DNA of 64,000 nt from an uncultured Bacteroidales bacterium. Its GTDB lineage: Bacteria > Bacteroidota > Bacteroidia > Bacteroidales > B18-G4. This document shows positions 1 through 64,000 of the stretch, piece after piece. A program made the translations under genes and the position numbers. The stretch is taken from positions 2,645-66,644 of the forward strand of contig CAZDWF010000002.1 of the NCBI GenBank assembly GCA_964508895.1, given 5' to 3'. Each line of letters opens with the position of its first letter. Positions within the stretch are counted from its first letter, which is position 1. Under the pieces are notes generated by a model that worked only from the letters and a program-made list of their open reading frames with translations, was not told where the DNA came from and did not search any database.

Positions 1-1
1 T

Positions 2-3000
2 CTTTCAGTGGTTTCTTTGTTGCTGATCTCTGGATATCTGGCCTCATTGATCAGGTTTGAAGAGGATGTTTTCAGGATGGTGCCCCAGGGCAAAGATTCA
101 AGGGACCTGGAAATTGCATTTAAGAATACCAGCCTGATGGATAAGCTGGTCGTACGCTTTTACCAAAAAGATACTCATGCTGAACCAAATCCTGGATTAT
201 TAATAGATGCAGCCGACGACTTTGTTAATGAGCTCAACAGGTCTTTTGATAGTTTATACATCAAAAGCATTTTGTATAAGCTGGACGCAAGCGACATGGA
301 TGAAGTATATGATGAATTCTACCACAACCTCCCTTTATACCTTGAGGAATCAGATTATAAGAGGCTCGACACCATCACTTTAGAAGAGAATATCGTGGCA
401 AAACTTCAGGATAATTATAATTTGCTGATCTCTCCGGCAGGAATAAGCATGAAGAAATTCCTGGTAAAAGATCCTCTTGGCATTGCCGGAAGTGCATTGA
501 AAAAGCTTGAAACCTTACAGCTTGATGATAACTATTCCCTATATAAAGATTGCATAATTACCCATGATAAAAAGAATTTGCTTGTACTGATAAGTTCTGC
601 CAATCCGTCCAGTGAAACTTTGCTGAATTCAGAATTAATTGATGGTGTCACCAGAATTTCTGATAGTATTAATGCAAGATACACCGAGGCGGGAGTTGAA
701 CATTTCGGAGCCGTGGCTGTTGCCGTTGCCAATGCAAAGCAGGTAAAAAGAGATGTGTTGCTTACCGTTGGTGCTGCTTTTCTGCTGGTTCTTTTGATAA
801 TGACACTGTATTTCAGGCAAAAAAGAATGTTGCTGGTCCTGATCATCCCTGTAGTCTTCGGAGGAAGTATCGCCCTTGCAGTTATCTTCCTGGCAAAAAC
901 CATGATCTCTGCTATTGCCCTGGGAGTGGGATCGGTTCTCGTTGGCATATCCATTGATTATGCCTTGCATTTTTTTACCCACTACCAAAATACAGGTTCT
1001 GCTGAGAAAGTTCTCAAAGATGTTTCATCACCTGTTATTTACAGCGCTTTAACAACAGCTGCAGCCTTCTTCTGCCTTAGCTTTGTTAACTCCTATGCCT
1101 TGAGGGATATGGGCTGGTTTGCAGGATTAAGCGTGATCTTTGCAGCACTGGCTTCTTTGCTTATCTTACCACAACTCGTAAAAGCCAAAAAGAAAAAAAC
1201 CTTACTTCCTTTTATTTCCAGCTTTGCCTCCTATCCTTTTCATAAAAAGAAATACCTTAAGTGGCTGATAATAACTCTGGCTATAGTATCATTGTTCTTT
1301 TTCAGACATGTTGAGTTTGAGGGAGACCTGGAAGATATGTCGTATATGACCGAGGAATTGATTACAGCACAGGAAAATCTGAACGCTATTAGTACTGCTT
1401 CCCTGAGGACTATCTACCTCATTAATATGGCCGATGATCTTGAATCAGCTATACAGATGAATGAACAACTTGGCAATACAATAAGTGGGCTGAAAGAGAA
1501 AGGATTGGTGCAAAGTTATGTGTTGCCATCCGAGTTGCTGATATCTGATTCACTCCGGATTGTTAAAATTGAAAGATGGGAGAAATTCTGGAAATCCAGG
1601 AAGGAGAAGGTTGTTAAAACGATAAAAAGTGAAGCCGGAAAGTATAAATTCAGAGATGGAACCTTTGATCAGTTTGCAACACTCTTGTCTGTTGAGGGAG
1701 AAAGCTGGGATCAGAACGAAAAGATGATCATCGATAGATTTCTCTCTGATTATGTCACAAGCAATGATTCTCTTACACTGATAGTTACACCCGTAAAGGT
1801 AAATCTTGAAGATAAAGAAGCTGTTCATAAAGTATTGAATGGGGTTTCGGATATTGTGATCATCGACAAACAATATATTGCCAGGAAATTTGTAAATACT
1901 TTAAAAGAGGATTTCAACCTTTTGGTGATAATTTCCTTAATTGTTGTCTTTATTATATTACTTATCGTTTTTGGCCGTTTTGAACTTGCTGCCATTACTT
2001 ATATTCCTATGCTGATATCCTGGGTTATTACCCTGGGGGTCATGGCAATGTTTGGTATAAAATTTACTATTTTCAACATCATCATTTCAACTTTTATTTT
2101 CGGGTTAGGGATAGATTACAGCATATTCATCACCCGCGGAATGATGCAGAAATTAAAGTTCAATGAAGACAACCTGAATTCATACAAGACCTCCATTTTT
2201 CTTTCTGCTCTGACAACTATTTCAGGAATTGGTGTATTGATCTTTGCAAAACATCCTGCTTTGCAGTCCATGGCAGTGGTTTCAATCATTGGCATTCTCA
2301 CTGTATTGCTTGTTGCTTACACTATACAGCCCGGATTATATAACTGGTTGATGTATACCAAAGGCCGGAAGAGATTCGCTCCTATCGTACTGATGGACTT
2401 TGTCTTCTCAATGGTTTGTATTATTGTTTTTGTTTCAGGAATATTAATAGTGACAGTCCTGGGGGTACTATTATTATTTCTTACTCCTCTTTCAAAGAAA
2501 AAGGCCAGATATCTGTATCATTATCTGATCAAGCTGGCCTGCTGGTTTCAATTATACGTGGAACTTAATATTAAAAAGACCTTTGTTGGCTTTACCAAAG
2601 AGAAATTCAGAACTCCTTCGGTAATTATAGGAAACCACGAATCCCATGTAGATATTTTATTGATACTCCTATTGTATCCGAAAGTCATTGTGCTGACAAA
2701 TGAAAAAGTACATAAAAGAATTTATGGTGCTCTGGTTAAAATGGCCGACTTTTATCCCATCACTTCTGATGGCATTGATGCTACCATTGGAAAAATTGAA
2801 GAAAGAGTAAAAGAAGGATATTCCATACTTGTATTTCCTGAAGGTACCAGATCCTATGACACTACCATACATCGTTTCCACAGAGGAGCATTTTATATCG
2901 CAGAGAAGCTAAAGCTTGATATTCTCCCGGTGATCTTTCATGGTATAGGTGATTGCCTGAAAAGGAGCGAGCTGTTTTTAAGAGGCGGACATATGACTGT

Positions 3001-3784
3001 TAAAATTCTTGACAGGATTCCCATAACAGATACTGCCTATGGTGCTGATTACAGGGAGCGTACAAAGAAATTCAGACAGTATATAATTGGTGAGTATAAA
3101 AAAGTTGCTGCTGAATATGGAGATGTAAAATATTACAGGAGAAACATCCTGAAGAATTATGTTTTTCGTGGTGCTATACTGGAATGGTATCTTAGGGTGA
3201 AACTCAGGATGGAAGACAATTATAAATTATATGATAAATATACTCCCAAATCAGGATTGATAACAGATATGGGTTGTGGTTATGGGTTTATATCTTATAT
3301 GTTATCATTTTTGTCAGCAGAAAGACAAATCATCGGTATTGATTATGACGAAGAAAAGATAGAAGTTGCAAATAATGCCTTCTATAAAAATGATAAACTG
3401 GACTTTATACATGATGATATTACCAAAGCAGAAATTAAAGCATCCGATGCATTTCTTTTTGGTGATGTACTGCATTACATACCGGAGAATGACCAAAAGC
3501 TATTGCTTGATAAATGCATCAGCAAATTAAATGTCGGGGGTGTGATAATCATAAGAGAGGGTGATAAAGATCTCGAAAAAGAACACAAAGGAACACGTCT
3601 CTCAGAATACCTTTCTACAAGAATTGTTAAGTTTAACAAAACCAACGAGACAGATAAGCTGTATTTTCTAAACCGGGAAATGATAAAAGGAATTGCTGAT
3701 GAGTATGGCTTGGAAATGATAGTTGTTGACAGTGCGAAGCTAACATCAAATATAATGATGGTACTGAGGAAGAAAGAATTATGA
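2..3784 (+). CDS. Trifunctional MMPL-family exporter / PlsC-type lysophospholipid acyltransferase / class I SAM methyltransferase (5' end runs off the window)
   Basis: Frame is open to the window start. Two blocks of hydrophobic helices (about aa 240-400 and 640-800) fit MMPL/RND-like exporters. PlsC motifs GNHESHVD (HX4D) and FPEGTRS are present, as is SAM-MTase motif I DMGCGYGF. This fusion is known in Bacteroidota flexirubin/aryl-polyene-type loci. Confidence 0.8.
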   Translation, partial: LSVVSLLLISGYLASLIRFEEDVFRMVPQGKDSRDLEIAFKNTSLMDKLVVRFYQKDTHAEPNPGLLIDAADDFVNELNRSFDSLYIKSILYKLDASDMDEVYDEFYHNLPLYLEESDYKRLDTITLEENIVAKLQDNYNLLISPAGISMKKFLVKDPLGIAGSALKKLETLQLDDNYSLYKDCIITHDKKNLLVLISSANPSSETLLNSELIDGVTRISDSINARYTEAGVEHFGAVAVAVANAKQVKRDVLLTVGAAFLLVLLIMTLYFRQKRMLLVLIIPVVFGGSIALAVIFLAKTMISAIALGVGSVLVGISIDYALHFFTHYQNTGSAEKVLKDVSSPVIYSALTTAAAFFCLSFVNSYALRDMGWFAGLSVIFAALASLLILPQLVKAKKKKTLLPFISSFASYPFHKKKYLKWLIITLAIVSLFFFRHVEFEGDLEDMSYMTEELITAQENLNAISTASLRTIYLINMADDLESAIQMNEQLGNTISGLKEKGLVQSYVLPSELLISDSLRIVKIERWEKFWKSRKEKVVKTIKSEAGKYKFRDGTFDQFATLLSVEGESWDQNEKMIIDRFLSDYVTSNDSLTLIVTPVKVNLEDKEAVHKVLNGVSDIVIIDKQYIARKFVNTLKEDFNLLVIISLIVVFIILLIVFGRFELAAITYIPMLISWVITLGVMAMFGIKFTIFNIIISTFIFGLGIDYSIFITRGMMQKLKFNEDNLNSYKTSIFLSALTTISGIGVLIFAKHPALQSMAVVSIIGILTVLLVAYTIQPGLYNWLMYTKGRKRFAPIVLMDFVFSMVCIIVFVSGILIVTVLGVLLLFLTPLSKKKARYLYHYLIKLACWFQLYVELNIKKTFVGFTKEKFRTPSVIIGNHESHVDILLILLLYPKVIVLTNEKVHKRIYGALVKMADFYPITSDGIDATIGKIEERVKEGYSILVFPEGTRSYDTTIHRFHRGAFYIAEKLKLDILPVIFHGIGDCLKRSELFLRGGHMTVKILDRIPITDTAYGADYRERTKKFRQYIIGEYKKVAAEYGDVKYYRRNILKNYVFRGAILEWYLRVKLRMEDNYKLYDKYTPKSGLITDMGCGYGFISYMLSFLSAERQIIGIDYDEEKIEVANNAFYKNDKLDFIHDDITKAEIKASDAFLFGDVLHYIPENDQKLLLDKCISKLNVGGVIIIREGDKDLEKEHKGTRLSEYLSTRIVKFNKTNETDKLYFLNREMIKGIADEYGLEMIVVDSAKLTSNIMMVLRKKEL

Positions 3785-5274
3785 AATATGATTTTATAAT
3801 CATCGGAAGTGGACTGGGAGGCCTGCTAACCGGCCTCATCCTGAGTAAGGAAGGCTACAATGTTTGTGTCCTGGAAAAGAATGCAAGGATTGGAGGTTGC
3901 CTGCAGTCATTTAAACGCAATGGAGCAATTTTCAATACAGGATTAAATTATACAGAATCGCTTCTCGACGGACAAATTATGAACCAGTACTTTGAGTATT
4001 TTGGTATCAGGGATAAGCTCAATCTGAAGCGGATGGATATAGATGCTTTTGAGAAAATCACATTTAATGATGACCCAATAGAGTATAAATATGCCCAGGG
4101 AACAGAACGGTTTATTGAAAACATGGTAGAGCAATTCCCACAGGAAAGGAGAAATATTGTCAATTACATGAATGAGCTTGAAAAACTATCAAACTCATTT
4201 CCATTATATAATCTGGATATTAAAACTGAGTCAAGCATACTGAATGAATATTATTATAAAGACACAGCTGCTTTTATAAATTCTATTACGACTAACCAAA
4301 AACTCAGGAATGTCCTTGTTGGAACCAGTCCTCTATATGCCGGAGTGCCTGATAAAACACCTTTGTATATTCATGGCCTGATAGTCTATTCTTTTATTCA
4401 AAGTGCCTGGCGAGTGGTTGATGGTAGTTCTTTAATGGCTGAAACCATTGCTGATGAGATTGTTTCTAATGGTGGCACAGTAATGAAAAGTTCAGAAGTA
4501 ATTTCAATAAATACAGATAATAGAAAGGTTAATGCAATTGAATTAAATAGTGGTGAAAAAATTGAGGCCAGGACTTTTATTTCGGCTATCCATCCTGAAG
4601 TTACTTTAAACTTGATCGACGATAAAACTGCATACAATGCTTTTCGCAAAAGAATAAACTCCCTGGAGAATACTTCAGGAATGTTCACCTTATATGCAGT
4701 GATGAAAGATGGATCTTTCCCATATATTAATCATAACCATTATCATTATGCGGTGGATAATGTATGGGATGCTGTTTCATATACATCAAAAGAATGGCCT
4801 CCTTATTACCTTCTTTATACACCTGCTGTTTCTGGCAATTCTGAATATTCCAAAGCTGTAATTGTAATCACATATATGCATTATGATGAAGTAAAAAAGT
4901 GGAGCAACACAAAAGTTGGCAGGAGAGGCGAGGAGTATGAAGATTTTAAAAGAAGAAAAGCAGAACAACTTATTGGAAAAGTAGAAGAAAAATATTCAGG
5001 ATTTTCAGCATCCATTGATAAGTATTACTCATCTACGCCCTTGACATACCGTGATTATACAGCAACTATTGATGGTTCATCTTATGGAATTATGAAGGAT
5101 TACAGGAATCCGATGAAATCACTTATATTGCCAAAATCAAAGTTTCCGAATTTATATTTTACAGGGCAAAATTTGAATCTGCACGGGATTTTGGGTGTGA
5201 CAGTAAATGCTGTTATGACTTGCTCAGAGTTTCTGGGAATAGATAATCTTTTGAATAAAATAAAGAATTACTAA
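3781..5274 (+). CDS. NAD(P)/FAD-dependent oxidoreductase, phytoene-desaturase (CrtI)-like
   Basis: N-terminal dinucleotide-binding motif DFIIIGSGLGGL...LEKN. C-terminal FTGQN..HGILG pattern. ATGA overlap with the upstream gene. Confidence 0.75.
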   Translation: MKYDFIIIGSGLGGLLTGLILSKEGYNVCVLEKNARIGGCLQSFKRNGAIFNTGLNYTESLLDGQIMNQYFEYFGIRDKLNLKRMDIDAFEKITFNDDPIEYKYAQGTERFIENMVEQFPQERRNIVNYMNELEKLSNSFPLYNLDIKTESSILNEYYYKDTAAFINSITTNQKLRNVLVGTSPLYAGVPDKTPLYIHGLIVYSFIQSAWRVVDGSSLMAETIADEIVSNGGTVMKSSEVISINTDNRKVNAIELNSGEKIEARTFISAIHPEVTLNLIDDKTAYNAFRKRINSLENTSGMFTLYAVMKDGSFPYINHNHYHYAVDNVWDAVSYTSKEWPPYYLLYTPAVSGNSEYSKAVIVITYMHYDEVKKWSNTKVGRRGEEYEDFKRRKAEQLIGKVEEKYSGFSASIDKYYSSTPLTYRDYTATIDGSSYGIMKDYRNPMKSLILPKSKFPNLYFTGQNLNLHGILGVTVNAVMTCSEFLGIDNLLNKIKNY

Positions 5275-5283
5275 ATTCATAAT

Positions 5284-6789
5284 ATGATTAAGCAGGAAAG
5301 ATACGATGTGGTTATTGCCGGGAGCGGACTGGGTGGATTGTTAAGCGGACTTTTTTTAAGCAAGATAGGTTATCATGTATTGGTACTGGAAAAGAATAGT
5401 CAGATTGGGGGTTGTCTTCAGACTTTTGTAAGGAAAGGAAAAGTATTTGATACAGGCATGCACTATGTTGGTAGCATGGAGAAGGGCCAGTCCCTTAATA
5501 AGATCTTTAGCTATGCCGGAATTATAGATGATATCAAGATGCAAAGGCTCGACATGGACTGCTTTGATAAAATTATTTATGGCGGAAAGGAATATAAATA
5601 TGCTCAGGGCTTCGATAGATTTACTGATACAATGCATGAATATTTCCCTGATAATAAAGATGACGTTAGCAGGTATGTTGCAGAAATGCAGGAATTGGTA
5701 AGTTTTATTGATCTCTTCAATTTGAGACCGTTTACATCAGTGTCATATATTGACAACCCTAGTTCATTAATGCCTGTTGATGAAAAAATTAGTCAGGTGA
5801 CGTCAAATAAAACACTCCGGAGTGTTCTCTCAGGAATGAATGGGCTTTATGCCGGAGCTCCGGGTATAACCCCGTATTATGTACATGCCTTGATTAATAA
5901 TTTTTTTATAAATAGTGCCTGGCGACTCATAAATGGTGGTGAGCAAATTGCAGAATTATTGCGTGAAAAAATTGTTGAAAATGGAGGAGAAGTGATTGCA
6001 AAAAAAGAGGTGAAAGAATTTGTAGTCTCAAATGACCTGATAGATTATGTAGAGCTTGCAGATGAAACCAGGGTATTTGGGAAATATTTTATATCAAATA
6101 TCCATCCTGCTAAAACCTTATCAATGATTAAGGGTAATAGCATACGTAAAGCTTATATTAATAGAATAAATAGCCTTGAGAATACTATAGGGATGTTTGT
6201 TGTTTATGCTGATCTTAAAGAAAACAGCTTTCCTAATATTAATCATAATGTCTACTACTTTAATGGAGAAGATGTTTGGGGCACCCGTGATTATTATAAG
6301 AAGATGTGGCCTGATGGCTTTATGATGTATACTCCGAATCGGGGAAATATGGGTGACCATGCCCAGACTGCTATTGTAATCACATATATGAAATATGAAG
6401 AATTAGCAAAATGGGAAAATACCTGGATCGAACATAGAGGAGATGATTACCGTGAATTTAAAAAAATAAAAGCTGAGAAACTCATAAAACTGGTTGATAG
6501 TGTTTATCCGGGATTTAAAAAATCGATTCATAAGTATTATACTTCAACACCATTAACATATCGCGATTATACAGCCACACAGGATGGTTCATGTTATGGC
6601 ATTATGAAGAGTTGCAAGAATTTTCCATCTACAATAATTCATCCAAAAACGCGCATTAATAATTTGTTTTTCACAGGACAAAACATGAGTTTGCATGGAA
6701 TTCTTGGAGTTAGCTTTGGTTCTGTAGTAACTTGCATGTCGATACCGGGAAATGAAAATCTGATCACTAATATTAATAATGTACATTAA
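5284..6789 (+). CDS. NAD(P)/FAD-dependent oxidoreductase, CrtI-like (paralogue of 3781-5274)
   Basis: DVVIAGSGLGGL Rossmann motif. Shares YTSTPLTYRDYTAT and FTGQN motifs with the upstream paralogue. Confidence 0.75.
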   Translation: MIKQERYDVVIAGSGLGGLLSGLFLSKIGYHVLVLEKNSQIGGCLQTFVRKGKVFDTGMHYVGSMEKGQSLNKIFSYAGIIDDIKMQRLDMDCFDKIIYGGKEYKYAQGFDRFTDTMHEYFPDNKDDVSRYVAEMQELVSFIDLFNLRPFTSVSYIDNPSSLMPVDEKISQVTSNKTLRSVLSGMNGLYAGAPGITPYYVHALINNFFINSAWRLINGGEQIAELLREKIVENGGEVIAKKEVKEFVVSNDLIDYVELADETRVFGKYFISNIHPAKTLSMIKGNSIRKAYINRINSLENTIGMFVVYADLKENSFPNINHNVYYFNGEDVWGTRDYYKKMWPDGFMMYTPNRGNMGDHAQTAIVITYMKYEELAKWENTWIEHRGDDYREFKKIKAEKLIKLVDSVYPGFKKSIHKYYTSTPLTYRDYTATQDGSCYGIMKSCKNFPSTIIHPKTRINNLFFTGQNMSLHGILGVSFGSVVTCMSIPGNENLITNINNVH

Positions 6790-8458
6790 AGTTGTATTAA
6801 AAATATTAAAGTATTTCTTTATTGGGTTATTTGTAATCCTTTTAGGCTTGTTTGTTTACTTCCTGATAGCTGTTCAGCTTTCAGAGCCTGAGATTGAAAA
6901 TACTACAGCTGTGCAAATTCCTGTACAAAATATTTCAGAAGATTTTATTATATGCGGAAAAGGTCGTTTGCAACATAATGAATACGGCTTATGGGAGCTC
7001 TACCTTGAAGGCAATGCTTTTGAATTAGGTGTTATAAATGGAAAACTAAGCAAAGACCTGATTAATAAACAGGAAGTAGCTTTTGTGAATCAAATCAATA
7101 AAATGATACCTTCAAAGAGCTATTTGAAATTCCTGAAATATTTTATCGCCTTTTTTAACCGTAAGCTGGATAATAATATCGATGAGCAATATTTACAGGA
7201 GATCTATGGTGTTTCATTGTCTGCATCTGACAAATTTGAGTTCATTGGCAATAATTACCGTAGATTATTAAACTATCATGGAGCCCATGATATAGGCCAT
7301 GCATTGCAAAACATGAATCTTGTTGGTTGTACTGCGTTTGCTTTCTGGGGTGGAAAATCCAAAGATGGCAGGATGATGATCGGCAGAAATTTTGACTTCC
7401 ATGCCGGGGATGAGTTTGCTGAAAATAAGATAGTTTGCTTTATAAAACCTGATAATGGTTACAGATTTATGATGATCACCTGGGGTGGTATGATAGGTGT
7501 TGTTTCAGGAATGAATATGCAGGGACTTACGGTTACACTGAATGCTGCTAAATCAGATATGCCATTGAATACGGCTACTCCTGTATCAATTCTTGCCAGA
7601 GAAATATTGCAATATGCCTCAAATATTGAAGAAGCTTATGAAATTGCTCAGTCAAGGAATACATTTGTCTCCGAAGCATTTTTGGTTAGCTCTGTAAAAG
7701 ATGATAAAGCAGTTGTAATTGAGAAATCCCCTGATGTTACTTCCATTTATGAATCCGACACCAATTATCTTATACTGACAAACCATTTTCAAAGTGATGC
7801 ATTTAAAAACTCGGAGCTAACAAGGGAAAATATTGAAATGACCTCCACCATGTACAGGTATAATAGGGTTAAGCAACTTATGGAGCTATACCCTGAACTG
7901 GATGTTTCGTCTGTAGCAGAAATATTAAGAGATCAAAAAAGTGTTGATGATAAAAATATTGGAATGGGAAATGAAAAGGCTATTAATCAACTTATTGCTC
8001 ATCATTCAGTTATCTTTAAACCGGAAGAAAAGCTTGTATGGATTAATACAGGCCCCTGGCAAATGGGTGAGTACGTATGCTATGATCTGGATAGTGTATT
8101 TGTAAAATTTCCTGCATTACATGATACGGCAATACTATTTGAGAAAGATCTAACCTTGCCTTCAGACAGTTTCTATTACAGTAGTAATTATCAGGATTTT
8201 ATAAGGTATAAAAAATATTACGGATTGATTCAGGATAAGATAAGGAAGGAGCAGGATACTGTTTTCAATGATGCAGAGATGATAAAAGCAAATCCACTGT
8301 TCTTTGCAACCTACGATGCCCTTGGTAATTGGTATGATTATAAAAATGATTATAGAAAAGCAGAGTACTATTACCTGCAAGCTCTTAAGAGAGATATTCC
8401 GACAATATATGAAAGAGATGCAATTAAAGATAAACTTGAAAAGGTGAAAGATGAGTAA
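6779..8458 (+). CDS. C45-family peptidase / acyl-CoA:6-APA acyltransferase-like Ntn hydrolase with N-terminal TM helix
   Basis: Hydrophobic N-terminus. Core motifs GCTAFAFWG, GRNFDF and GMNMQGL are typical of the C45/IAT family. Helical TPR-like C-terminus. Start overlaps the upstream gene. Confidence 0.6.
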   Translation: MYIKVVLKILKYFFIGLFVILLGLFVYFLIAVQLSEPEIENTTAVQIPVQNISEDFIICGKGRLQHNEYGLWELYLEGNAFELGVINGKLSKDLINKQEVAFVNQINKMIPSKSYLKFLKYFIAFFNRKLDNNIDEQYLQEIYGVSLSASDKFEFIGNNYRRLLNYHGAHDIGHALQNMNLVGCTAFAFWGGKSKDGRMMIGRNFDFHAGDEFAENKIVCFIKPDNGYRFMMITWGGMIGVVSGMNMQGLTVTLNAAKSDMPLNTATPVSILAREILQYASNIEEAYEIAQSRNTFVSEAFLVSSVKDDKAVVIEKSPDVTSIYESDTNYLILTNHFQSDAFKNSELTRENIEMTSTMYRYNRVKQLMELYPELDVSSVAEILRDQKSVDDKNIGMGNEKAINQLIAHHSVIFKPEEKLVWINTGPWQMGEYVCYDLDSVFVKFPALHDTAILFEKDLTLPSDSFYYSSNYQDFIRYKKYYGLIQDKIRKEQDTVFNDAEMIKANPLFFATYDALGNWYDYKNDYRKAEYYYLQALKRDIPTIYERDAIKDKLEKVKDE

Positions 8459-9746
8459 TATGTTTCCAAAAATTGAATATCAGAGTCGTGATAACATCTC
8501 TGATTATCAAAATGAAAGATTGCCGGAGTTTTTAAGCTATTTGCAAAATAATTCAACATTTTATAAAAAGCATTTCAGGAAATATAAAGTTGATATTTTG
8601 AAAATAAAAAGTATTTCAGATCTTTCTATAATTCCTGCTACTACTAAAGATGATCTGTATAAGTTTAATCAGGATTTTATTTGCGTGCCAGCTGAAAAAA
8701 TCATAGATATTGTTACAACTTCAGGAACACTGGGTGATCCGGTTACTTTTGTGATGACAGACAAAGACCTTGATAGGCTAGCATACAATGAATACGTTTC
8801 CTTCTTATGTGCCGGAGGCAGTAAAGATGATATTTACCAGCTGATGACTACTATCGACAGAAGGTTTATGGCAGGATTGGCATATTTCCTGGGCGCAAGG
8901 AAACTTGGTGCAGGTATTGTTCGCGTAGGAAATGGCATGCCTGAGCTGCAATGGGATACTATAAACAGAGTAAAACCAAATTCATTTATTACAGTTCCTT
9001 CATTTTTACTTAAGCTGATTGAATGGGCAGAGGAAAATGGAATAGATTATAAATCTGCTTCTGTTGAAAAGGCCATTTGTATTGGTGAACCCTTGAGAAA
9101 CCCGGATTTTTCGTTGACAACACTTGGAGAAAAGATCAAAGAAAAATGGGATATTAAACTATACTCAACTTATGCATCAACTGAGATGGCGACCGCATTC
9201 ACTGAATGTGAATATGCATGTGGTGGTCACCATCATCCTGAATTGATTATCGTTGAATTTCTTGATGAAAATGACAATCCTGTTAAAGAAGGAGAGGCCG
9301 GTGAAGTTACAATCACTACTTTGGGTGTGGAAGGTATACCTTTATTAAGGTTTAAAACAGGAGATATTTGCTATCACTTTAACGACCCATGTAAATGTGG
9401 TAGAACAACAATGAGGTTAGGACCTGTCATAGGACGTATGAAACAAATGATCAAGTTTAAAGGTACTACTCTTTACCCCCCTGCATTGTACGATATATTG
9501 GATAATATTCCGGAAATCCGCCATTATGTTGTGGAAGTTTATACTAATGATATAGGAACTGATGAGATAATGATCCGTATTGATACTAAAGAAATGAGTG
9601 CTGATTTTGAAAAAAGACTTAAGGACCATTTCAGGGCAAAATTGCGCGTGGCACCAGTAATCAGCTTTGAAAGTCAGAAAGATATTGAAAAGATAAAGTT
9701 CCCTGAAGAAAATAGAAAAGCTATTAGCTTTATTGATAGAAGGTAG
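8451..9746 (+). CDS. Phenylacetate-CoA ligase-like adenylate-forming enzyme (PaaK / coenzyme F390 synthetase family), copy A
   Basis: Motifs TTSGTLGDP, YASTE, FKTGD and KFKGT. About 430 aa. Start overlaps the stop of the C45-like gene. Confidence 0.8.
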   Translation: MSNMFPKIEYQSRDNISDYQNERLPEFLSYLQNNSTFYKKHFRKYKVDILKIKSISDLSIIPATTKDDLYKFNQDFICVPAEKIIDIVTTSGTLGDPVTFVMTDKDLDRLAYNEYVSFLCAGGSKDDIYQLMTTIDRRFMAGLAYFLGARKLGAGIVRVGNGMPELQWDTINRVKPNSFITVPSFLLKLIEWAEENGIDYKSASVEKAICIGEPLRNPDFSLTTLGEKIKEKWDIKLYSTYASTEMATAFTECEYACGGHHHPELIIVEFLDENDNPVKEGEAGEVTITTLGVEGIPLLRFKTGDICYHFNDPCKCGRTTMRLGPVIGRMKQMIKFKGTTLYPPALYDILDNIPEIRHYVVEVYTNDIGTDEIMIRIDTKEMSADFEKRLKDHFRAKLRVAPVISFESQKDIEKIKFPEENRKAISFIDRR

Positions 9747-9785
9747 TGTTTAGCCATTAGTGTTTAGTAATATTATTGATTATAT
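9744..9785. repeat. Heptad array TAGNNNN
   Basis: Units: tagtgtt tagccat tagtgtt tagtaat attattg attatat. The first TAG is the ligase stop codon. Confidence 0.75.
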
Positions 9786-9905
9786 TTGATCTGGTATTTT
9801 GTTGATCATTTATTAATTCTATAAGCACTCAATAATAATAGATTATTAGCTCACTGCCAATACCCCAATAACTATCTGTTAAAATCGAACATAAACATCA
9901 ATATT

Positions 9906-10529
9906 ATGAAAAAATTAATTCTAATTCTCGCTTTGGTACTTTATTTTGCACCAACAGCTTTCAGTCAAAATGTGACAAATATATTTAACTTAAGCAGCTG
10001 TACCTGGTACGGACTGGATTTTTCAAAGGTCAAACTGATAGGTTCTGAAGGATTTAATGATACCCAGGCCATCAAAGATCAGTTTTTTAGTTCCTGGAAT
10101 TACCTGGTACTTAATGAACCTGAAAAATATAACATCGGAAAAGCTTTTAATAAACAAAATGTAGATTATTACCTCGATGTTATTAATGAAAGGAACAAGT
10201 TGCCTGAGATAGATGATCTGGTTACAGCTGACAATAATTACAGTATTTCTGAGGATGAAGTGAAATCAATAATTAGTGAGTATAGATCTGAGGGTAAATC
10301 AGGTATGGGAATAGTTTTCATTATGGAATCCTTTAATAAATATATAGAGGAAGGGACCATGTGGGTTACTTTTTTTGATATAGAAAGCAGAAAGGTTTTA
10401 TTTGCTGATAAACTTTCAGGAAAAGCAGGTGGCTTTGGTTTCAGGAATTATTGGGCTAAAACATATTATAATGTAATAAAGGAAGTTGAGAAAAAGAAAT
10501 ACAAACAGTGGAGAAAGCAATTTGAGTAA
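9906..10529 (+). CDS. Secreted hypothetical protein, copy A
   Basis: Signal peptide MKKLILILALVLYFAPTAFSQ. No recognisable catalytic motif. Confidence 0.6.
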   Translation: MKKLILILALVLYFAPTAFSQNVTNIFNLSSCTWYGLDFSKVKLIGSEGFNDTQAIKDQFFSSWNYLVLNEPEKYNIGKAFNKQNVDYYLDVINERNKLPEIDDLVTADNNYSISEDEVKSIISEYRSEGKSGMGIVFIMESFNKYIEEGTMWVTFFDIESRKVLFADKLSGKAGGFGFRNYWAKTYYNVIKEVEKKKYKQWRKQFE

Positions 10530-10534
10530 AAAAG

Positions 10535-10570
10535 AAAAGGCTGTCTTGAAATAAATCAGGACAGCCTTTT
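10535..10570. terminator. Bidirectional hairpin between convergent genes
   Basis: Sequence aaaaggctgtc-ttgaaataaatca-ggacagcctttt. A/T runs flank it on both sides. Confidence 0.6.
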
Positions 10571-10582
10571 TATTACTATTCT

Positions 10583-11030
10583 TTAATATTTGTCAGGATA
10601 GGGTATTCGGAGTAAAAATCCAAAACTAACAATGATCCCTGATAGATCCAATTCTGACCTGTTGGCTGTCCACCCATTGTACGTGTCAACATCCATTGAA
10701 CCCATCATGTAGTCAACAGAGAAAACAAAATTAGCGGATTTCCCAACAGATATAGTAGGGCCAAATGTATAACCAAGAAAACTGTCAAACTTCACGTCAT
10801 TGTCATCAGTAAAACCACCATCTGGTGCCCAGGTGAAGCTTCCGAACATAGGGCCTCCATGCATGCCAATTGTAAAAACAGTAGCAGGTCTGAAACGTAC
10901 AGCTATATCTCCTCTGTATGTGGGCCCGTAAAAGGCATTGTTATATAGGAATCCACCGCCTCCTGTTATCTCAATAAATACAATTGAAGTGTTGATAGAA
11001 ACACCAAAATTCATGTGTGGTGTATATGAA
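10583..11030 (-). pseudogene. 5'-truncated copy of the beta-rich secreted protein gene (13199-13846), cut at the duplication junction
   Basis: Translation is identical to the C-terminal 143 aa of 13199-13846. Identity ends at the junction near 11031. No signal peptide or native start remains. Confidence 0.8.
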
Positions 11031-11066
11031 GAGATGCAATTAAAGATAAACTTGAAAAGGTGAAAG

Positions 11067-12362
11067 ATGAGTAATATGTTTCCAAAAATTGAATATCAGA
11101 GTCGTGATAACATCTCTGATTATCAAAATGAAAGATTGCCGGAGTTTTTAAGCTATTTGCAAAATAATTCAACATTTTATAAAAAGCATTTCAGGAAATA
11201 TAAAGTTGATATTTTGAAAATAAAAAGTATTTCAGATCTTTCTATAATTCCTGCTACTACTAAAGATGATCTGTATAAGTTTAATCAGGATTTTATTTGC
11301 GTGCCAGCTGAAAAAATCATAGATATTGTTACAACTTCAGGAACACTGGGTGATCCGGTTACTTTTGTGATGACAGACAAAGACCTTGATAGGCTAGCAT
11401 ACAATGAATACGTTTCCTTCTTATGTGCCGGAGGCAGTAAAGATGATATTTACCAGCTGATGACTACTATCGACAGAAGGTTTATGGCAGGATTGGCATA
11501 TTTCCTGGGCGCAAGGAAACTTGGTGCAGGTATTGTTCGCGTAGGAAATGGCATGCCTGAGCTGCAATGGGATACTATAAACAGAGTAAAACCAAATTCA
11601 TTTATTACAGTTCCTTCATTTTTACTTAAGCTGATTGAATGGGCAGAGGAAAATGGAATAGATTATAAATCTGCTTCTGTTGAAAAGGCCATTTGTATTG
11701 GTGAACCCTTGAGAAACCCGGATTTTTCGTTGACAACACTTGGAGAAAAGATCAAAGAAAAATGGGATATTAAACTATACTCAACTTATGCATCAACTGA
11801 GATGGCGACCGCATTCACTGAATGTGAATATGCATGTGGTGGTCACCATCATCCTGAATTGATTATCGTTGAATTTCTTGATGAAAATGACAATCCTGTT
11901 AAAGAAGGAGAGGCCGGTGAAGTTACAATCACTACTTTGGGTGTGGAAGGTATACCTTTATTAAGGTTTAAAACAGGAGATATTTGCTATCACTTTAACG
12001 ACCCATGTAAATGTGGTAGAACAACAATGAGGTTAGGACCTGTCATAGGACGTATGAAACAAATGATCAAGTTTAAAGGTACTACTCTTTACCCCCCTGC
12101 ATTGTACGATATATTGGATAATATTCCGGAAATCCGCCATTATGTTGTGGAAGTTTATACTAATGATATAGGAACTGATGAGATAATGATCCGTATTGAT
12201 ACTAAAGAAATGAGTGCTGATTTTGAAAAAAGACTTAAGGACCATTTCAGGGCAAAATTGCGCGTGGCACCAGTAATCAGCTTTGAAAGTCAGAAAGATA
12301 TTGAAAAGATAAAGTTCCCTGAAGAAAATAGAAAAGCTATTAGCTTTATTGATAGAAGGTAG
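11067..12362 (+). CDS. Phenylacetate-CoA ligase-like adenylate-forming enzyme, copy B (identical to 8451-9746)
   Basis: 431 aa, residue-identical to copy A. Offset is exactly 2616 nt. Confidence 0.8.
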   Translation: MSNMFPKIEYQSRDNISDYQNERLPEFLSYLQNNSTFYKKHFRKYKVDILKIKSISDLSIIPATTKDDLYKFNQDFICVPAEKIIDIVTTSGTLGDPVTFVMTDKDLDRLAYNEYVSFLCAGGSKDDIYQLMTTIDRRFMAGLAYFLGARKLGAGIVRVGNGMPELQWDTINRVKPNSFITVPSFLLKLIEWAEENGIDYKSASVEKAICIGEPLRNPDFSLTTLGEKIKEKWDIKLYSTYASTEMATAFTECEYACGGHHHPELIIVEFLDENDNPVKEGEAGEVTITTLGVEGIPLLRFKTGDICYHFNDPCKCGRTTMRLGPVIGRMKQMIKFKGTTLYPPALYDILDNIPEIRHYVVEVYTNDIGTDEIMIRIDTKEMSADFEKRLKDHFRAKLRVAPVISFESQKDIEKIKFPEENRKAISFIDRR

Positions 12363-12401
12363 TGTTTAGCCATTAGTGTTTAGTAATATTATTGATTATA
12401 T
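12360..12401. repeat. Heptad array TAGNNNN (duplicate copy)
   Basis: Identical to 9744-9785 and lies inside duplication copy B. Confidence 0.75.
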
Positions 12402-12521
12402 TTGATCTGGTATTTTGTTGATCATTTATTAATTCTATAAGCACTCAATAATAATAGATTATTAGCTCACTGCCAATACCCCAATAACTATCTGTTAAAA
12501 TCGAACATAAACATCAATATT

Positions 12522-13145
12522 ATGAAAAAATTAATTCTAATTCTCGCTTTGGTACTTTATTTTGCACCAACAGCTTTCAGTCAAAATGTGACAAATATAT
12601 TTAACTTAAGCAGCTGTACCTGGTACGGACTGGATTTTTCAAAGGTCAAACTGATAGGTTCTGAAGGATTTAATGATACCCAGGCCATCAAAGATCAGTT
12701 TTTTAGTTCCTGGAATTACCTGGTACTTAATGAACCTGAAAAATATAACATCGGAAAAGCTTTTAATAAACAAAATGTAGATTATTACCTCGATGTTATT
12801 AATGAAAGGAACAAGTTGCCTGAGATAGATGATCTGGTTACAGCTGACAATAATTACAGTATTTCTGAGGATGAAGTGAAATCAATAATTAGTGAGTATA
12901 GATCTGAGGGTAAATCAGGTATGGGAATAGTTTTCATTATGGAATCCTTTAATAAATATATAGAGGAAGGGACCATGTGGGTTACTTTTTTTGATATAGA
13001 AAGCAGAAAGGTTTTATTTGCTGATAAACTTTCAGGAAAAGCAGGTGGCTTTGGTTTCAGGAATTATTGGGCTAAAACATATTATAATGTAATAAAGGAA
13101 GTTGAGAAAAAGAAATACAAACAGTGGAGAAAGCAATTTGAGTAA
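12522..13145 (+). CDS. Secreted hypothetical protein, copy B (identical to 9906-10529)
   Basis: 207 aa, residue-identical to copy A. Confidence 0.6.
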   Translation: MKKLILILALVLYFAPTAFSQNVTNIFNLSSCTWYGLDFSKVKLIGSEGFNDTQAIKDQFFSSWNYLVLNEPEKYNIGKAFNKQNVDYYLDVINERNKLPEIDDLVTADNNYSISEDEVKSIISEYRSEGKSGMGIVFIMESFNKYIEEGTMWVTFFDIESRKVLFADKLSGKAGGFGFRNYWAKTYYNVIKEVEKKKYKQWRKQFE

Positions 13146-13150
13146 AAAAG

Positions 13151-13186
13151 AAAAGGCTGTCTTGAAATAAATCAGGACAGCCTTTT
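13151..13186. terminator. Bidirectional hairpin (duplicate copy)
   Basis: Identical to 10535-10570. Confidence 0.6.
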
Positions 13187-13198
13187 TATTACTATTCT

Positions 13199-13846
13199 TT
13201 AATATTTGTCAGGATAGGGTATTCGGAGTAAAAATCCAAAACTAACAATGATCCCTGATAGATCCAATTCTGACCTGTTGGCTGTCCACCCATTGTACGT
13301 GTCAACATCCATTGAACCCATCATGTAGTCAACAGAGAAAACAAAATTAGCGGATTTCCCAACAGATATAGTAGGGCCAAATGTATAACCAAGAAAACTG
13401 TCAAACTTCACGTCATTGTCATCAGTAAAACCACCATCTGGTGCCCAGGTGAAGCTTCCGAACATAGGGCCTCCATGCATGCCAATTGTAAAAACAGTAG
13501 CAGGTCTGAAACGTACAGCTATATCTCCTCTGTATGTGGGCCCGTAAAAGGCATTGTTATATAGGAATCCACCGCCTCCTGTTATCTCAATAAATACAAT
13601 TGAAGTGTTGATAGAAACACCAAAATTCATGTGTGGTGTATATGAAGATCCTCCGCTTATCTCATCATATCTTATAGACCAGAAGGTTCCGCTTCCTGTA
13701 TTTGATACCTGGAACCCATCCATGTTAATACTAACCAGGAAGCTGGCCGGACTTACATTCATGATGAAACTAACAGGAGATTGAGCTGAAACAGAATTGA
13801 CAAAAAGAAAGGAACAAATGATAAAAGTGGCAAATAACTTTTTCAT
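13199..13846 (-). CDS. Secreted beta-strand-rich protein, possible outer-membrane beta-barrel
   Basis: Likely start is the ATG at 13846, giving signal peptide MKKLFATFIICSFLFVNSVSAQ. Gly/aromatic-rich alternating pattern. The ORF-track start at 13915 lies in a poly-A/heptad tract. Confidence 0.55.
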   Translation of the reverse strand: MKKLFATFIICSFLFVNSVSAQSPVSFIMNVSPASFLVSINMDGFQVSNTGSGTFWSIRYDEISGGSSYTPHMNFGVSINTSIVFIEITGGGGFLYNNAFYGPTYRGDIAVRFRPATVFTIGMHGGPMFGSFTWAPDGGFTDDNDVKFDSFLGYTFGPTISVGKSANFVFSVDYMMGSMDVDTYNGWTANRSELDLSGIIVSFGFLLRIPYPDKY

Positions 13847-13892
13847 ATCAGATAAATTTGGATTAACAAGTTTTTTATAAAAATAAAAAAAA

Positions 13893-13927
13893 AAGATACA
13901 AGATGCAAGATACAAGATGCAGTTGCA
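13893..13927. repeat. Heptad array AAGATRC
   Basis: Units: aagatac aagatgc aagatac aagatgc agttgca. Lies in a divergent promoter region. Confidence 0.75.
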
Positions 13928-14038
13928 AGTAAATGTTTATATTTTTTATTAAATTTACTGATAGCAAATTCTCCAATTATTTTTACTATTTTTAACACAA
14001 TGGAAGTTGTGAATATTAATTAAATAAAACTTGGAATT

Positions 14039-14647
14039 ATGAAGAAGCTTATAGTTGTATTACTGTGTGTTATTGCATTTGTGTTTAGTTCAAACGCTCA
14101 AAAGGTCAAAGTTAAACAGGGAGATCTCAACTTTTTAAAAGGTCAAACAGAACTACATGTGAAGTTTGTTTACGATAATTTGGGAGTGGGAAAGTTTGAC
14201 AAAGAAGAGGACTATGTTAATAAAAAAGTTAGGGATTATAATAAGAAAGAACCAGGAAGAGGTGATGCCTGGCATAAAGCATGGATTGCTGACAGGGACG
14301 AGCATTATGAAGTAAAATTTGAAGAATTAATGAATGAATACCTTGATAAGATCAACCTCCAGATTGGTAATCATTATACTGATGCAAAGTATACTTTGAT
14401 TTTCGATACTTATTTTATAGAGCCGGGATATAATATTGGTATAAGCAGGAGAAATGCATATATATCTGCTAAAGCCATTTTTGTGGAAACAGCAAACCCT
14501 GATAAAATTTTATGTATCATCGATTTGATCAAGGCTCCCGGAAGAACATACGGCGGTAGTGATTATGACACAGGAGTTCGTATTGGTGAAGCCTATGCAA
14601 AATGTGGTAAAACTTTTGCAGGTTTTATTTTGAAAAAGCTTAAGTAG
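14039..14647 (+). CDS. Secreted hypothetical protein
   Basis: Signal peptide MKKLIVVLLCVIAFVFSSNAQ. No diagnostic motif. Confidence 0.55.
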   Translation: MKKLIVVLLCVIAFVFSSNAQKVKVKQGDLNFLKGQTELHVKFVYDNLGVGKFDKEEDYVNKKVRDYNKKEPGRGDAWHKAWIADRDEHYEVKFEELMNEYLDKINLQIGNHYTDAKYTLIFDTYFIEPGYNIGISRRNAYISAKAIFVETANPDKILCIIDLIKAPGRTYGGSDYDTGVRIGEAYAKCGKTFAGFILKKLK

Positions 14648-14693
14648 TATTTTACTAACTTTGCCACTTCTATTATTTTAAATAGAGGTATTC

Positions 14694-15821
14694 ATGACAG
14701 ATATTGAATTAAAACCTTATTCAGAACAGGAAGTTCCTGAAATAATGAAACGTATTGTTTCGGATGAAAACTTTCCTGTATTGATTCCCTATGCTTTTCC
14801 CGACAGAGAAGTATCTGAAATTGCAGATATTTTACTAAGCTGTAAATCAACAAGAGATTTCCAGAGGAGGTTTATGGCTAATATGATACGATCAATTGTA
14901 CAAAGAAGCTCAACGGATTATACAACCAGCGGAACTGAAAATATTGATCCTGAAAAATCATATCTATATATAGGAAACCACAGGGATATTATTCTCGATT
15001 CAGGAATGTTACAGGTTTTGCTTATTGACCTTGATCTTGAAACCAGCGAAATGTCGATCGGGAAAAACCTGATGGTTAACGATCTTATTTCAGACCTGGG
15101 TAAAGCAAATAAAATGATCCCTGTTGAAAGGAGCGGAACAGCCAGGGAGCTACTGCGATCGTCTTCAGTGCTTTCTAATTATATCAGGAAGTCGGTTACA
15201 GAAAAAGGTATGTCGGTATGGATTGCTCAGAGAAATGGAAGGGCTAAAGACGGAAATGATAGAACTGAAAGTGCCCTTTTAAAAATGCTTAATATGAGTG
15301 GCAAGGGCAGCATTGTTGATGATTTCAAAGACCTGAATATTGTCCCTGTAAGCACATCTTATGAGATAGAACCATGCGATGTTCTTAAGGTTCAGGAAAT
15401 TTATGAGACAACCAAGGGGCAGTATGTGAAAAAACCAGGGGAAGATACTAAGAGTATGGCTACCGGATTAATCCAGCCCAAAGGCAAAATCCATATGAGA
15501 ATTGGTAATGTTATTAATTATAAACTATCTGATATTGATAATAAGAAAAACATCAATGAGAGCTTTAATGCATTATCAGGAATAATTGATAAAGAAATAT
15601 ACAGGAACTATAAGCTATGGCCTTCCAATTATGTTGCATATGATATGCTATTTGGTGAGAGATTTAAAGATCAGTATACTTCTGAGGAAAAATCTTCTTT
15701 CCTGGAATATTATAATGCCAGCCTTGGCAAACTTATTGGAGAAAGAGAAAAGCTATCGGATCACTTCCTGAAAATGTACTCTTTTCCTGTTATCAATAAA
15801 ATTGAATCAGGACTTATTTAA
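14694..15821 (+). CDS. PlsC-family glycerolipid acyltransferase
   Basis: HX4D acyltransferase motif GNHRDIILD and a downstream AQRNGRAKDG block. Confidence 0.65.
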   Translation: MTDIELKPYSEQEVPEIMKRIVSDENFPVLIPYAFPDREVSEIADILLSCKSTRDFQRRFMANMIRSIVQRSSTDYTTSGTENIDPEKSYLYIGNHRDIILDSGMLQVLLIDLDLETSEMSIGKNLMVNDLISDLGKANKMIPVERSGTARELLRSSSVLSNYIRKSVTEKGMSVWIAQRNGRAKDGNDRTESALLKMLNMSGKGSIVDDFKDLNIVPVSTSYEIEPCDVLKVQEIYETTKGQYVKKPGEDTKSMATGLIQPKGKIHMRIGNVINYKLSDIDNKKNINESFNALSGIIDKEIYRNYKLWPSNYVAYDMLFGERFKDQYTSEEKSSFLEYYNASLGKLIGEREKLSDHFLKMYSFPVINKIESGLI

Positions 15822-17289
15822 CAATTTTACTCTTATCGATTTTGGGCTCTGCCTTTTTATACTTATCCCAAATACTGAAAATTGATTGTGCTATTTCAGT
15901 ATTGTTGATGTATGCATTACGGTTGTAATCAGTTTCATCAGCATAACGCAGGAATAATTCACTGCCTGGTCCTTTTGCAAAAAATGGAATTAAATGATTG
16001 GTATGGTTTCTACTGAGAAACTGATGACCAGGAAGCTTCCCTTTTCCATTATTTTCTACCTGGTAATTTTTTGGAAGATCATCTCCGGGATAATCTGGTC
16101 CGACAAGGTAACCGGTTTCATGATCTCCTGTCACGATAAGCAATGTTTCATCCCAGCTGCTGTTTTCTTCTATCCATTTAATGACTGCTTTAACGGAATT
16201 GTTAAAATCATCCTCTTCTTCAATAACCCTTTCAATCATATTTCCATGTCCTGCCCAATCTACAGCACCCCCTTCTATCATTACAAGAAATCCATTCTTG
16301 TTGTTGCCTAATACGTTTAAAGCAGCTTGAGTCATATCTTTCAGTGTAGGTACATTTTTGTTGAAAGCAAGTTCGAAAGGCATGGTCTCATCCGTCCTTA
16401 AGTTCATTCGTCTCAATCCTTGCAGTGTAGAATGTGCATTAGGTATTCCTATTAATCTTTTAGGAGCTTTTCCTTCAGCCAGGTTTACAAATTCAATGCT
16501 ATCAGAAATTAATACCCATGGATCAGGATTGCCATCACCATCAATATCCTGCACAATATTATTTTCGTTTATTGTTGTGGAATCAAATTGAGCCACTCCA
16601 TTTTTTAAATTGTTCCACGTACCTATTCCTCCGACATGATCTGCCTCTATAATAGTATCTGAATGTTCTGCATTATCATTATAATAGGGATGTCCACATC
16701 CCATAATCACACTAAATTTACTGTCGATGATCATTTCATTTGCTATTTGAGAGTAATTATAACGACTGATATTATGAGCTCCCAAACATGCTGGAGTAGC
16801 GTGAGAAAGAGGAACAGAGCTTACAACTCCAACAGATTTTCCCAACTCAATTGCACGGTCTGCAATGCTTCTTAAATAGGATGAATCAATATCTACTCCA
16901 ACAGCTTTCATTGCAGCTTTTTTTCCTGTGTACATTGAAGTTGCAGCAGCAGCAGATCCTGTAAATCCCTGTTTTACATATTCCTGATCAGTCCATGCAG
17001 GTTCAGAGATATATCCTGTATGATAATTCTTAAGATCATTACTTCCTTGAATTTTAGAAGTAATTGCAGGGTATGTACTCATAAACAAATTCACATCAAA
17101 TTTTTGATATGCTTGAGATTCAGCTACCCCATCCATGAAATAATTAGTTGCCAGAATATGATTTTCACCACAGCCATCACTGATCATCAGGATTATATTT
17201 TTAGGATAAGTTTGAGTTTTTTCAGCATATTTTTCGCAGGATGCCAGAAAACTTAAAGCTAGTATAAGAAACAGAAATTTTTTAATCAT
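15814..17289 (-). CDS. Alkaline phosphatase family lipoprotein
   Basis: Lipoprotein signal LALSFLASC. PhoA-family blocks MISDGCG, TGSAAAATSMYTG, VTGDHETG and GHQF..NHTN. Confidence 0.8.
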   Translation of the reverse strand: MIKKFLFLILALSFLASCEKYAEKTQTYPKNIILMISDGCGENHILATNYFMDGVAESQAYQKFDVNLFMSTYPAITSKIQGSNDLKNYHTGYISEPAWTDQEYVKQGFTGSAAAATSMYTGKKAAMKAVGVDIDSSYLRSIADRAIELGKSVGVVSSVPLSHATPACLGAHNISRYNYSQIANEMIIDSKFSVIMGCGHPYYNDNAEHSDTIIEADHVGGIGTWNNLKNGVAQFDSTTINENNIVQDIDGDGNPDPWVLISDSIEFVNLAEGKAPKRLIGIPNAHSTLQGLRRMNLRTDETMPFELAFNKNVPTLKDMTQAALNVLGNNKNGFLVMIEGGAVDWAGHGNMIERVIEEEDDFNNSVKAVIKWIEENSSWDETLLIVTGDHETGYLVGPDYPGDDLPKNYQVENNGKGKLPGHQFLSRNHTNHLIPFFAKGPGSELFLRYADETDYNRNAYINNTEIAQSIFSIWDKYKKAEPKIDKSKIVK

Positions 17290-17345
17290 AGTTCCGGGGT
17301 TTTTGTAAAATTACATATTTCTAATGACCAAATATTCAAATATTT

Positions 17346-18101
17346 CTAAAACAGATAAGGAATAAATACTTTCCGCTTTCCAGGATAGTCAGGAAATCTC
17401 TCTTTATACCACTTATGATGACTTATAGCCCTTGGAATTAGATTGGCTGCAGTCCATACTGCAAAGGAAACACCTGCAATATTCCACATCATAATCGCAT
17501 AGCCAACCCATTCAATGATCTCTCCAAAATGGTTAGGACAGGATACTTTGTTAAAAAGACCACCGTAAGGAATTTGATATTTGCAAGGATCACTTTTCCG
17601 GAGGTTTATAAGTTTGCTGTCCGCACTAATATTGATTGCAGCTCCAATAAAAAATACAATTGCACCAGCAATAAATGGAATGGAGTAGATCCAACTATCC
17701 GCATAATCAGCAAAATTACCCAGGAAGTAACCCAGTATAAAGCCATTTACAAGATTGAAGAAGATAGCCAGCATCACTATTAAAATTGGCATTTTCTTGC
17801 CTCTGGTTTTAAGCCTGAAGGGGAAAATAAATACTCTGTGAATATAGTGTAGTGTATAGATTCCATAAAATATCCAGGATAGAAGTGCTTTTTCTGCATT
17901 TCCGGTAAAAAAGAAAATACCTGGAACTATCAAAGCAGGAAGCTCCATAATAAACCATCCCATCTTATTATTGATCATCGGACCCCAGCCTGACTTTGTA
18001 TGCCGACCATAAGGAGCAGGAATTTTGAGTAAAAGCAGGAAAGTAAGTATACCTATACCAATCCAGATCCAGATAATTATATGAAATGTACTTTGTGTCA
18101 T
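17346..18101 (-). CDS. 3-oxo-5-alpha-steroid 4-dehydrogenase (steroid 5-alpha-reductase/DUF1295) family membrane protein
   Basis: Polytopic hydrophobic protein with C-terminal family signature HHKWYKERFPDYPGKRKVFIPYLF. Start moved to the ATG at 18101, because the longer ORF runs into the inverted repeat of the neighbouring cassette. Confidence 0.65.
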   Translation of the reverse strand: MTQSTFHIIIWIWIGIGILTFLLLLKIPAPYGRHTKSGWGPMINNKMGWFIMELPALIVPGIFFFTGNAEKALLSWIFYGIYTLHYIHRVFIFPFRLKTRGKKMPILIVMLAIFFNLVNGFILGYFLGNFADYADSWIYSIPFIAGAIVFFIGAAINISADSKLINLRKSDPCKYQIPYGGLFNKVSCPNHFGEIIEWVGYAIMMWNIAGVSFAVWTAANLIPRAISHHKWYKERFPDYPGKRKVFIPYLF

Positions 18102-18149
18102 TCGTGGAATTTTATTCAAATGTAAGAAAAAGTGATGTGATGAAGTTTT

Positions 18150-18186
18150 TAACCGCAATAGACGCAAAGGAAGGCGCAATGGACGC
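18150..18186. repeat. Left 37-bp inverted repeat of the GxxExxY cassette
   Basis: The sequence taaccgcaatagacgcaaaggaaggcgcaatggacgc matches the reverse complement of 18578-18614 at 36/37 positions. Confidence 0.85.
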
Positions 18187-18563
18187 TATAGATTTAGTGC
18201 AATACGTCGAACGCCTTGTTTCATAAGTGCAACGTTAAAATTGATAAGTAATCCAAGTTTACAATTTGAGAGTTTCAGATATGTTAAGACTTGAGCTAGA
18301 TGTACATCATTAATAGCCTCAACTGATTTTACTTCGATTACTACTTTATGTTCAACTAATAAATCAACTCTATAGCCAATTTCCATTACTACATTTTCAA
18401 AAACCAAGGGCAATGACTTTTGTTTCTCAACATAGAGGTTTGATTGCTTTAATTTATAAAATAGGCATTCCTCATAAGAGCTTTCAAGTAATCCTGGTCC
18501 TAAAGCTTTATGAATTTCAAGAGCGGCGAAGTATGTTATTCTGGATATTTCATTTTCATTCAT
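18186..18563 (-). CDS. GxxExxY protein (PD-(D/E)XK-fold family typical of 23S rRNA intervening sequences)
   Basis: Signature GPGLLESSYEECL (GxxExxY). About 125 aa from the ATG at 18563. The track start at 18584 is a TTG inside the flanking repeat. Confidence 0.8.
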   Translation of the reverse strand: MNENEISRITYFAALEIHKALGPGLLESSYEECLFYKLKQSNLYVEKQKSLPLVFENVVMEIGYRVDLLVEHKVVIEVKSVEAINDVHLAQVLTYLKLSNCKLGLLINFNVALMKQGVRRIALNL

Positions 18564-18577
18564 ATTATGAACTCTTT

Positions 18578-18614
18578 GCGTCAATTGCGCCTTCCTTTGC
18601 GTCTATTGCGGTTA
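18578..18614. repeat. Right 37-bp inverted repeat of the GxxExxY cassette
   Basis: Sequence gcgtcaattgcgccttcctttgcgtctattgcggtta. Confidence 0.85.
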
Positions 18615-18790
18615 AGTATTTTATCATTACTTTATTATTTTAGTATTAATGTGTTCCGGTAGAACCTGAATCATTTTTAGTATATTATTATAACGTATAA
18701 ATAAACAAGCACTTAAGAAGAAAATTCAGTTATTGATTATTGTGGAATAATGATAGTTTTGTTAGCAATAGGATCAGATCATTGCACGAA

Positions 18791-18825
18791 TCTGTTCACT
18801 ATTCACCATTCACTATTCACTTTTT
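18791..18825. repeat. Heptad array ACNATTC
   Basis: Units: tctgttc actattc accattc actattc acttttt. Lies upstream of gatE. Confidence 0.7.
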
Positions 18826-18886
18826 TAGTACATTTGGCACTTCTAATTTTCAATCTTGTTTTACACAACGATTAGTCATTTATTTC

Positions 18887-20845
18887 ATGAAAAAACTCGA
18901 TCCAAAACAAAACTTTCTAGCCAGCAAGGAAAAGACCGGATATGTCACCCGAAAAGATGCTACTCAGGATGATTACGATAGGATAGGCTTTATGTCAGGA
19001 CTGGAAGTCCACCAGCAGCTTCTCACTGATGAGAAACTCTTTTGCAGATGCCCGGCAGGACAGTACAACAAAAGCGAAGATTACGACGCAGAGGTAATCC
19101 GTCATATGAGGCCAACACTTAGTGAACTTGGTGAATACGATGGTACTGCTCTTATGGAGTTTAAAACACGTAAAGAAATAATCTACCGGATAAAAAATGA
19201 AACAGCTTGTACCTACGAAGTGGATGACACACCTCCATTTCCTATCGACAGACAGGCCCTGGAGATCGCAATTGAGATAAGTCTTTTATCTAAACTAAAT
19301 ATTGTGGGCGAAGTTCATATAACCCGTAAACAATATCTTGATGGAAGTATCCCAACTGGATTTCAGAGAACAGCAATCATCGGCGTTGAAGGGGAGATTC
19401 CTCTTAAGAATAGGAATATTCGTCTGATACAACTTAGTCTTGAAGAAGATTCATGTCGTGAGATCAGCGATATTGGACATGTGAGAGTATATAAGACGGA
19501 TAGACTTGGTATGCCACTTATTGAAACAGTGACATATCCCGATTGTACAAATCCTGATGAAGTGATGGAAGCCAATAACTATATCCGTTTTTTGAACCGT
19601 TCTACAGGAAAAGTAAGAACAGGAATGGGAGCCGGAAGGGAAGATGTGAATGTAAGTTGTCGAGGAGGATCCAGAGTTGAGATCAAAGGTGTGGCTCACA
19701 CAAAATGGATACCTGAACTTACACATAATGAATGTTTCAGACAGTGGGCATTACTGAATATGAGAGAAGAGCTCAAAGCAAAAGTTAAAGATCCTGAAAA
19801 ATGGAAAATGACTTCTAAAAAGCTTAATCCTCACGCATATAATTTCAGATATAAACCTCTGACAGAAGCCAAAAAGAATGGAGTTAAAGTGTACGCTGTA
19901 AATCTCCCGGGATTCAGAGGTATGCTCTCACATTTTACACAGCCAGGGAAAATGTTTGCCAATGAGATTACAGATCGCCTGAAAGTTATCGCTTGTATTG
20001 AAAAGCCAAATATGACCCATACTGAGGCTTTTAAAGCTGTGATATCTCAAAAAGACTGGCAATCACTTGCTAAAGAGCTGAAGTCAGGGGATGATGATGC
20101 GATGATCGTTTTCTGGGGACCGGAAGATGATATCAAAACAGCACTCGAAACTATTGAAGAGCGCTGCCAGATGGCTTTCAAAGGTATTCCAAATGAAACA
20201 AGAAAATCATTTGAAGACGGCACTACCATATTTGAAAGAGTCCTTCCCGGTGCCGACCGCATGTATCCTGATACAGATTCAGCTCCTATACCTCTGGAAG
20301 ATGAATACATCAAGAAGCTTGAGAAGAATATCCCCGATGATATTATCGACAGGTATAATAAAATGAAGGAATGGGGAATTCCGGAAGATACCTATAACTA
20401 CATATTTTCAAAAAACCATTATCCGTTAATTCTCAGGATAGTGGAAGATCTGAATATAGATCCAAAGTTTGTGGGGAGGTTTTTCGGACAGCTATTAAAA
20501 TTCGTAGAAGGACATTATGTTCCGGCAGAAGAGTTTAACTTTAAGATTATTTATGCATTGTTCAGATATCTCCTGCAGGAAGAAATTGAAGTTGAACTTG
20601 CTGAGAAGATGCTTCCAGTGGTTTATGAAAATCCAAAAATGGATTTCACCTCTGTTCTTACTGTGATCAATTTCAAGAAACTGGATAAAGAACAGATCCT
20701 GAAAAATATTCCTTTCCTGAAAAATAAATTTAATGAGATCGGAAGATCAAAAGAAGATGGAAGGGGAACAAACTGGATCATGGGTGAATTGAGGCCAACC
20801 GCACTGGGTAATATACCTATGAATCAATTGAAAAAAGAAATTTAA
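18887..20845 (+). CDS. gatE: Glu-tRNA(Gln) amidotransferase subunit E (archaeal-type GatE)
   Basis: N-terminal GatB/E signature GLEVHQQL...LFCRCP. About 650 aa, which is GatE size rather than GatB. Followed directly by a GatD-type gene. Start set at the ATG at 18887 (MKKLDPKQ). Confidence 0.8.
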   Translation: MKKLDPKQNFLASKEKTGYVTRKDATQDDYDRIGFMSGLEVHQQLLTDEKLFCRCPAGQYNKSEDYDAEVIRHMRPTLSELGEYDGTALMEFKTRKEIIYRIKNETACTYEVDDTPPFPIDRQALEIAIEISLLSKLNIVGEVHITRKQYLDGSIPTGFQRTAIIGVEGEIPLKNRNIRLIQLSLEEDSCREISDIGHVRVYKTDRLGMPLIETVTYPDCTNPDEVMEANNYIRFLNRSTGKVRTGMGAGREDVNVSCRGGSRVEIKGVAHTKWIPELTHNECFRQWALLNMREELKAKVKDPEKWKMTSKKLNPHAYNFRYKPLTEAKKNGVKVYAVNLPGFRGMLSHFTQPGKMFANEITDRLKVIACIEKPNMTHTEAFKAVISQKDWQSLAKELKSGDDDAMIVFWGPEDDIKTALETIEERCQMAFKGIPNETRKSFEDGTTIFERVLPGADRMYPDTDSAPIPLEDEYIKKLEKNIPDDIIDRYNKMKEWGIPEDTYNYIFSKNHYPLILRIVEDLNIDPKFVGRFFGQLLKFVEGHYVPAEEFNFKIIYALFRYLLQEEIEVELAEKMLPVVYENPKMDFTSVLTVINFKKLDKEQILKNIPFLKNKFNEIGRSKEDGRGTNWIMGELRPTALGNIPMNQLKKEI

Positions 20846-20865
20846 AAAATATAAAACGGATTATC

Positions 20866-22251
20866 ATGAGTGATGATTTTTTCCAGGGATATAAAGGAGA
20901 CGCACTGGAGATCCTAAAGAAATATAATACCAGGGTTTGGGGGCAGGCAGTTGCTGAAACCACACGTGGAACTTTTAAAGGAACTATTTTACCTCGTGCT
21001 GAGAACGATGATGATAAGCACATTGTAATGAAGATCATTACAGGTTACAACGTAGGAATTGACATCCGTACTATTACCTCTATGAAGGAAGAAGGCTACA
21101 AAAAGGCCAACTATAAAATTCCCGAAAAAGAATTTCCAACAACTCCCGGATTACCAGCAGTTAAGCTTTTTGGAACAGGAGGTACTATAGCATCCCGTCT
21201 TGATTATAGAACAGGAGCTGTAATCCCTGCTTTCTCACCAGGAGAGCTATACGGAGCCGTTCCTGAACTGGCAGATATCTGCAATCTGGAAACGGAAAAA
21301 GTGTTTGCGGTGTTTAGTGAAAACATGGGACCAAAGCAGTATATAGAACTCTCAAAAGCTATCGGAAAAGAGATAGAAAACGGCATAGATGGAATTGTAA
21401 TCGGCCATGGAACAGATACCCTTCACCATACAGGAGCTGCACTTACCTTTATGATACAGAATCCACCGGTACCTATTGTTCTTGTAGGATCACAAAGGTC
21501 ATCAGACAGACCCAGTTCCGATGCTGCCCTGAACCTGATGCATGCTATGAATGCTGCAGGAAATTCTGATATTGCAGAGGTGATGGTTTGTATGTTCGGT
21601 CCAACTTCTGATGAATACGGATTGCTCCACAAAGGTACCCGTGTGAGAAAAATGCATTCATCCTACCGCTCCACATTCCGTACTATTGGAGACACTCCGA
21701 TTGCAAGGGTAAACAGGAAAGAGATCATTCCAATCCATAAAAAATACCGCCACAGACGCAAAGACCGCAATGTGAAGATCATGCCTTACTTTAGCGATGA
21801 GGTTACCATGCTTTATTACTATCCGGGAATGAAACCAGACACTATTGATGCGCTGGTTGATGCAGGATACAGGGGTATTATAATAGTAGGAACAGGCCTT
21901 GGTCATGTAAACAAGGAACTCTATCCCGCCATAGAAAGAGCACATGCAAAAGGTGTTCATATGTTTATGACCTTACAGACCATATGGGGCTATGTTCATA
22001 TGTTCGTATACGATACCGGCCGCGACATGATGGCAAAGGGAATCATCCCTACAGGAAATATGCTTCCTGAAGTAGCATGGGTCAAACTTAGCTGGATCCT
22101 TGCCCAGACCGATGATCCTGCAGAGGTAAAACGCATGATGCTAACTCCTGTCAACGATGAGATCACACCAAGAGAACCATATAATGGATATTTGGTTTAT
22201 CAGGGTGGAGTGCCGGAAGTAGAGGAGTTTGTGAGGAATGTGCATAAGTAG
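20866..22251 (+). CDS. gatD: Glu-tRNA(Gln) amidotransferase subunit D (asparaginase-family GatD)
   Basis: Asparaginase motifs FGTGGTIAS and GHGTDTL, with an N-terminal extension typical of GatD. Lies 20 nt downstream of gatE. Confidence 0.8.
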   Translation: MSDDFFQGYKGDALEILKKYNTRVWGQAVAETTRGTFKGTILPRAENDDDKHIVMKIITGYNVGIDIRTITSMKEEGYKKANYKIPEKEFPTTPGLPAVKLFGTGGTIASRLDYRTGAVIPAFSPGELYGAVPELADICNLETEKVFAVFSENMGPKQYIELSKAIGKEIENGIDGIVIGHGTDTLHHTGAALTFMIQNPPVPIVLVGSQRSSDRPSSDAALNLMHAMNAAGNSDIAEVMVCMFGPTSDEYGLLHKGTRVRKMHSSYRSTFRTIGDTPIARVNRKEIIPIHKKYRHRRKDRNVKIMPYFSDEVTMLYYYPGMKPDTIDALVDAGYRGIIIVGTGLGHVNKELYPAIERAHAKGVHMFMTLQTIWGYVHMFVYDTGRDMMAKGIIPTGNMLPEVAWVKLSWILAQTDDPAEVKRMMLTPVNDEITPREPYNGYLVYQGGVPEVEEFVRNVHK

Positions 22252-22258
22252 TTTCCTG

Positions 22259-22276
22259 TCGTAAGGGGCATTACGA
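22259..22276 (+). terminator. Hairpin just after the gatD stop
   Basis: Sequence tcgtaa-ggggca-ttacga. No U-tract follows. Confidence 0.35.
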
Positions 22277-22286
22277 AACTCTAAAT

Positions 22287-22384
22287 ACTTTAATTTACTT
22301 TACCTGACTTTAACTTACTTCATTGAACTTTAAAGTGCTCAAGAATTCCTTATTCCCTACGGCCGATTCCATATTCCCTATTTG
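22287..22384. repeat. Long heptad-phased tract (14 units) downstream of gatD
   Basis: Units: actttaa tttactt tacctga ctttaac ttacttc attgaac tttaaag tgctcaa gaattcc ttattcc ctacggc cgattcc atattcc ctatttg. Confidence 0.7.
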
Positions 22385-22529
22385 ATCCATGCAATAAGCT
22401 GATATTTATATGAAATTGTACATCATATGTTATTGCAGTGGCAGATGAGGATTGGAATCGAAAACTGAACGATTACGCATTAGCTTCAGCCTTGGCGCAC
22501 AGCCAACTATTACCCAATTCTATCGGATG

Positions 22530-23168
22530 TTATAATAACTCAAAAGAATATCCTCTCTCCAAACATCCTTCAATAAACCCAGGAAGTGTATACATCACCT
22601 TTTCCTTCGCCTTAATACTGTCATGAAAGATCACAATGCTTCCATTTCCATCAATATTCAGGGCATTTTCCAGACATTGTTCTTTGGTAGTATCGGTTTT
22701 GAAATCACCACTGAGTACCGACCACATTATGATCTTATAGTTTCGTCTGAGAATCTTTGATTGCCTTCGTGTAATCCTGCCATAAGGAGGTCTGAACAGA
22801 TCAGATTCAATGAACTCAGCACATTTCTTCACATTGTCAATGTATTCCTGAAATGTTGTTTTCCAGCTGTTAAGGTGATTGTAGGTGTGGTTGGCAGTTT
22901 TATGTCCTCTTTCCTGGATCTGCTTATACAGTGCAGGATTTTTAAATACATTATGCCCAACACAAAAGAAAGTGGCCTTTACATCATATTCTTCCAGGAT
23001 ATTCAGTACATCGGGAGTTACTTCAGGAATAGGGCCATCATCAAAAGTAAGATATACGGTATTTCGTTTGTCTTTTACTGACCAGATCAGGTTAGGCCCG
23101 TAAAAGCGTTTTACTATTAGTGATGGTTTAAAGTAATTCAATTTAATTAGTTTAATATGGTCCGCCAA
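22530..23168 (-). CDS. Polysaccharide deacetylase (NodB homology domain)
   Basis: Motifs TFDDGP and HTYNH. Overlaps the upstream gene by 17 nt, which suggests an operon. Confidence 0.8.
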   Translation of the reverse strand: MADHIKLIKLNYFKPSLIVKRFYGPNLIWSVKDKRNTVYLTFDDGPIPEVTPDVLNILEEYDVKATFFCVGHNVFKNPALYKQIQERGHKTANHTYNHLNSWKTTFQEYIDNVKKCAEFIESDLFRPPYGRITRRQSKILRRNYKIIMWSVLSGDFKTDTTKEQCLENALNIDGNGSIVIFHDSIKAKEKVMYTLPGFIEGCLERGYSFELL

Positions 23169-26100
23169 TATATCTCTGGTAATACATGTCGAAGACTGAT
23201 TTTGCCTCTGTAGCGATTTCTGTTCTGCCTTTTCTTTCTGCTGTCTGATAAATCTCTCTTATCATGGCAAGATTATGTTGGCGCTGCATATCAATCTTTT
23301 CAGCATTGCTTCCTGTAAAACGGAAATAATATTGAAGGTTCTGATGGGTGATCTCATATAATCTCTGTAGTATAGCGTCTCCTTTCTCATCAGCACCTAT
23401 ATCATAATATACTTCAGCAACAGGTACCATGAAGAAATCATATAAAACTGCTTCATCAGGAACAATTTCTATCAATCTATCAACAACTTGTTCTGCTGAA
23501 TCGGGTTTATTTTCCATGACAAGGGCTTTTGCAAGTCTGCTGTAAATATTTCTCATATTCATGGATGCCCTGTAATTATCCTCATTCACATTAATTTGTT
23601 CCCCACTTAATCCCAGGGTAAATTTATTCATGAGGTTATCATACATTATATTGGTATTAATAGCAGCAATTTGATGATCAGGACTCTTGATCTTTGCAGG
23701 GACCAGGCGATAAGCCATTCCTTCTTGAATAAAGTAATCCTGTAATCCCAGGTATGCATCATCTCCTGTTGTAATAGAGAAATAAACAGGTCTTTTCCAG
23801 TTGTTCTGAGCCAGGAAGTCGAGCACCATTACCTGACTTTTGGAGATTCCAATAGCGTCAATATTCCATTTTACATCCTCAATCTGATCGGCATATTTTT
23901 CAGGAAGCACTTTGTATTGCATAATTGTAGCTGAATCTGCTTTTATCCTGAACTTCTTGGTAGGGAAATAATCATAAACTTCTTTTCCTGTTTTGAGTTT
24001 GAAGTGGCCTTCATTCTCATTAAGAAGGTCAAATAATTCTTTAATATCCACATAATCTTTTATCTTCTCATTCTCCACAAGGTAAACAGCATCCCTTGTG
24101 CCCTGTCTGTACATATCTTTGGTAAGTGAGAATGGCATCCTTTCAGAGTCATAAACCTTTTTACCCATCTGGTCAACATACCAGTCACCATTAAACAGGC
24201 TGAGGTTACATACTCTCACATCTGTTCGTACACCTTCCACTTCCTGGGCATACCAGAGCGGAAAGGTATCATTATCACCGTTAGTAAAAATAATGGAATT
24301 AGGCGCACAGGAATTAAGGTAGTTTTTAGCTACTTCCAGCGCAGTATATCGTCCTGCACGGGTATGGTCATCCCAACCTTCATCAGCCATATTTATTGGA
24401 ACAGTTATTAAGACAATAGGAAATACTATGGCAAGTGCCAACTCGTGTTTTATAACTTTTCCCACAAGGTTTACCAGGGAGATCAATCCAAAACCCATCC
24501 AGATGGCAAAGCCATAGAATGAAGCTGCAAATGCATAATCCCTTTCCCTGGGTTGTGGTGCATGTTGGTTCAGGTAGACTACAATGGCCAGGCCTGTCAT
24601 AAAAAACAACAAGCTCACAACCAGCCCATCTTTGTAATTTCTTTTGAACTGATAATACAATCCTATTAATCCTAAAATCAACGGAAGGAAATAAAAAGTA
24701 TTTCTGGCTTTGTTGCGGGTTGATTCGGGAAGATTATCCTGCGGCCCCAGTCGCCATTCATCAATAAATTTGATCCCACTCAACCAGTTTCCATTAACAA
24801 GGTCACCATGCCCCTGCAGATCATTCTGCCGGCCTGTAAAATTCCACATGAAATACCTCCAGTACATATGCTTGACCTGGTATCGCCAGAAAAATCTCAG
24901 GTTCTCTCCAAAAGTTGGAACCCGTTTATTTTCAGGATCGCTCTTTATGCTGGCCCACTGCTTGTATTGTTGTGCAAAGCGAGCTTCGGAATTATCCCAC
25001 ATCCTGGGAAAGAAAGTGCTATATTTTTCATCATAAACAGCCACTTCCCCTTTTTTCATATTGCTTATTACATATTTCTTCTTAGCATAATCTTTCACAT
25101 AGGTTGGATTACCATCCTTTCTTTCCACAACAGGTGCATTGTAATATTGTCCGTTAATAATGGGCCATGTGCCATACTGTTCACGGTTAAGGTATGAGAG
25201 TAAACTTATCGCATCTTTTGGACTGTTCTCATTGATAGGGGTGTCTGCATTGGATCGTATTACCAGCATTACAAATGATGAATATCCTATCAGGATAAAT
25301 ACAATACCCAGTAAAACCGATTGTTGCATAGCTTTCCGTTTCCTGGAATAATAAAAGAAAGTTACAATAGCGGCTAAAATAATAACCCTGAAAAATAATG
25401 AAGCAGCTCCATCACTTTCTAATATGAATAATATTCCGAGGATAGCACCAAGGATTATAATAATAGTATTAAGTTTCTTCGTTGGGTTTGAGGTATGGAA
25501 TATTGCCAGGATGAGCAATGAAACAATCAGGAGGAAGAAGAATACTGTTCCTGTGTTAAAAGGTAAGCCAAATGTATTGACAAATATCAGCTCTGTCTTG
25601 GCAAATAGGCTGATGGTTTCAGGAATGATACCGAACATTATTCCTGCAAGAATTACAAAGGATACCAGTAGTGATATTATTATATTTCCAGCGCTGTGCT
25701 TTTTATATTTCTTAAAGAAATAAATAAGAGTTATTGCAGGAATGGCTAAGAGATTAAGCAAGTGAACCCCTATCGACAAACCAATAAGATAAGCAATAAG
25801 AATGAGCCAGCGATCTGCATGCTTTTCATTGGCTACTTCTTCCCATTTCAGTGCAGCCCAAAAAACTATAGCAGTGAAGAATGATGACATAGCATAAACC
25901 TCACCTTCCACAGCTGAGAACCAGAATGAATCTGAAAAAGTATATGCCATAGAACCTACAATTCCGGCAGCAATGATAGTCCAGCTTTGGATCTTATTGA
26001 TCTCACCATTATTAACAACTATCTTGCGCGCAAGATGGGTAATGGTCCAGAAAAGAAATAAGATAGTGAAGCTACTCGATAATGCCGACATGGCATTTAT

Positions 26101-26343
26101 CATCAGTGCTACCTGGGAAACATCGCCAAAGGCAAATAGAGAGAAAAACCTTCCCAGCAATTGAAAAAATGGAGCACCGGGTGGATGACCCACCTGTAGT
26201 TTATATGCAGTGGCAATATATTCACCACAATCCCAGAAACTGGTTGTAGGTTCTAAAGTTGAAAAATAAACAAGAGTGGCAATTATGAAAACAAGCCAGC
26301 CGGTTAAGTTGTTAAGCTTTCTGTAATTTATCATTGTGAGCAT
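23152..26343 (-). CDS. DUF2723-type polytopic membrane protein, GT-C-like glycosyltransferase
   Basis: N-terminal block TSFWDCGEYIATAYKLQVGHPPGAPFFQLLGRFF. More than 10 TM helices followed by a large soluble C-terminal region. Confidence 0.65.
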   Translation of the reverse strand: MLTMINYRKLNNLTGWLVFIIATLVYFSTLEPTTSFWDCGEYIATAYKLQVGHPPGAPFFQLLGRFFSLFAFGDVSQVALMINAMSALSSSFTILFLFWTITHLARKIVVNNGEINKIQSWTIIAAGIVGSMAYTFSDSFWFSAVEGEVYAMSSFFTAIVFWAALKWEEVANEKHADRWLILIAYLIGLSIGVHLLNLLAIPAITLIYFFKKYKKHSAGNIIISLLVSFVILAGIMFGIIPETISLFAKTELIFVNTFGLPFNTGTVFFFLLIVSLLILAIFHTSNPTKKLNTIIIILGAILGILFILESDGAASLFFRVIILAAIVTFFYYSRKRKAMQQSVLLGIVFILIGYSSFVMLVIRSNADTPINENSPKDAISLLSYLNREQYGTWPIINGQYYNAPVVERKDGNPTYVKDYAKKKYVISNMKKGEVAVYDEKYSTFFPRMWDNSEARFAQQYKQWASIKSDPENKRVPTFGENLRFFWRYQVKHMYWRYFMWNFTGRQNDLQGHGDLVNGNWLSGIKFIDEWRLGPQDNLPESTRNKARNTFYFLPLILGLIGLYYQFKRNYKDGLVVSLLFFMTGLAIVVYLNQHAPQPRERDYAFAASFYGFAIWMGFGLISLVNLVGKVIKHELALAIVFPIVLITVPINMADEGWDDHTRAGRYTALEVAKNYLNSCAPNSIIFTNGDNDTFPLWYAQEVEGVRTDVRVCNLSLFNGDWYVDQMGKKVYDSERMPFSLTKDMYRQGTRDAVYLVENEKIKDYVDIKELFDLLNENEGHFKLKTGKEVYDYFPTKKFRIKADSATIMQYKVLPEKYADQIEDVKWNIDAIGISKSQVMVLDFLAQNNWKRPVYFSITTGDDAYLGLQDYFIQEGMAYRLVPAKIKSPDHQIAAINTNIMYDNLMNKFTLGLSGEQINVNEDNYRASMNMRNIYSRLAKALVMENKPDSAEQVVDRLIEIVPDEAVLYDFFMVPVAEVYYDIGADEKGDAILQRLYEITHQNLQYYFRFTGSNAEKIDMQRQHNLAMIREIYQTAERKGRTEIATEAKSVFDMYYQRYIGGPY

Positions 26344-26444
26344 GTTCGTAAAGACTCTTGCGAATTTAGAAAAATAAAGTGAGTTAGAATGGAATTGTTT
26401 ATTTTTGTTGAATAGAATTTTGTATATTCAAAATCATTATGATA

Positions 26445-26465
26445 GCGCGCGTCAGAGACGCGCGC
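26445..26465. other. GC-only 9-bp-stem hairpin in a divergent promoter region
   Basis: Sequence gcgcgcgtc-aga-gacgcgcgc. It stands out in AT-rich DNA. Confidence 0.6.
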
Positions 26466-26495
26466 CATCAGTTAAATCTGCGAGAAACATTTGAC

Positions 26496-27242
26496 ATGAA
26501 AAAAATAGTATTGCTTCGGCACGGTGAGAGTGTCTGGAATAAAGAAAACAGGTTTACCGGATGGACCGATGTGGGTCTTTCTGAAAAGGGCGTTAAAGAG
26601 GCCCTGGAGGCCGGTAAGGTTTTGAAAGAAGAAGGATACAGCTTTGATCTGGCCTATACATCATACCTTACCCGTGCAATAAAAACCCTTTGGCTCACAC
26701 TGGAAGAGATGGACCAGATGTGGATTCCAGTTTATAAAAACTGGCGCCTGAATGAAAAACACTATGGGAATTTACAAGGACTAAATAAAGCAGAAACTGC
26801 TGAGAAATTTGGTGATGAACAGGTGCTCTTATGGAGAAGAAGCTATGATATACCACCAGAACCATTAAGAGCGGATGATCCAAGGAGCGCCACCCATGAT
26901 CCAAGATATGTGGCACTTACCCATGAACAAATTCCAATGACAGAATGCTTAAAAGATGTTGTTGATCGTATGGTTCCATACTGGCAAAATGATATTGCAG
27001 TTTCACTTCAAAAATTTGATCAGATACTGGTGGCAGCACACGGAAACAGTCTGCGTGCTGTAGTGAAATATCTGAAAAATATGGGCGAGGATGAAATCCT
27101 GAAGTTCAATATTCCAACGGGTGTACCTTATGTTTTTGAATTTGATAATGATCTGGTTCTACAAAAAGACTACTTCCTTGGTGATCCTGAGATCATTAAA
27201 AAACTTATGGAACAGGTTGCTAATCAGGCTAAAAAGAAATAA
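26496..27242 (+). CDS. gpmA: 2,3-bisphosphoglycerate-dependent phosphoglycerate mutase
   Basis: Signature [18 protein letters not shown] and the HGNSLRA block. Start set at MKKIVLL, because the upstream extension covers a GC hairpin. Confidence 0.9.
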
Positions 27243-27245
27243 CCT

Positions 27246-27968
27246 ATGGCGAAAAGATGGGTGATCCCCGACATACATGGCTGTTCTAAAACACTAAAAT
27301 CATTACTTGATTATCATATCAAGCCTACAAAGCATGACTGGCTTTACTTCCTGGGTGATTATATTGACAGGGGACCGGATTCAAAAGGGGTGATTGATAT
27401 TATAAGAAAGCTGCAGGAAGATGAATATAACGTCAGGCTGCTCAAAGGAAACCATGAGGATTATCTTATCAAAGCCTATAAAGCTGAATTTGAAAGAAAA
27501 AGTTTCCTTGGGATCAAATCCAAAAACCACATGAAAGAAGAGTGGAAAAAATTCGGAGGAAAAGAGACCCTTGAAAGCTTTGGTGTTAAGAACCTTCAGG
27601 ATTTTCCTAAAGAATATATCGACTGGCTTGCCAAGTTGGAATTATTTATTGAACTGGAAGATTTTGTACTGGTGCATGCAGGCCTGAACTTCGACAATGA
27701 CGATCCTTTCGAAGATGAGCAATCCATATTATGGCTCCGCGATTTCAAACCCCAACCGGAAAAAATTAACAACCGTACGCTAATCCATGGTCATGTACCA
27801 ATCAATCTGGAGCTTATATACCATCTAAAAAAAGGTAATTCATACAAATACATCGACCTCGACAATGGTATCTACATGAACGACCGCATAGGATTTGGTA
27901 ATCTTGTAGCCATGGAGTTGGATAGCAAGGAGATAGTGGCGCAGAACAACATTGACATGGATTCCTGA
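27246..27968 (+). CDS. Metallophosphoesterase (PPP-family Ser/Thr phosphatase-like)
   Basis: Motifs DIHGC, GDYIDRGPDS, GNHE, VHAG and HGH. Confidence 0.8.
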   Translation: MAKRWVIPDIHGCSKTLKSLLDYHIKPTKHDWLYFLGDYIDRGPDSKGVIDIIRKLQEDEYNVRLLKGNHEDYLIKAYKAEFERKSFLGIKSKNHMKEEWKKFGGKETLESFGVKNLQDFPKEYIDWLAKLELFIELEDFVLVHAGLNFDNDDPFEDEQSILWLRDFKPQPEKINNRTLIHGHVPINLELIYHLKKGNSYKYIDLDNGIYMNDRIGFGNLVAMELDSKEIVAQNNIDMDS

Positions 27969-28003
27969 TTCCTGACACCGGATACCAGACTCCGGACTTC
28001 GGA
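27962..28003. repeat. Heptad array NNCCNGA
   Basis: Units: ttcctga ttcctga caccgga taccaga ctccgga cttcgga. The first unit holds the TGA stop of 27246-27968. Confidence 0.8.
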
Positions 28004-28047
28004 ACGGCTATGCAATTCGAAAGTTCAGATCTTTTAATGAACAGCTT

Positions 28048-29448
28048 CTATTCTATAATTATCTTTTTACTTACACTCCCTTTTTCAGTTTGAACAACAA
28101 CTATGTAGATTCCTGTCTCCAGATTCAGGCTTATGGATTGGTTTTCATTTCTGTTTAATGAATGTGTAGAAACAGACCTTCCTGTCATATCATGAATACT
28201 CACATTTCCTTTTTGATTTTCAGGATTCTGGATATAGAGAGTTTGGTCTGAGGAATACATTTCGATTGCAATTTCTCCATTTTGGAAATCTTCAACAGAT
28301 CCAATACCGGGATCCTGCTTCCACCATGCTAATTCATTATCACCGGAAGCTGATCCGACAATATCCAGGTTTCCGTCACCATCAATATCGGTGGCATAGA
28401 CCGAGGAAGCATCATTATAATTATTGTCAATGGTATGCCTGGTAAAACTCTCGCTACCATTATTTTTCCACCAGCTTATTGAATTATCATCATTACCGGC
28501 AGCCACAACAATATCCATATCTCCATCCCCATCAATATCAGTTGCCAGAGCAGAACAGGCCCCTCCAAGATCACTCGTTATAAGATGCCCGATAAAGTTA
28601 GGAATACTTGCCCCGTTATTCTCCCACCATTTCACGGAACCACTCCATCCATCTCCCGGGTCGGCACCTAGTATATCCGTATCACCATCCCCATCGATAT
28701 CGATGGCAAAAACAGAGCGGCAAAAAAAGGAATCATCTATGACAATTTTAAAGAAGTTCTCATTACCATCATTGTTTATCCACCATGATGTTTCATTGGT
28801 TCCGAAAGCACCGGACCCCACAACATCTGTATGCCCGTCACCATTGAGGTCAGTTGCAAATACAGACCATGGCCCTCCGAAGGAGTTATCGATCGTATGT
28901 TTTGAAAAGGAAGGGATGGCACCTCCATCATTTTTCCACCAATCGATGGTGTTGTTAAAATAAGAACCTCCTACAACATCTGTATGCTGATCGCCATCCA
29001 CATCTGTCGCATGCACAAAATACGCCCCGGCACAATTATCTGTAATGTAGTGCTTTGTAAAAGAAGGAAAGCCTGTGTTTCCATCATTTCTATACCAGGC
29101 AATTGTGCTATCCAATCCTGTTGCACATAATACATCCATATTACCATCTCCATCAATATCAATTGCAAATACTGAATGTGGACCGCCGGATGTAGTATCA
29201 ATATCATACCTTGTAAATTCCTGGTTCCCGTTATTCCTCCACCAGGAAACAAAACCATTATCATTATTCTCATCTGAAGCAGCCAGAATGTCTGTATGTC
29301 CATCGCCATTCAGGTCTGTTGCGTATACCGAACATATACCGGTATATGTATCAGTAATTTTATGTTTATCAAATGATTGCGAAGCAAGGCCAAGGCTCTG
29401 AAGAACTATAAAAAAGGATATAAAGGCTTTTAGTATAAATCTTTTCAT
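28048..29448 (-). CDS. FG-GAP/VCBS repeat protein with T9SS C-terminal sorting domain
   Basis: Signal peptide from MKRFILKAF. Repeated D.DGDG..D Ca-binding/FG-GAP units. C-terminal beta-sandwich tail (LYIQNP...GIYIVVVQTEKG) typical of type A T9SS CTDs. Confidence 0.8.
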   Translation of the reverse strand: MKRFILKAFISFFIVLQSLGLASQSFDKHKITDTYTGICSVYATDLNGDGHTDILAASDENNDNGFVSWWRNNGNQEFTRYDIDTTSGGPHSVFAIDIDGDGNMDVLCATGLDSTIAWYRNDGNTGFPSFTKHYITDNCAGAYFVHATDVDGDQHTDVVGGSYFNNTIDWWKNDGGAIPSFSKHTIDNSFGGPWSVFATDLNGDGHTDVVGSGAFGTNETSWWINNDGNENFFKIVIDDSFFCRSVFAIDIDGDGDTDILGADPGDGWSGSVKWWENNGASIPNFIGHLITSDLGGACSALATDIDGDGDMDIVVAAGNDDNSISWWKNNGSESFTRHTIDNNYNDASSVYATDIDGDGNLDIVGSASGDNELAWWKQDPGIGSVEDFQNGEIAIEMYSSDQTLYIQNPENQKGNVSIHDMTGRSVSTHSLNRNENQSISLNLETGIYIVVVQTEKGSVSKKIIIE

Positions 29449-29458
29449 GATGCTTTTT

Positions 29459-30892
29459 TTAATGTATCCATATTTTATCACAAACCATTCCTTTATTTGT
29501 CTGTATAGAAACTATATATATGCCTACTTCAGGATGCAGCCTTATCGACTGATTTAAATTTCCATTTAATGTGTATTCCAAAACTGAGCTTCCCTTCACA
29601 TTATAAATACTTATAGTTCCTTTTAGATATTCAGGATTCCGTATATAAAGTGTCTGCTTTGAGTAATATGAACTTATTGCTATTTTATCATATTGAAAAT
29701 CTTCAACAGATCCAATACCAGGCTCTTGTTTCCACCAGGCAATTTCAGAATTATTTGCATCAGAAGCGACGATATCTATATCTCCATCCCCATCAATATC
29801 TGTTGCATATATCGATTCTGAAAATTCGAAATTATCATCAATAGTGTATTTAGTAAATCCCGGTACAGGAGAGGTTTTATCATTTTTCCACCATAAGACA
29901 TCTGAATTCTGATCATTTCCTGCAGTACCAAGCACATCAGTATGGCCATCCCCGTTTACATCGGTTGCATAAACAGCCCATGCACCATCAATGCTTGAAA
30001 TATTATAGCCAGTAAAGCTGGGGTAAAATATATAACTACCATCATTCTTCCACCATTTTATAATACCGTCAAATACCGCAGCACCAACTACATCAGTATA
30101 TCCATCTCCATCCAGGTCTGTTGCATAGACTGATTGGGCTCCATTGAAATCATCATCAATGGTAGTTTTTGAAAAACTTTCAGAACCATCATTTACCCAG
30201 ACGGCAATCTCATTATCATCTCCTGCTGCACCAAATACATCTATATCCCCATCACCTTCCAGGTCTGTTGCATACACTTGTTGTGGGCCGCCAATATTAT
30301 CATCAATAACATGTTTTGTAAATATTACATTTCCATCAATGACACTGTCGTTCTCCCACCAATCAATTGAATTACCCATATCCGATGCGGTGAGCACATC
30401 ACAATCCCCATCACCATCTAAATCGGTTGCATAAACAGAGGTTGGGCTGTTATAACCCGTATCGATGACATGTTGCGTAAAAACTACAACTGTATCATTT
30501 ATAATACTGTCGTTCTCCCACCAGCATACCTGATTAGCCCAAAATGCTGTGCCAAGAACATCGGTATCACCATCTCCGTCAACATCAGTAGCATAAACAG
30601 AACTTGCACCCAGAAAACCAATGGCTATAATATTTTTATGAAAAATAATATTTCCAGGCTTCGAAGTATCTGTTCGCCACCAATTAATATATCCATTTGT
30701 TCCGTTATCAAATGAAGCACCTAAAATATCGTTGAGCCCATCCCCATTCACATCAGCAGCAAATACAGCTGAAGGTTGAGGAAAGCTAGTTGTAACAATA
30801 TGTTTGGTGAAATTTTGAGAGAGAATACTTATGCTCAACAGAAGCATTGATAAGCATAATAATGCTTTAATCGTAGTAAGTTTCATAGGCAA
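29459..30892 (-). CDS. FG-GAP/VCBS repeat protein with T9SS C-terminal sorting domain (paralogue)
   Basis: Same architecture as 28048-29448. C-terminal tail LYIRNP...GIYIVSIQTNKG. Confidence 0.8.
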   Translation of the reverse strand: MPMKLTTIKALLCLSMLLLSISILSQNFTKHIVTTSFPQPSAVFAADVNGDGLNDILGASFDNGTNGYINWWRTDTSKPGNIIFHKNIIAIGFLGASSVYATDVDGDGDTDVLGTAFWANQVCWWENDSIINDTVVVFTQHVIDTGYNSPTSVYATDLDGDGDCDVLTASDMGNSIDWWENDSVIDGNVIFTKHVIDDNIGGPQQVYATDLEGDGDIDVFGAAGDDNEIAVWVNDGSESFSKTTIDDDFNGAQSVYATDLDGDGYTDVVGAAVFDGIIKWWKNDGSYIFYPSFTGYNISSIDGAWAVYATDVNGDGHTDVLGTAGNDQNSDVLWWKNDKTSPVPGFTKYTIDDNFEFSESIYATDIDGDGDIDIVASDANNSEIAWWKQEPGIGSVEDFQYDKIAISSYYSKQTLYIRNPEYLKGTISIYNVKGSSVLEYTLNGNLNQSIRLHPEVGIYIVSIQTNKGMVCDKIWIH

Positions 30893-31042
30893 TAAAATAT
30901 TAGATTCAGGTAAAATTGAATTTACTAAGATAGTTAAAAGAAAGTTGCAAGCCGCAAGTAGTCAGCTTTGCAATCTGAAGCCTTGGTGAAGGATGGCTTG
31001 CATTTTGTTTATTGCTAATTGATTATTATCTTTATTCAAATC

Positions 31043-33088
31043 ATGAAAAAACATCTACTTATCTTCTTCATCCTTTTCTCTCTTTCTGCATATACACAAT
31101 GGGAATGGCAAAATCCACTGCCACAAGGAAATACCATTAAAGCTGTTGAAATAATTGATGCTGATAATATCTGGGCAGTTGGTGATTGCGGAACAGTAAT
31201 TCACACTGAAGATGGTGGTGATTCATGGGAATTGCATTTCCTGGGTACTTATTCGAATTTACGGGATATTGGATTTATAAATAATGTTGGTTTCATATTA
31301 GGTGAAAACGGGGTATTGATGAGAACAATAGACGTAGGATTAAACTGGGAATCTCTTAACGACAGCATAGGTAAAACATTCACATGCATAGAAAAGAATA
31401 GCAATACATTCTGGATCGCAGGATTTGAATTTACTGGTTTTATAAAGAAAACTATGGATAGTGGAAATAGCTGGATGAACAAATCACTTCAATACACTAC
31501 TATAAGTCTCGAGGTCCAATTTGTTAATGACTCGGTAGGATGGATTTTAGGTAATCAAATGTATACAACAACAAATGGAGGAGATTACTGGCAGTTCAGG
31601 TATCATAGCCCTCCTAATAAATACAAAAAGCTTTTCTTTCTTGACGAAAAGAACGGATGGTTCAATGTTTTAGAAACATTGTATCATACTTACGATGGAG
31701 GGACCACCTGGGAAACACAATTCAACCTGGAGTATCATAGTATATTTGACATGTGTTTTATTGATTCTTTAACAGGTTGGCATGTAGGTAATCAAAATTA
31801 TATGCAGGTCTTTGAAACTACAGATGGTGGTGTCAATTGGTATGAAGACTTTTCTTCTGGAACAGGCCGTCTATACACAATTGAAAAATTCAACGATTCC
31901 ATCATATGGTCTGCCGGATCTTTCGGTCAAATGCATATGTCTGTGGATACGGCTGGCTGGATAACAAAAACAAAAGGATCTATTCTTGGTATATCTCAGA
32001 TTTATTTCATTGATCAAAACACTGGTTGGGCAATAAATAATGAACTAATCTTAAAAACAGAGAACAGTGGTCTGGAATGGGATACTATCATATTTGATAA
32101 ATATAACCGGAAAAGTGACATATATTTTTATAACGATCAAAATGGCTGGTTAATTGATTTCTATGGAATCAAAAAAACCGTAAACGGTGGAAATACCTGG
32201 GAGTATATGGATAGTATTTATTTCTTAAATAAGCTTTCATTTATAACTCCCAAATACGGCTGGGCAATAGGAGACTATGGAAAGATTTTTCACACAGAGG
32301 ATTGGGGAAATACCTGGGTAAAGCAAGATATTCAATTGAATCGAAATCTAAATAGCGTTCAGTTCAAATCAATTGAAAAGGGTTGGACAGTTGGCAATAA
32401 TGGTACTATACTTTACACAAAAGATGGAGGAGATAATTGGGAATCACAGATTAGTGCAACAGAAAGTGACCTCATGGATTTATTCTTTGTAAATCTGATA
32501 AATGGATGGGTTGTTGGTGACAATGGAGTAATTCTCAAAACCGAAAATGGAGGTGAATCATGGGAACATCAAAACTCAAATACAAGCAGAAAAATCAGAG
32601 CCGTGCACTTTACAGATCACAATACCGGATGGGCTGTCGGTAATTCTGGTTTAATACTTCATACTATAAATGGCGGAGAAGATTGGATAGAAAAGATATC
32701 TCCATCTAATAATACTTTTTATTGCACACATTTTTTCGATGAAAACATTGGCTGGATTGGTGGGTCGGGTGGAAATATTATATATACTTCAAATGGAGGT
32801 ATTGTTAACACTGAAGATAACCCGACTCAAGATTTTAATCGCGTTTCAATTGTATTTCCCAATCCATTTTCAACTTTTACCCGGATTAAATATTCTTCTG
32901 TTTCGAACTCAAAGATCCATATCCATATTTTCAACTCATCCGGAGGTCTAATACATTCAAATATATCTACTCAGAGCGCAGGCACACATGAATACCACTG
33001 GAATTCCCAAGAGTATCCAGCCGGGATTTATTATTATCGGATTCAAATCAATAATGAATCTTTTGCTGGAAAAATGATAAAATTATAG
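31043..33088 (+). CDS. BNR/Ycf48-like beta-propeller repeat protein with T9SS C-terminal sorting domain
   Basis: Signal peptide MKKHLLIFFILFSLSAYTQ. Many T.DGG..W(E) BNR-like repeats. CTD begins VFPNPF. Confidence 0.75.
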   Translation: MKKHLLIFFILFSLSAYTQWEWQNPLPQGNTIKAVEIIDADNIWAVGDCGTVIHTEDGGDSWELHFLGTYSNLRDIGFINNVGFILGENGVLMRTIDVGLNWESLNDSIGKTFTCIEKNSNTFWIAGFEFTGFIKKTMDSGNSWMNKSLQYTTISLEVQFVNDSVGWILGNQMYTTTNGGDYWQFRYHSPPNKYKKLFFLDEKNGWFNVLETLYHTYDGGTTWETQFNLEYHSIFDMCFIDSLTGWHVGNQNYMQVFETTDGGVNWYEDFSSGTGRLYTIEKFNDSIIWSAGSFGQMHMSVDTAGWITKTKGSILGISQIYFIDQNTGWAINNELILKTENSGLEWDTIIFDKYNRKSDIYFYNDQNGWLIDFYGIKKTVNGGNTWEYMDSIYFLNKLSFITPKYGWAIGDYGKIFHTEDWGNTWVKQDIQLNRNLNSVQFKSIEKGWTVGNNGTILYTKDGGDNWESQISATESDLMDLFFVNLINGWVVGDNGVILKTENGGESWEHQNSNTSRKIRAVHFTDHNTGWAVGNSGLILHTINGGEDWIEKISPSNNTFYCTHFFDENIGWIGGSGGNIIYTSNGGIVNTEDNPTQDFNRVSIVFPNPFSTFTRIKYSSVSNSKIHIHIFNSSGGLIHSNISTQSAGTHEYHWNSQEYPAGIYYYRIQINNESFAGKMIKL

Positions 33089-33105
33089 AATACATTCATA
33101 ATATC

Positions 33106-33123
33106 ACCCCTTCGGGGTTTTGG
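33106..33123 (+). terminator. Short GC hairpin with UUCG loop and T-run
   Basis: The sequence acccc-ttcg-ggggt followed by tttgg lies 18 nt after the stop of 31043-33088. Confidence 0.5.
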
Positions 33124-33190
33124 CTCTCTTATCAATCTTTCATGCAAATTTTGTATCGCTCCTAACGAAGCTGATTATATTTTACACTGA

Positions 33191-33232
33191 ACCCTAACAC
33201 CCAGTACCCAGAGCCTAGAACCAAGAATCCAG
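33191..33232. repeat. Heptad array NACCNAG
   Basis: Units: accctaa cacccag tacccag agcctag aaccaag aatccag. Confidence 0.75.
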
Positions 33233-33293
33233 AAAGAGTGATATTATTTATTCAAACAAATATTCCATATCTTTATAAGAAATCTATCAAATA

Positions 33294-35339
33294 ATGAGAG
33301 TATTTCTCATCCTGATTTTCATTACTATTTCCTGTTTTTATTCATTTTCACAATGGGAATGGCAAAATCCTTTGCCGCAGGGTAATACAATCAAGGCTGT
33401 TGAAATTATTGATCCTTTCAATGTATGGATGGCTGGTGATTGCGGAACACTAATGTATTCCGGAGATGGTGGCAATACCCTGGAAGTTATTCCACTTGGC
33501 ACAAAGGAACATCTGTGGGACATAAGGTTTATTAAATCCGATACGGGAATTATTGCAGGTGAGAATGGAGCATTATTCAATACTATTGATGGTGGATTAA
33601 ACTGGGAAGCCTGGTATATATTGCAGGATAAATCTTTTACCTGTATCGACAATTACGGGAAGAATACCTGGGTTGGCGGATATGATTCAGCAGCATTCGT
33701 AATGAAATCTGATGATTTTGGAGTAAGCTGGCAAACTCATTATCTGTCAGGAGGAAAGAAAACTTACGATATCCATTTTATAAATGATACCCTGGGGTGG
33801 GCTGCCGGAGAGTATATATATAAAACCACCGATGGAGGAAATAACTGGGAATTGCATATGTATACACCTCAATGGGATTATAAGAAAATTTTATTCCTCG
33901 ATGAAAATATAGGATGGTTTAACGATAAAAGACATATCTATCATACAAATGATGGTGGTCAGAGTTGGTCTCAGCAAATCACTCATCAATATTCAAATAT
34001 TTATGATTTATTCTTCGAGGACAGCCTCAATGGTTGGCATGTGGCATATGGTCATATTTATAAAACTACGGATGGAGGAATTAACTGGAATCTCACGCAA
34101 TATAACTCAGGAATATTATACACTATAGTTAGCTATGATAAGAATATTGCATGGTCAGCTGGACAAGGAGGTCGTATCTATAACACTCTGGATGGCATAA
34201 ACTGGTCATTACTGGTAAATGGTTATATAGGCACTATAAAGCAAATACAATTTCTTGACATCAATATCGGATGGTCGGTAAACAATGAATACATACTGAA
34301 AACAAATAATGGAGGATTAGACTGGGAAATACTTTGTAATTCACCTTACCACTATAATAGAGATTTATATTTTATAGATTCACTAAAAGGTTGGCTACTA
34401 TCAATGGATGGGATCTATGTGACGTATAATGGTGGAATTGAATGGGAGTATGAATTCTATACTCCCACTGGAAAAGATCTTAATGACTTTACTTTTCTAA
34501 CAGAAGATATTGCCTGGGCAGCGGGAAATTCCGGATATATTGTGCACTTGAAAAATGGGATATGGGTGGAGCAAGAATATTATACATATGATCATCTGTA
34601 TGGAATATGCTTCAATTCTGATTTGTCTGGTTGTGCGGTAGGCAAAAATGGAACTATCATTTATACTCATGACGGTGGGGAAACCTGGGAGCAATATAAT
34701 ACTGATACCACTGAACTTCTACGAGATGTGTTTTTTATCAATGTCCAGACAGGTTGGATTTGTGGTTATAATGGCATATTGATGAAAAGTACAAATGCCG
34801 GTGAATCCTGGGAGTATCAATATTCTAATGTAAAAGGGGATCTAATTGCTCTGCATTTCTTAGACCATAACCATGGATGGGTTGTAGGAGATTCAGGATT
34901 GTTACTACATACAAATAATGGTGGAGATACCTGGACAATTCTGAATACTGAAACTACTAATAGATTAAATTGTATTTATTTTACAGATCTGGATAATGGT
35001 TGGATAAGTGGGCATGACGGTACAATCCTGTATACCAGCAATGGAGGAGCAGTGTGGAGTGAAGAAATTCAGGAAACAGTTGTAAATAAGTCAATCAATG
35101 TATTTCCAAACCCATTCAAAGAATCTACCTGCTTTGTCTATAATACCCTGTATGCTAATAGGAAAGTAATTATTCAGATTTTCAATTTCTCTGGGAAGAT
35201 TATTTATTCCACTGCACTCTTCCAGGGTATTGGAAGTCATGAATACCACTGGAATTCCCAAGAGTATCCGGCCGGGATTTATTATTATCGGATTCAAATT
35301 GGTGGCGAAGTGTTTGCGGGGAAGATGGTGAAGATGTAG
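33294..35339 (+). CDS. BNR/Ycf48-like beta-propeller repeat protein with T9SS C-terminal sorting domain (paralogue)
   Basis: Same architecture as 31043-33088. Termini are near-identical to the paralogue. Confidence 0.75.
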   Translation: MRVFLILIFITISCFYSFSQWEWQNPLPQGNTIKAVEIIDPFNVWMAGDCGTLMYSGDGGNTLEVIPLGTKEHLWDIRFIKSDTGIIAGENGALFNTIDGGLNWEAWYILQDKSFTCIDNYGKNTWVGGYDSAAFVMKSDDFGVSWQTHYLSGGKKTYDIHFINDTLGWAAGEYIYKTTDGGNNWELHMYTPQWDYKKILFLDENIGWFNDKRHIYHTNDGGQSWSQQITHQYSNIYDLFFEDSLNGWHVAYGHIYKTTDGGINWNLTQYNSGILYTIVSYDKNIAWSAGQGGRIYNTLDGINWSLLVNGYIGTIKQIQFLDINIGWSVNNEYILKTNNGGLDWEILCNSPYHYNRDLYFIDSLKGWLLSMDGIYVTYNGGIEWEYEFYTPTGKDLNDFTFLTEDIAWAAGNSGYIVHLKNGIWVEQEYYTYDHLYGICFNSDLSGCAVGKNGTIIYTHDGGETWEQYNTDTTELLRDVFFINVQTGWICGYNGILMKSTNAGESWEYQYSNVKGDLIALHFLDHNHGWVVGDSGLLLHTNNGGDTWTILNTETTNRLNCIYFTDLDNGWISGHDGTILYTSNGGAVWSEEIQETVVNKSINVFPNPFKESTCFVYNTLYANRKVIIQIFNFSGKIIYSTALFQGIGSHEYHWNSQEYPAGIYYYRIQIGGEVFAGKMVKM

Positions 35340-35452
35340 ATGTCGGATAATCACAATAACTAATCATCAATCGAGTTTTGGCAATTTAATTATTGATTGT
35401 CAATAAGTTATTAGTAATGTTAAATTTGCCTGAAGATCTATCTACACCAAAA

Positions 35453-35468
35453 ACCCAGTAACCCAGTA
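35453..35468. repeat. ACCCAGTA x2 (8-nt unit variant of the CCCAGT family)
   Basis: Units: acccagta acccagta. Shares acccagtacc with 33199-33208. Confidence 0.6.
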
Positions 35469-35493
35469 CCTACAATATTACTTGTGCAAACTT

Positions 35494-35533
35494 TCAGGAG
35501 TCTGGCATCTGGTGTCCGGAATCCGGGCATCTA
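35494..35533. repeat. Heptad array NNTCYGG (inverted relative of 27962-28003)
   Basis: Units: agtctgg catctgg tgtccgg aatccgg gcatcta. The reverse complement of 35494-35522 matches 27968-27996 at 25/29 positions. The last unit holds the mutB stop. Confidence 0.8.
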
Positions 35534-37708
35534 TCTCCTCGACTCAATCAGAATCTCCAGCAGCTTAATCCCCGCATCAGAAATAACCGTTCCCGGTCCG
35601 AAGATAGCAACGGCGCCTGCTTTGTACAGGAAATCATAATCCTGTGGTGGTATCACTCCGCCGACGATCACCATGATGTCTTCGCGACCAAGCTTTTTGA
35701 GTTCTTCTATGAGTTGTGGAACGAGGGTTTTATGTCCTGCTGCCAAACTTGATACCCCAACAATATGCACATCATTTTCAACGGCCTGGCGGGCAGTTTC
35801 TGCAGGGGTTTGAAACAATGGTCCGACGTCTACATCAAAGCCTATATCTGCAAAACCAGTAGCCACCACTTTCTCTCCCCTGTCGTGGCCATCCTGTCCC
35901 ATTTTAGCAACCATAATCCTTGGCCTTCTGCCTTCCATTTTCGCAAATTTATCTGCTAATTCGCATGCTTTGTTAAAGCTTGCATCATCTTTTGATTCTG
36001 AGGAATATACCCCTGAAATGGATCGTATCACTGCTTTATACCTCCCAAATATTTTTTCACAGGCCATGGAGATCTCTCCCAGCGTGGCTCTCTTTTGTGT
36101 TGCAATAACAGCAAGGGCCAGCAAGTTTCCTTCTCCTGTTTCACAAGATTTAGTAATGTCTTCCAGTGCCTCCCGGACTTCCTGCTCGTTTCTGTTTTCT
36201 CTAAGATAATTAATTCTTTTGATCTGTGTTTCACGCACTGCCGTATTATCCACTTCCAGGGTTTCAATAGGATCTTCCTTTTCCAACCTGTATTTGTTAA
36301 CACCAACGATAGTGTCTTTATGAGAATCTATCCTTGCCTGCTTACGAGCGGCTGCTTCCTCTATCCTCATTTTTGGTATTCCTGTTTCTATGGCTTTTGC
36401 CATGCCACCCAACTCCTCTATCTCCTGAATGTGTTCCCAGGCTTTTTGAGCGATCTCGTTGGTAAGTGATTCTACATAATATGAACCGGCCCATGGATCC
36501 ACATCGCGGCATATCTGTGTCTCTTCCTGAATATATATCTGTGTATTTCTTGCAATACGGGCAGAGAAATCTGTTGGCAGGGCAATCGCTTCATCAAGTG
36601 CATTGGTATGCAAACTCTGTGTTCCGCCCAGTGCTGCTCCCATAGCTTCTACACAGGTACGAGCCACATTGTTGAAAGGACCCTGCTCGGTGAGGCTCCA
36701 TCCTGATGTCTGGCAATGTGTTCTTAAAGCCATGGATTTAGGATTCTTCGGATTGAACTGCTTAACGATCTTTGCCCAGAGCATGCGGGCGGCTCTCATC
36801 TTGGCAATCTCCATAAAATGATTCATGCCAATTCCCCAGAAAAATGATAGCCGTGGAGCGAAGGCATCTATATCCATACCCGCTTTGATACCAGTACGGA
36901 TATATTCCAGTCCGTCAGCAAGAGTATATCCCAGCTCAATATCGGCTGTTGCACCGGCTTCCTGCATATGGTAACCACTAATACTTATGGAGTTGAACTT
37001 AGGCATATTCTTAGAGGCATACTCAAATATATCAGAGATGATCCTCATCGAAGGCAAGGGTGGATAGATATATGTGTTCCTTACCATGAATTCTTTCAGG
37101 ATGTCGTTCTGTATGGTTCCGGCCAGTTGATCCAGCTTCACTCCCTGTTCCAGTGCTGCGACAATATAAAACGCCATAATTGGAAGTACAGCACCGTTCA
37201 TGGTCATGGAGACAGACATTTTATCCAGCGGAATACCTTTAAACAGGATTTCCATATCCAGGATGGAATCTACAGCCACACCTGCTTTACCAACATCACC
37301 CACTACTCTTTCATGATCTGAGTCGTAGCCGCGATGGGTTGCCAGGTCGAATGCAATGGAAAGACCTTTTTGTCCGGCAGCAAGGTTTCTCCTGTAAAAA
37401 GCATTGGAATCTTCTGCGGTGGAAAATCCTGCATACTGACGGATTGTCCACGGACGACTTACATACATGGTAGAATAAGGTCCGCGTAAAAAAGGTGGTA
37501 TGCCCGCTGCAAAATCAAGATGCTCCAGCTTGAGAAGGTCATCTTTAGTAAATACTGCCTTAAGGTCTATCTTTTCAGGAGTTTGCCAGTCGGCTTTTAT
37601 ATAGTTTTCATGTTCCCACTCAGGAATAATCTTAGCTGACCCTTTGATACTATTAAAATCTATATGTTGAAAATTAGGCTTCATTTTCATACTGTTATCA
37701 ATTTTCAA
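35531..37708 (-). CDS. mutB: Methylmalonyl-CoA mutase large (catalytic, B12-binding) subunit
   Basis: Strong family similarity throughout. C-terminal cobalamin-binding motif GQDGHDRG (DxHxxG). The start could instead be a downstream Met (MKMKPNF). Confidence 0.9.
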
Positions 37709-39593
37709 ACCAGTTTATTCCCAGCTCTTTCTGGAACTCTTTCAATGTTTCAAGCACATTTGACCTGGTATGGATAAAATGCTTAATTCCTGCATTTTGC
37801 AAAGCTTTTACACTGTCTTTTGGATATCCTGCGATAACCAGAATTGCCTTATTGTTGAGCTTATCATAAATTCCTGGAGCTATTTCAGGGTATTCTTCAT
37901 CTGAGCTACAGATCACCACTATATCAGCTTTTTGTTCGAGTGCCGAATTTACTCCTTCATCAATGGAACTAAACCCGATATTATCAATGATCTCATATCC
38001 CGCGCTGGCAAAGAAATTTCCTGCAAACTGTGCACGGGCAATGCGCATTCCGATATTACCATAAGCAAGCATAAATACTTTAGGCCTGTTTTTACTCATG
38101 GAATATTTATCAGTTGCATACCTGAGCTTTTCGAATTCCTGCGCTGCACGGTAAGTTTCAATTCCATTAGCATCAGCATTAGAAACAGTTTCATCTTCTG
38201 TTTTCAGGATGGAGCTGTCTATTTCCTTTTCAATATGCTCGTTGAAATTTGGATATTGATTGGTTCCCAGTATGCTTATCCTGCGGCTTGCAATGTCATT
38301 TTCTCTTTTATCTTTTGTTTCTTTAAATTTATCCTGTATAAAACCCTTCTTGAAAGCTTCAATATATCCACCTTTTGATTCTATTTCCAGGAAAAGGATC
38401 CATGCTTCTTTTGCAATGCTATCGGTCAATTTTTCAATATAATATGAGCCGGCTGACGGGTCCACAATCTTGTCGAGATAAGATTCTTCTTTTAAAAGCA
38501 ATTGCTGGTTGCGGGCAACCCTTTCAGAGAACTCCGTTGGATCTTCATAAATGCTATTGAAAGGTTTAACGGTTAATGAATCAACACCGGAAATTATCGC
38601 TGACATAGATTCTGTAGTAGTTCTCAGCATATTCACATAAGGATCGTAAATGCTTTTATTCCAGTTGATGGTAGTGCCATGAATATTCATACAGGCATGT
38701 GCCTCATCACTTGGGCCATAAGCTTTAACAATTTGTGCCCAGAGAAAACGGGCTGCTCTTATCTTGGCAATTTCCATAAAGTAATTTCCTCCGATACCAA
38801 AGTTAAATTTGATATTAGGAGCGATCCTGTCAACTGAAATACCCTTTTCTGTCAGATGTGTGAGGAATTCCGCACCCATAGCTATACTATATCCCAGTTC
38901 TTCAACGATGGATGATCCTGCTTCTCTGAAATCGGAACCATAAACAGAAAGGACCGTGAAATGCGGTAGGTTATGAGCTATATCAATAAGTTCCTTGCAG
39001 GTATTAAAACTATCTTCCTGTGAGCCATAAAATTTCCCTTTCAGGGTCAGGAAACCCAATGGATCGAAATCTATAGAGCCGTGTATCTTCTGGAAATCAC
39101 GGTTATACTGTTTTACCAGGTCGTAAAAGATCATCATCAGATCTGCGACCTGTTTTGGACTTGTGATAAAGTTGATCTCAACGATTTCTGCGAAAATATT
39201 TTTTAAAAGGGAATCGATATCATCGCGTGTATAATCCTTTTCCCTGTCAAGTACAAATCCAAGGGAGTTCACACCTTTCATCAGTATATCAAGAGCTTTC
39301 TTATTTGCTTTATCAAGGTCAGTGATAGTAATATCCTGGCGGATATACCAATCGTTGTTGTTTATCTTGTTCCCTCTAACAAAAGGGAATTCTCCGGGAA
39401 GTTCATCAAGGTATTTTATATTATTAAGATCTTCGCTTCTATAAAAAGGCTGCAGATTGAAACCCTCACTGGTTCTCCAGACAAGCTTTTTATCATAATC
39501 CGCTCCTTTAAGATCATTAAAGATCTTTTCTTTCCATTCCTGAGTGGAAATAGCAGAAAACTCTTTAAACAGGTCGTTATTCTTTTGTTGCAT
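37698..39593 (-). CDS. mutA: Methylmalonyl-CoA mutase small (beta) subunit
   Basis: Mutase fold without the DxHxxG histidine. Overlaps the mutB start. Confidence 0.8.
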
Positions 39594-39828
39594 TATAGAA
39601 ATTTAGCTCAATAATTTTCAAATCAAGAGAACAGTACTGAAATGGATGTAAAATTACGATAAAAGAATCAGAGTTCAGAATTGAGTGATAAATAAGACTT
39701 AATCATAAAGTCGCACAAAGTATCTTACAAGTAACTCAAAGAGTACCTTTGCTAGCGCGGACTTGTAGTCCCTGCTCTCGCTAACAATATAATAAGTCAC
39801 GGACAACATGTCCGCACCAGCTAGGGAT

Positions 39829-39855
39829 CTAACCGCAATTGACGCTTTGGAAGGT
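39829..39855. repeat. Solo, diverged copy of the GxxExxY-cassette terminal repeat
   Basis: The sequence taaccgcaattgacgctttggaaggtg matches 18150-18176 at 22/27 positions. No adjacent ORF. Confidence 0.6.
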
Positions 39856-39883
39856 GTTATAAAAGCAGAGATTTAATTCTATT

Positions 39884-39910
39884 CGCACCCAATTATTAAT
39901 TTTTAATTCT
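39884..39910. repeat. 27-nt element GCACCCAATT-ATTAATT-TTTAATTCTC
   Basis: The same element occurs at 49212-49252 with two fewer heptads here. Its complement supplies the last two codons and the TAA stop of the S46 peptidase gene. Confidence 0.8.
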
Positions 39911-42065
39911 CAGAGAGTGTCATTTCCTCAACCAAATGTCCTGCCCCTGCAAACTTATCCATAATAAAAAGGCAGTAACGAATATCAAGTGTGATATTCC
40001 TGCAGAAATCAGGGTCGAAGACGATATCGCTCATTGTACCTTCCCAGCAGCGGTCGAAATTCAGTCCAATGAGTTCGCCATCCGCATTGATTACAGGGCT
40101 TCCTGAATTACCTCCTGAAGTATGGTTATTGGCAATAAAGCAAACATGCATGCTCTCATCGTCGTCGGCATATTTACCATAATCTTTTTCATTATAAAGT
40201 TCTTTTAACTTTTCTTCTACTACATAATCATAGATATCAGGGTTTTCCTTTTCCATGATACCGTTGAGCGTGGTGAAATAATCATAATAAACCCCATCAG
40301 CGGGATAATAATCGCTTACATTACCATAGGCAACACGTAATGTGAAATTTGCATCTGGATAATATCTTAAGTCTGGCTGAAACTCCATTTGAGCCTTCAT
40401 ATAAATACGCTGCAGGCTGTCGATCTTATTATCCAGTTTTCTTATTTGAGGACCAATGATTGAGAACATGGCATAAATGCTTTCAGCTAACTCATATACA
40501 GGGTCTTTTGCGATCTTTTTGAATTTACCTGCTTTATAGGTATCAAGGAATCTTTCAACCTTGCATTCACAGGTCATGAACGTATGTTTAAAAACATGAT
40601 CAGTATATTTCGCTATATCTCCTTTAAATTTATTGGTGATTGTTTCGAAGATCTCAGGTTGATCTTCAGGTTTAAGATCCTTATAATAATCAGCGATCAA
40701 TACCTCGAAGATCTCTTCATCAACAGGCATGTGATAGTTTTTAAAGAACCCACTTGATCTTTTCTTCAAATTCTCCAACAGTTTATCAATTTCTTCTTTG
40801 CTGCTTTTCTTTTTACTAGCTTCCAGCAATCTACGATAAGAAATAGCATATCTTACTACTTCAATACCTAATCCGGCCTCAATAGTGTAAGTATATGATA
40901 ACTCCAATGGTCCTGCTTTGCTGTATGCTTTTTCAAATTCAGGCAGCAAATTTCCGTATTTCATTTTCCTTTCAGGATCAGCATCAGCCCATGCCTGGAA
41001 TGCTGCTTCATATTGCTGTTTCTCATCAAGAGTTTTCATGCGGTAAATACCTTTATTCTCTCCAATCCATTTTTTCCATCCGTTGGCAATTCCTGCAGAT
41101 TTTGAAGCATATTGAATTCTTACTTTAGGATCTTTCTCGACATACTTGTTTATGATATCCAGCCTTTTCCCTCTTAGTTCTACACGGATAGGATTTTTTA
41201 GTTCCGTTACATGCTCCACTGCCCATGATGGAATATATTGTTGTGTTGATCCAGGATATCCAAACACCATAGTAAAATCATCCTTTTCCACTCCTTTCAG
41301 GGAAACCGGGAAGAAGAATTTTGGTTTATAAGGGACATTGTTTTTTGAGTATTTTGCAGGATTGTTGTTTGAATCGGCATAGATCCTGAAAACAGAGAAA
41401 TCCCCGGTATGCCGGGGCCACATCCAGTTGTCGGTATCACCACCGAATTTACCAATATTTGAAGGAGGAGCACCTACAAGGCGAACATCTTCGTAAATTT
41501 CGTTAATGAAAAGTATAAACTGATTACCATGATAGAAAGCTTTAACCCTCGCATCATAATGAGAGGTGTCTTCAATACTTTCAACCAACTTATCAATATG
41601 GCTACCTATTATTGAATCTCTTATTTTCTCTGAAATATTATCTGTTACTCCTTTCAGTATGAGATTTGATACATCTTCCATTTTTACCAGGAAGGTCACT
41701 TTCAATCCCGGGTTTTCAAGCTCTTCATCCTTGTTCATCGCCCAGAAACCATCTGTAAGATAATCGTGCTCTATACTTGAATGAGCCTGGATTCTTCCAT
41801 AACCACAATGATGGTTAGTCAGCAATAATCCTTCAGGACTTACCAATACACCCGTACATCCTCCTCCAAAGATCACTATCCCATCCTTTAAGCTTGTTTT
41901 ATTAACACTATAGATATCATCTGTAGAGATTCTCATCCCCATTGCATGCATATCTTTTTCGTTATATTTTTTCAGCAGCATTGGCAACCACATCCCTTCA
42001 TCAGCCCGAACATTAATATTCATTATCAACAATGCTGAAATCAAAAATCCAATAAATCGTCCCAT
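39903..42065 (-). CDS. S46-family dipeptidyl-peptidase (DPP7/DPP11-like)
   Basis: N-terminal ADEGMWLP after the signal peptide. TNHHCG His block. Catalytic Ser block GGNSGSPV. Confidence 0.8.
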   Translation of the reverse strand: MGRFIGFLISALLIMNINVRADEGMWLPMLLKKYNEKDMHAMGMRISTDDIYSVNKTSLKDGIVIFGGGCTGVLVSPEGLLLTNHHCGYGRIQAHSSIEHDYLTDGFWAMNKDEELENPGLKVTFLVKMEDVSNLILKGVTDNISEKIRDSIIGSHIDKLVESIEDTSHYDARVKAFYHGNQFILFINEIYEDVRLVGAPPSNIGKFGGDTDNWMWPRHTGDFSVFRIYADSNNNPAKYSKNNVPYKPKFFFPVSLKGVEKDDFTMVFGYPGSTQQYIPSWAVEHVTELKNPIRVELRGKRLDIINKYVEKDPKVRIQYASKSAGIANGWKKWIGENKGIYRMKTLDEKQQYEAAFQAWADADPERKMKYGNLLPEFEKAYSKAGPLELSYTYTIEAGLGIEVVRYAISYRRLLEASKKKSSKEEIDKLLENLKKRSSGFFKNYHMPVDEEIFEVLIADYYKDLKPEDQPEIFETITNKFKGDIAKYTDHVFKHTFMTCECKVERFLDTYKAGKFKKIAKDPVYELAESIYAMFSIIGPQIRKLDNKIDSLQRIYMKAQMEFQPDLRYYPDANFTLRVAYGNVSDYYPADGVYYDYFTTLNGIMEKENPDIYDYVVEEKLKELYNEKDYGKYADDDESMHVCFIANNHTSGGNSGSPVINADGELIGLNFDRCWEGTMSDIVFDPDFCRNITLDIRYCLFIMDKFAGAGHLVEEMTLSEN

Positions 42066-42073
42066 CTCAAATA

Positions 42074-42101
42074 AATTATTAATTGTTAATTATTAATTAC
42101 T
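42074..42101. repeat. Heptad array AATTNTT
   Basis: Units: aattatt aattgtt aattatt aattact. The complement carries the ridA stop codon. Confidence 0.7.
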
Positions 42102-42474
42102 TAGCGGCTATTGTCTCAATCCCAACCATCACCCCCAGTGGAAGTTTATCCACCTCACAGGCAGCTCTTGCTGGAGGATTTTCAGGATAGTACTTCCCAT
42201 AAATCTCGTTCATAGCGACAAAATTATCCATATTGTCAAGAAAACAAGTTGATTTAATCACATCCCCGAATGTATATCCGGCTTTCTCCAGGATGGCCTG
42301 GATATTTCTCATTACCTGTTCAGTTTGTTCTTTTATTCCACCTTCTACTATATTTGTTGTAGCAGGATCAATTGAAATTTGCATGGATATGAAAAGCATT
42401 CCGTTTGCTTCCACAGCCTGACTGTATGGACCTACAGCAGCAGGAGCTTTTTGAGTGCTTATGATTCTTTTCAT
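42097..42474 (-). CDS. ridA: RidA/YjgF family reactive-intermediate deaminase
   Basis: 125 aa. Family blocks APAAVGPYSQA and ARAACEV..LP. Confidence 0.85.
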   Translation of the reverse strand: MKRIISTQKAPAAVGPYSQAVEANGMLFISMQISIDPATTNIVEGGIKEQTEQVMRNIQAILEKAGYTFGDVIKSTCFLDNMDNFVAMNEIYGKYYPENPPARAACEVDKLPLGVMVGIETIAAK

Positions 42475-42519
42475 GATAGGTTTTGTTTGGAGAGATCAAA
42501 GATAGGAAAATATAGGATT

Positions 42520-42547
42520 CAAGGGGCAAGAAGCAAGGGGCAACCCA
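42520..42547. repeat. Heptad array CAAGNGG
   Basis: Units: caagggg caagaag caagggg caaccca. Confidence 0.7.
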
Positions 42548-42576
42548 TCCAAGCCTCATTATTAATTTTTAGTTGA

Positions 42577-45324
42577 TTACAGGTCACGGAAGTCTTTTTT
42601 CTTAGTAAGCTTCATATCCTGGAGAATACTGGCTTTCACATTTAGTCCGAAATTCCAGCTTTTTCGTGGACCTATGGGTATCCAGTTGAAGCGCATTTCG
42701 AAGCAATGCAGGTCGCGGTAAATATTCACGGAAGTATAAGAAAGGTCGCTGGCATCGAAATCCCAACCGGTCATTATAGCAATTTTCCATTTGGGAGTTA
42801 TATTAACATCGGCAGACATACCAAGGGTTTGCACTAGCTGTTCATCTTCCATAATACTGCCATTGACCATCCTGTGCGTCATGACCCATCGTAAGTTATA
42901 ATTTATGCTAAGACCCCAGGGTATTTCCCAATCGATATAATCATCAGGATTTCTATTAATATAGTCCACCTGGTCCTGTGTTGCATTAGCAGATGTTTTC
43001 TTAGCATCTTTCTTTTTTTCTGCTTCACTTTTGAAAAAGTCAGGATCCATACGAAAACTGGCACCTATATTCCAGGATGTATTTTTTAGTCGTAATAACC
43101 TCCTGTTGACATCCCATTCATACTTATTTACATTGATTCCGTTTGAATCCACTGCATAGAGATCCCAGGCACTGGAATAGGTAATATCAATCCCTTTATA
43201 CAGTCGGGTTCTGCCGCTCATTGAAATGTTCGACCATTTCAATGAATCCTTAGCCATATCATAAGATGCACCAATTGTAAAATTATCTATAAGGGTGATC
43301 TTCTTTGTTCCTGTTACAGTATCTTTCAGCCACCTGACCTTCATTTCCAGATTGTTGGCAAGACTTAAATTCAAGGAACTTGATTTGGCCCCCGGGGGTG
43401 ATCCATATACCCCACCTTCAAAAACTGAATACTTAACCTCTTTATCAAGTTTCGGATCATAATATGTTTTATAATATCCCCATTTTTCATCTCCGAAATC
43501 AGGAGTATAGCTAAAGCCTACAGATGGTGTTAGTACATGGCGGATGGCCTGAATCGGAAAATTCCTGCCAAAATTCAGCATCCCATAAACTTTTGTTGAA
43601 AGGGATGAAGAAAAGCTGAAATCTGTCTCATTTTTAAATTGCCTGATGGTATCTGTTTTTGCAAATCCAACTATGGTATCGTTATTCTGGAATAATGTAT
43701 CATCAACCCAATACCTGTCTATATACTGAAAATACATCCTGTCTTTGATATTAACGCTGTTGGTCCAGGTTAAATATTTAAAAACTTTGATAGGGCTGCT
43801 GATTGGAACCGAATGCATGATCCCGTTTTTCATTTCGTCAAATACACCTGGCTTAAAGAGCAATGAATCAGGTGTCGTTACAGAGTTCTTTGCATTTATA
43901 TTATAGCTTACGCTGATGTTTTCATACCATTTCAGTTTTCCTACTCTCTTTTTCTTCCTTAAGGGATAGAACCTGTTAACCGAAAAGTTGATCTCAGGAA
44001 GAGTAAGGTTAACCATCTTATCAAGTGTACTCTGGCTATGATTCGCATTTACAGTCAGAAAATACTTCTCTGCAAAACTTGTCTGGTATGAAACACTCGA
44101 CTGGAATGTATTGGAAAGATAATCCTGTGTTGAAGTAGGATTATAATAATTCGACTTGCTGCTTTTTATATTAACATCAGCGGAAAACCTGCTTTTCGGC
44201 CTTGCTTTAGGATCCTGCTGATGCAGCCAACGAACTGAAAAGTCTCTGTCCTTCTGATAATCCGCTGCCCCTTTCTCACCAAGAATATTTACTGCCCAGA
44301 TAAAATCAAAATTACCAGTAAACTTATATTGCTTTCTATATCTGAATGAAGGCTTAATGGCCCAGCTTCCTCTTGTATAAATATCCCCTGTCATTTTCAG
44401 ATCCATATAATCATTGATAGCCCAGTAATAACCACCGTTCTCAAAATAGAAACCTCTTTCAGCAGATTCACCCCAGGTAGGAATGATGATACCAGAACGT
44501 CTTCCTGATTGATTGGGGAAAATCCCAAATGGAATGAACAAAGGGGTCGGAACACCTTCGATTACAAGATAAGCAGGACCGGTAACTATTCTTTTTCCCG
44601 GGATAACCTTTGATTTATTATAACGAAATTCAAAGTCTTTGTTTTCACAGGGAGGACAGGTTGTATAAGATCCTTTTTGAATATTGATTTCATTATTTGG
44701 CATTTTCTTAATCCGTGTGCCTTCCACATATCCTTCTCCATCCTGAGTAACTACATCCTGGATCAAACCCTTTTTTGTATCAAAATTATACTGCATTATC
44801 CTGGATTGGAATTCCTGGCCACTTTCAGAAAACACAGGTAATCCTTTATCCTTTCCTGTTGAATCAGGCAGGCCAGAAGCAAATACTATATTGGTAGGGA
44901 AATCAATATCAATATATGCTGATGTAAGACTAATATCTTCATAATAAATTTCCGCATCCTTATACAAGAATACCTTTCGGTCTTTAACATTAAACCGAAG
45001 AGAATCCACTGCTTTATACTCAACCCTGGCATCCATGGCCGATTTGTTTTCTTTTTTCCGGGCTACAATATCTTTAGAGGAAGTATCTACCGGTTTACCG
45101 TGAGCTAATAAAAGAGAATCGATAGAAAATGAAGCACTGTCAGCATGTAAGAGTGAGTCCGGAAGAACAAGAGAAGTATCCTGTTTTTGAAATAATACAG
45201 AGTCTGTACTGATAATTGAAGCTGTGTCAGATTCTTGTCCGTACGACAAGCTCAAACTCAGCCACCCTACAATTATGCAGAAACAATATTTCAACCGCAT
45301 GCCTGTTAATAACTTAATCAACAA
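42577..45324 (-). CDS. LptD-like LPS-assembly outer-membrane protein
   Basis: Signal peptide, an OstA-like N-terminal domain (YKAVDSLRFNVKDRKVFLYKDAEIYYED) and a long beta-rich C-terminus of about 900 aa, as in Bacteroidota LptD candidates. Confidence 0.55.
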   Translation of the reverse strand: MLIKLLTGMRLKYCFCIIVGWLSLSLSYGQESDTASIISTDSVLFQKQDTSLVLPDSLLHADSASFSIDSLLLAHGKPVDTSSKDIVARKKENKSAMDARVEYKAVDSLRFNVKDRKVFLYKDAEIYYEDISLTSAYIDIDFPTNIVFASGLPDSTGKDKGLPVFSESGQEFQSRIMQYNFDTKKGLIQDVVTQDGEGYVEGTRIKKMPNNEINIQKGSYTTCPPCENKDFEFRYNKSKVIPGKRIVTGPAYLVIEGVPTPLFIPFGIFPNQSGRRSGIIIPTWGESAERGFYFENGGYYWAINDYMDLKMTGDIYTRGSWAIKPSFRYRKQYKFTGNFDFIWAVNILGEKGAADYQKDRDFSVRWLHQQDPKARPKSRFSADVNIKSSKSNYYNPTSTQDYLSNTFQSSVSYQTSFAEKYFLTVNANHSQSTLDKMVNLTLPEINFSVNRFYPLRKKKRVGKLKWYENISVSYNINAKNSVTTPDSLLFKPGVFDEMKNGIMHSVPISSPIKVFKYLTWTNSVNIKDRMYFQYIDRYWVDDTLFQNNDTIVGFAKTDTIRQFKNETDFSFSSSLSTKVYGMLNFGRNFPIQAIRHVLTPSVGFSYTPDFGDEKWGYYKTYYDPKLDKEVKYSVFEGGVYGSPPGAKSSSLNLSLANNLEMKVRWLKDTVTGTKKITLIDNFTIGASYDMAKDSLKWSNISMSGRTRLYKGIDITYSSAWDLYAVDSNGINVNKYEWDVNRRLLRLKNTSWNIGASFRMDPDFFKSEAEKKKDAKKTSANATQDQVDYINRNPDDYIDWEIPWGLSINYNLRWVMTHRMVNGSIMEDEQLVQTLGMSADVNITPKWKIAIMTGWDFDASDLSYTSVNIYRDLHCFEMRFNWIPIGPRKSWNFGLNVKASILQDMKLTKKKDFRDL

Positions 45325-45453
45325 CGTAAAAAATAGCTACTTTAAAGTACTAAATTTGTAATTATCAGAGGTGTATGCAACAGCTAACACCCAAATAATG
45401 AGAACAATAAATTAACTCACTTTGATTGTCAAAGCTACTAAATTATTGCTAAG

Positions 45454-46548
45454 TTGAAACGTCGCTATCTGATTTTTGGTATAATTTGTTTGCTGGTATT
45501 ATCAGCTCCGCCAGTATTATCACAAAACATGCTGAGAAAGGTTGTAATTGATGCAGGCCATGGGGGTAAAGATCCAGGTGCTGTCAGTGCTCATTCCTAT
45601 GAAAAGACCATTGCTCTTTCCATCGCCCTTAAAACAGGAGCTTACATAGAAAAGAACCTGCCGGGAGTGGAAGTGATATACACTCGGAAAACTGATAAAT
45701 TTGTTAAACTGCATGAGAGGGCCCAGATAGCCAATGATGCCAAGGCTGATTTCTTTATTTCTATACATTGCAATGCCAATAACTCTTCAAGGGTTTACGG
45801 CACAGAAACTTATGTGATGGGTTTGCATAAAAGTAATGCCAATCTTGAAGTAGCAAAGCTTGAAAATGCTGCCATCCTGAAAGAGGAAGATTATAATGAT
45901 ATGTATGAAGGTTTTAACCCTAATAATGATGAAGATTATATTACACTTACCTTCTTTCAAAGTGCTTATCTTGACCAAAGCATTGAACTGGCATCAAAGG
46001 TACAGGATCAGTTCAGGGAAAGGGTAAGCCTTCGCGACCGAGGTGTTCTTCAGGCAGGATTCTGGGTTTTATATAAAACAGCAATGCCAGGAATTCTGAT
46101 TGAAACCGGTTACTTATCTAATGCCAGTGATGAAAGATTTTTAAGATCGGAAAAAGGACAGGTTTATATTGCTTCTGCTATTTACAGGGCAGTGAAAGAA
46201 TACAAAGCCGAGCTTGAAGATAAGGACAAAAGAGCTCCTGTACCTGATGTTTCGACGAAAACAGTTACTGAAAAGGAAATACCAGATATTATATTTAAAG
46301 TTCAATTTGCATCAGCGAAAAAAAGTAAAAATACTGCCAGGTTCAAAGGTGTTTCAAATATTGAAGAATACTTCCATAATGGACAGTATAAATATACTAC
46401 CGGAAATACTACATCATTAGCGGAAGCTGAGAAACTGATGGAGACTATAAGGAAAAACAGGCAGTATAAGGATGCTTTTATCGTCGCCTTTTTAGATGGA
46501 GAAAGAATACCTATAGGCAAAGCCAAAGAAATGCTTGGATTGCAATAA
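45454..46548 (+). CDS. N-acetylmuramoyl-L-alanine amidase (Amidase_3) with C-terminal SPOR-like domain
   Basis: VVIDAGHGGKDPGA zinc-site block. The C-terminal ~80 aa (FKVQFASAKK...AFIVAF) is SPOR-like. TTG start. Confidence 0.85.
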   Translation: MKRRYLIFGIICLLVLSAPPVLSQNMLRKVVIDAGHGGKDPGAVSAHSYEKTIALSIALKTGAYIEKNLPGVEVIYTRKTDKFVKLHERAQIANDAKADFFISIHCNANNSSRVYGTETYVMGLHKSNANLEVAKLENAAILKEEDYNDMYEGFNPNNDEDYITLTFFQSAYLDQSIELASKVQDQFRERVSLRDRGVLQAGFWVLYKTAMPGILIETGYLSNASDERFLRSEKGQVYIASAIYRAVKEYKAELEDKDKRAPVPDVSTKTVTEKEIPDIIFKVQFASAKKSKNTARFKGVSNIEEYFHNGQYKYTTGNTTSLAEAEKLMETIRKNRQYKDAFIVAFLDGERIPIGKAKEMLGLQ

Positions 46549-46648
46549 TACGTTTCATGATTCCGTTAAAATTATTGAGTATTTCGTTATATGTTTTCAA
46601 TTGCCATAAAATCGTATTATATTTGTAATAATCCTTAAAAAATCTGTT

Positions 46649-47596
46649 TTGAAAATATCGAAAGAATTTAAGGTTGGCTTGGTATTTATTATAGCAATTG
46701 CCGCATTCATCTGGGGATTTAATTATCTTAAAGGTTTTGACCTGTTTAAGGAATATAAAACAATTTATTCAGTATATCCCAGGATAAACGGACTTACTAC
46801 TTCTAACCCGGTTTCAATAAATGGTCTTAAGGTTGGACAGGTTGCTGATATTTATTTTGAGCCTAATAATTCAGGCAGGATCGTAGTTTCCATGACCATT
46901 ACGACTGATCTTCCCATTCCTGATAATTCTATTGCCAATATTTTCAGCTCTGACCTTATGGGTTCAAAGGCAATTGACCTGGTACTTGGCGACAGTAAAA
47001 TAATACTTGCTAATGGTGACACCTTACCCTCAAAGGTAGAAGCAAGTATCAAAGAAGCAGTGAATCAACAAATCAAGCCATTAAAGAATAAAGCAGAAGA
47101 CCTGATCAAATCCATCGATTCTGTTGTAGTTGCATTAAGGAGTGTGCTTAATGAAAAATCCAGGAAAAATCTTGAGAATTCCATTGCAAGTATTTCACGT
47201 ACTTTATATAACCTTGAAAATGCATCATATAATATAGATACTCTGGTGGTAAGCCAGAAATCACGACTGGCACAGATCCTTTTCAATATGGAGATGATCA
47301 CTAATAACATATACAATAACAATGAAAAGATTGATAACATCATTGATAATTTCTCCTCCATAAGCGATTCTCTTGCCCAGGCTGAAATCCCAAGAACTTT
47401 CAACAACATCAACCGTACAGTTAATGATCTGGCTGTTATTACAGGAAAAATAAATAAAGGAGAAGGCACACTGGGATTGCTTATTAACGACGATAAGCTT
47501 TATCATAACCTACAGAATGCTGCTGCAGATCTGGATACTCTTCTTAAGGATATAAATGATAACCCAAAGAAATACGTAAAGTTCTCAATCTTCTAA
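46649..47596 (+). CDS. MlaD/MCE-family protein
   Basis: N-terminal TM anchor, then an MCE beta-barrel segment (VNGLKVGQV) and a long helical C-terminus. Confidence 0.7.
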   Translation: MKISKEFKVGLVFIIAIAAFIWGFNYLKGFDLFKEYKTIYSVYPRINGLTTSNPVSINGLKVGQVADIYFEPNNSGRIVVSMTITTDLPIPDNSIANIFSSDLMGSKAIDLVLGDSKIILANGDTLPSKVEASIKEAVNQQIKPLKNKAEDLIKSIDSVVVALRSVLNEKSRKNLENSIASISRTLYNLENASYNIDTLVVSQKSRLAQILFNMEMITNNIYNNNEKIDNIIDNFSSISDSLAQAEIPRTFNNINRTVNDLAVITGKINKGEGTLGLLINDDKLYHNLQNAAADLDTLLKDINDNPKKYVKFSIF

Positions 47597-49120
47597 TGAA
47601 GGTTCAAGCCAGTTAAAAATATCCCATTTTGTTTTCGGGCGCCGTTCTCCCCGCCATTTGAATCCTTTTAAGCGGAGTTCATTCTGAGGCAACTCTCCCT
47701 CAGGGTAAAGAACAGCATCAGGCCTGTCGATATAAGTGATAGTTATAATATCATTATTTTCCAGGAAAATAAGCATCTTGCTGGATAAGGCCTTGTTAAC
47801 ACCGATCAGGTTCCGGTCTTCTTCCCTGACAAAATATAAGGTCTCTGAATTTCCTGAAACAGTAATTTTATAGATCTTATTCCTTTTAAAATAGCCCACC
47901 ATATTTTTCCCTTTTATCTGGTTATATGTTCTATCCAGTGTATCATCCATTGAAATGATAAAGCATGAATTCACAAGAACCATCGAATCAACCTCATCGT
48001 TTGCATTTACAATTCGAATGGTATCGGCAAAAAGCTGGTTATCTTCTGTCCATAATATAGGTCCATTAAACAATGTTACTGTTGAATCAGGGAAATAATA
48101 AACCAGAGAATCGCATAATCCCTGAAGGTCTTCACGGAAAAATTTAACTTTATAATATGCATAAATAGATTCAGCATGATCCAGCGAATCAGACCTGATC
48201 AATAGAGTGTCGGCATGTAAAAAAAGGGAATCATAACGGTCGATCATAATAGCCACCGCGCTATCCGTCACAAAAGCATAACCGTCACGCCTGTCGAATT
48301 CAGCATAATTCCCTGTGATCGCAACATCCTGAAGAGTATCTCTTATCAGAATTTCATCATAAGCCTCACCATATTCATTGCCATTATCAAAATAAATACT
48401 GTCGCCATACATCTGCTGTTCATTATGCCTGATAAAAGCATTCTGCTTCAGATAAGCCACATCATTCTTTGTGTCATATTTTCCACGTTCACAATAAATC
48501 GAATCCTCTTCACCTAATATGTTCGTTGGCCCCAGTATATATGCAATTTCTGTATCGGTATTATACTTAAGTGTATCCGAATACATTTCATAATCAGGAT
48601 TCACAAGCACAACACTATCCTTAAAGAAAAACTCCTTATCGTCAGTATAATAATATCCGATCTTGCTGGTGAGCACATTAGTATCACTCACAATGCGGCC
48701 CCCTGTATTATAATAGGCAATACCCGTTAAACGATGATAGGTAAGATGTTCTGTAGTAAGAACAGCCCTGTTGTCTTCCAGGATAACATTGTAATGCAGG
48801 TATGCAATTTTTGTCGAGCCCTCATAATTCATGATGTCACCATAAATATCTGTTGAATCATTTACATCAATATGCACATTTCCAAAAGCATTGAAGTTAT
48901 TATCTTTCTTGTTGAGGTATGCACTATCGCAGTAAAATAATGTGCTATCCTGTTTGAGTATAACATCACCTATAAGCCTTTCAATATCTTTCCCTATCCT
49001 TTCATCATACTTCAGGTCGTTAGCACGGATCAGCATCACTTTGGTCTTTTGCTGTGAAAAGGCATTAGATGCAATGATGAGCAAAATGATTATTGAAATG
49101 TATTTTAGGGATTGATCCAT
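47585..49120 (-). CDS. OstA/LptA-like repeat protein
   Basis: Signal peptide. OstA-type pattern (GDVILKQDSTLFYCDSAYL...AFGNVHI) recurs along the protein. Confidence 0.55.
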   Translation of the reverse strand: MDQSLKYISIIILLIIASNAFSQQKTKVMLIRANDLKYDERIGKDIERLIGDVILKQDSTLFYCDSAYLNKKDNNFNAFGNVHIDVNDSTDIYGDIMNYEGSTKIAYLHYNVILEDNRAVLTTEHLTYHRLTGIAYYNTGGRIVSDTNVLTSKIGYYYTDDKEFFFKDSVVLVNPDYEMYSDTLKYNTDTEIAYILGPTNILGEEDSIYCERGKYDTKNDVAYLKQNAFIRHNEQQMYGDSIYFDNGNEYGEAYDEILIRDTLQDVAITGNYAEFDRRDGYAFVTDSAVAIMIDRYDSLFLHADTLLIRSDSLDHAESIYAYYKVKFFREDLQGLCDSLVYYFPDSTVTLFNGPILWTEDNQLFADTIRIVNANDEVDSMVLVNSCFIISMDDTLDRTYNQIKGKNMVGYFKRNKIYKITVSGNSETLYFVREEDRNLIGVNKALSSKMLIFLENNDIITITYIDRPDAVLYPEGELPQNELRLKGFKWRGERRPKTKWDIFNWLEPSLED

Positions 49121-56118: not shown

Positions 56119-59100
56119 TTAATAATAAAGTACTTCATCTTCCACAAATAATCTTTCATTATTTGGGGTTGTGTTTGATAAGGGACTAATGCTATGCAAA
56201 TTTCTAAGATTTGATGATCCATTCATCAGATTGTAACGATAAATAGTTCGACCTGCAGAAATTACATCAAAATACCCTATATTAAGTTCTCTTGCCGCAT
56301 TAAAATCATCAGATGATGCTAATCTATAACCGTTTACTGGATGCGTATGAGCCGTCCCTTTTAATGAGTAACCTAATTTGATGTATTTATCCGGAACTGA
56401 TCCTCGCCAGATAACTTTATCTACGTCTCGATGCTTTGATAATTTATCTACAATCCAAAGGTCTTTTTTCGTTATGCGGTGTTGAAAATGATATACTCCA
56501 TATTCATGCCCATCTTTCTCATATAACTTATAAGCTTTAGCGTATGCTTCCTCTTGAGTTGAGTAATCTAAAAGAGTTTTCTCCTGAGGAATATTGTAAC
56601 CCATGCCAGGTGTTTTCACCCAATGATATGCATCTAACACTTCCCCAATGTCAAAGTTATTATTATCACCTTCTTCAACAGCCGCTCTGACGGATTCGTA
56701 GTGAGCCCATGCCTCCAAAGCCATTTCATCATGACTATGGAATGTTCCATCTGCAGAAACAAAACCTCCTTTCGAACCGTATGAAGCCCCTTCCCATGAA
56801 TCAAATAAAGCTATATATCCAGGTGGAGGTGCGGGTAATATTCCAAAAATAGTATACTGAACACTGAAATATCCATTTGGATCTCCCGGTGTTCCATTAA
56901 TTTTATCATTTAGCCATTCTGTACCTCCTGAAAGTAATCTGGCAGGTATGCTTACGGAGTTTAAAAACATTCTGATACCTGTCTCCAGTGCGTCAATAAA
57001 GTTATAACCTGAGGGATCGGTATATTTCAAGGGATTATTTAAGCAATAACTGTAGCTATTATGGTTCTGAGTATTCCCAAAATCTTGCATAAATGGATCA
57101 GGGCTCAGAAAACGTGCTACTACCGGATCGAATACTCTACCGTTCATATTAATCAACTTAAAATCAAATAAATGCTCATGCATAGTATACCCACGATCAT
57201 ACATGGTATTATTCGGGGCATTGTCGTAGGTCCAAGTATTAGGATTTCGTAAGCGACCCCACGCATCAAAGTTTACTTCCTCAAGAACATTTCCATCATC
57301 ATCAAGTACAACATTGATATTACCGAGGTAATCTTTCAATATATAATTTATTTCTTTCTTTCCTTCATTGTCAATGGTCAGAATCCCAAAAACTCCACTT
57401 GGTGATGATAAATAATGTATCTCCTTAGATCTACCATCACTAAATTCTATTTTTTCATATGTGTTTCCGAAATATGTTTTAGTGACTATGTTTCCATCCC
57501 CATGATCAATTACCTGCCTGATTCTGCTATGACTACTTCCGTATGCCATATTCAGTACCTTATTGTTTTGTTCAATTTTCACGATTTTATCAAAGGAAGT
57601 ATAATGTATTAGTTGTTCATCATCCAGGAATGATGAAACAGGATCTGTTATTTTGGTCACAGCATTGGGACCAGCACCATTCTGATCGTATTCATATGTT
57701 CCAACATCATTTTTAGAGCTTATATTACCTATATCGTCATAGTCCTGATGTAATTGTAAGTTGCCATTTACATAACAATGCGTAAGCCTGTCAAAATCAT
57801 CATAATTAAAAGTCTCTTGTATGTTTTTATTATTATCCTTCCTGTAATGCAGATTTCCCATTCCCTGCCAATCAAAGGCCAGGTTTTGTAAATCATTTGC
57901 ACTTGTTTTTCCACTTTGTATGCTAAGAACCCTGAAATTATCTGTCCGGTAAGTCCAGCTTGATTGGATATCAGTTCCGAGAGAGAAATCCTTTATCTTT
58001 CCTATGCTGTTTACTTCATCAGCTTTCCATTCCACTTCGGGATTATCACCTGTTACTTTCCATAAATATCCATAATTGCTATAGTGGTTCTTTAATTCAT
58101 ATCCTGAAGGATATGTGACGGATTTTACTCGGCTATACACATCGTAGCTATTATTTTGTGTCAATACTTCATCATTAATGCTTTTTTCTACTTTTATTAT
58201 CCTACTGAGCTCATCATAATAATATTCTTCTTTTGATGTGGTAATTTCATCATTCGCATCATAAAATTCACAATCAACATAATGAAGTATACCAATACCA
58301 TTTTCCTGTGTATCGTAGGTCCAGTTTGTCATACCGTCCTCTTCAATACGATTTATTATACGTCCCAATTGATCATATTCAAAGTATGTTATAAAACCAC
58401 TTGATTTGGTTTCTGAGATCATTTCTCCAAATGCATTGTACTCATTTACAATAGTACCCCTATTAGGATCTATAAGTTCATCTAAATTCCCAAATTTATC
58501 GTATGAATATTGGATCTTGGTATCCTCATGATCATTTACCCAGGTTTCCTTCAGCAAACCGTTACTGTAATATTTATTTTTAACACTTTCATTATTTGTG
58601 ACATCCTTACTTTCTTTAAGTCTACCGGCAGCATCCAGCACATTGCACTTAATCCGAGTTTCATTGCCATCGACCACTGTTGTAGTAACTTGTTTGATTC
58701 CATAGCTAAAGGTTGTAATTACATCATCAGTGGATGTAATTATTTCTTTCCTTCTCAGATCATCATAAGTAAATGTTTGATAATATGGGTTTTCATCACT
58801 ATAATATGGATTTGAGATTCTCTTAATTAGGCCAATTTTATTATTATCGTAATAGTATTCCTGATCTTTATATATCTTACTGCCATCAAAACCAATGGTA
58901 ACTCCTCTTAATTTATTCCCATATTTATCAAAAAATATAACTTCTTCGGATTGTCCTGAAGTATTTGTCCAGGAGTAGTATGAAGTATTTGTACAGGCAT
59001 CAGGGTGGCTATCAGACCAACGAAGCACATTATGCGTTTCCACTCTATCGGGACCAATGTTTTTTACAACCCTACCAAAACCATCATAGTAAAACTCAGA

Positions 59101-62100
59101 ATCAAGATTATTGACATCTGTTGAAATTTTTATATTCCCAGTATTTGGATAATATTGATATTCAATTGTATGTTCTAATGCATTGCTTTCCGATTCTAAA
59201 AATCTACCATCTGGAGAATATATATAATTGTTCACCCTATCAGCTAAACCTGCTGCAGTAGTCCTAATTTCTTCAATGTTACCATAATCATCATAGATGT
59301 AATTAGTGTGAAATTTTTTCGTTTCTAGTGGCTCTATTGTGGTTTTCTTTAATTGTCCGGTTTCAGGATAGTATTCTTTTTCCGTTAACCTTTCGATAGG
59401 TGATTCATCATATGATGTATGGATTGTTTTTATCTTTTCCTCTAAACTTAATATCCATGTGTCACCTGAAGTTAGGTTTAATAAATCAATCTCCTGATAT
59501 TTATTAACCCATTCTGTACCTAGTTCTTTCTTCGAAATTGAAGTAATCCGCTCTGGAATACCATTTGCATCAAAAAAATACTGTATATCTTGGAAATAGT
59601 AATCCGTTAGCTGGTTATTAAGGTTGTACGTTTCTGTGATGGTTTCATCGGTATAATGAAAATATCGATTGTCTCCAAAATCATGATAAAAATTGGATAA
59701 GGCCCGGCTATTAATAAGCGCTGAGGATGCTGATAACCATTGCTTTATGGCATCTGTTTGTACATGGTAATATGGATTTTCACAGCTATAATAGGTTGTT
59801 GTAGTTGTGCCATCTGAATGATCATTAAATGTAACTTCATCGAATCCAAGAAATCCTTTTCCGAACCTATGATATTTAGCACCAACATATTCGCAAGATG
59901 TATAATAGGTATCACCGCCATTTCCTGTTTCTCTGTCATAACCGGTAACTACATTTAATCCACTATTTATATGACATAATGGGTATTCCACTTCGTACCC
60001 TTTGGAATACGAACTAGTATTATCGTTTTGACAATAATAAATTTCAATAGTTTCACCCAGGCCGTTTATTATGTTGGTTATAATAGGGATGTTGGGAGTA
60101 TATAACAAACAAAATGTTCGATAAGAGCATGATTTAGTACTATGAATATCCATCGTTACAAAATCTGGTAACCCAGAATTATGGACTTCGCACCATATGT
60201 ACCTTAAATTATTTAAGTTAGCAGATCCGATATGAGGCTCTTGAAGCACCAGGGTTTCACCTGGCATAAATGATTTACCATCTGGTTTCGCTAGATAATC
60301 AATTCGTATATATTGATCAGGGTTTGAACCCCCATTTAATATTTTTAGTAATGATAGATCTTTCTTCCGGTCTCCATTAAGATCAACTACAAAAGCCCTG
60401 TAATCTCCAGAAAGAATATTACTTATTGTTTGATTTTGAGAAATCATGAAACCATTGCCATATGAATGATATATCCTGACATTATCCTGCTGATCATAAT
60501 TCATGAGTAAAACATCCGCTTTCGCATCTCCATTGAAATCTCCCGTCAATATTTCAACATTAGTATTTGCAAAAGCTGAAAGGCCATCATACCTGGATAT
60601 TTGTTGATTATCTGATGTGAGTTCAAATACTTTAGATTCACCAGTGGAGATTACTAGTATTTCATCCTTACCTTCACCGTCAAAATCAGCAGTGAAAAAC
60701 TTTTCGGGATAATACCATGGATTTCCCATACCATCAGTAACAATAGTAGATAATGGTTCATTAATCGTACTTAAATAAAAGTGCAATTTCATAAATGAAC
60801 CACCTTCACGATACAACAAACCACAATCCATAATCCCATCACCTGAAAAATCTCCAAGAATAAATTCGGGATCCACATATAGGCTTAAAGGTATAACAAA
60901 TACATTAGGCGTTATTGTAGAGGTAAATGAATTTGTGTTTTTATCATATTCTATATACATTATATTCCCAACAGCCTGGCCTCCTATTTGATATACATAG
61001 AAAATATCCTTTATGGCATCCCCATTAAAATCACCGGTTTGGAATGACATTAATGGATAATAAAATTCGTGATAAAAATCGCTTTCTTGGCTAAAAAAAC
61101 CATTGCCACAATTCATATGGATATAAAACTCATCTTTATAATTACCATTGATTTTTAAATGTATCAGTTCATCTTTACCATCCTGATTAAAATCTGATTC
61201 GAATAAATGTGAAGTTTCATCAATATTTTCATTAAACAATTCGTTTGAATAACTTGTTGGATTATATACAGGAAGATGCCATGTAAAAAATGTTGGATTG
61301 AAAAAGCTACCATCAAAACCAAATTGTTTAACAGATGACAAGTATTTATTATTAAACATATCTAATCCATCATAAGCTAATTCATATCTGCTAATTGTCT
61401 CTTGTGTAGGGATATATTTACAATTAATAGAGGTTAAGCGTTTAGTTACCTTTGAAAAAGCCTCACCTAGCGGTGGGTTATAAAAATATATTTCTGGAGT
61501 ATTAAAATTGTCCTCATAACTAAAATCAATCCTGTAATAAGGTGTTGCCCCTGTGCTAAGATTTCCTGCATAAAACACAGTTTTTGGGCAAACAAAGCCG
61601 TAGTTAGTTTCATTATTATATTCTATGGACATATAATTATTTGAGACATCAATAATCTCATCTAAAAACCAAGCTATTGGTTGAGGATTTGATTGCAATA
61701 TTTGTCTTGAATTCTGCGTTGAACCGTATTTGTATATACTGCCATTACTGTGATATACTACAAAGCCTTCGTCAACTGGAACAATCTTTCTAAAAGATTC
61801 ATTTTCTGTTCGATACTCACTATCGTTTATTTTTATCAGATGCATACCATCTAGAACCAACTCATCTTCATTTGAAAAAACTACCGATTGCGCATTTTCA
61901 TTGTAATAGACTGTGTTTGGATAGCGTGATATAACAGAAAGCCCTCCTAAACTCCATCCTTTTCCCATAATTCCATCTCCACCCTGACTGGAGTAATTTA
62001 GCGATAAACCTGGAGCCATACCATTTGTACCTCCAGGAAATTGAAGAGGTATGCTATAACTGGCTGTTCCATATGCTGAAACACTAAATTCTCCATCAAT

Positions 62101-62382
62101 ACTTCCCACAACTCCACCATTATTGTTATTCGGTGGTCCTCCTGTTGTCCCAACTTCTGGAGGAAAAACCAGATACGGATCAATCTCCGCTAAAACATAA
62201 TTAGAAGTGTTAGGTTCAGACTGAAACCCATTGGACATCAGTATATAATCTCTAGCTAAATATTTTCTTGTTTCATCAGAGGAAATAACTTCATCTAGTA
62301 TATAAGATGGTTGTGGTTCTTGTGCTAAAATCAATAATTGAAGGAATGCTAAGAATAAAATATAGAAAAATCTTGTTCTCAT
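56119..62382 (-). CDS. RHS/YD-repeat polymorphic toxin with SpvB-like N-terminus, FG-GAP/VCBS region and variable C-terminal domain
   Basis: Signal peptide. SpvB/TcB-type block MAPGLSLNYSSQGGDGIMGKGWSLGGLSVISR. FG-GAP units (DFNGDAK.D). Many YD repeats (YDDYGNI, YDKFGNL, YDQLGRI). RHS core end motif NNPLKYTDPSGY, followed by 295 aa. Confidence 0.85.
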   Translation of the reverse strand: MRTRFFYILFLAFLQLLILAQEPQPSYILDEVISSDETRKYLARDYILMSNGFQSEPNTSNYVLAEIDPYLVFPPEVGTTGGPPNNNNGGVVGSIDGEFSVSAYGTASYSIPLQFPGGTNGMAPGLSLNYSSQGGDGIMGKGWSLGGLSVISRYPNTVYYNENAQSVVFSNEDELVLDGMHLIKINDSEYRTENESFRKIVPVDEGFVVYHSNGSIYKYGSTQNSRQILQSNPQPIAWFLDEIIDVSNNYMSIEYNNETNYGFVCPKTVFYAGNLSTGATPYYRIDFSYEDNFNTPEIYFYNPPLGEAFSKVTKRLTSINCKYIPTQETISRYELAYDGLDMFNNKYLSSVKQFGFDGSFFNPTFFTWHLPVYNPTSYSNELFNENIDETSHLFESDFNQDGKDELIHLKINGNYKDEFYIHMNCGNGFFSQESDFYHEFYYPLMSFQTGDFNGDAIKDIFYVYQIGGQAVGNIMYIEYDKNTNSFTSTITPNVFVIPLSLYVDPEFILGDFSGDGIMDCGLLYREGGSFMKLHFYLSTINEPLSTIVTDGMGNPWYYPEKFFTADFDGEGKDEILVISTGESKVFELTSDNQQISRYDGLSAFANTNVEILTGDFNGDAKADVLLMNYDQQDNVRIYHSYGNGFMISQNQTISNILSGDYRAFVVDLNGDRKKDLSLLKILNGGSNPDQYIRIDYLAKPDGKSFMPGETLVLQEPHIGSANLNNLRYIWCEVHNSGLPDFVTMDIHSTKSCSYRTFCLLYTPNIPIITNIINGLGETIEIYYCQNDNTSSYSKGYEVEYPLCHINSGLNVVTGYDRETGNGGDTYYTSCEYVGAKYHRFGKGFLGFDEVTFNDHSDGTTTTTYYSCENPYYHVQTDAIKQWLSASSALINSRALSNFYHDFGDNRYFHYTDETITETYNLNNQLTDYYFQDIQYFFDANGIPERITSISKKELGTEWVNKYQEIDLLNLTSGDTWILSLEEKIKTIHTSYDESPIERLTEKEYYPETGQLKKTTIEPLETKKFHTNYIYDDYGNIEEIRTTAAGLADRVNNYIYSPDGRFLESESNALEHTIEYQYYPNTGNIKISTDVNNLDSEFYYDGFGRVVKNIGPDRVETHNVLRWSDSHPDACTNTSYYSWTNTSGQSEEVIFFDKYGNKLRGVTIGFDGSKIYKDQEYYYDNNKIGLIKRISNPYYSDENPYYQTFTYDDLRRKEIITSTDDVITTFSYGIKQVTTTVVDGNETRIKCNVLDAAGRLKESKDVTNNESVKNKYYSNGLLKETWVNDHEDTKIQYSYDKFGNLDELIDPNRGTIVNEYNAFGEMISETKSSGFITYFEYDQLGRIINRIEEDGMTNWTYDTQENGIGILHYVDCEFYDANDEITTSKEEYYYDELSRIIKVEKSINDEVLTQNNSYDVYSRVKSVTYPSGYELKNHYSNYGYLWKVTGDNPEVEWKADEVNSIGKIKDFSLGTDIQSSWTYRTDNFRVLSIQSGKTSANDLQNLAFDWQGMGNLHYRKDNNKNIQETFNYDDFDRLTHCYVNGNLQLHQDYDDIGNISSKNDVGTYEYDQNGAGPNAVTKITDPVSSFLDDEQLIHYTSFDKIVKIEQNNKVLNMAYGSSHSRIRQVIDHGDGNIVTKTYFGNTYEKIEFSDGRSKEIHYLSSPSGVFGILTIDNEGKKEINYILKDYLGNINVVLDDDGNVLEEVNFDAWGRLRNPNTWTYDNAPNNTMYDRGYTMHEHLFDFKLINMNGRVFDPVVARFLSPDPFMQDFGNTQNHNSYSYCLNNPLKYTDPSGYNFIDALETGIRMFLNSVSIPARLLSGGTEWLNDKINGTPGDPNGYFSVQYTIFGILPAPPPGYIALFDSWEGASYGSKGGFVSADGTFHSHDEMALEAWAHYESVRAAVEEGDNNNFDIGEVLDAYHWVKTPGMGYNIPQEKTLLDYSTQEEAYAKAYKLYEKDGHEYGVYHFQHRITKKDLWIVDKLSKHRDVDKVIWRGSVPDKYIKLGYSLKGTAHTHPVNGYRLASSDDFNAARELNIGYFDVISAGRTIYRYNLMNGSSNLRNLHSISPLSNTTPNNERLFVEDEVLYY

Positions 62383-62410
62383 TAATTTGGTTTTAACGGG
62401 TTTAATCTAA

Positions 62411-62902
62411 TTATCTTTTCACTAGTTTCCAGTAGGAGCTATTATTGCCTATTTTAATAACCATAAGATATGTTGAAGGTGACAAATGGTTTAATTGCAA
62501 TTTGTTCATACTTTTTAAAGGATCCACCGTCAGAAGTTTTACACCTTGTAGATTATAAACATCAAGTAATGCATTGTCTTCAGGTTCAACCCCAGAGCAC
62601 TGCACAGTGACACCTTCAATGAAAGGGTTTGGATATACCATTATGTTACAGTGGCCAATTACTACTTCATTGGTTAAAAAAACCTGATGTTGGCTTGCAT
62701 CAATGGCTGATATGTTATCTTGATTAGTTGTATCAGATATCTCCAACGAATCTGCTATCAATGTTACATAAATGATTTCTCGTAGTATTCGGTTTCCATT
62801 TTCATCATAGGAAAATTTTACAGCTGGATTCTGGGCAACAAATTCAACAGAGACTAGCAAAAATACACACATTAATAGCTGAATAATTAATCGAAATTTC
62901 AT
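62411..62902 (-). CDS. Small secreted protein with one YD-like repeat and a T9SS C-terminal sorting domain
   Basis: Signal peptide. FSYDENGNRI (YD unit). C-terminal VYPNPF...YLMVIKIGNN tail. Confidence 0.6.
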   Translation of the reverse strand: MKFRLIIQLLMCVFLLVSVEFVAQNPAVKFSYDENGNRILREIIYVTLIADSLEISDTTNQDNISAIDASQHQVFLTNEVVIGHCNIMVYPNPFIEGVTVQCSGVEPEDNALLDVYNLQGVKLLTVDPLKSMNKLQLNHLSPSTYLMVIKIGNNSSYWKLVKR

Positions 62903-62912
62903 GCTTCTTGAA

Positions 62913-64000
62913 TTATTTATTATTGTTTTTCAATGCATCGATCTGCTTCTGCTGTTCTATTATATATAGTGTAAGCTCTTCAATCTTTTCCAATAACTTG
63001 GCATTCATTTGCAGTAGATCAACTCCTTCTTCTACTACTTCATCAGCGGAAGGAATACCTGGCAAATGCCCATGGTTCTGAATAAACTTCTCTAATTCTG
63101 AAATAGATTTAAGTTGATAATCCTTATTGAACACATGATCCGACCAGTTCGTTGTTCCGGGTACGGCAACTTTAACTTTTTCTGTTAAAATACCCTGCTC
63201 AACATACAGTTTATAGCCTGAGACTAGATCTGACACATTCCCTACTATTACCCTTTCAGAAGTAATAATATCTTCAGTTGATATAAATTCCCTAGATGTA
63301 GAAACCTTGCTATCCGTAATAGAAAATATAGATAATCCACTTCCTATATGAATATCCAGTATTGGATTATCAGTTATTTCTTGTGCACCAGCTTTTATTA
63401 ATAAACCTTTTCCAAAATTTACATTATTAGATATTTTTGCAGCATAACTATCTGCCACATTACTAACTATCTCTAATTTAGTTGAGGGATCATCTACCCC
63501 CATACCAATATTCCCTTCACTAAACAAATAATTATTTGCTGATTGAAAAATCAACCCTAAATCTGAATGGGCAGTTACTCCATGTTCTTGGGTTCCTAAA
63601 TAAATTGTTGCAGGTGCTCCATCCCACCATATTTCAGGTTCGAGGAATATAGATGCCTCTTCTCCTTGGTCAGCTCGGATATGAAGTTTGGCTATAGGAG
63701 CTAAGACATTACCAATTCCAACTTTACCTGTTTTATCGGATCCAGGGGATTGCCCAATATAAAATGTGGGCTTTGTGCTCAATGTACCTATCATAAAAGA
63801 ATTTGGCTCAGCACCTTCATTTGTGAGTCTATTCATGACATTTGAAGCACCATACCCCATAATAATGGAACCATTTACTACGTTGTCAAGATTTGTTCCT
63901 ATGGAAAAAGTATTAGTCTGCTGGGCAGTATTATAGGTACCTAAAACAATTGATTTAACACCAATTGCCTGAGAATATGTTCCATAACAGAATGATTGCG
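62913..64000 (-). CDS. Fibre-like repeat protein (Hep_Hag/tail-fibre-like head repeats, C-terminal coiled coil); 5' end beyond the window
   Basis: My hand translation stays open upstream of the track Met at 63860 to the window end (...GTYSQAIGVKSIVLGTYNTAQQTNTFSIGTN...). The C-terminal block NWSDHVF.KDY.L.S..ELE.FI..HGHLPGIPSA plus a coiled coil recurs in Bacteroidota fibre-like proteins, from memory. Confidence 0.5.
   Translation of the reverse strand, partial: QSFCYGTYSQAIGVKSIVLGTYNTAQQTNTFSIGTNLDNVVNGSIIMGYGASNVMNRLTNEGAEPNSFMIGTLSTKPTFYIGQSPGSDKTGKVGIGNVLAPIAKLHIRADQGEEASIFLEPEIWWDGAPATIYLGTQEHGVTAHSDLGLIFQSANNYLFSEGNIGMGVDDPSTKLEIVSNVADSYAAKISNNVNFGKGLLIKAGAQEITDNPILDIHIGSGLSIFSITDSKVSTSREFISTEDIITSERVIVGNVSDLVSGYKLYVEQGILTEKVKVAVPGTTNWSDHVFNKDYQLKSISELEKFIQNHGHLPGIPSADEVVEEGVDLLQMNAKLLEKIEELTLYIIEQQKQIDALKNNNK

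Follow-up and report, generated by a model that had tools for sequence, protein, structure and literature searches.

A 2,616-bp head-to-tail tandem duplication with a microhomology junction, located distally in a flexirubin/aryl-polyene-type cluster of an uncultured Bacteroidales bacterium

At the junctions of spontaneous and stress-induced tandem amplifications in E. coli lie microhomologies, from a few nt to about 10 nt long and in some cases broken by mismatches, and template switching is the explanation given for such junctions (PMC1428787). In current classification, a short-microhomology junction without a flanking repeat is a non-homologous-recombination event (bioRxiv 10.64898/2026.05.22.727201). 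The locus described here, in a 64,000-nt stretch of DNA from an uncultured Bacteroidales bacterium (hereafter the window), is compared with these systems. Direct comparison of two adjacent stretches, copies A and B in Table 1, gave 0 mismatches over 2,616 nt, and the same head-to-tail repeat was recovered by a second repeat analysis. Identity extends 4 nt further to the left, where AAGA occurs at 8413-8416, 11029-11032 and 13645-13648, and 0 nt further to the right, the first unique base of the right flank being 13649. An exact repeat of 2.6 kb cannot have arisen by chance. No third copy of the unit was present within the 64-kb window, which contains no N.

The unit lies at the distal end of a flexirubin/aryl-polyene-type cluster and comprises flxY, a gene for a 207-aa secreted protein, and the 3′ 149 codons of a gene for a beta-rich secreted protein. 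An earlier note, made from the letters of the window, had described a 2,616-bp head-to-tail duplication without differences, with identical ORF pairs (431 aa, 207 aa, and the 143-aa ORF of the beta-rich gene), a second ligase gene and a second 207-aa gene, a beta-rich gene truncated at the 5′ end and lacking its signal peptide, and a ligase copy B deprived of the upstream operon. These claims held, the duplication having one novel junction and the ORF pairs proving identical on comparison. The C45 remnant in copy B, put at 44 nt in that note, is actually 42 nt long, or 46 nt with the microhomology counted.

Table 1. Features of the duplicated locus, in window coordinates.
Feature	Coordinates	Strand	Remarks
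C45-family autoproteolytic acyltransferase gene, C-terminal TPR	6779..8458	+	Intact; PF03417 AAT; NF040521 227 bits vs cutoff 85
Left parental homology TATATGAAAGA	8406..8416		Last 4 nt AAGA (8413-8416) = exact microhomology; in last codons of C45 gene
Duplication unit copy A (2,616 bp)	8417..11032		0 mismatches vs 11033-13648; family D2, spacing 2616
flxY copy A, 431-aa acyl-CoA ligase	8451..9746	+	NF053551 FlxY equivalog; AMP-binding domains
Candidate -7 box TATATTTG	9781..9788	+	Fits Bacteroidota consensus TAnnTTTG; in 159-nt spacer upstream of 207-aa gene
207-aa secreted protein gene copy A	9906..10529	+	Conserved uncharacterised family
Intrinsic-terminator-like hairpin, copy A	10534..10571		16-bp stem, flanked by A-run and T-run, hence bidirectional; between convergent 207-aa and beta-rich genes
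Truncated beta-rich secreted protein gene	10583..11032	-	C-terminal 149 codons and stop, no signal peptide; 5′ end missing
Novel junction TATATGAAGA/GATG	11023..11036		Crossover somewhere within AAGA, 11029-11032
Duplication unit copy B (2,616 bp)	11033..13648		Identical to copy A; contig L004 covers junction and start of copy B
C45 3′-end remnant in copy B	11033..11074	+	Identical to 8417-8458; 42 nt (46 nt including AAGA 11029-11032)
flxY copy B	11067..12362	+	Coding sequence identical to copy A
Candidate -7 box TATATTTG, copy-B equivalent	12397..12404	+	Identical to copy A
207-aa secreted protein gene copy B	12522..13145	+	Identical to copy A; own upstream intergenic region also duplicated
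Intrinsic-terminator-like hairpin, copy B	13150..13187		Identical to copy A
Right parental homology TATATGAAGA	13639..13648		Last 4 nt AAGA (13645-13648) = exact microhomology; inside beta-rich gene
Intact beta-rich secreted protein gene	13199..13846	-	215 aa from ATG 13846; mechanical ORF to TTG 13915 = 238 aa

The flxY product matched the NCBIfam equivalog NF053551 with 719.4 bits (cutoff 520) over profile positions 1-424 of 424, and is predicted from this equivalog-level match to be a flexirubin 4-coumarate-CoA ligase; its best match among GTDB species representatives showed 76% amino-acid identity. Copy A of flxY overlaps the stop of the C45 gene by 8 nt and keeps its operon context, with genes for a PP-binding protein, two ketoacyl synthases, a FabA/ApeI-like protein, LolA, GT2/DUF2062 and an MMPL-acyltransferase-methyltransferase located upstream on the same contigs. 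The last 42-46 nt of the C45 gene fall within the unit, and this 3′ end is all that precedes copy B of flxY before the junction, beyond which lies the antisense of the truncated beta-rich gene.

The N-terminus of the 207-aa protein (MKKLILILALVLYFAPTAFSQ) reads as signal-peptide-like. The protein generated no Pfam, NCBIfam or PDB sequence match, and none of its 379 homologs carried a Pfam domain. Its AF2 model (pLDDT 91.7) gave no match in the PDB at E ≤ 1e-3, and a fold likeness to the periplasmic lipoproteins PelC, LpoB, TolB-N and CsgG-like proteins was rejected as too weak (TM about 0.3, none at E ≤ 1e-3). The beta-rich protein was assigned to no Pfam or NCBIfam family. Its gene is cut by the right breakpoint between 13648 and 13649, and the 143-aa ORF of the truncated copy begins at an internal ATG at 11014. 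No Rfam family was detected in window positions 1-20000.

Read across the junction, the sequence is GTGTATATGAAGAGATGCAATT. The two parental sites match at 10 of 11 positions with one 1-nt indel, as TATATGAA(A)GA, and the exact 4-nt AAGA lies inside this match. The short homology offset by one A plus a GA, as proposed in the earlier note, was thereby recovered; the letters given there for the junction and the parental strings were correct, but the left parental string occupies 8405-8425, not 8404-8424. In simulations that drew breakpoint pairs of this spacing at random from the sequence, 2.3% of the pairs shared an exact match of 4 nt or more (p = 0.023), and 10 junction-anchored matches with one 1-nt indel allowed gave p ~9e-5 in a simulation framed after the junction had been seen. 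The unit borders showed no extended direct repeat on their flanks, no IS and no rRNA copy, no other repeat family touched them, and the search for inverted repeats there returned none on the left and only a 9-nt, chance-level one on the right.

Two other origins were considered and rejected. A mobile element, composite transposon or plasmid was dismissed, as the unit contains nothing besides flxY, the 207-aa gene and a truncated gene; domain and profile searches found no transposase in or beside the unit. A switch promoted by a hairpin or quasi-palindrome was also discarded: the left site has no inverted repeat and the right site only the 9-nt one, with 89% identity. In DNA folding energy, the two parental sites and the junction did not stand out from shuffled controls (z = 0.13, -0.31 and -0.06).

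The two copies are perfectly identical, a single deposited contig holds the duplication, and the strain has one copy in most other assemblies, as would be expected if a 2.6-kb contig overlap had been concatenated or a segment duplicated by a scaffolder, so that no molecule carried the junction. Logan contigs, which are an independent assembly from raw reads by a different assembler (contigs, not the reads themselves), bear on this point. In run SRR8146440, contig L004 corresponds to window 11003-12992 at 100% identity, spans the junction, and starts exactly 30 nt before 11033, while contig L010 corresponds to window 13619-17316 at 100% identity and starts exactly 30 nt before 13649. Both open with the common 30-mer ACCAAAATTCATGTGTGGTGTATATGAAGA and split at base 31, with G leading into the junction and T into the right flank; this is the k=31 de Bruijn fork expected where a tandemly repeated unit ends. 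The earlier note had offered a very recent event and an assembly artefact as alternatives, and the presence of the junction 31-mers in SRR8146440 (L004 and L010), which is read-level support by way of contigs, favours a real event. This evidence comes from the one run, possibly the source library of the deposited contig, and is thus assembler-independent but perhaps not sample-independent. In addition, a concatenation seam would be expected at arbitrary contig ends, not at a 10/11 homology (p ~9e-5). The junction and fork in the independent assembly therefore largely refute a contig-joining artefact, which we regard as barely conceivable. Coverage in SRR8146440 looks low and patchy; the contig of the left flank in this run (L099) ends at 8397, 15 nt before the breakpoint, and the link from left flank to unit is not directly covered there.

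From short reads, the de Bruijn graph of a single-copy chromosome accompanied by a 2,616-bp circle is no different from that of a tandem array, and the fork was seen in only one run. The junction reads could in principle have come from such a circle, or from recurrent library chimeras, with the loop in the graph threaded once. However, no gene for replication or mobilisation, no integrase and no transposase is encoded in the unit, its ends fall within two ordinary genes, and apart from distant flxY homology it has no likeness to a plasmid or phage. A non-replicating circle would need continuous shedding from a tandem array to reach assembly-level abundance, which presupposes the duplication, and chimeras would have to recur at the same junction to pass a k-mer abundance filter in a low-coverage genome. 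A single-copy chromosome behind the junction reads is thus highly unlikely.

For the same strain, a single copy and no fork were found in SRR24302411, SRR24302418, SRR31802801, SRR31802803 and SRR31802805, whose contigs cross one or both breakpoints with 0-1 mismatch over up to 15.5 kb. One of them (L098, SRR24302418) showed 0 mismatches over 15,274 nt to the window minus copy B, and carries the same allele at 4996. The comparison with related strains proposed in the earlier note thus yielded single copies in five other runs, and tandem flxY was found in 0 of 80 related Bacteroidota loci. The 143-aa truncated product is recorded on only one NCBI contig (77,041 bp); an exact-product look-up of this ORF in the contig index gave no match, and a scan of JGI metagenomes with a 53-nt pattern taken from the start of the unit found no match. 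A literature search on four of the run accessions found no paper. The locus is polymorphic for the variant: the population sampled by SRR8146440 carries it, as does the deposited 77-kb contig, and in at least five other runs with a near-identical strain it is absent or rare.

Taken together, these observations indicate that the locus very probably carries a 2,616-bp duplication, head to tail, that is real and of very recent date, arose by a RecA-independent, microhomology-mediated route and varies between populations. A homology of 4-10 nt is far below what RecA-mediated homologous recombination needs, and from this we infer RecA-independence. During replication, a nascent 3′ end in TATATGAAGA (13639-13648) would have mispaired with TATATGAAAGA (8406-8416), located 2.6 kb behind, with one A bulged out; synthesis would then have restarted at the left site and copied the interval again, placing the crossover inside AAGA. 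Such an event would be RecA-independent microhomology-mediated template switching (slipped misalignment or illegitimate recombination), and its product, L - X - X - R, would have one novel junction and carry a terminator-shielded, operon-less second flxY, a self-contained second 207-aa gene, and a dead fragment of the beta-rich gene. The view taken in the earlier note holds as well: a very recent duplication, made at a short homology by slippage or by illegitimate recombination. On this reading the duplication is real but ordinary, a copying accident of a well-known kind.

The consequences for expression, and neutrality as against selection, we infer from the layout of the genes and signals. 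The hairpin at 10534-10571 separates copy A transcription from flxY copy B, and a motif scan found no Bacteroidota-type -7 box between this hairpin and the start of flxY copy B. Because this second flxY lies behind a strong terminator and has no recognisable promoter, the selection for ligase dosage suggested in the earlier note is not supported. The 207-aa gene, having its own intergenic TATATTTG, would most plausibly be the gene whose dose doubles, rather than the ligase. These promoter statements are at the level of motifs only, because TAnnTTTG was not enriched across the window (75 found vs 78 expected); a sigma-70 promoter scan, uninformative for Bacteroidota, returned fewer sites than shuffles.

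Tandem duplications are quickly lost through homologous recombination between the copies, and reaching consensus frequency would therefore suggest either drift through a bottleneck or selection. Under selection, an array, possibly of more than two copies collapsed to two, would have been raised by a benefit of extra gene dose in the habitat. The candidates would be the 207-aa secreted protein, whose gene was doubled along with the spacer upstream of it and the candidate -7 box, or flxY by operon-independent read-through. Such adaptive amplification is unlikely, given the terminator and the missing promoter motif before flxY copy B, the negative family and structure searches for the 207-aa protein, and the absence of the duplication from the same strain in at least five other runs. 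Its more specific form, amplification in the wild in one habitat with selection on the 207-aa dose or on flxY read-through from the 207-aa promoter, in an array of perhaps more than two copies, is quite unlikely; if true, it would tie the 207-aa family functionally to the export or assembly of an aryl-polyene/flexirubin pigment.

With a real, recent duplication as the preferred reading, the practical point for genome users is that the deposited contig holds a structural variant that did not come from faulty stitching. Annotation should treat the second flxY and 207-aa genes as products of a recent duplication and the 143-aa ‘protein’ as a gene fragment; none of them should be listed as a paralog with a role of its own. 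The locus offers a clean natural case of microhomology-mediated tandem duplication, with the ancestral single-copy allele at 100% identity in other samples; it may be of mild use for studies of structural polymorphism in uncultured populations, and changes no concept.

The window also contains older tandem paralog pairs, FG-GAP genes at 28048-30892 and BNR/Ycf48-like genes at 31019-35339, which shows that tandem duplication repeatedly supplied genes in this genome. Like the present unit they are adjacent same-strand duplicates, but they are whole genes with 46-47% amino-acid identity, whereas the present unit shows zero divergence and cuts through genes.

Among described flexirubin systems, the 431-aa ligase resembles FlxY of Chitinophaga pinensis (Cpin_1877; PMC3992019) in scoring above the NF053551 equivalog cutoff, and the clusters share ketoacyl synthases, ACP, a FabA/ApeI-like dehydratase, LolA, an MMPL exporter and GT2/DUF2062. 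The host here is instead of Bacteroidales type, the ligase is known from sequence with a putative 4-coumarate specificity, and the cluster may make an aryl polyene and not a true flexirubin. As in tandem duplications that activate silent genes by promoter capture (PMC6614815, PMC11111574), flxY copy B has come to lie behind another upstream unit, the 207-aa gene. In contrast to those cases, a strong terminator stands between the two, and an expressed copy of flxY exists already; nothing points to activation by promoter capture. There is also a likeness to microhomology-mediated gene duplication-amplification in bacteria, for example the lac and ampC amplifications of E. coli (PMC1428787; review PMC11721125), which are likewise head-to-tail with one junction, have a few nt of exact microhomology within a longer imperfect match, and lack flanking long repeats or IS elements; in both, the copies are identical because the event is recent. 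The present unit differs from them in its size, 2.6 kb against the 7-40 kb typical of lac amplicons, and in its setting, a metagenomic population of an uncultured Bacteroidales with no laboratory selection and no known selected phenotype.

The two copies of the unit, copy A (8417-11032) and copy B (11033-13648), were identical at 2,616/2,616 nt in direct sequence comparison, and a repeat finder also detected them, 2,616 apart. A third copy of the unit was not found in the window. Copy identity extends 4 nt leftward (AAGA at 8413-8416, 11029-11032 and 13645-13648) and 0 nt rightward (G at 11033 vs. T at 13649). The left parental site reads ...CAATATATGAAAGA followed across the breakpoint by GATGC, the right parental site reads ...GTGTATATGAAGA followed by TCCTCC, and the junction reads ...GTGTATATGAAGA followed by GATGC; the diagnostic strings for the junction, the left parental joint and the right parental joint are GTGTATATGAAGAGATGCAATT, CAATATATGAAAGAGATGC and TATATGAAGATCCTCC, respectively. 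The exact microhomology between the parental breakpoints is 4 nt, embedded in a longer match, TATATGAA(A)GA, in which one A is bulged. The earlier note had described an exact tandem duplication with a microhomology junction, and its coordinates and strings were correct apart from the position of the left parental string, which was offset by one, and the remnant of the C45 acyltransferase gene in copy B, given as 44 nt and here placed at 42-46 nt. When random breakpoint pairs were drawn in the same sequence with the spacing kept, 2.3% of the simulated pairs shared 4 nt or more of exact microhomology. Ten junction-anchored matches with one single-base indel permitted occurred in ~9e-5 of random pairs, in a test framed post hoc with the junction already seen.

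The earlier note had left two readings, a recent event or an assembly artefact; the former is supported by an independent assembly and the latter is not. Two Logan contigs of SRR8146440, L004 and L010, matched window 11003-12992 (junction included) and 13619-17316, respectively, each at 100%. Their first 30 nt, equal to k-1 at k=31, are common (ACCAAAATTCATGTGTGGTGTATATGAAGA), and they split at base 31: a G leads L004 into the start of the unit, and a T leads L010 into the right flank. This split is the graph fork expected where the end of the unit precedes both its own start and the right flank, and it shows that the junction 31-mers are present in the raw reads of SRR8146440, where an assembler with no connection to the deposited assembly put them together. 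As SRR8146440 is perhaps the source library of the deposited contig, the assembler behind this support is a separate one, whereas the sample may be shared. Coverage in this run appears patchy: L004 stops within the gene for the 207-aa secreted protein (p207), and the left-flank contig stops at 8397, 15 nt short of the breakpoint. The 5′-truncated 143-aa ORF created at the end of copy A was recorded from exactly one NCBI contig, 77,041 bp long, which must be the one the window comes from. Simple concatenation of overlapping contigs was excluded by the junction contig and the fork from the independent assembler, and would also leave a seam at 10-of-11 homology unexplained. A single-copy chromosome accompanied by a 2,616-bp circle, which short reads would not distinguish from a tandem array, is unlikely, as the unit carries no replication or mobility genes, its ends cut two ordinary genes, and it has no plasmid or phage resemblance beyond distant flxY homology.

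Contigs of essentially the same strain were collected by exact-product look-ups in independent Logan assemblies of several public runs. Both breakpoints were crossed in single-copy state by contigs from SRR24302411 and SRR24302418 (40.8 kb) and by a contig from SRR31802803; in SRR31802801 each breakpoint was crossed on its own contig, and in SRR31802805 a contig crossed the right breakpoint, again as single copy. The single-copy contigs of these five runs showed 0-1 mismatch to the window, and the SRR24302418 contig showed 0 mismatches over 15,274 nt to the window minus copy B. As a de Bruijn contig cannot run unbroken from left flank through unit to right flank when junction coverage is appreciable, those samples either lack the duplication or carry it at low frequency. 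The comparison with related strains proposed in the earlier note thus found a near-identical strain to be single-copy in five other runs. More widely, tandem flxY, the gene for the 431-aa acyl-CoA ligase, was seen in 0/80 related Bacteroidota loci (FlxY identity at most 76%), the closer relatives among which keep the order FAD-C45-FlxY(-p207). Position 4996 was the sole SNP among runs over ~15 kb (S406P in the 497-aa phytoene-desaturase-like FAD enzyme), with T (Ser406) in the window, SRR8146440 and SRR24302418 and C (Pro406) in SRR24302411, SRR31802801 and SRR31802803. The duplication originated on the 4996-T background, which is also extant as single copy.

Coordinates of genes and other elements in the duplicated region and elsewhere in the window
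Feature	Position	Strand	Remarks
MMPL-acyltransferase-methyltransferase fusion	8-3784	+	biosynthetic operon at window start
Two phytoene-desaturase-like FAD enzymes	3781-5274 and 5284-6789		same operon
Repeat D7, in the two FAD enzyme genes	4842-4902 / 6354-6414		75% identity over 61 nt
C45 autoproteolytic acyltransferase with TPR tail	6779-8458		NF040521, 227 bits
431-aa ligase gene flxY	8451-9746		8-nt overlap with C45 gene
Spacer 3′ of flxY			159 nt
p207 gene	9906-10529; second copy 12522-13145		N-terminus signal-peptide-like
Hairpin	10534-10571		16-bp stem, A run and T run at sides
Beta-rich secreted protein gene	13199-13846	opposite to flxY and p207	215 aa, counted from ATG
GxxExxY protein gene	18186-18584	-	132 aa; TIGR04256, 135 bits
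Inverted repeats flanking GxxExxY gene	18138-18186 and 18578-18626		49 nt, 90% complementary
GatD/GatE gene pair	18740-22251	+	adjacent genes
FG-GAP repeat protein pair	28048-30892	-	477 aa; 47% identity
BNR/Ycf48-like beta-propeller pair	31019-35339	+	689 aa and 681 aa; 46% identity

The 431-aa ligase scored 719 bits (cutoff 520) against the NCBIfam FlxY equivalog model. FlxY of Chitinophaga pinensis is a 4-coumarate-CoA ligase that initiates the flexirubin polyene (PMC3992019). Longer contigs of the same strain carry upstream genes for an ACP, two ketoacyl synthases, a polysaccharide deacetylase, LolA, a FabA/ApeI-like dehydratase and GT2/DUF2062, and by predicted gene content the cluster is of the aryl-polyene/flexirubin type. 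The MMPL, lysophospholipid-type acyltransferase and SAM methyltransferase domains are fused in one ORF, 1,215 aa or longer, the start of which differs among gene callers (1,215 aa vs. 1,280 aa in different runs). The adjacent 497-aa and 501-aa FAD oxidoreductases have an identical domain set and are probably a further, ancient tandem pair within the cluster. p207 and the beta-rich protein had no Pfam or NCBIfam family. Among p207 homologs (379 at E<=1e-3), none was annotated or had a Pfam domain or family name. The AlphaFold model of p207 (pLDDT 91.7) had no PDB neighbour at E<=1e-3, with TM ~0.3 to PelC, LpoB, TolB-N and CsgG-type folds. The p207 gene adjoins flxY in 14/80 related loci. We list p207 as a candidate accessory protein for clusters of the aryl-polyene/flexirubin type.

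The left breakpoint lies 42-46 nt short of the C45 gene end and the right breakpoint lies within the beta-rich gene, so that copy A ends in a fragment retaining only the C-terminal 149 codons (10583-11032), which would be a dead fragment, as it is predicted to have neither promoter nor signal peptide. Copy B of flxY keeps its start context and has lost the upstream operon; it stands after the strong terminator-like hairpin, and no TAnnTTTG box was found on the + strand between this terminator and its ATG. It is probably poorly expressed, and selection for ligase dosage, raised in the earlier note, is therefore not supported. The p207 gene was duplicated with its entire upstream spacer, including TATATTTG at 9781/12397, and of the genes in the unit it is the one whose dose would most plausibly double.

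Other features of the window were recorded. An archaeal-type Glu-tRNA(Gln) amidotransferase pair matched GatD (TIGR02153, 498 bits; cutoff 324) and GatE (NF003107, 469 bits; cutoff 456) and is also present on a further contig, L019 (14958-18328). GatDE is an archaeal enzyme, and the pair is therefore unexpected in a Bacteroidales-type genome. In the related Bacteroidales MAG contig JAGYLD010000013.1, the same pair (76% and 90% amino-acid identity) lies downstream of flxY on one contig, which argues against binning contamination; no substantive link between GatDE and Bacteroidetes was found among the papers searched. Logan contigs of SRR24302411 and SRR31802801 stop at 18178, in the left arm of the 49-nt repeat flanking the GxxExxY gene, which suggests a genome-dispersed repeat family or an invertible or mobile cassette. 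All 4/4 proteins of the FG-GAP and BNR/Ycf48-like pairs carry Por_Secre_tail domains (T9SS-sorted, secreted); both pairs stem from earlier tandem duplications in the same genome, now diverged.

The absence of differences between the copies, the 0 differences from the single-copy genome over 15 kb and the lack of tandem flxY in the 80 loci indicate that the event is very recent and varies between populations. Tandem duplications are unstable. Prominence in one sample may reflect drift or hitch-hiking, or some selection. The duplication is genuine but ordinary, adding one more case to a familiar class of structural mutation in bacteria; its documentation is unusually clean, as the ancestral allele can be read at 100% identity in other runs.

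The unit borders carry no IS element, no transposase and no long flanking repeat, and no significant secondary structure was found at either breakpoint. A 9-nt imperfect inverted repeat (ATATGAAGA / TCATCATAT, 13-nt loop) at 13640-13670 overlaps the right breakpoint homology; its folding energy was no better than that of shuffled sequence, and it is probably due to chance. Judging from the junction, the event most likely involved a slipped or switched nascent strand, which would have paired TATATGAAGA with TATATGAAAGA 2.6 kb upstream. Current schemes class junctions of this type as non-homologous-recombination events (bioRxiv 10.64898/2026.05.22.727201). In E. coli, spontaneous and stress-induced tandem amplifications have few exact junction bases within a longer interrupted match, explained by 3′-end template switching (PMC1428787), and the junction described here resembles them in this respect.

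Follow-up and report, generated by a model that had tools for sequence, protein, structure and literature searches.

Can a GatDE-type tRNA-dependent amidotransferase belong to a bacterium, and if so, what would it do there? GatDE is a textbook case of a translation enzyme confined to one domain of life. Reviews up to 2022 describe it as "exclusively archaeal" and as "an archaeal signature protein", and arguments on Gln-tRNA formation in the last common ancestor rest on this archaea-only distribution. The earlier note on this locus, which treated the enzyme as an archaeal signature in agreement with these reviews, reported a GatE-GatD pair in the DNA of an uncultured Bacteroidales bacterium. 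The whole stretch analyzed, a contiguous 64 kb, is referred to here as the window.

The Window Carries Adjacent gatE and gatD Genes

The gatE-like reading frame can be followed from a TTG at position 18740, and its ATG at 18887 gives a protein of 652 aa (MKKLDPKQ...), a length that fits the 652–660 aa of most homologues. The stop codon was located at 20843-20845 and, after a spacer of 20 nt, the gatD-like ORF extends from 20866 to 22251 (461 aa). The coordinates, the 652-aa GatE and the 20-nt gap described previously were all found again in the sequence, and every motif that had been quoted (GLEVHQQL, LFCRCP, GTGGTIAS, and HGTDT) was located in the translations. The "100-nt heptad tract" described downstream did not hold up, being a weak low-complexity periodicity (TRF scores 34–49) outside the feature. 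The genes and their domains are the following:

18887..20845, + strand: gatE, 652 aa plus stop, kinase/transamidase subunit of a tRNA-dependent amidotransferase of the GatDE type (GatE equivalogs passed, GatB models failed)
18887..18970, + strand: GatE N-terminal extension, aa 1-28, typical of the bacterial clade (length before the GxExH motif; AlphaFold helix; PDB alignment start)
18971..19783, + strand: GatE cradle (catalytic) domain, first part, aa 29-299 (Pfam GatB_N 1.7e-45; motif alignment against 119 GatE representatives)
19784..20146, + strand: GatE-specific AspRS-like (GAD-like) insertion domain, aa ~300-420 (weak Pfam GAD; alpha/beta domain in the model; Foldseek)
20147..20296, + strand: second part of the GatE cradle domain, aa 421-470, containing the ETR...LPGADRMYPDTD motif (alignment columns that do not vary in bacterial GatE)
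20297..20842, + strand: helical domain of GatE and its YqeY-like C-terminal tail, aa 471-652 (covered up to aa 651 by the NCBIfam GatE alignments; all-helical model)
20866..22251, + strand: gatD, glutaminase/asparaginase subunit, ammonia supply (461 aa plus stop; TIGR02153 498.3 bits)
20971..21075, + strand: GatD_N domain, aa 36-70, which sets GatD apart from free asparaginases (Pfam PF18195, 4.5e-10, 39.2 bits, cut-off 25.7)
21160..22140, + strand: GatD asparaginase-fold catalytic core, N domain aa 99-287 and C domain aa 313-425 (Pfam Asparaginase 1.3e-54, Asparaginase_C 7.5e-33)

Both Proteins Fall Into the GatE and GatD Families

Family membership was decided by the curated NCBIfam equivalog cut-offs, using whole-protein scores. 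The larger protein passed TIGR00134 (402.5 bits, cut-off 319.55) and, by a narrow margin, NF003107 (469.7 bits, cut-off 456). An assignment to GatB was rejected, as all six GatB models failed (45–114 bits against cut-offs of 315–680), the best of them reaching 113.9 bits against a cut-off of 338. The best PDB sequence matches were 1zq1_C (1.4e-86) and 2d6f_C (2.4e-83). The AlphaFold model (pLDDT 83, pTM 0.81) was closest by fold to archaeal GatE, with a target-normalized TM of 0.78–0.80 as compared with 0.5–0.73 for GatB, and the archaeal GatE structures aligned to it over 514–550 columns. Judged by its sequence, the window protein is a GatE by family.

The smaller protein passed both GatD models, TIGR02153 (498.3 bits, cut-off 324) and NF003217 (497.4 bits, cut-off 310), and also the asparaginase subfamily model TIGR00519 (374.5 bits, cut-off 260.5). 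Its best PDB sequence matches were 2d6f_A (3.4e-114) and 1zq1_A (4.6e-114). The core carries the motifs GTGGTIAS, GHGTDT, and VRKMH, and the Thr nucleophile and Thr-Asp-Lys motifs, whose catalytic roles have been described (PMC2330236), were identical in the alignment with both structures. Type I L-asparaginases (AnsA-like) share the fold and the Thr/Thr-Asp-Lys catalytic residues of this core; nevertheless, the window protein differs from them in its GatD_N domain, in its score of 498 bits on the GatD equivalogs and in the position of its gene 20 nt after gatE. The family call previously made for both proteins was borne out, at a level well above chance, by HMM, PDB sequence, and fold matches, and the pair grouped with neither GatB nor ordinary asparaginases.

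The pair resembles archaeal GatDE (Methanothermobacter thermautotrophicus, PDB 2D6F; Pyrococcus abyssi, PDB 1ZQ1) in its subunits, domain architecture, catalytic motifs, and the short basic loop beside tRNA base pair 1:72, which reads GKVRTG in the window, GKVRRG in other bacteria, and GKVKRG in archaea. Differences are seen at both ends of GatE, where the bacterial proteins have about 15 extra N-terminal residues and different tail motifs. A median of 27 residues precedes the GxExH motif in the bacterial representatives versus 12 in the archaeal ones; aa 6-17 of the window protein are predicted by AlphaFold as a confident helix, and the archaeal PDB sequences start to align at residue 29. The first part of the cradle carries GLEVHQQL, RKQYLDGSIPTGFQRT, LEEDSCRE, DRLGMPLIE, the GKVRTG loop, REDVNVS, and EIKGV, and the ETR...LPGADRMYPDTD region of the second part aligns with archaeal RMYPETD and with RYFP[ED]PD of GatB. 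The cradle motifs common to GatB and GatE (HxQ, DGS..GFQRT, LEED, RxDxNxS, EIKG, ETR, and PG..R.YP.TD) were kept in the window protein and in all bacterial representatives.

Between the two cradle parts, some 120 inserted residues (aa 300-420) form an alpha/beta domain in the model. This domain is matched weakly by Pfam GAD at aa 327-419 (E 9.8e-4; 19.8 bits, under the 23.4-bit cut-off) and by AspRS structures in Foldseek, also weakly. GatE is longer than GatB because this AspRS-like insertion adds the length. The region of aa 471-652 was modeled with pLDDT mostly above 90; its tail has diverged in Bacteroidota GatE (xW[LIM]MG, xGN), and Pfam GatB_Yqey, which matched the GatE of other bacterial phyla, gave no match in the window protein. 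A further tail motif, GxxAxGx, implicated in Gln/Asn discrimination, was found in 0 of the 38 bacterial representatives and, with the same pattern, in 26 of the 81 archaeal ones.

The amidotransferase known from bacteria is GatCAB, and its GatB subunit is a paralogue of GatE with the same chemistry. It reads U1:A72 tRNAs, as the window enzyme must. Apart from failing the GatB models, the window GatE has the insertion domain, its partner is an asparaginase-type GatD instead of the amidase-type GatA with GatC, and no KMEE-type insertion was found in it by motif alignment, this being the 3-10 turn that lies next to 1:72 in GatB (PMC2811023) and serves for U1:A72.

The Pair Is Native to Bacterial Chromosomes

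The host is clearly a Bacteroidota chromosome, since genes for T9SS cargo proteins, LptD/OstA, peptidase S46, and an ECF sigma factor are found in the window. The neighbors of the pair are housekeeping genes, with no mobile-element genes among them. The same AT-rich composition had been claimed for the pair and its surroundings, and this was confirmed in part: the GC content of gatE (0.393) and gatD (0.435) is somewhat above the window mean (0.367), but their GC3 (0.349 and 0.385) falls inside the range of the long window genes sampled (0.25–0.415).

Relatives were encoded in at least 521 candidate stretches of species-level genomes. Among the best 80 of these, almost all were Bacteroidales metagenome-assembled genomes (MAGs), and gatE and gatD were adjacent in 64 of the 80 loci. 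The same gene order was observed in Calditrichia, Latescibacteria, Aminicenantales, and a 5.98-Mb bacterial contig, and the wider bacterial clade includes Calditrichia, KSB1, Aminicenantes, Latescibacteria, Krumholzibacteria, and others. In all, chromosomes from Bacteroidota and no fewer than seven further bacterial lineages were found to encode the pair, and the phyletic definition of the reviews, GatDE only in archaea, does not apply to it. The earlier note had allowed that the pair might prove common and already characterized in its lineage; it is common, and the NCBI and JGI pipelines already name the bacterial genes GatE/GatD automatically, but no paper describing or characterizing a bacterial GatDE was found in the literature searched.

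Bacterial GatE was separated from all archaeal GatE in 200 of 200 bootstraps, and the conserved gatE-gatD operon and the bacterial host further distinguish this clade from archaeal GatDE. Identity to the archaeal proteins was 31–39% for GatE and 45–46% for GatD; GatD identity was 76–91% among Bacteroidota species and 64–67% to other bacterial phyla, and the hierarchy (Bacteroidota, then other bacterial phyla, then archaea) was the same for both proteins. The nearest archaeal relatives of bacterial GatE are those of the Asgard group (Heimdall-, Hod-, Thor-, and Odinarchaeota), which share YLDGS[IV]P and YPDTD with it; LEEDSCRE is shared with the Heimdall sequence, which also has the highest archaeal identity (39%). 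Some of the shared states (e.g., Y...[IL]P) also occur in GatB and may therefore be ancestral instead of evidence of common descent. Bacteria and the Asgard-type group formed a clan in 185 of 200 bootstraps. Rooting with GatB gave no settled root, and in the 200/200 split the Asgard sequences remain with the archaea. Synonymous sites were saturated (dS) and dN was low (0.07–0.08 for GatD and 0.18–0.22 for GatE), which indicates that gatE-gatD has been under strong purifying selection.

These data bear on whether the pair could be an artifact or a passenger, that is, archaeal DNA mis-assembled or mis-binned, or a recent transfer without function. The carriers seen are all MAGs, and a few taxonomic labels look wrong (L014 as Acidobacteriota, L063 as Thiohalospira, and P0454 as Clostridiales); these three contigs carry sequences of the kind seen in Bacteroidota or in the wider bacterial clade. 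Nevertheless, the pair shares its contiguous 64 kb with T9SS cargo, LptD, and OstA genes, and other carrier contigs of 3.7–6.0 Mb have SecA, sigma-70, DnaA, and RecO beside the operon. The native GC3, the housekeeping neighbors, the number of relatives, the separate bacterial clade with its low identity to archaea and the strong purifying selection (saturated dS with low dN) all stand against such an origin, which is hardly credible and can be regarded as already refuted. Hence, the earlier statements that the surroundings are bacterial, of Bacteroidota type, and that contamination or very recent transfer is unlikely were both upheld.

It may also be considered that bacterial GatDE is an old, largely vertically inherited bacterial lineage, not a recent archaeal loan, with its tRNA recognition re-tuned to U1:A72. 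Such a lineage would span FCB-group phyla, Aminicenantes, and others, and would branch next to the sampled archaeal diversity and not within it. We regard this history as rather unlikely in its full form.

The Pair Coexists With GlnRS and a Bacterial-Type tRNA-Gln

An inventory of glnS had been proposed as a check on the pair, and GlnRS was found alongside gatE-gatD in the carrier genomes, unlike in archaea, none of which has GlnRS according to a review. This finding adds to the two options raised in the earlier note, an unusual tRNA-dependent Gln pathway or a recruited function. In one lineage glnS lies directly upstream of the pair; glnS, gatE, and gatD are contiguous and co-directional in L041, L027, L085, and a 75.8-kb contig, and glnA lies about 4.4–4.5 kb upstream of glnS in L085 and the 75.8-kb contig.

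Archaeal GatDE recognizes tRNA-Gln by its A1:U72 pair (PMC2330236). This identity element was absent from the tRNA-Gln(CUG) of two carrier genomes (L026 and L086), which has U1:A72 and A73. The difference argues for altered recognition and does not speak against membership of the family by descent.

Possible Functions of Bacterial GatDE

The most likely proposal, to which we give about an even chance, is that the gatE-gatD operon encodes a functional Glu-tRNA(Gln) amidotransferase of a distinct bacterial clade, running beside GlnRS. By analogy with the archaeal enzymes, a GatD dimer would hydrolyze Gln or Asn to release ammonia, and GatE would bind the mischarged tRNA, phosphorylate the tRNA-bound glutamate at its side-chain carboxyl and amidate the activated glutamate with the GatD-derived ammonia to give Gln-tRNA(Gln). 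The host substrate would have to be a tRNA-Gln of bacterial type, with U1:A72 and a small D-loop, instead of an A1:U72 tRNA, and therefore GatDE would be a second route to Gln-tRNA, independent of free glutamine, beside GlnRS. A non-discriminating GluRS would be needed to make the Glu-tRNA(Gln). We infer the enzymatic activity, this substrate and the existence of such a GluRS. The proposal is favored by the equivalog HMMs, the archaeal structural relatives, the intact catalytic motifs of both subunits, the conserved operon among housekeeping genes, the purifying selection, the GatE-type 1:72 loop, the linkage to glnS and glnA, and the fact that all characterized GatDE enzymes are specific for Glu-tRNA(Gln) (PMC2330236, PMC9499178).

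Several observations run against a Gln-tRNA route. The enzyme looks dispensable, as GlnRS is present in the carriers and, in a 2014 survey, six of six cultured Bacteroidales had glnS and asnS and managed without an amidotransferase. Additionally, the carrier tRNA-Gln has U1:A72 in the two genomes examined, the bacterial clade has not retained GxxAxGx, and the YqeY-like tail of the window GatE went undetected by Pfam. The main rival explanation, an appreciable though minority possibility, is that bacterial GatDE acts on Asp-tRNA(Asn), or on both Asp and Glu substrates, in a GatCAB-like role in tRNA-dependent Asn biosynthesis. Where bacteria keep an amidotransferase despite GlnRS and AsnRS, Asn synthesis on the tRNA is its proposed role (PMC4206432), and some Bacteroidales lack asnA, asnB, and gatCAB. 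Furthermore, what archaeal GatDE uses to reject tRNA-Asn is the first base pair together with positions 19/20 of the D-loop, and not the amino acid (PMC2330236); U1:A72 is present in both bacterial tRNA-Asn and tRNA-Gln, and the first-base-pair discriminator would thus be unavailable in a bacterial host. The absence of the tail motif, with further tail divergence in Bacteroidota, fits the same explanation, but GxxAxGx is patchy even in archaea with the pattern used, and its absence in bacteria is therefore weak evidence. Moreover, no known GatDE acts on Asp-tRNA(Asn), and the sole recurrent functional linkage found involved glnS and glnA, and none of aspS, asnS, or the asn genes.

A recruitment of the pair outside translation, either for the amidation of another carboxylate or of an aminoacyl-tRNA-derived metabolite, or as a regulated glutaminase/asparaginase, is very unlikely. 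With GlnRS present, and AsnRS as well in cultured relatives, decoding needs no amidotransferase, and the tail of the Bacteroidota proteins has diverged so far that the Pfam YqeY model misses it. Nevertheless, the full tRNA-binding architecture (cradle, AspRS-like insertion, helical, and tail domains) and all the kinase/transamidase motifs were kept, GatE and GatD co-evolve as a pair with the same identity hierarchy, and no recurring biosynthetic gene cluster was found around them.

Significance

The practical value of these genes is limited, as no cultured carrier was found among the genomes seen, the function is inferred and the annotation is already automatic. For the biology of the family, a large and conserved bacterial GatDE clade means that the published archaea-only distribution is wrong. 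The operation of an amidotransferase built for A1:U72 with U1:A72 tRNAs represents a natural experiment, and the question of redundancy is raised, namely why strong selection maintains a second pathway in organisms that already possess GlnRS. The sequence link between the bacterial and Asgard proteins bears on interdomain gene flow. If bacterial GatDE were an old, largely vertically inherited lineage, it could amidate both Asp and Glu on tRNA or provide the only way of making an amide amino acid in its hosts; GatDE would then lose its standing as an archaeal signature protein, and the question of which amidotransferases LUCA possessed would be reopened.

Archaeal-Type GatE-GatD Pair in the Window

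The following ORFs were identified at the locus, gatE and gatD being co-directional and separated by a 20-nt gap:

18186-18584: PD-(D/E)XK 'GxxExxY' protein (PDDEXK_3, 1.1e-38), immediately 5' of gatE
18887-20845 (+): gatE, open from 18740; the ATG at 18887 gives 652 aa, the length of most homologues
20866-22251 (+): gatD, 461 aa

In Pfam, the GatE ORF contained the GatB/GatE catalytic domain and a weak GAD-like insertion, and the GatD ORF contained GatD_N and both asparaginase domains. The NCBIfam equivalog cut-offs were exceeded by GatE (469.7 and 402.5 bits for cut-offs of 456 and 319.55) and by GatD (498.3 and 497.4 bits for cut-offs of 324 and 310), and all six GatB models of the same collection scored the window GatE far under their cut-offs. 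Among solved structures, GatE and GatD were each closest in sequence to the corresponding chains of the two archaeal GatDE crystal structures. Furthermore, the AlphaFold model of the window GatE (pLDDT 83, pTM 0.81) matched archaeal GatE chains best, with a target-normalised TM of 0.78–0.80, and GatB second. The agreement of the domain, equivalog, structure-relative and fold results confirmed the observation, made in the earlier note from the sequence, of a GatE-GatD pair of archaeal type. The window pair belongs by descent to the GatDE family.

Distribution and Conservation in Bacteroidota

The window GatE matched at least 120 database clusters at 69–100% identity; the named clusters among the matches listed were 'GatE [Bacteroidales/Bacteroidota/Lentimicrobium]', several of them on contigs of 1.2–4.1 Mb. 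With one genome per species, GatE relatives were found in at least 521 candidate stretches. The best 80 of these were 66–76% identical to the window GatE and came nearly all from Bacteroidales/Bacteroidota MAGs, two being records deposited as whole chromosomes (3.73 and 4.60 Mb). OY760934.1, OY762280.1, JAXHMP010000001.1 and ERZ25042269 ctg13255c are carrier chromosomes that are closed or nearly so. In 64 of the 80 loci gatE was followed by gatD, and the exceptions were mostly contig ends. About five loci had gatE alone within 10 kb, and in L008, L023, L028, L045, L052 and L084 no gatD lay within 10 kb downstream of gatE, so that a small share of the bacterial genomes either carry the two subunit genes apart or have lost gatD. 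The flanks of the 80 loci were variable; their recurrent neighbours were housekeeping genes (OstA-like protein, NUDIX hydrolase, ValRS), with no mobile-element genes among them.

GatD was 76–91% identical among the Bacteroidota species of these loci. Third codon positions shared only 35–45% identity with those of the closest relatives, dS was not computable, and dN was 0.07–0.08 for GatD and 0.18–0.22 for GatE. These diverged third positions, together with the low dN, indicated that the pair is a long-standing, selected resident of the carrier genomes. Two contigs labelled Acidobacteriota and Thiohalospira (L014, L063) encoded a GatE 67–71% identical to the Bacteroidales protein, and a GatE cluster of the wider bacterial clade, P0454, was labelled Clostridiales; these are likely mis-binned or mislabelled MAGs.

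A Bacterial GatE Clade Beside the Archaea

When 1.84 billion representative proteins were searched exhaustively, 622 clusters matched at E ≤ 1e-30, and a neighbour-joining tree of 119 full-length GatE representatives fell into two halves. The first half joined the Bacteroidota clade to about 31 more clusters, 40–55% identical to the window GatE, whose named members and relatives were all bacterial (CSSED10-310, Calditrichia, KSB1, Aminicenantes, Latescibacteria, Krumholzibacteria and Candidatus Desulfaltia). On contigs of this wider clade, the gatE-gatD operon adjoined genes for SecA, sigma-70, DnaA, RecO and RodZ. The second half was archaeal, 29–39% identical to the window GatE, with Heimdall-, Hod-, Thor- and Odinarchaeota, Thermoprotei and Diapherotrites as named members. 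The split between bacteria and archaea was recovered in 200 of 200 bootstraps, and a clan of the bacteria with the Asgard-type group in 185 of 200. GatD followed the same hierarchy, from 76–91% identity in Bacteroidota to 64–67% against other bacterial phyla and 45–46% against archaeal GatD.

Rooting was tried by neighbour-joining with three GatB cradle fragments as outgroup, over 197 columns, an approach prone to long-branch artefacts. In this trial the outgroup fell within the Asgard-type group, and a root separating Bacteria from Archaea appeared in just 19 of 200 replicates. Polarising the signature residues with GatB gave a mixed outcome: 'Y..IP', common to GatB, bacterial GatE and Asgard GatE, looks ancestral, 'EEDS' is derived, and 'P[DE].D' was variable inside GatB. 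Given this rooting and the mixed residue polarity, bacterial GatDE may have been gained from an Asgard-like archaeon or may be an ancient copy.

Genomic Surroundings and Other Features of the Window

The remaining annotated genes of the 64-kb window were bacterial and several were typical of Bacteroidota, among them those for five type IX secretion sorting-domain proteins, LptD_2, OstA_2, peptidase S46, methylmalonyl-CoA mutase and an ECF sigma factor. The claim that the pair shares the composition of its neighbours held for GC3, which lay within the range of the sampled long window genes, but the GC of the pair was slightly above the window mean. No signs of a genomic island were found around gatE-gatD in the window, the sole integrase lying 32 kb off and broken into two ORFs. 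The pair had also been placed between a GxxExxY cassette and a heptad tract. The upstream PD-(D/E)XK gene was verified, but the tract proved to be a weak periodicity, with 3.5 copies of TACTTTAACT and 5.4 copies of ATTCCCT at 22286-22382, in the intergenic region 3' of gatD (TRF 49 and 34). The 'GxxExxY' protein was a neighbour of gatE in none of the 80 related loci and is therefore unconnected with the operon. Neither promoter nor terminator counts around the operon exceeded those obtained with shuffled sequence, and the region 3' of gatD showed no terminator-like hairpin.

Additionally, several other features were recorded in the window:

8-15821: what looks like a lipid or secondary-metabolite biosynthesis cluster, with a 1258-aa MMPL-acyltransferase-methyltransferase fusion, two FAD/amine-oxidase-type oxidoreductases, an AAT-family acyltransferase, the AMP-binding enzymes and one further acyltransferase
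8413-13648: perfect tandem repeat with a unit of 2,616 bp (8413-11028 and 11029-13644, 100% identical), the identity continuing for another 4 nt; each copy encodes a 431-aa AMP-binding enzyme and a 207-aa ORF that Pfam does not match
28048-30892: adjacent paralogous type IX secretion cargo genes for two 477-aa FG-GAP proteins
31019-35339: second adjacent paralogous cargo pair, for two ~685-aa BNR/YCF48-like proteins
54149-55508: tyrosine integrase in two ORFs (Arm-DNA-binding and SAM-like, 54149-54913; catalytic domain, 54966-55508), probably a frameshifted pseudogene
54149-62382: region holding, beside the integrase, a toxin-like 2087-aa protein with SpvB, FG-GAP, TcdB-middle and RHS repeats

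The tandem repeat either arose by duplication very recently or is an artefact of assembly.

GlnRS and tRNA-Gln in the Carrier Genomes

One lineage of Bacteroidota had contiguous, co-directional glnS, gatE and gatD, with glnS directly upstream of gatE. This arrangement was present on a 75.8-kb contig and in three of the GatE loci:

L041, 1708-7840: glnS-gatE-gatD
L027, 62-4891: glnS-gatE-gatD
L085, 8001-13190: glnS-gatE-gatD

At ~4.4–4.5 kb upstream of glnS, glnA was present both in L085 and on the 75.8-kb contig. Within 6 kb upstream, L085 carried both glutamine synthetase and TyrRS, and the arrangement in this lineage is possibly a 'glutamine' supra-operon. The MAG Cfx2-01 (GCA_013377115.1) carried glnS and gatE-gatD on different contigs (L086 and L021, respectively). 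A search with the GlnRS of one carrier gave, among the 120 matches listed, none on the megabase contigs that encode GatE, an outcome with no bearing on co-occurrence. A tRNA-Gln(CUG) gene was located ~2 kb downstream of glnS in L086 (11660-11733) and in the near-identical contig L087 (4394-4467), the interval holding a 137-aa ORF and the gene of a 456-aa protein (LapB zinc-ribbon, AAA_25 and ChlI in Pfam), which we take to be RadA/Sms-like.

Across the 80 loci and the window, together 1.3 Mb from carriers, tblastn detected no GatB; with only ~0.4 expected in that much sequence, this negative is uninformative. In a survey of 547 genera, all six cultured Bacteroidales had glnS and asnS and none had gatCAB (Table S1, PMC4206432). 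Taken with the GlnRS of the carriers, this makes GatDE an addition to genomes of a type that ordinarily relies on the two direct routes.

Both tRNA-Gln genes recovered from carrier genomes had U1:A72, and A1:U72 is the pair read by archaeal GatDE (PMC2330236). The cradle loop of bacterial GatE beside the first base pair was GatE-like, without the 3-10 turn of GatB. The tail was unlike that of archaeal GatE, most of all in Bacteroidota, where a conserved Trp precedes [LIM]MG and xGN replaces [RK]G[RK]; the Pfam YqeY model did not match the tail of the window GatE. The tail motif GxxAxGx, searched with a pattern of our own, occurred in none of 38 bacterial and only 26 of 81 archaeal representatives, and with this low archaeal count it is weak evidence rather than a clean discriminator.

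The bacterial system differs from characterised archaeal GatDE in its bacterial host, its separate clade, its gatE-gatD operon, the N-terminal extension and tail motifs of GatE, the U1:A72 of the host tRNA-Gln and the co-existence of GlnRS. GatDE has been described as restricted to archaea (PMC2811023, 2009; PMC8007984, 2021; PMC8762117 and PMC9499178, 2022), and no description of bacterial GatDE was found in a search of openly accessible full-text papers. The existence of the genes is already public, as annotation pipelines label the bacterial copies GatE/GatD. The earlier note had expected novelty to fall if the pair were common and already characterised in the lineage; it is widespread and automatically annotated there, but a report of bacterial GatDE did not come to light in that search.

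Proposed Function

The GatB/GatE kinase-transamidase core motifs and the GatD Thr/Thr-Asp-Lys motifs were all intact in the window proteins. The archaeal mechanism (PMC2330236) was taken as the default: the window GatD would release ammonia from Gln or Asn, and its GatE would activate by phosphorylation, and then amidate, the Glu carried by tRNA-Gln. This default is qualified by the presence of GlnRS, the differing host tRNA and the partly altered recognition elements. The substrate Glu-tRNA(Gln) would have to come from a non-discriminating GluRS, a type told apart from the discriminating one at the position of T. thermophilus GluRS Arg358.

The main rival, an Asn-directed or dual amidotransferase, is a possible though clearly less probable reading. 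It draws on U1:A72, common to bacterial tRNA-Asn and tRNA-Gln, and on the view that an amidotransferase kept beside both direct synthetases serves Asn synthesis (PMC4206432); family precedent and the linkage to glnS point to Gln. A non-translational role is unlikely for proteins with these intact motifs, and an artefact or passenger DNA is very improbable for a pair with relatives in so many species-level genomes. The reading favoured here, on that precedent and linkage and with about even confidence, is that the pair may be a working Glu-tRNA(Gln) amidotransferase operating alongside GlnRS.
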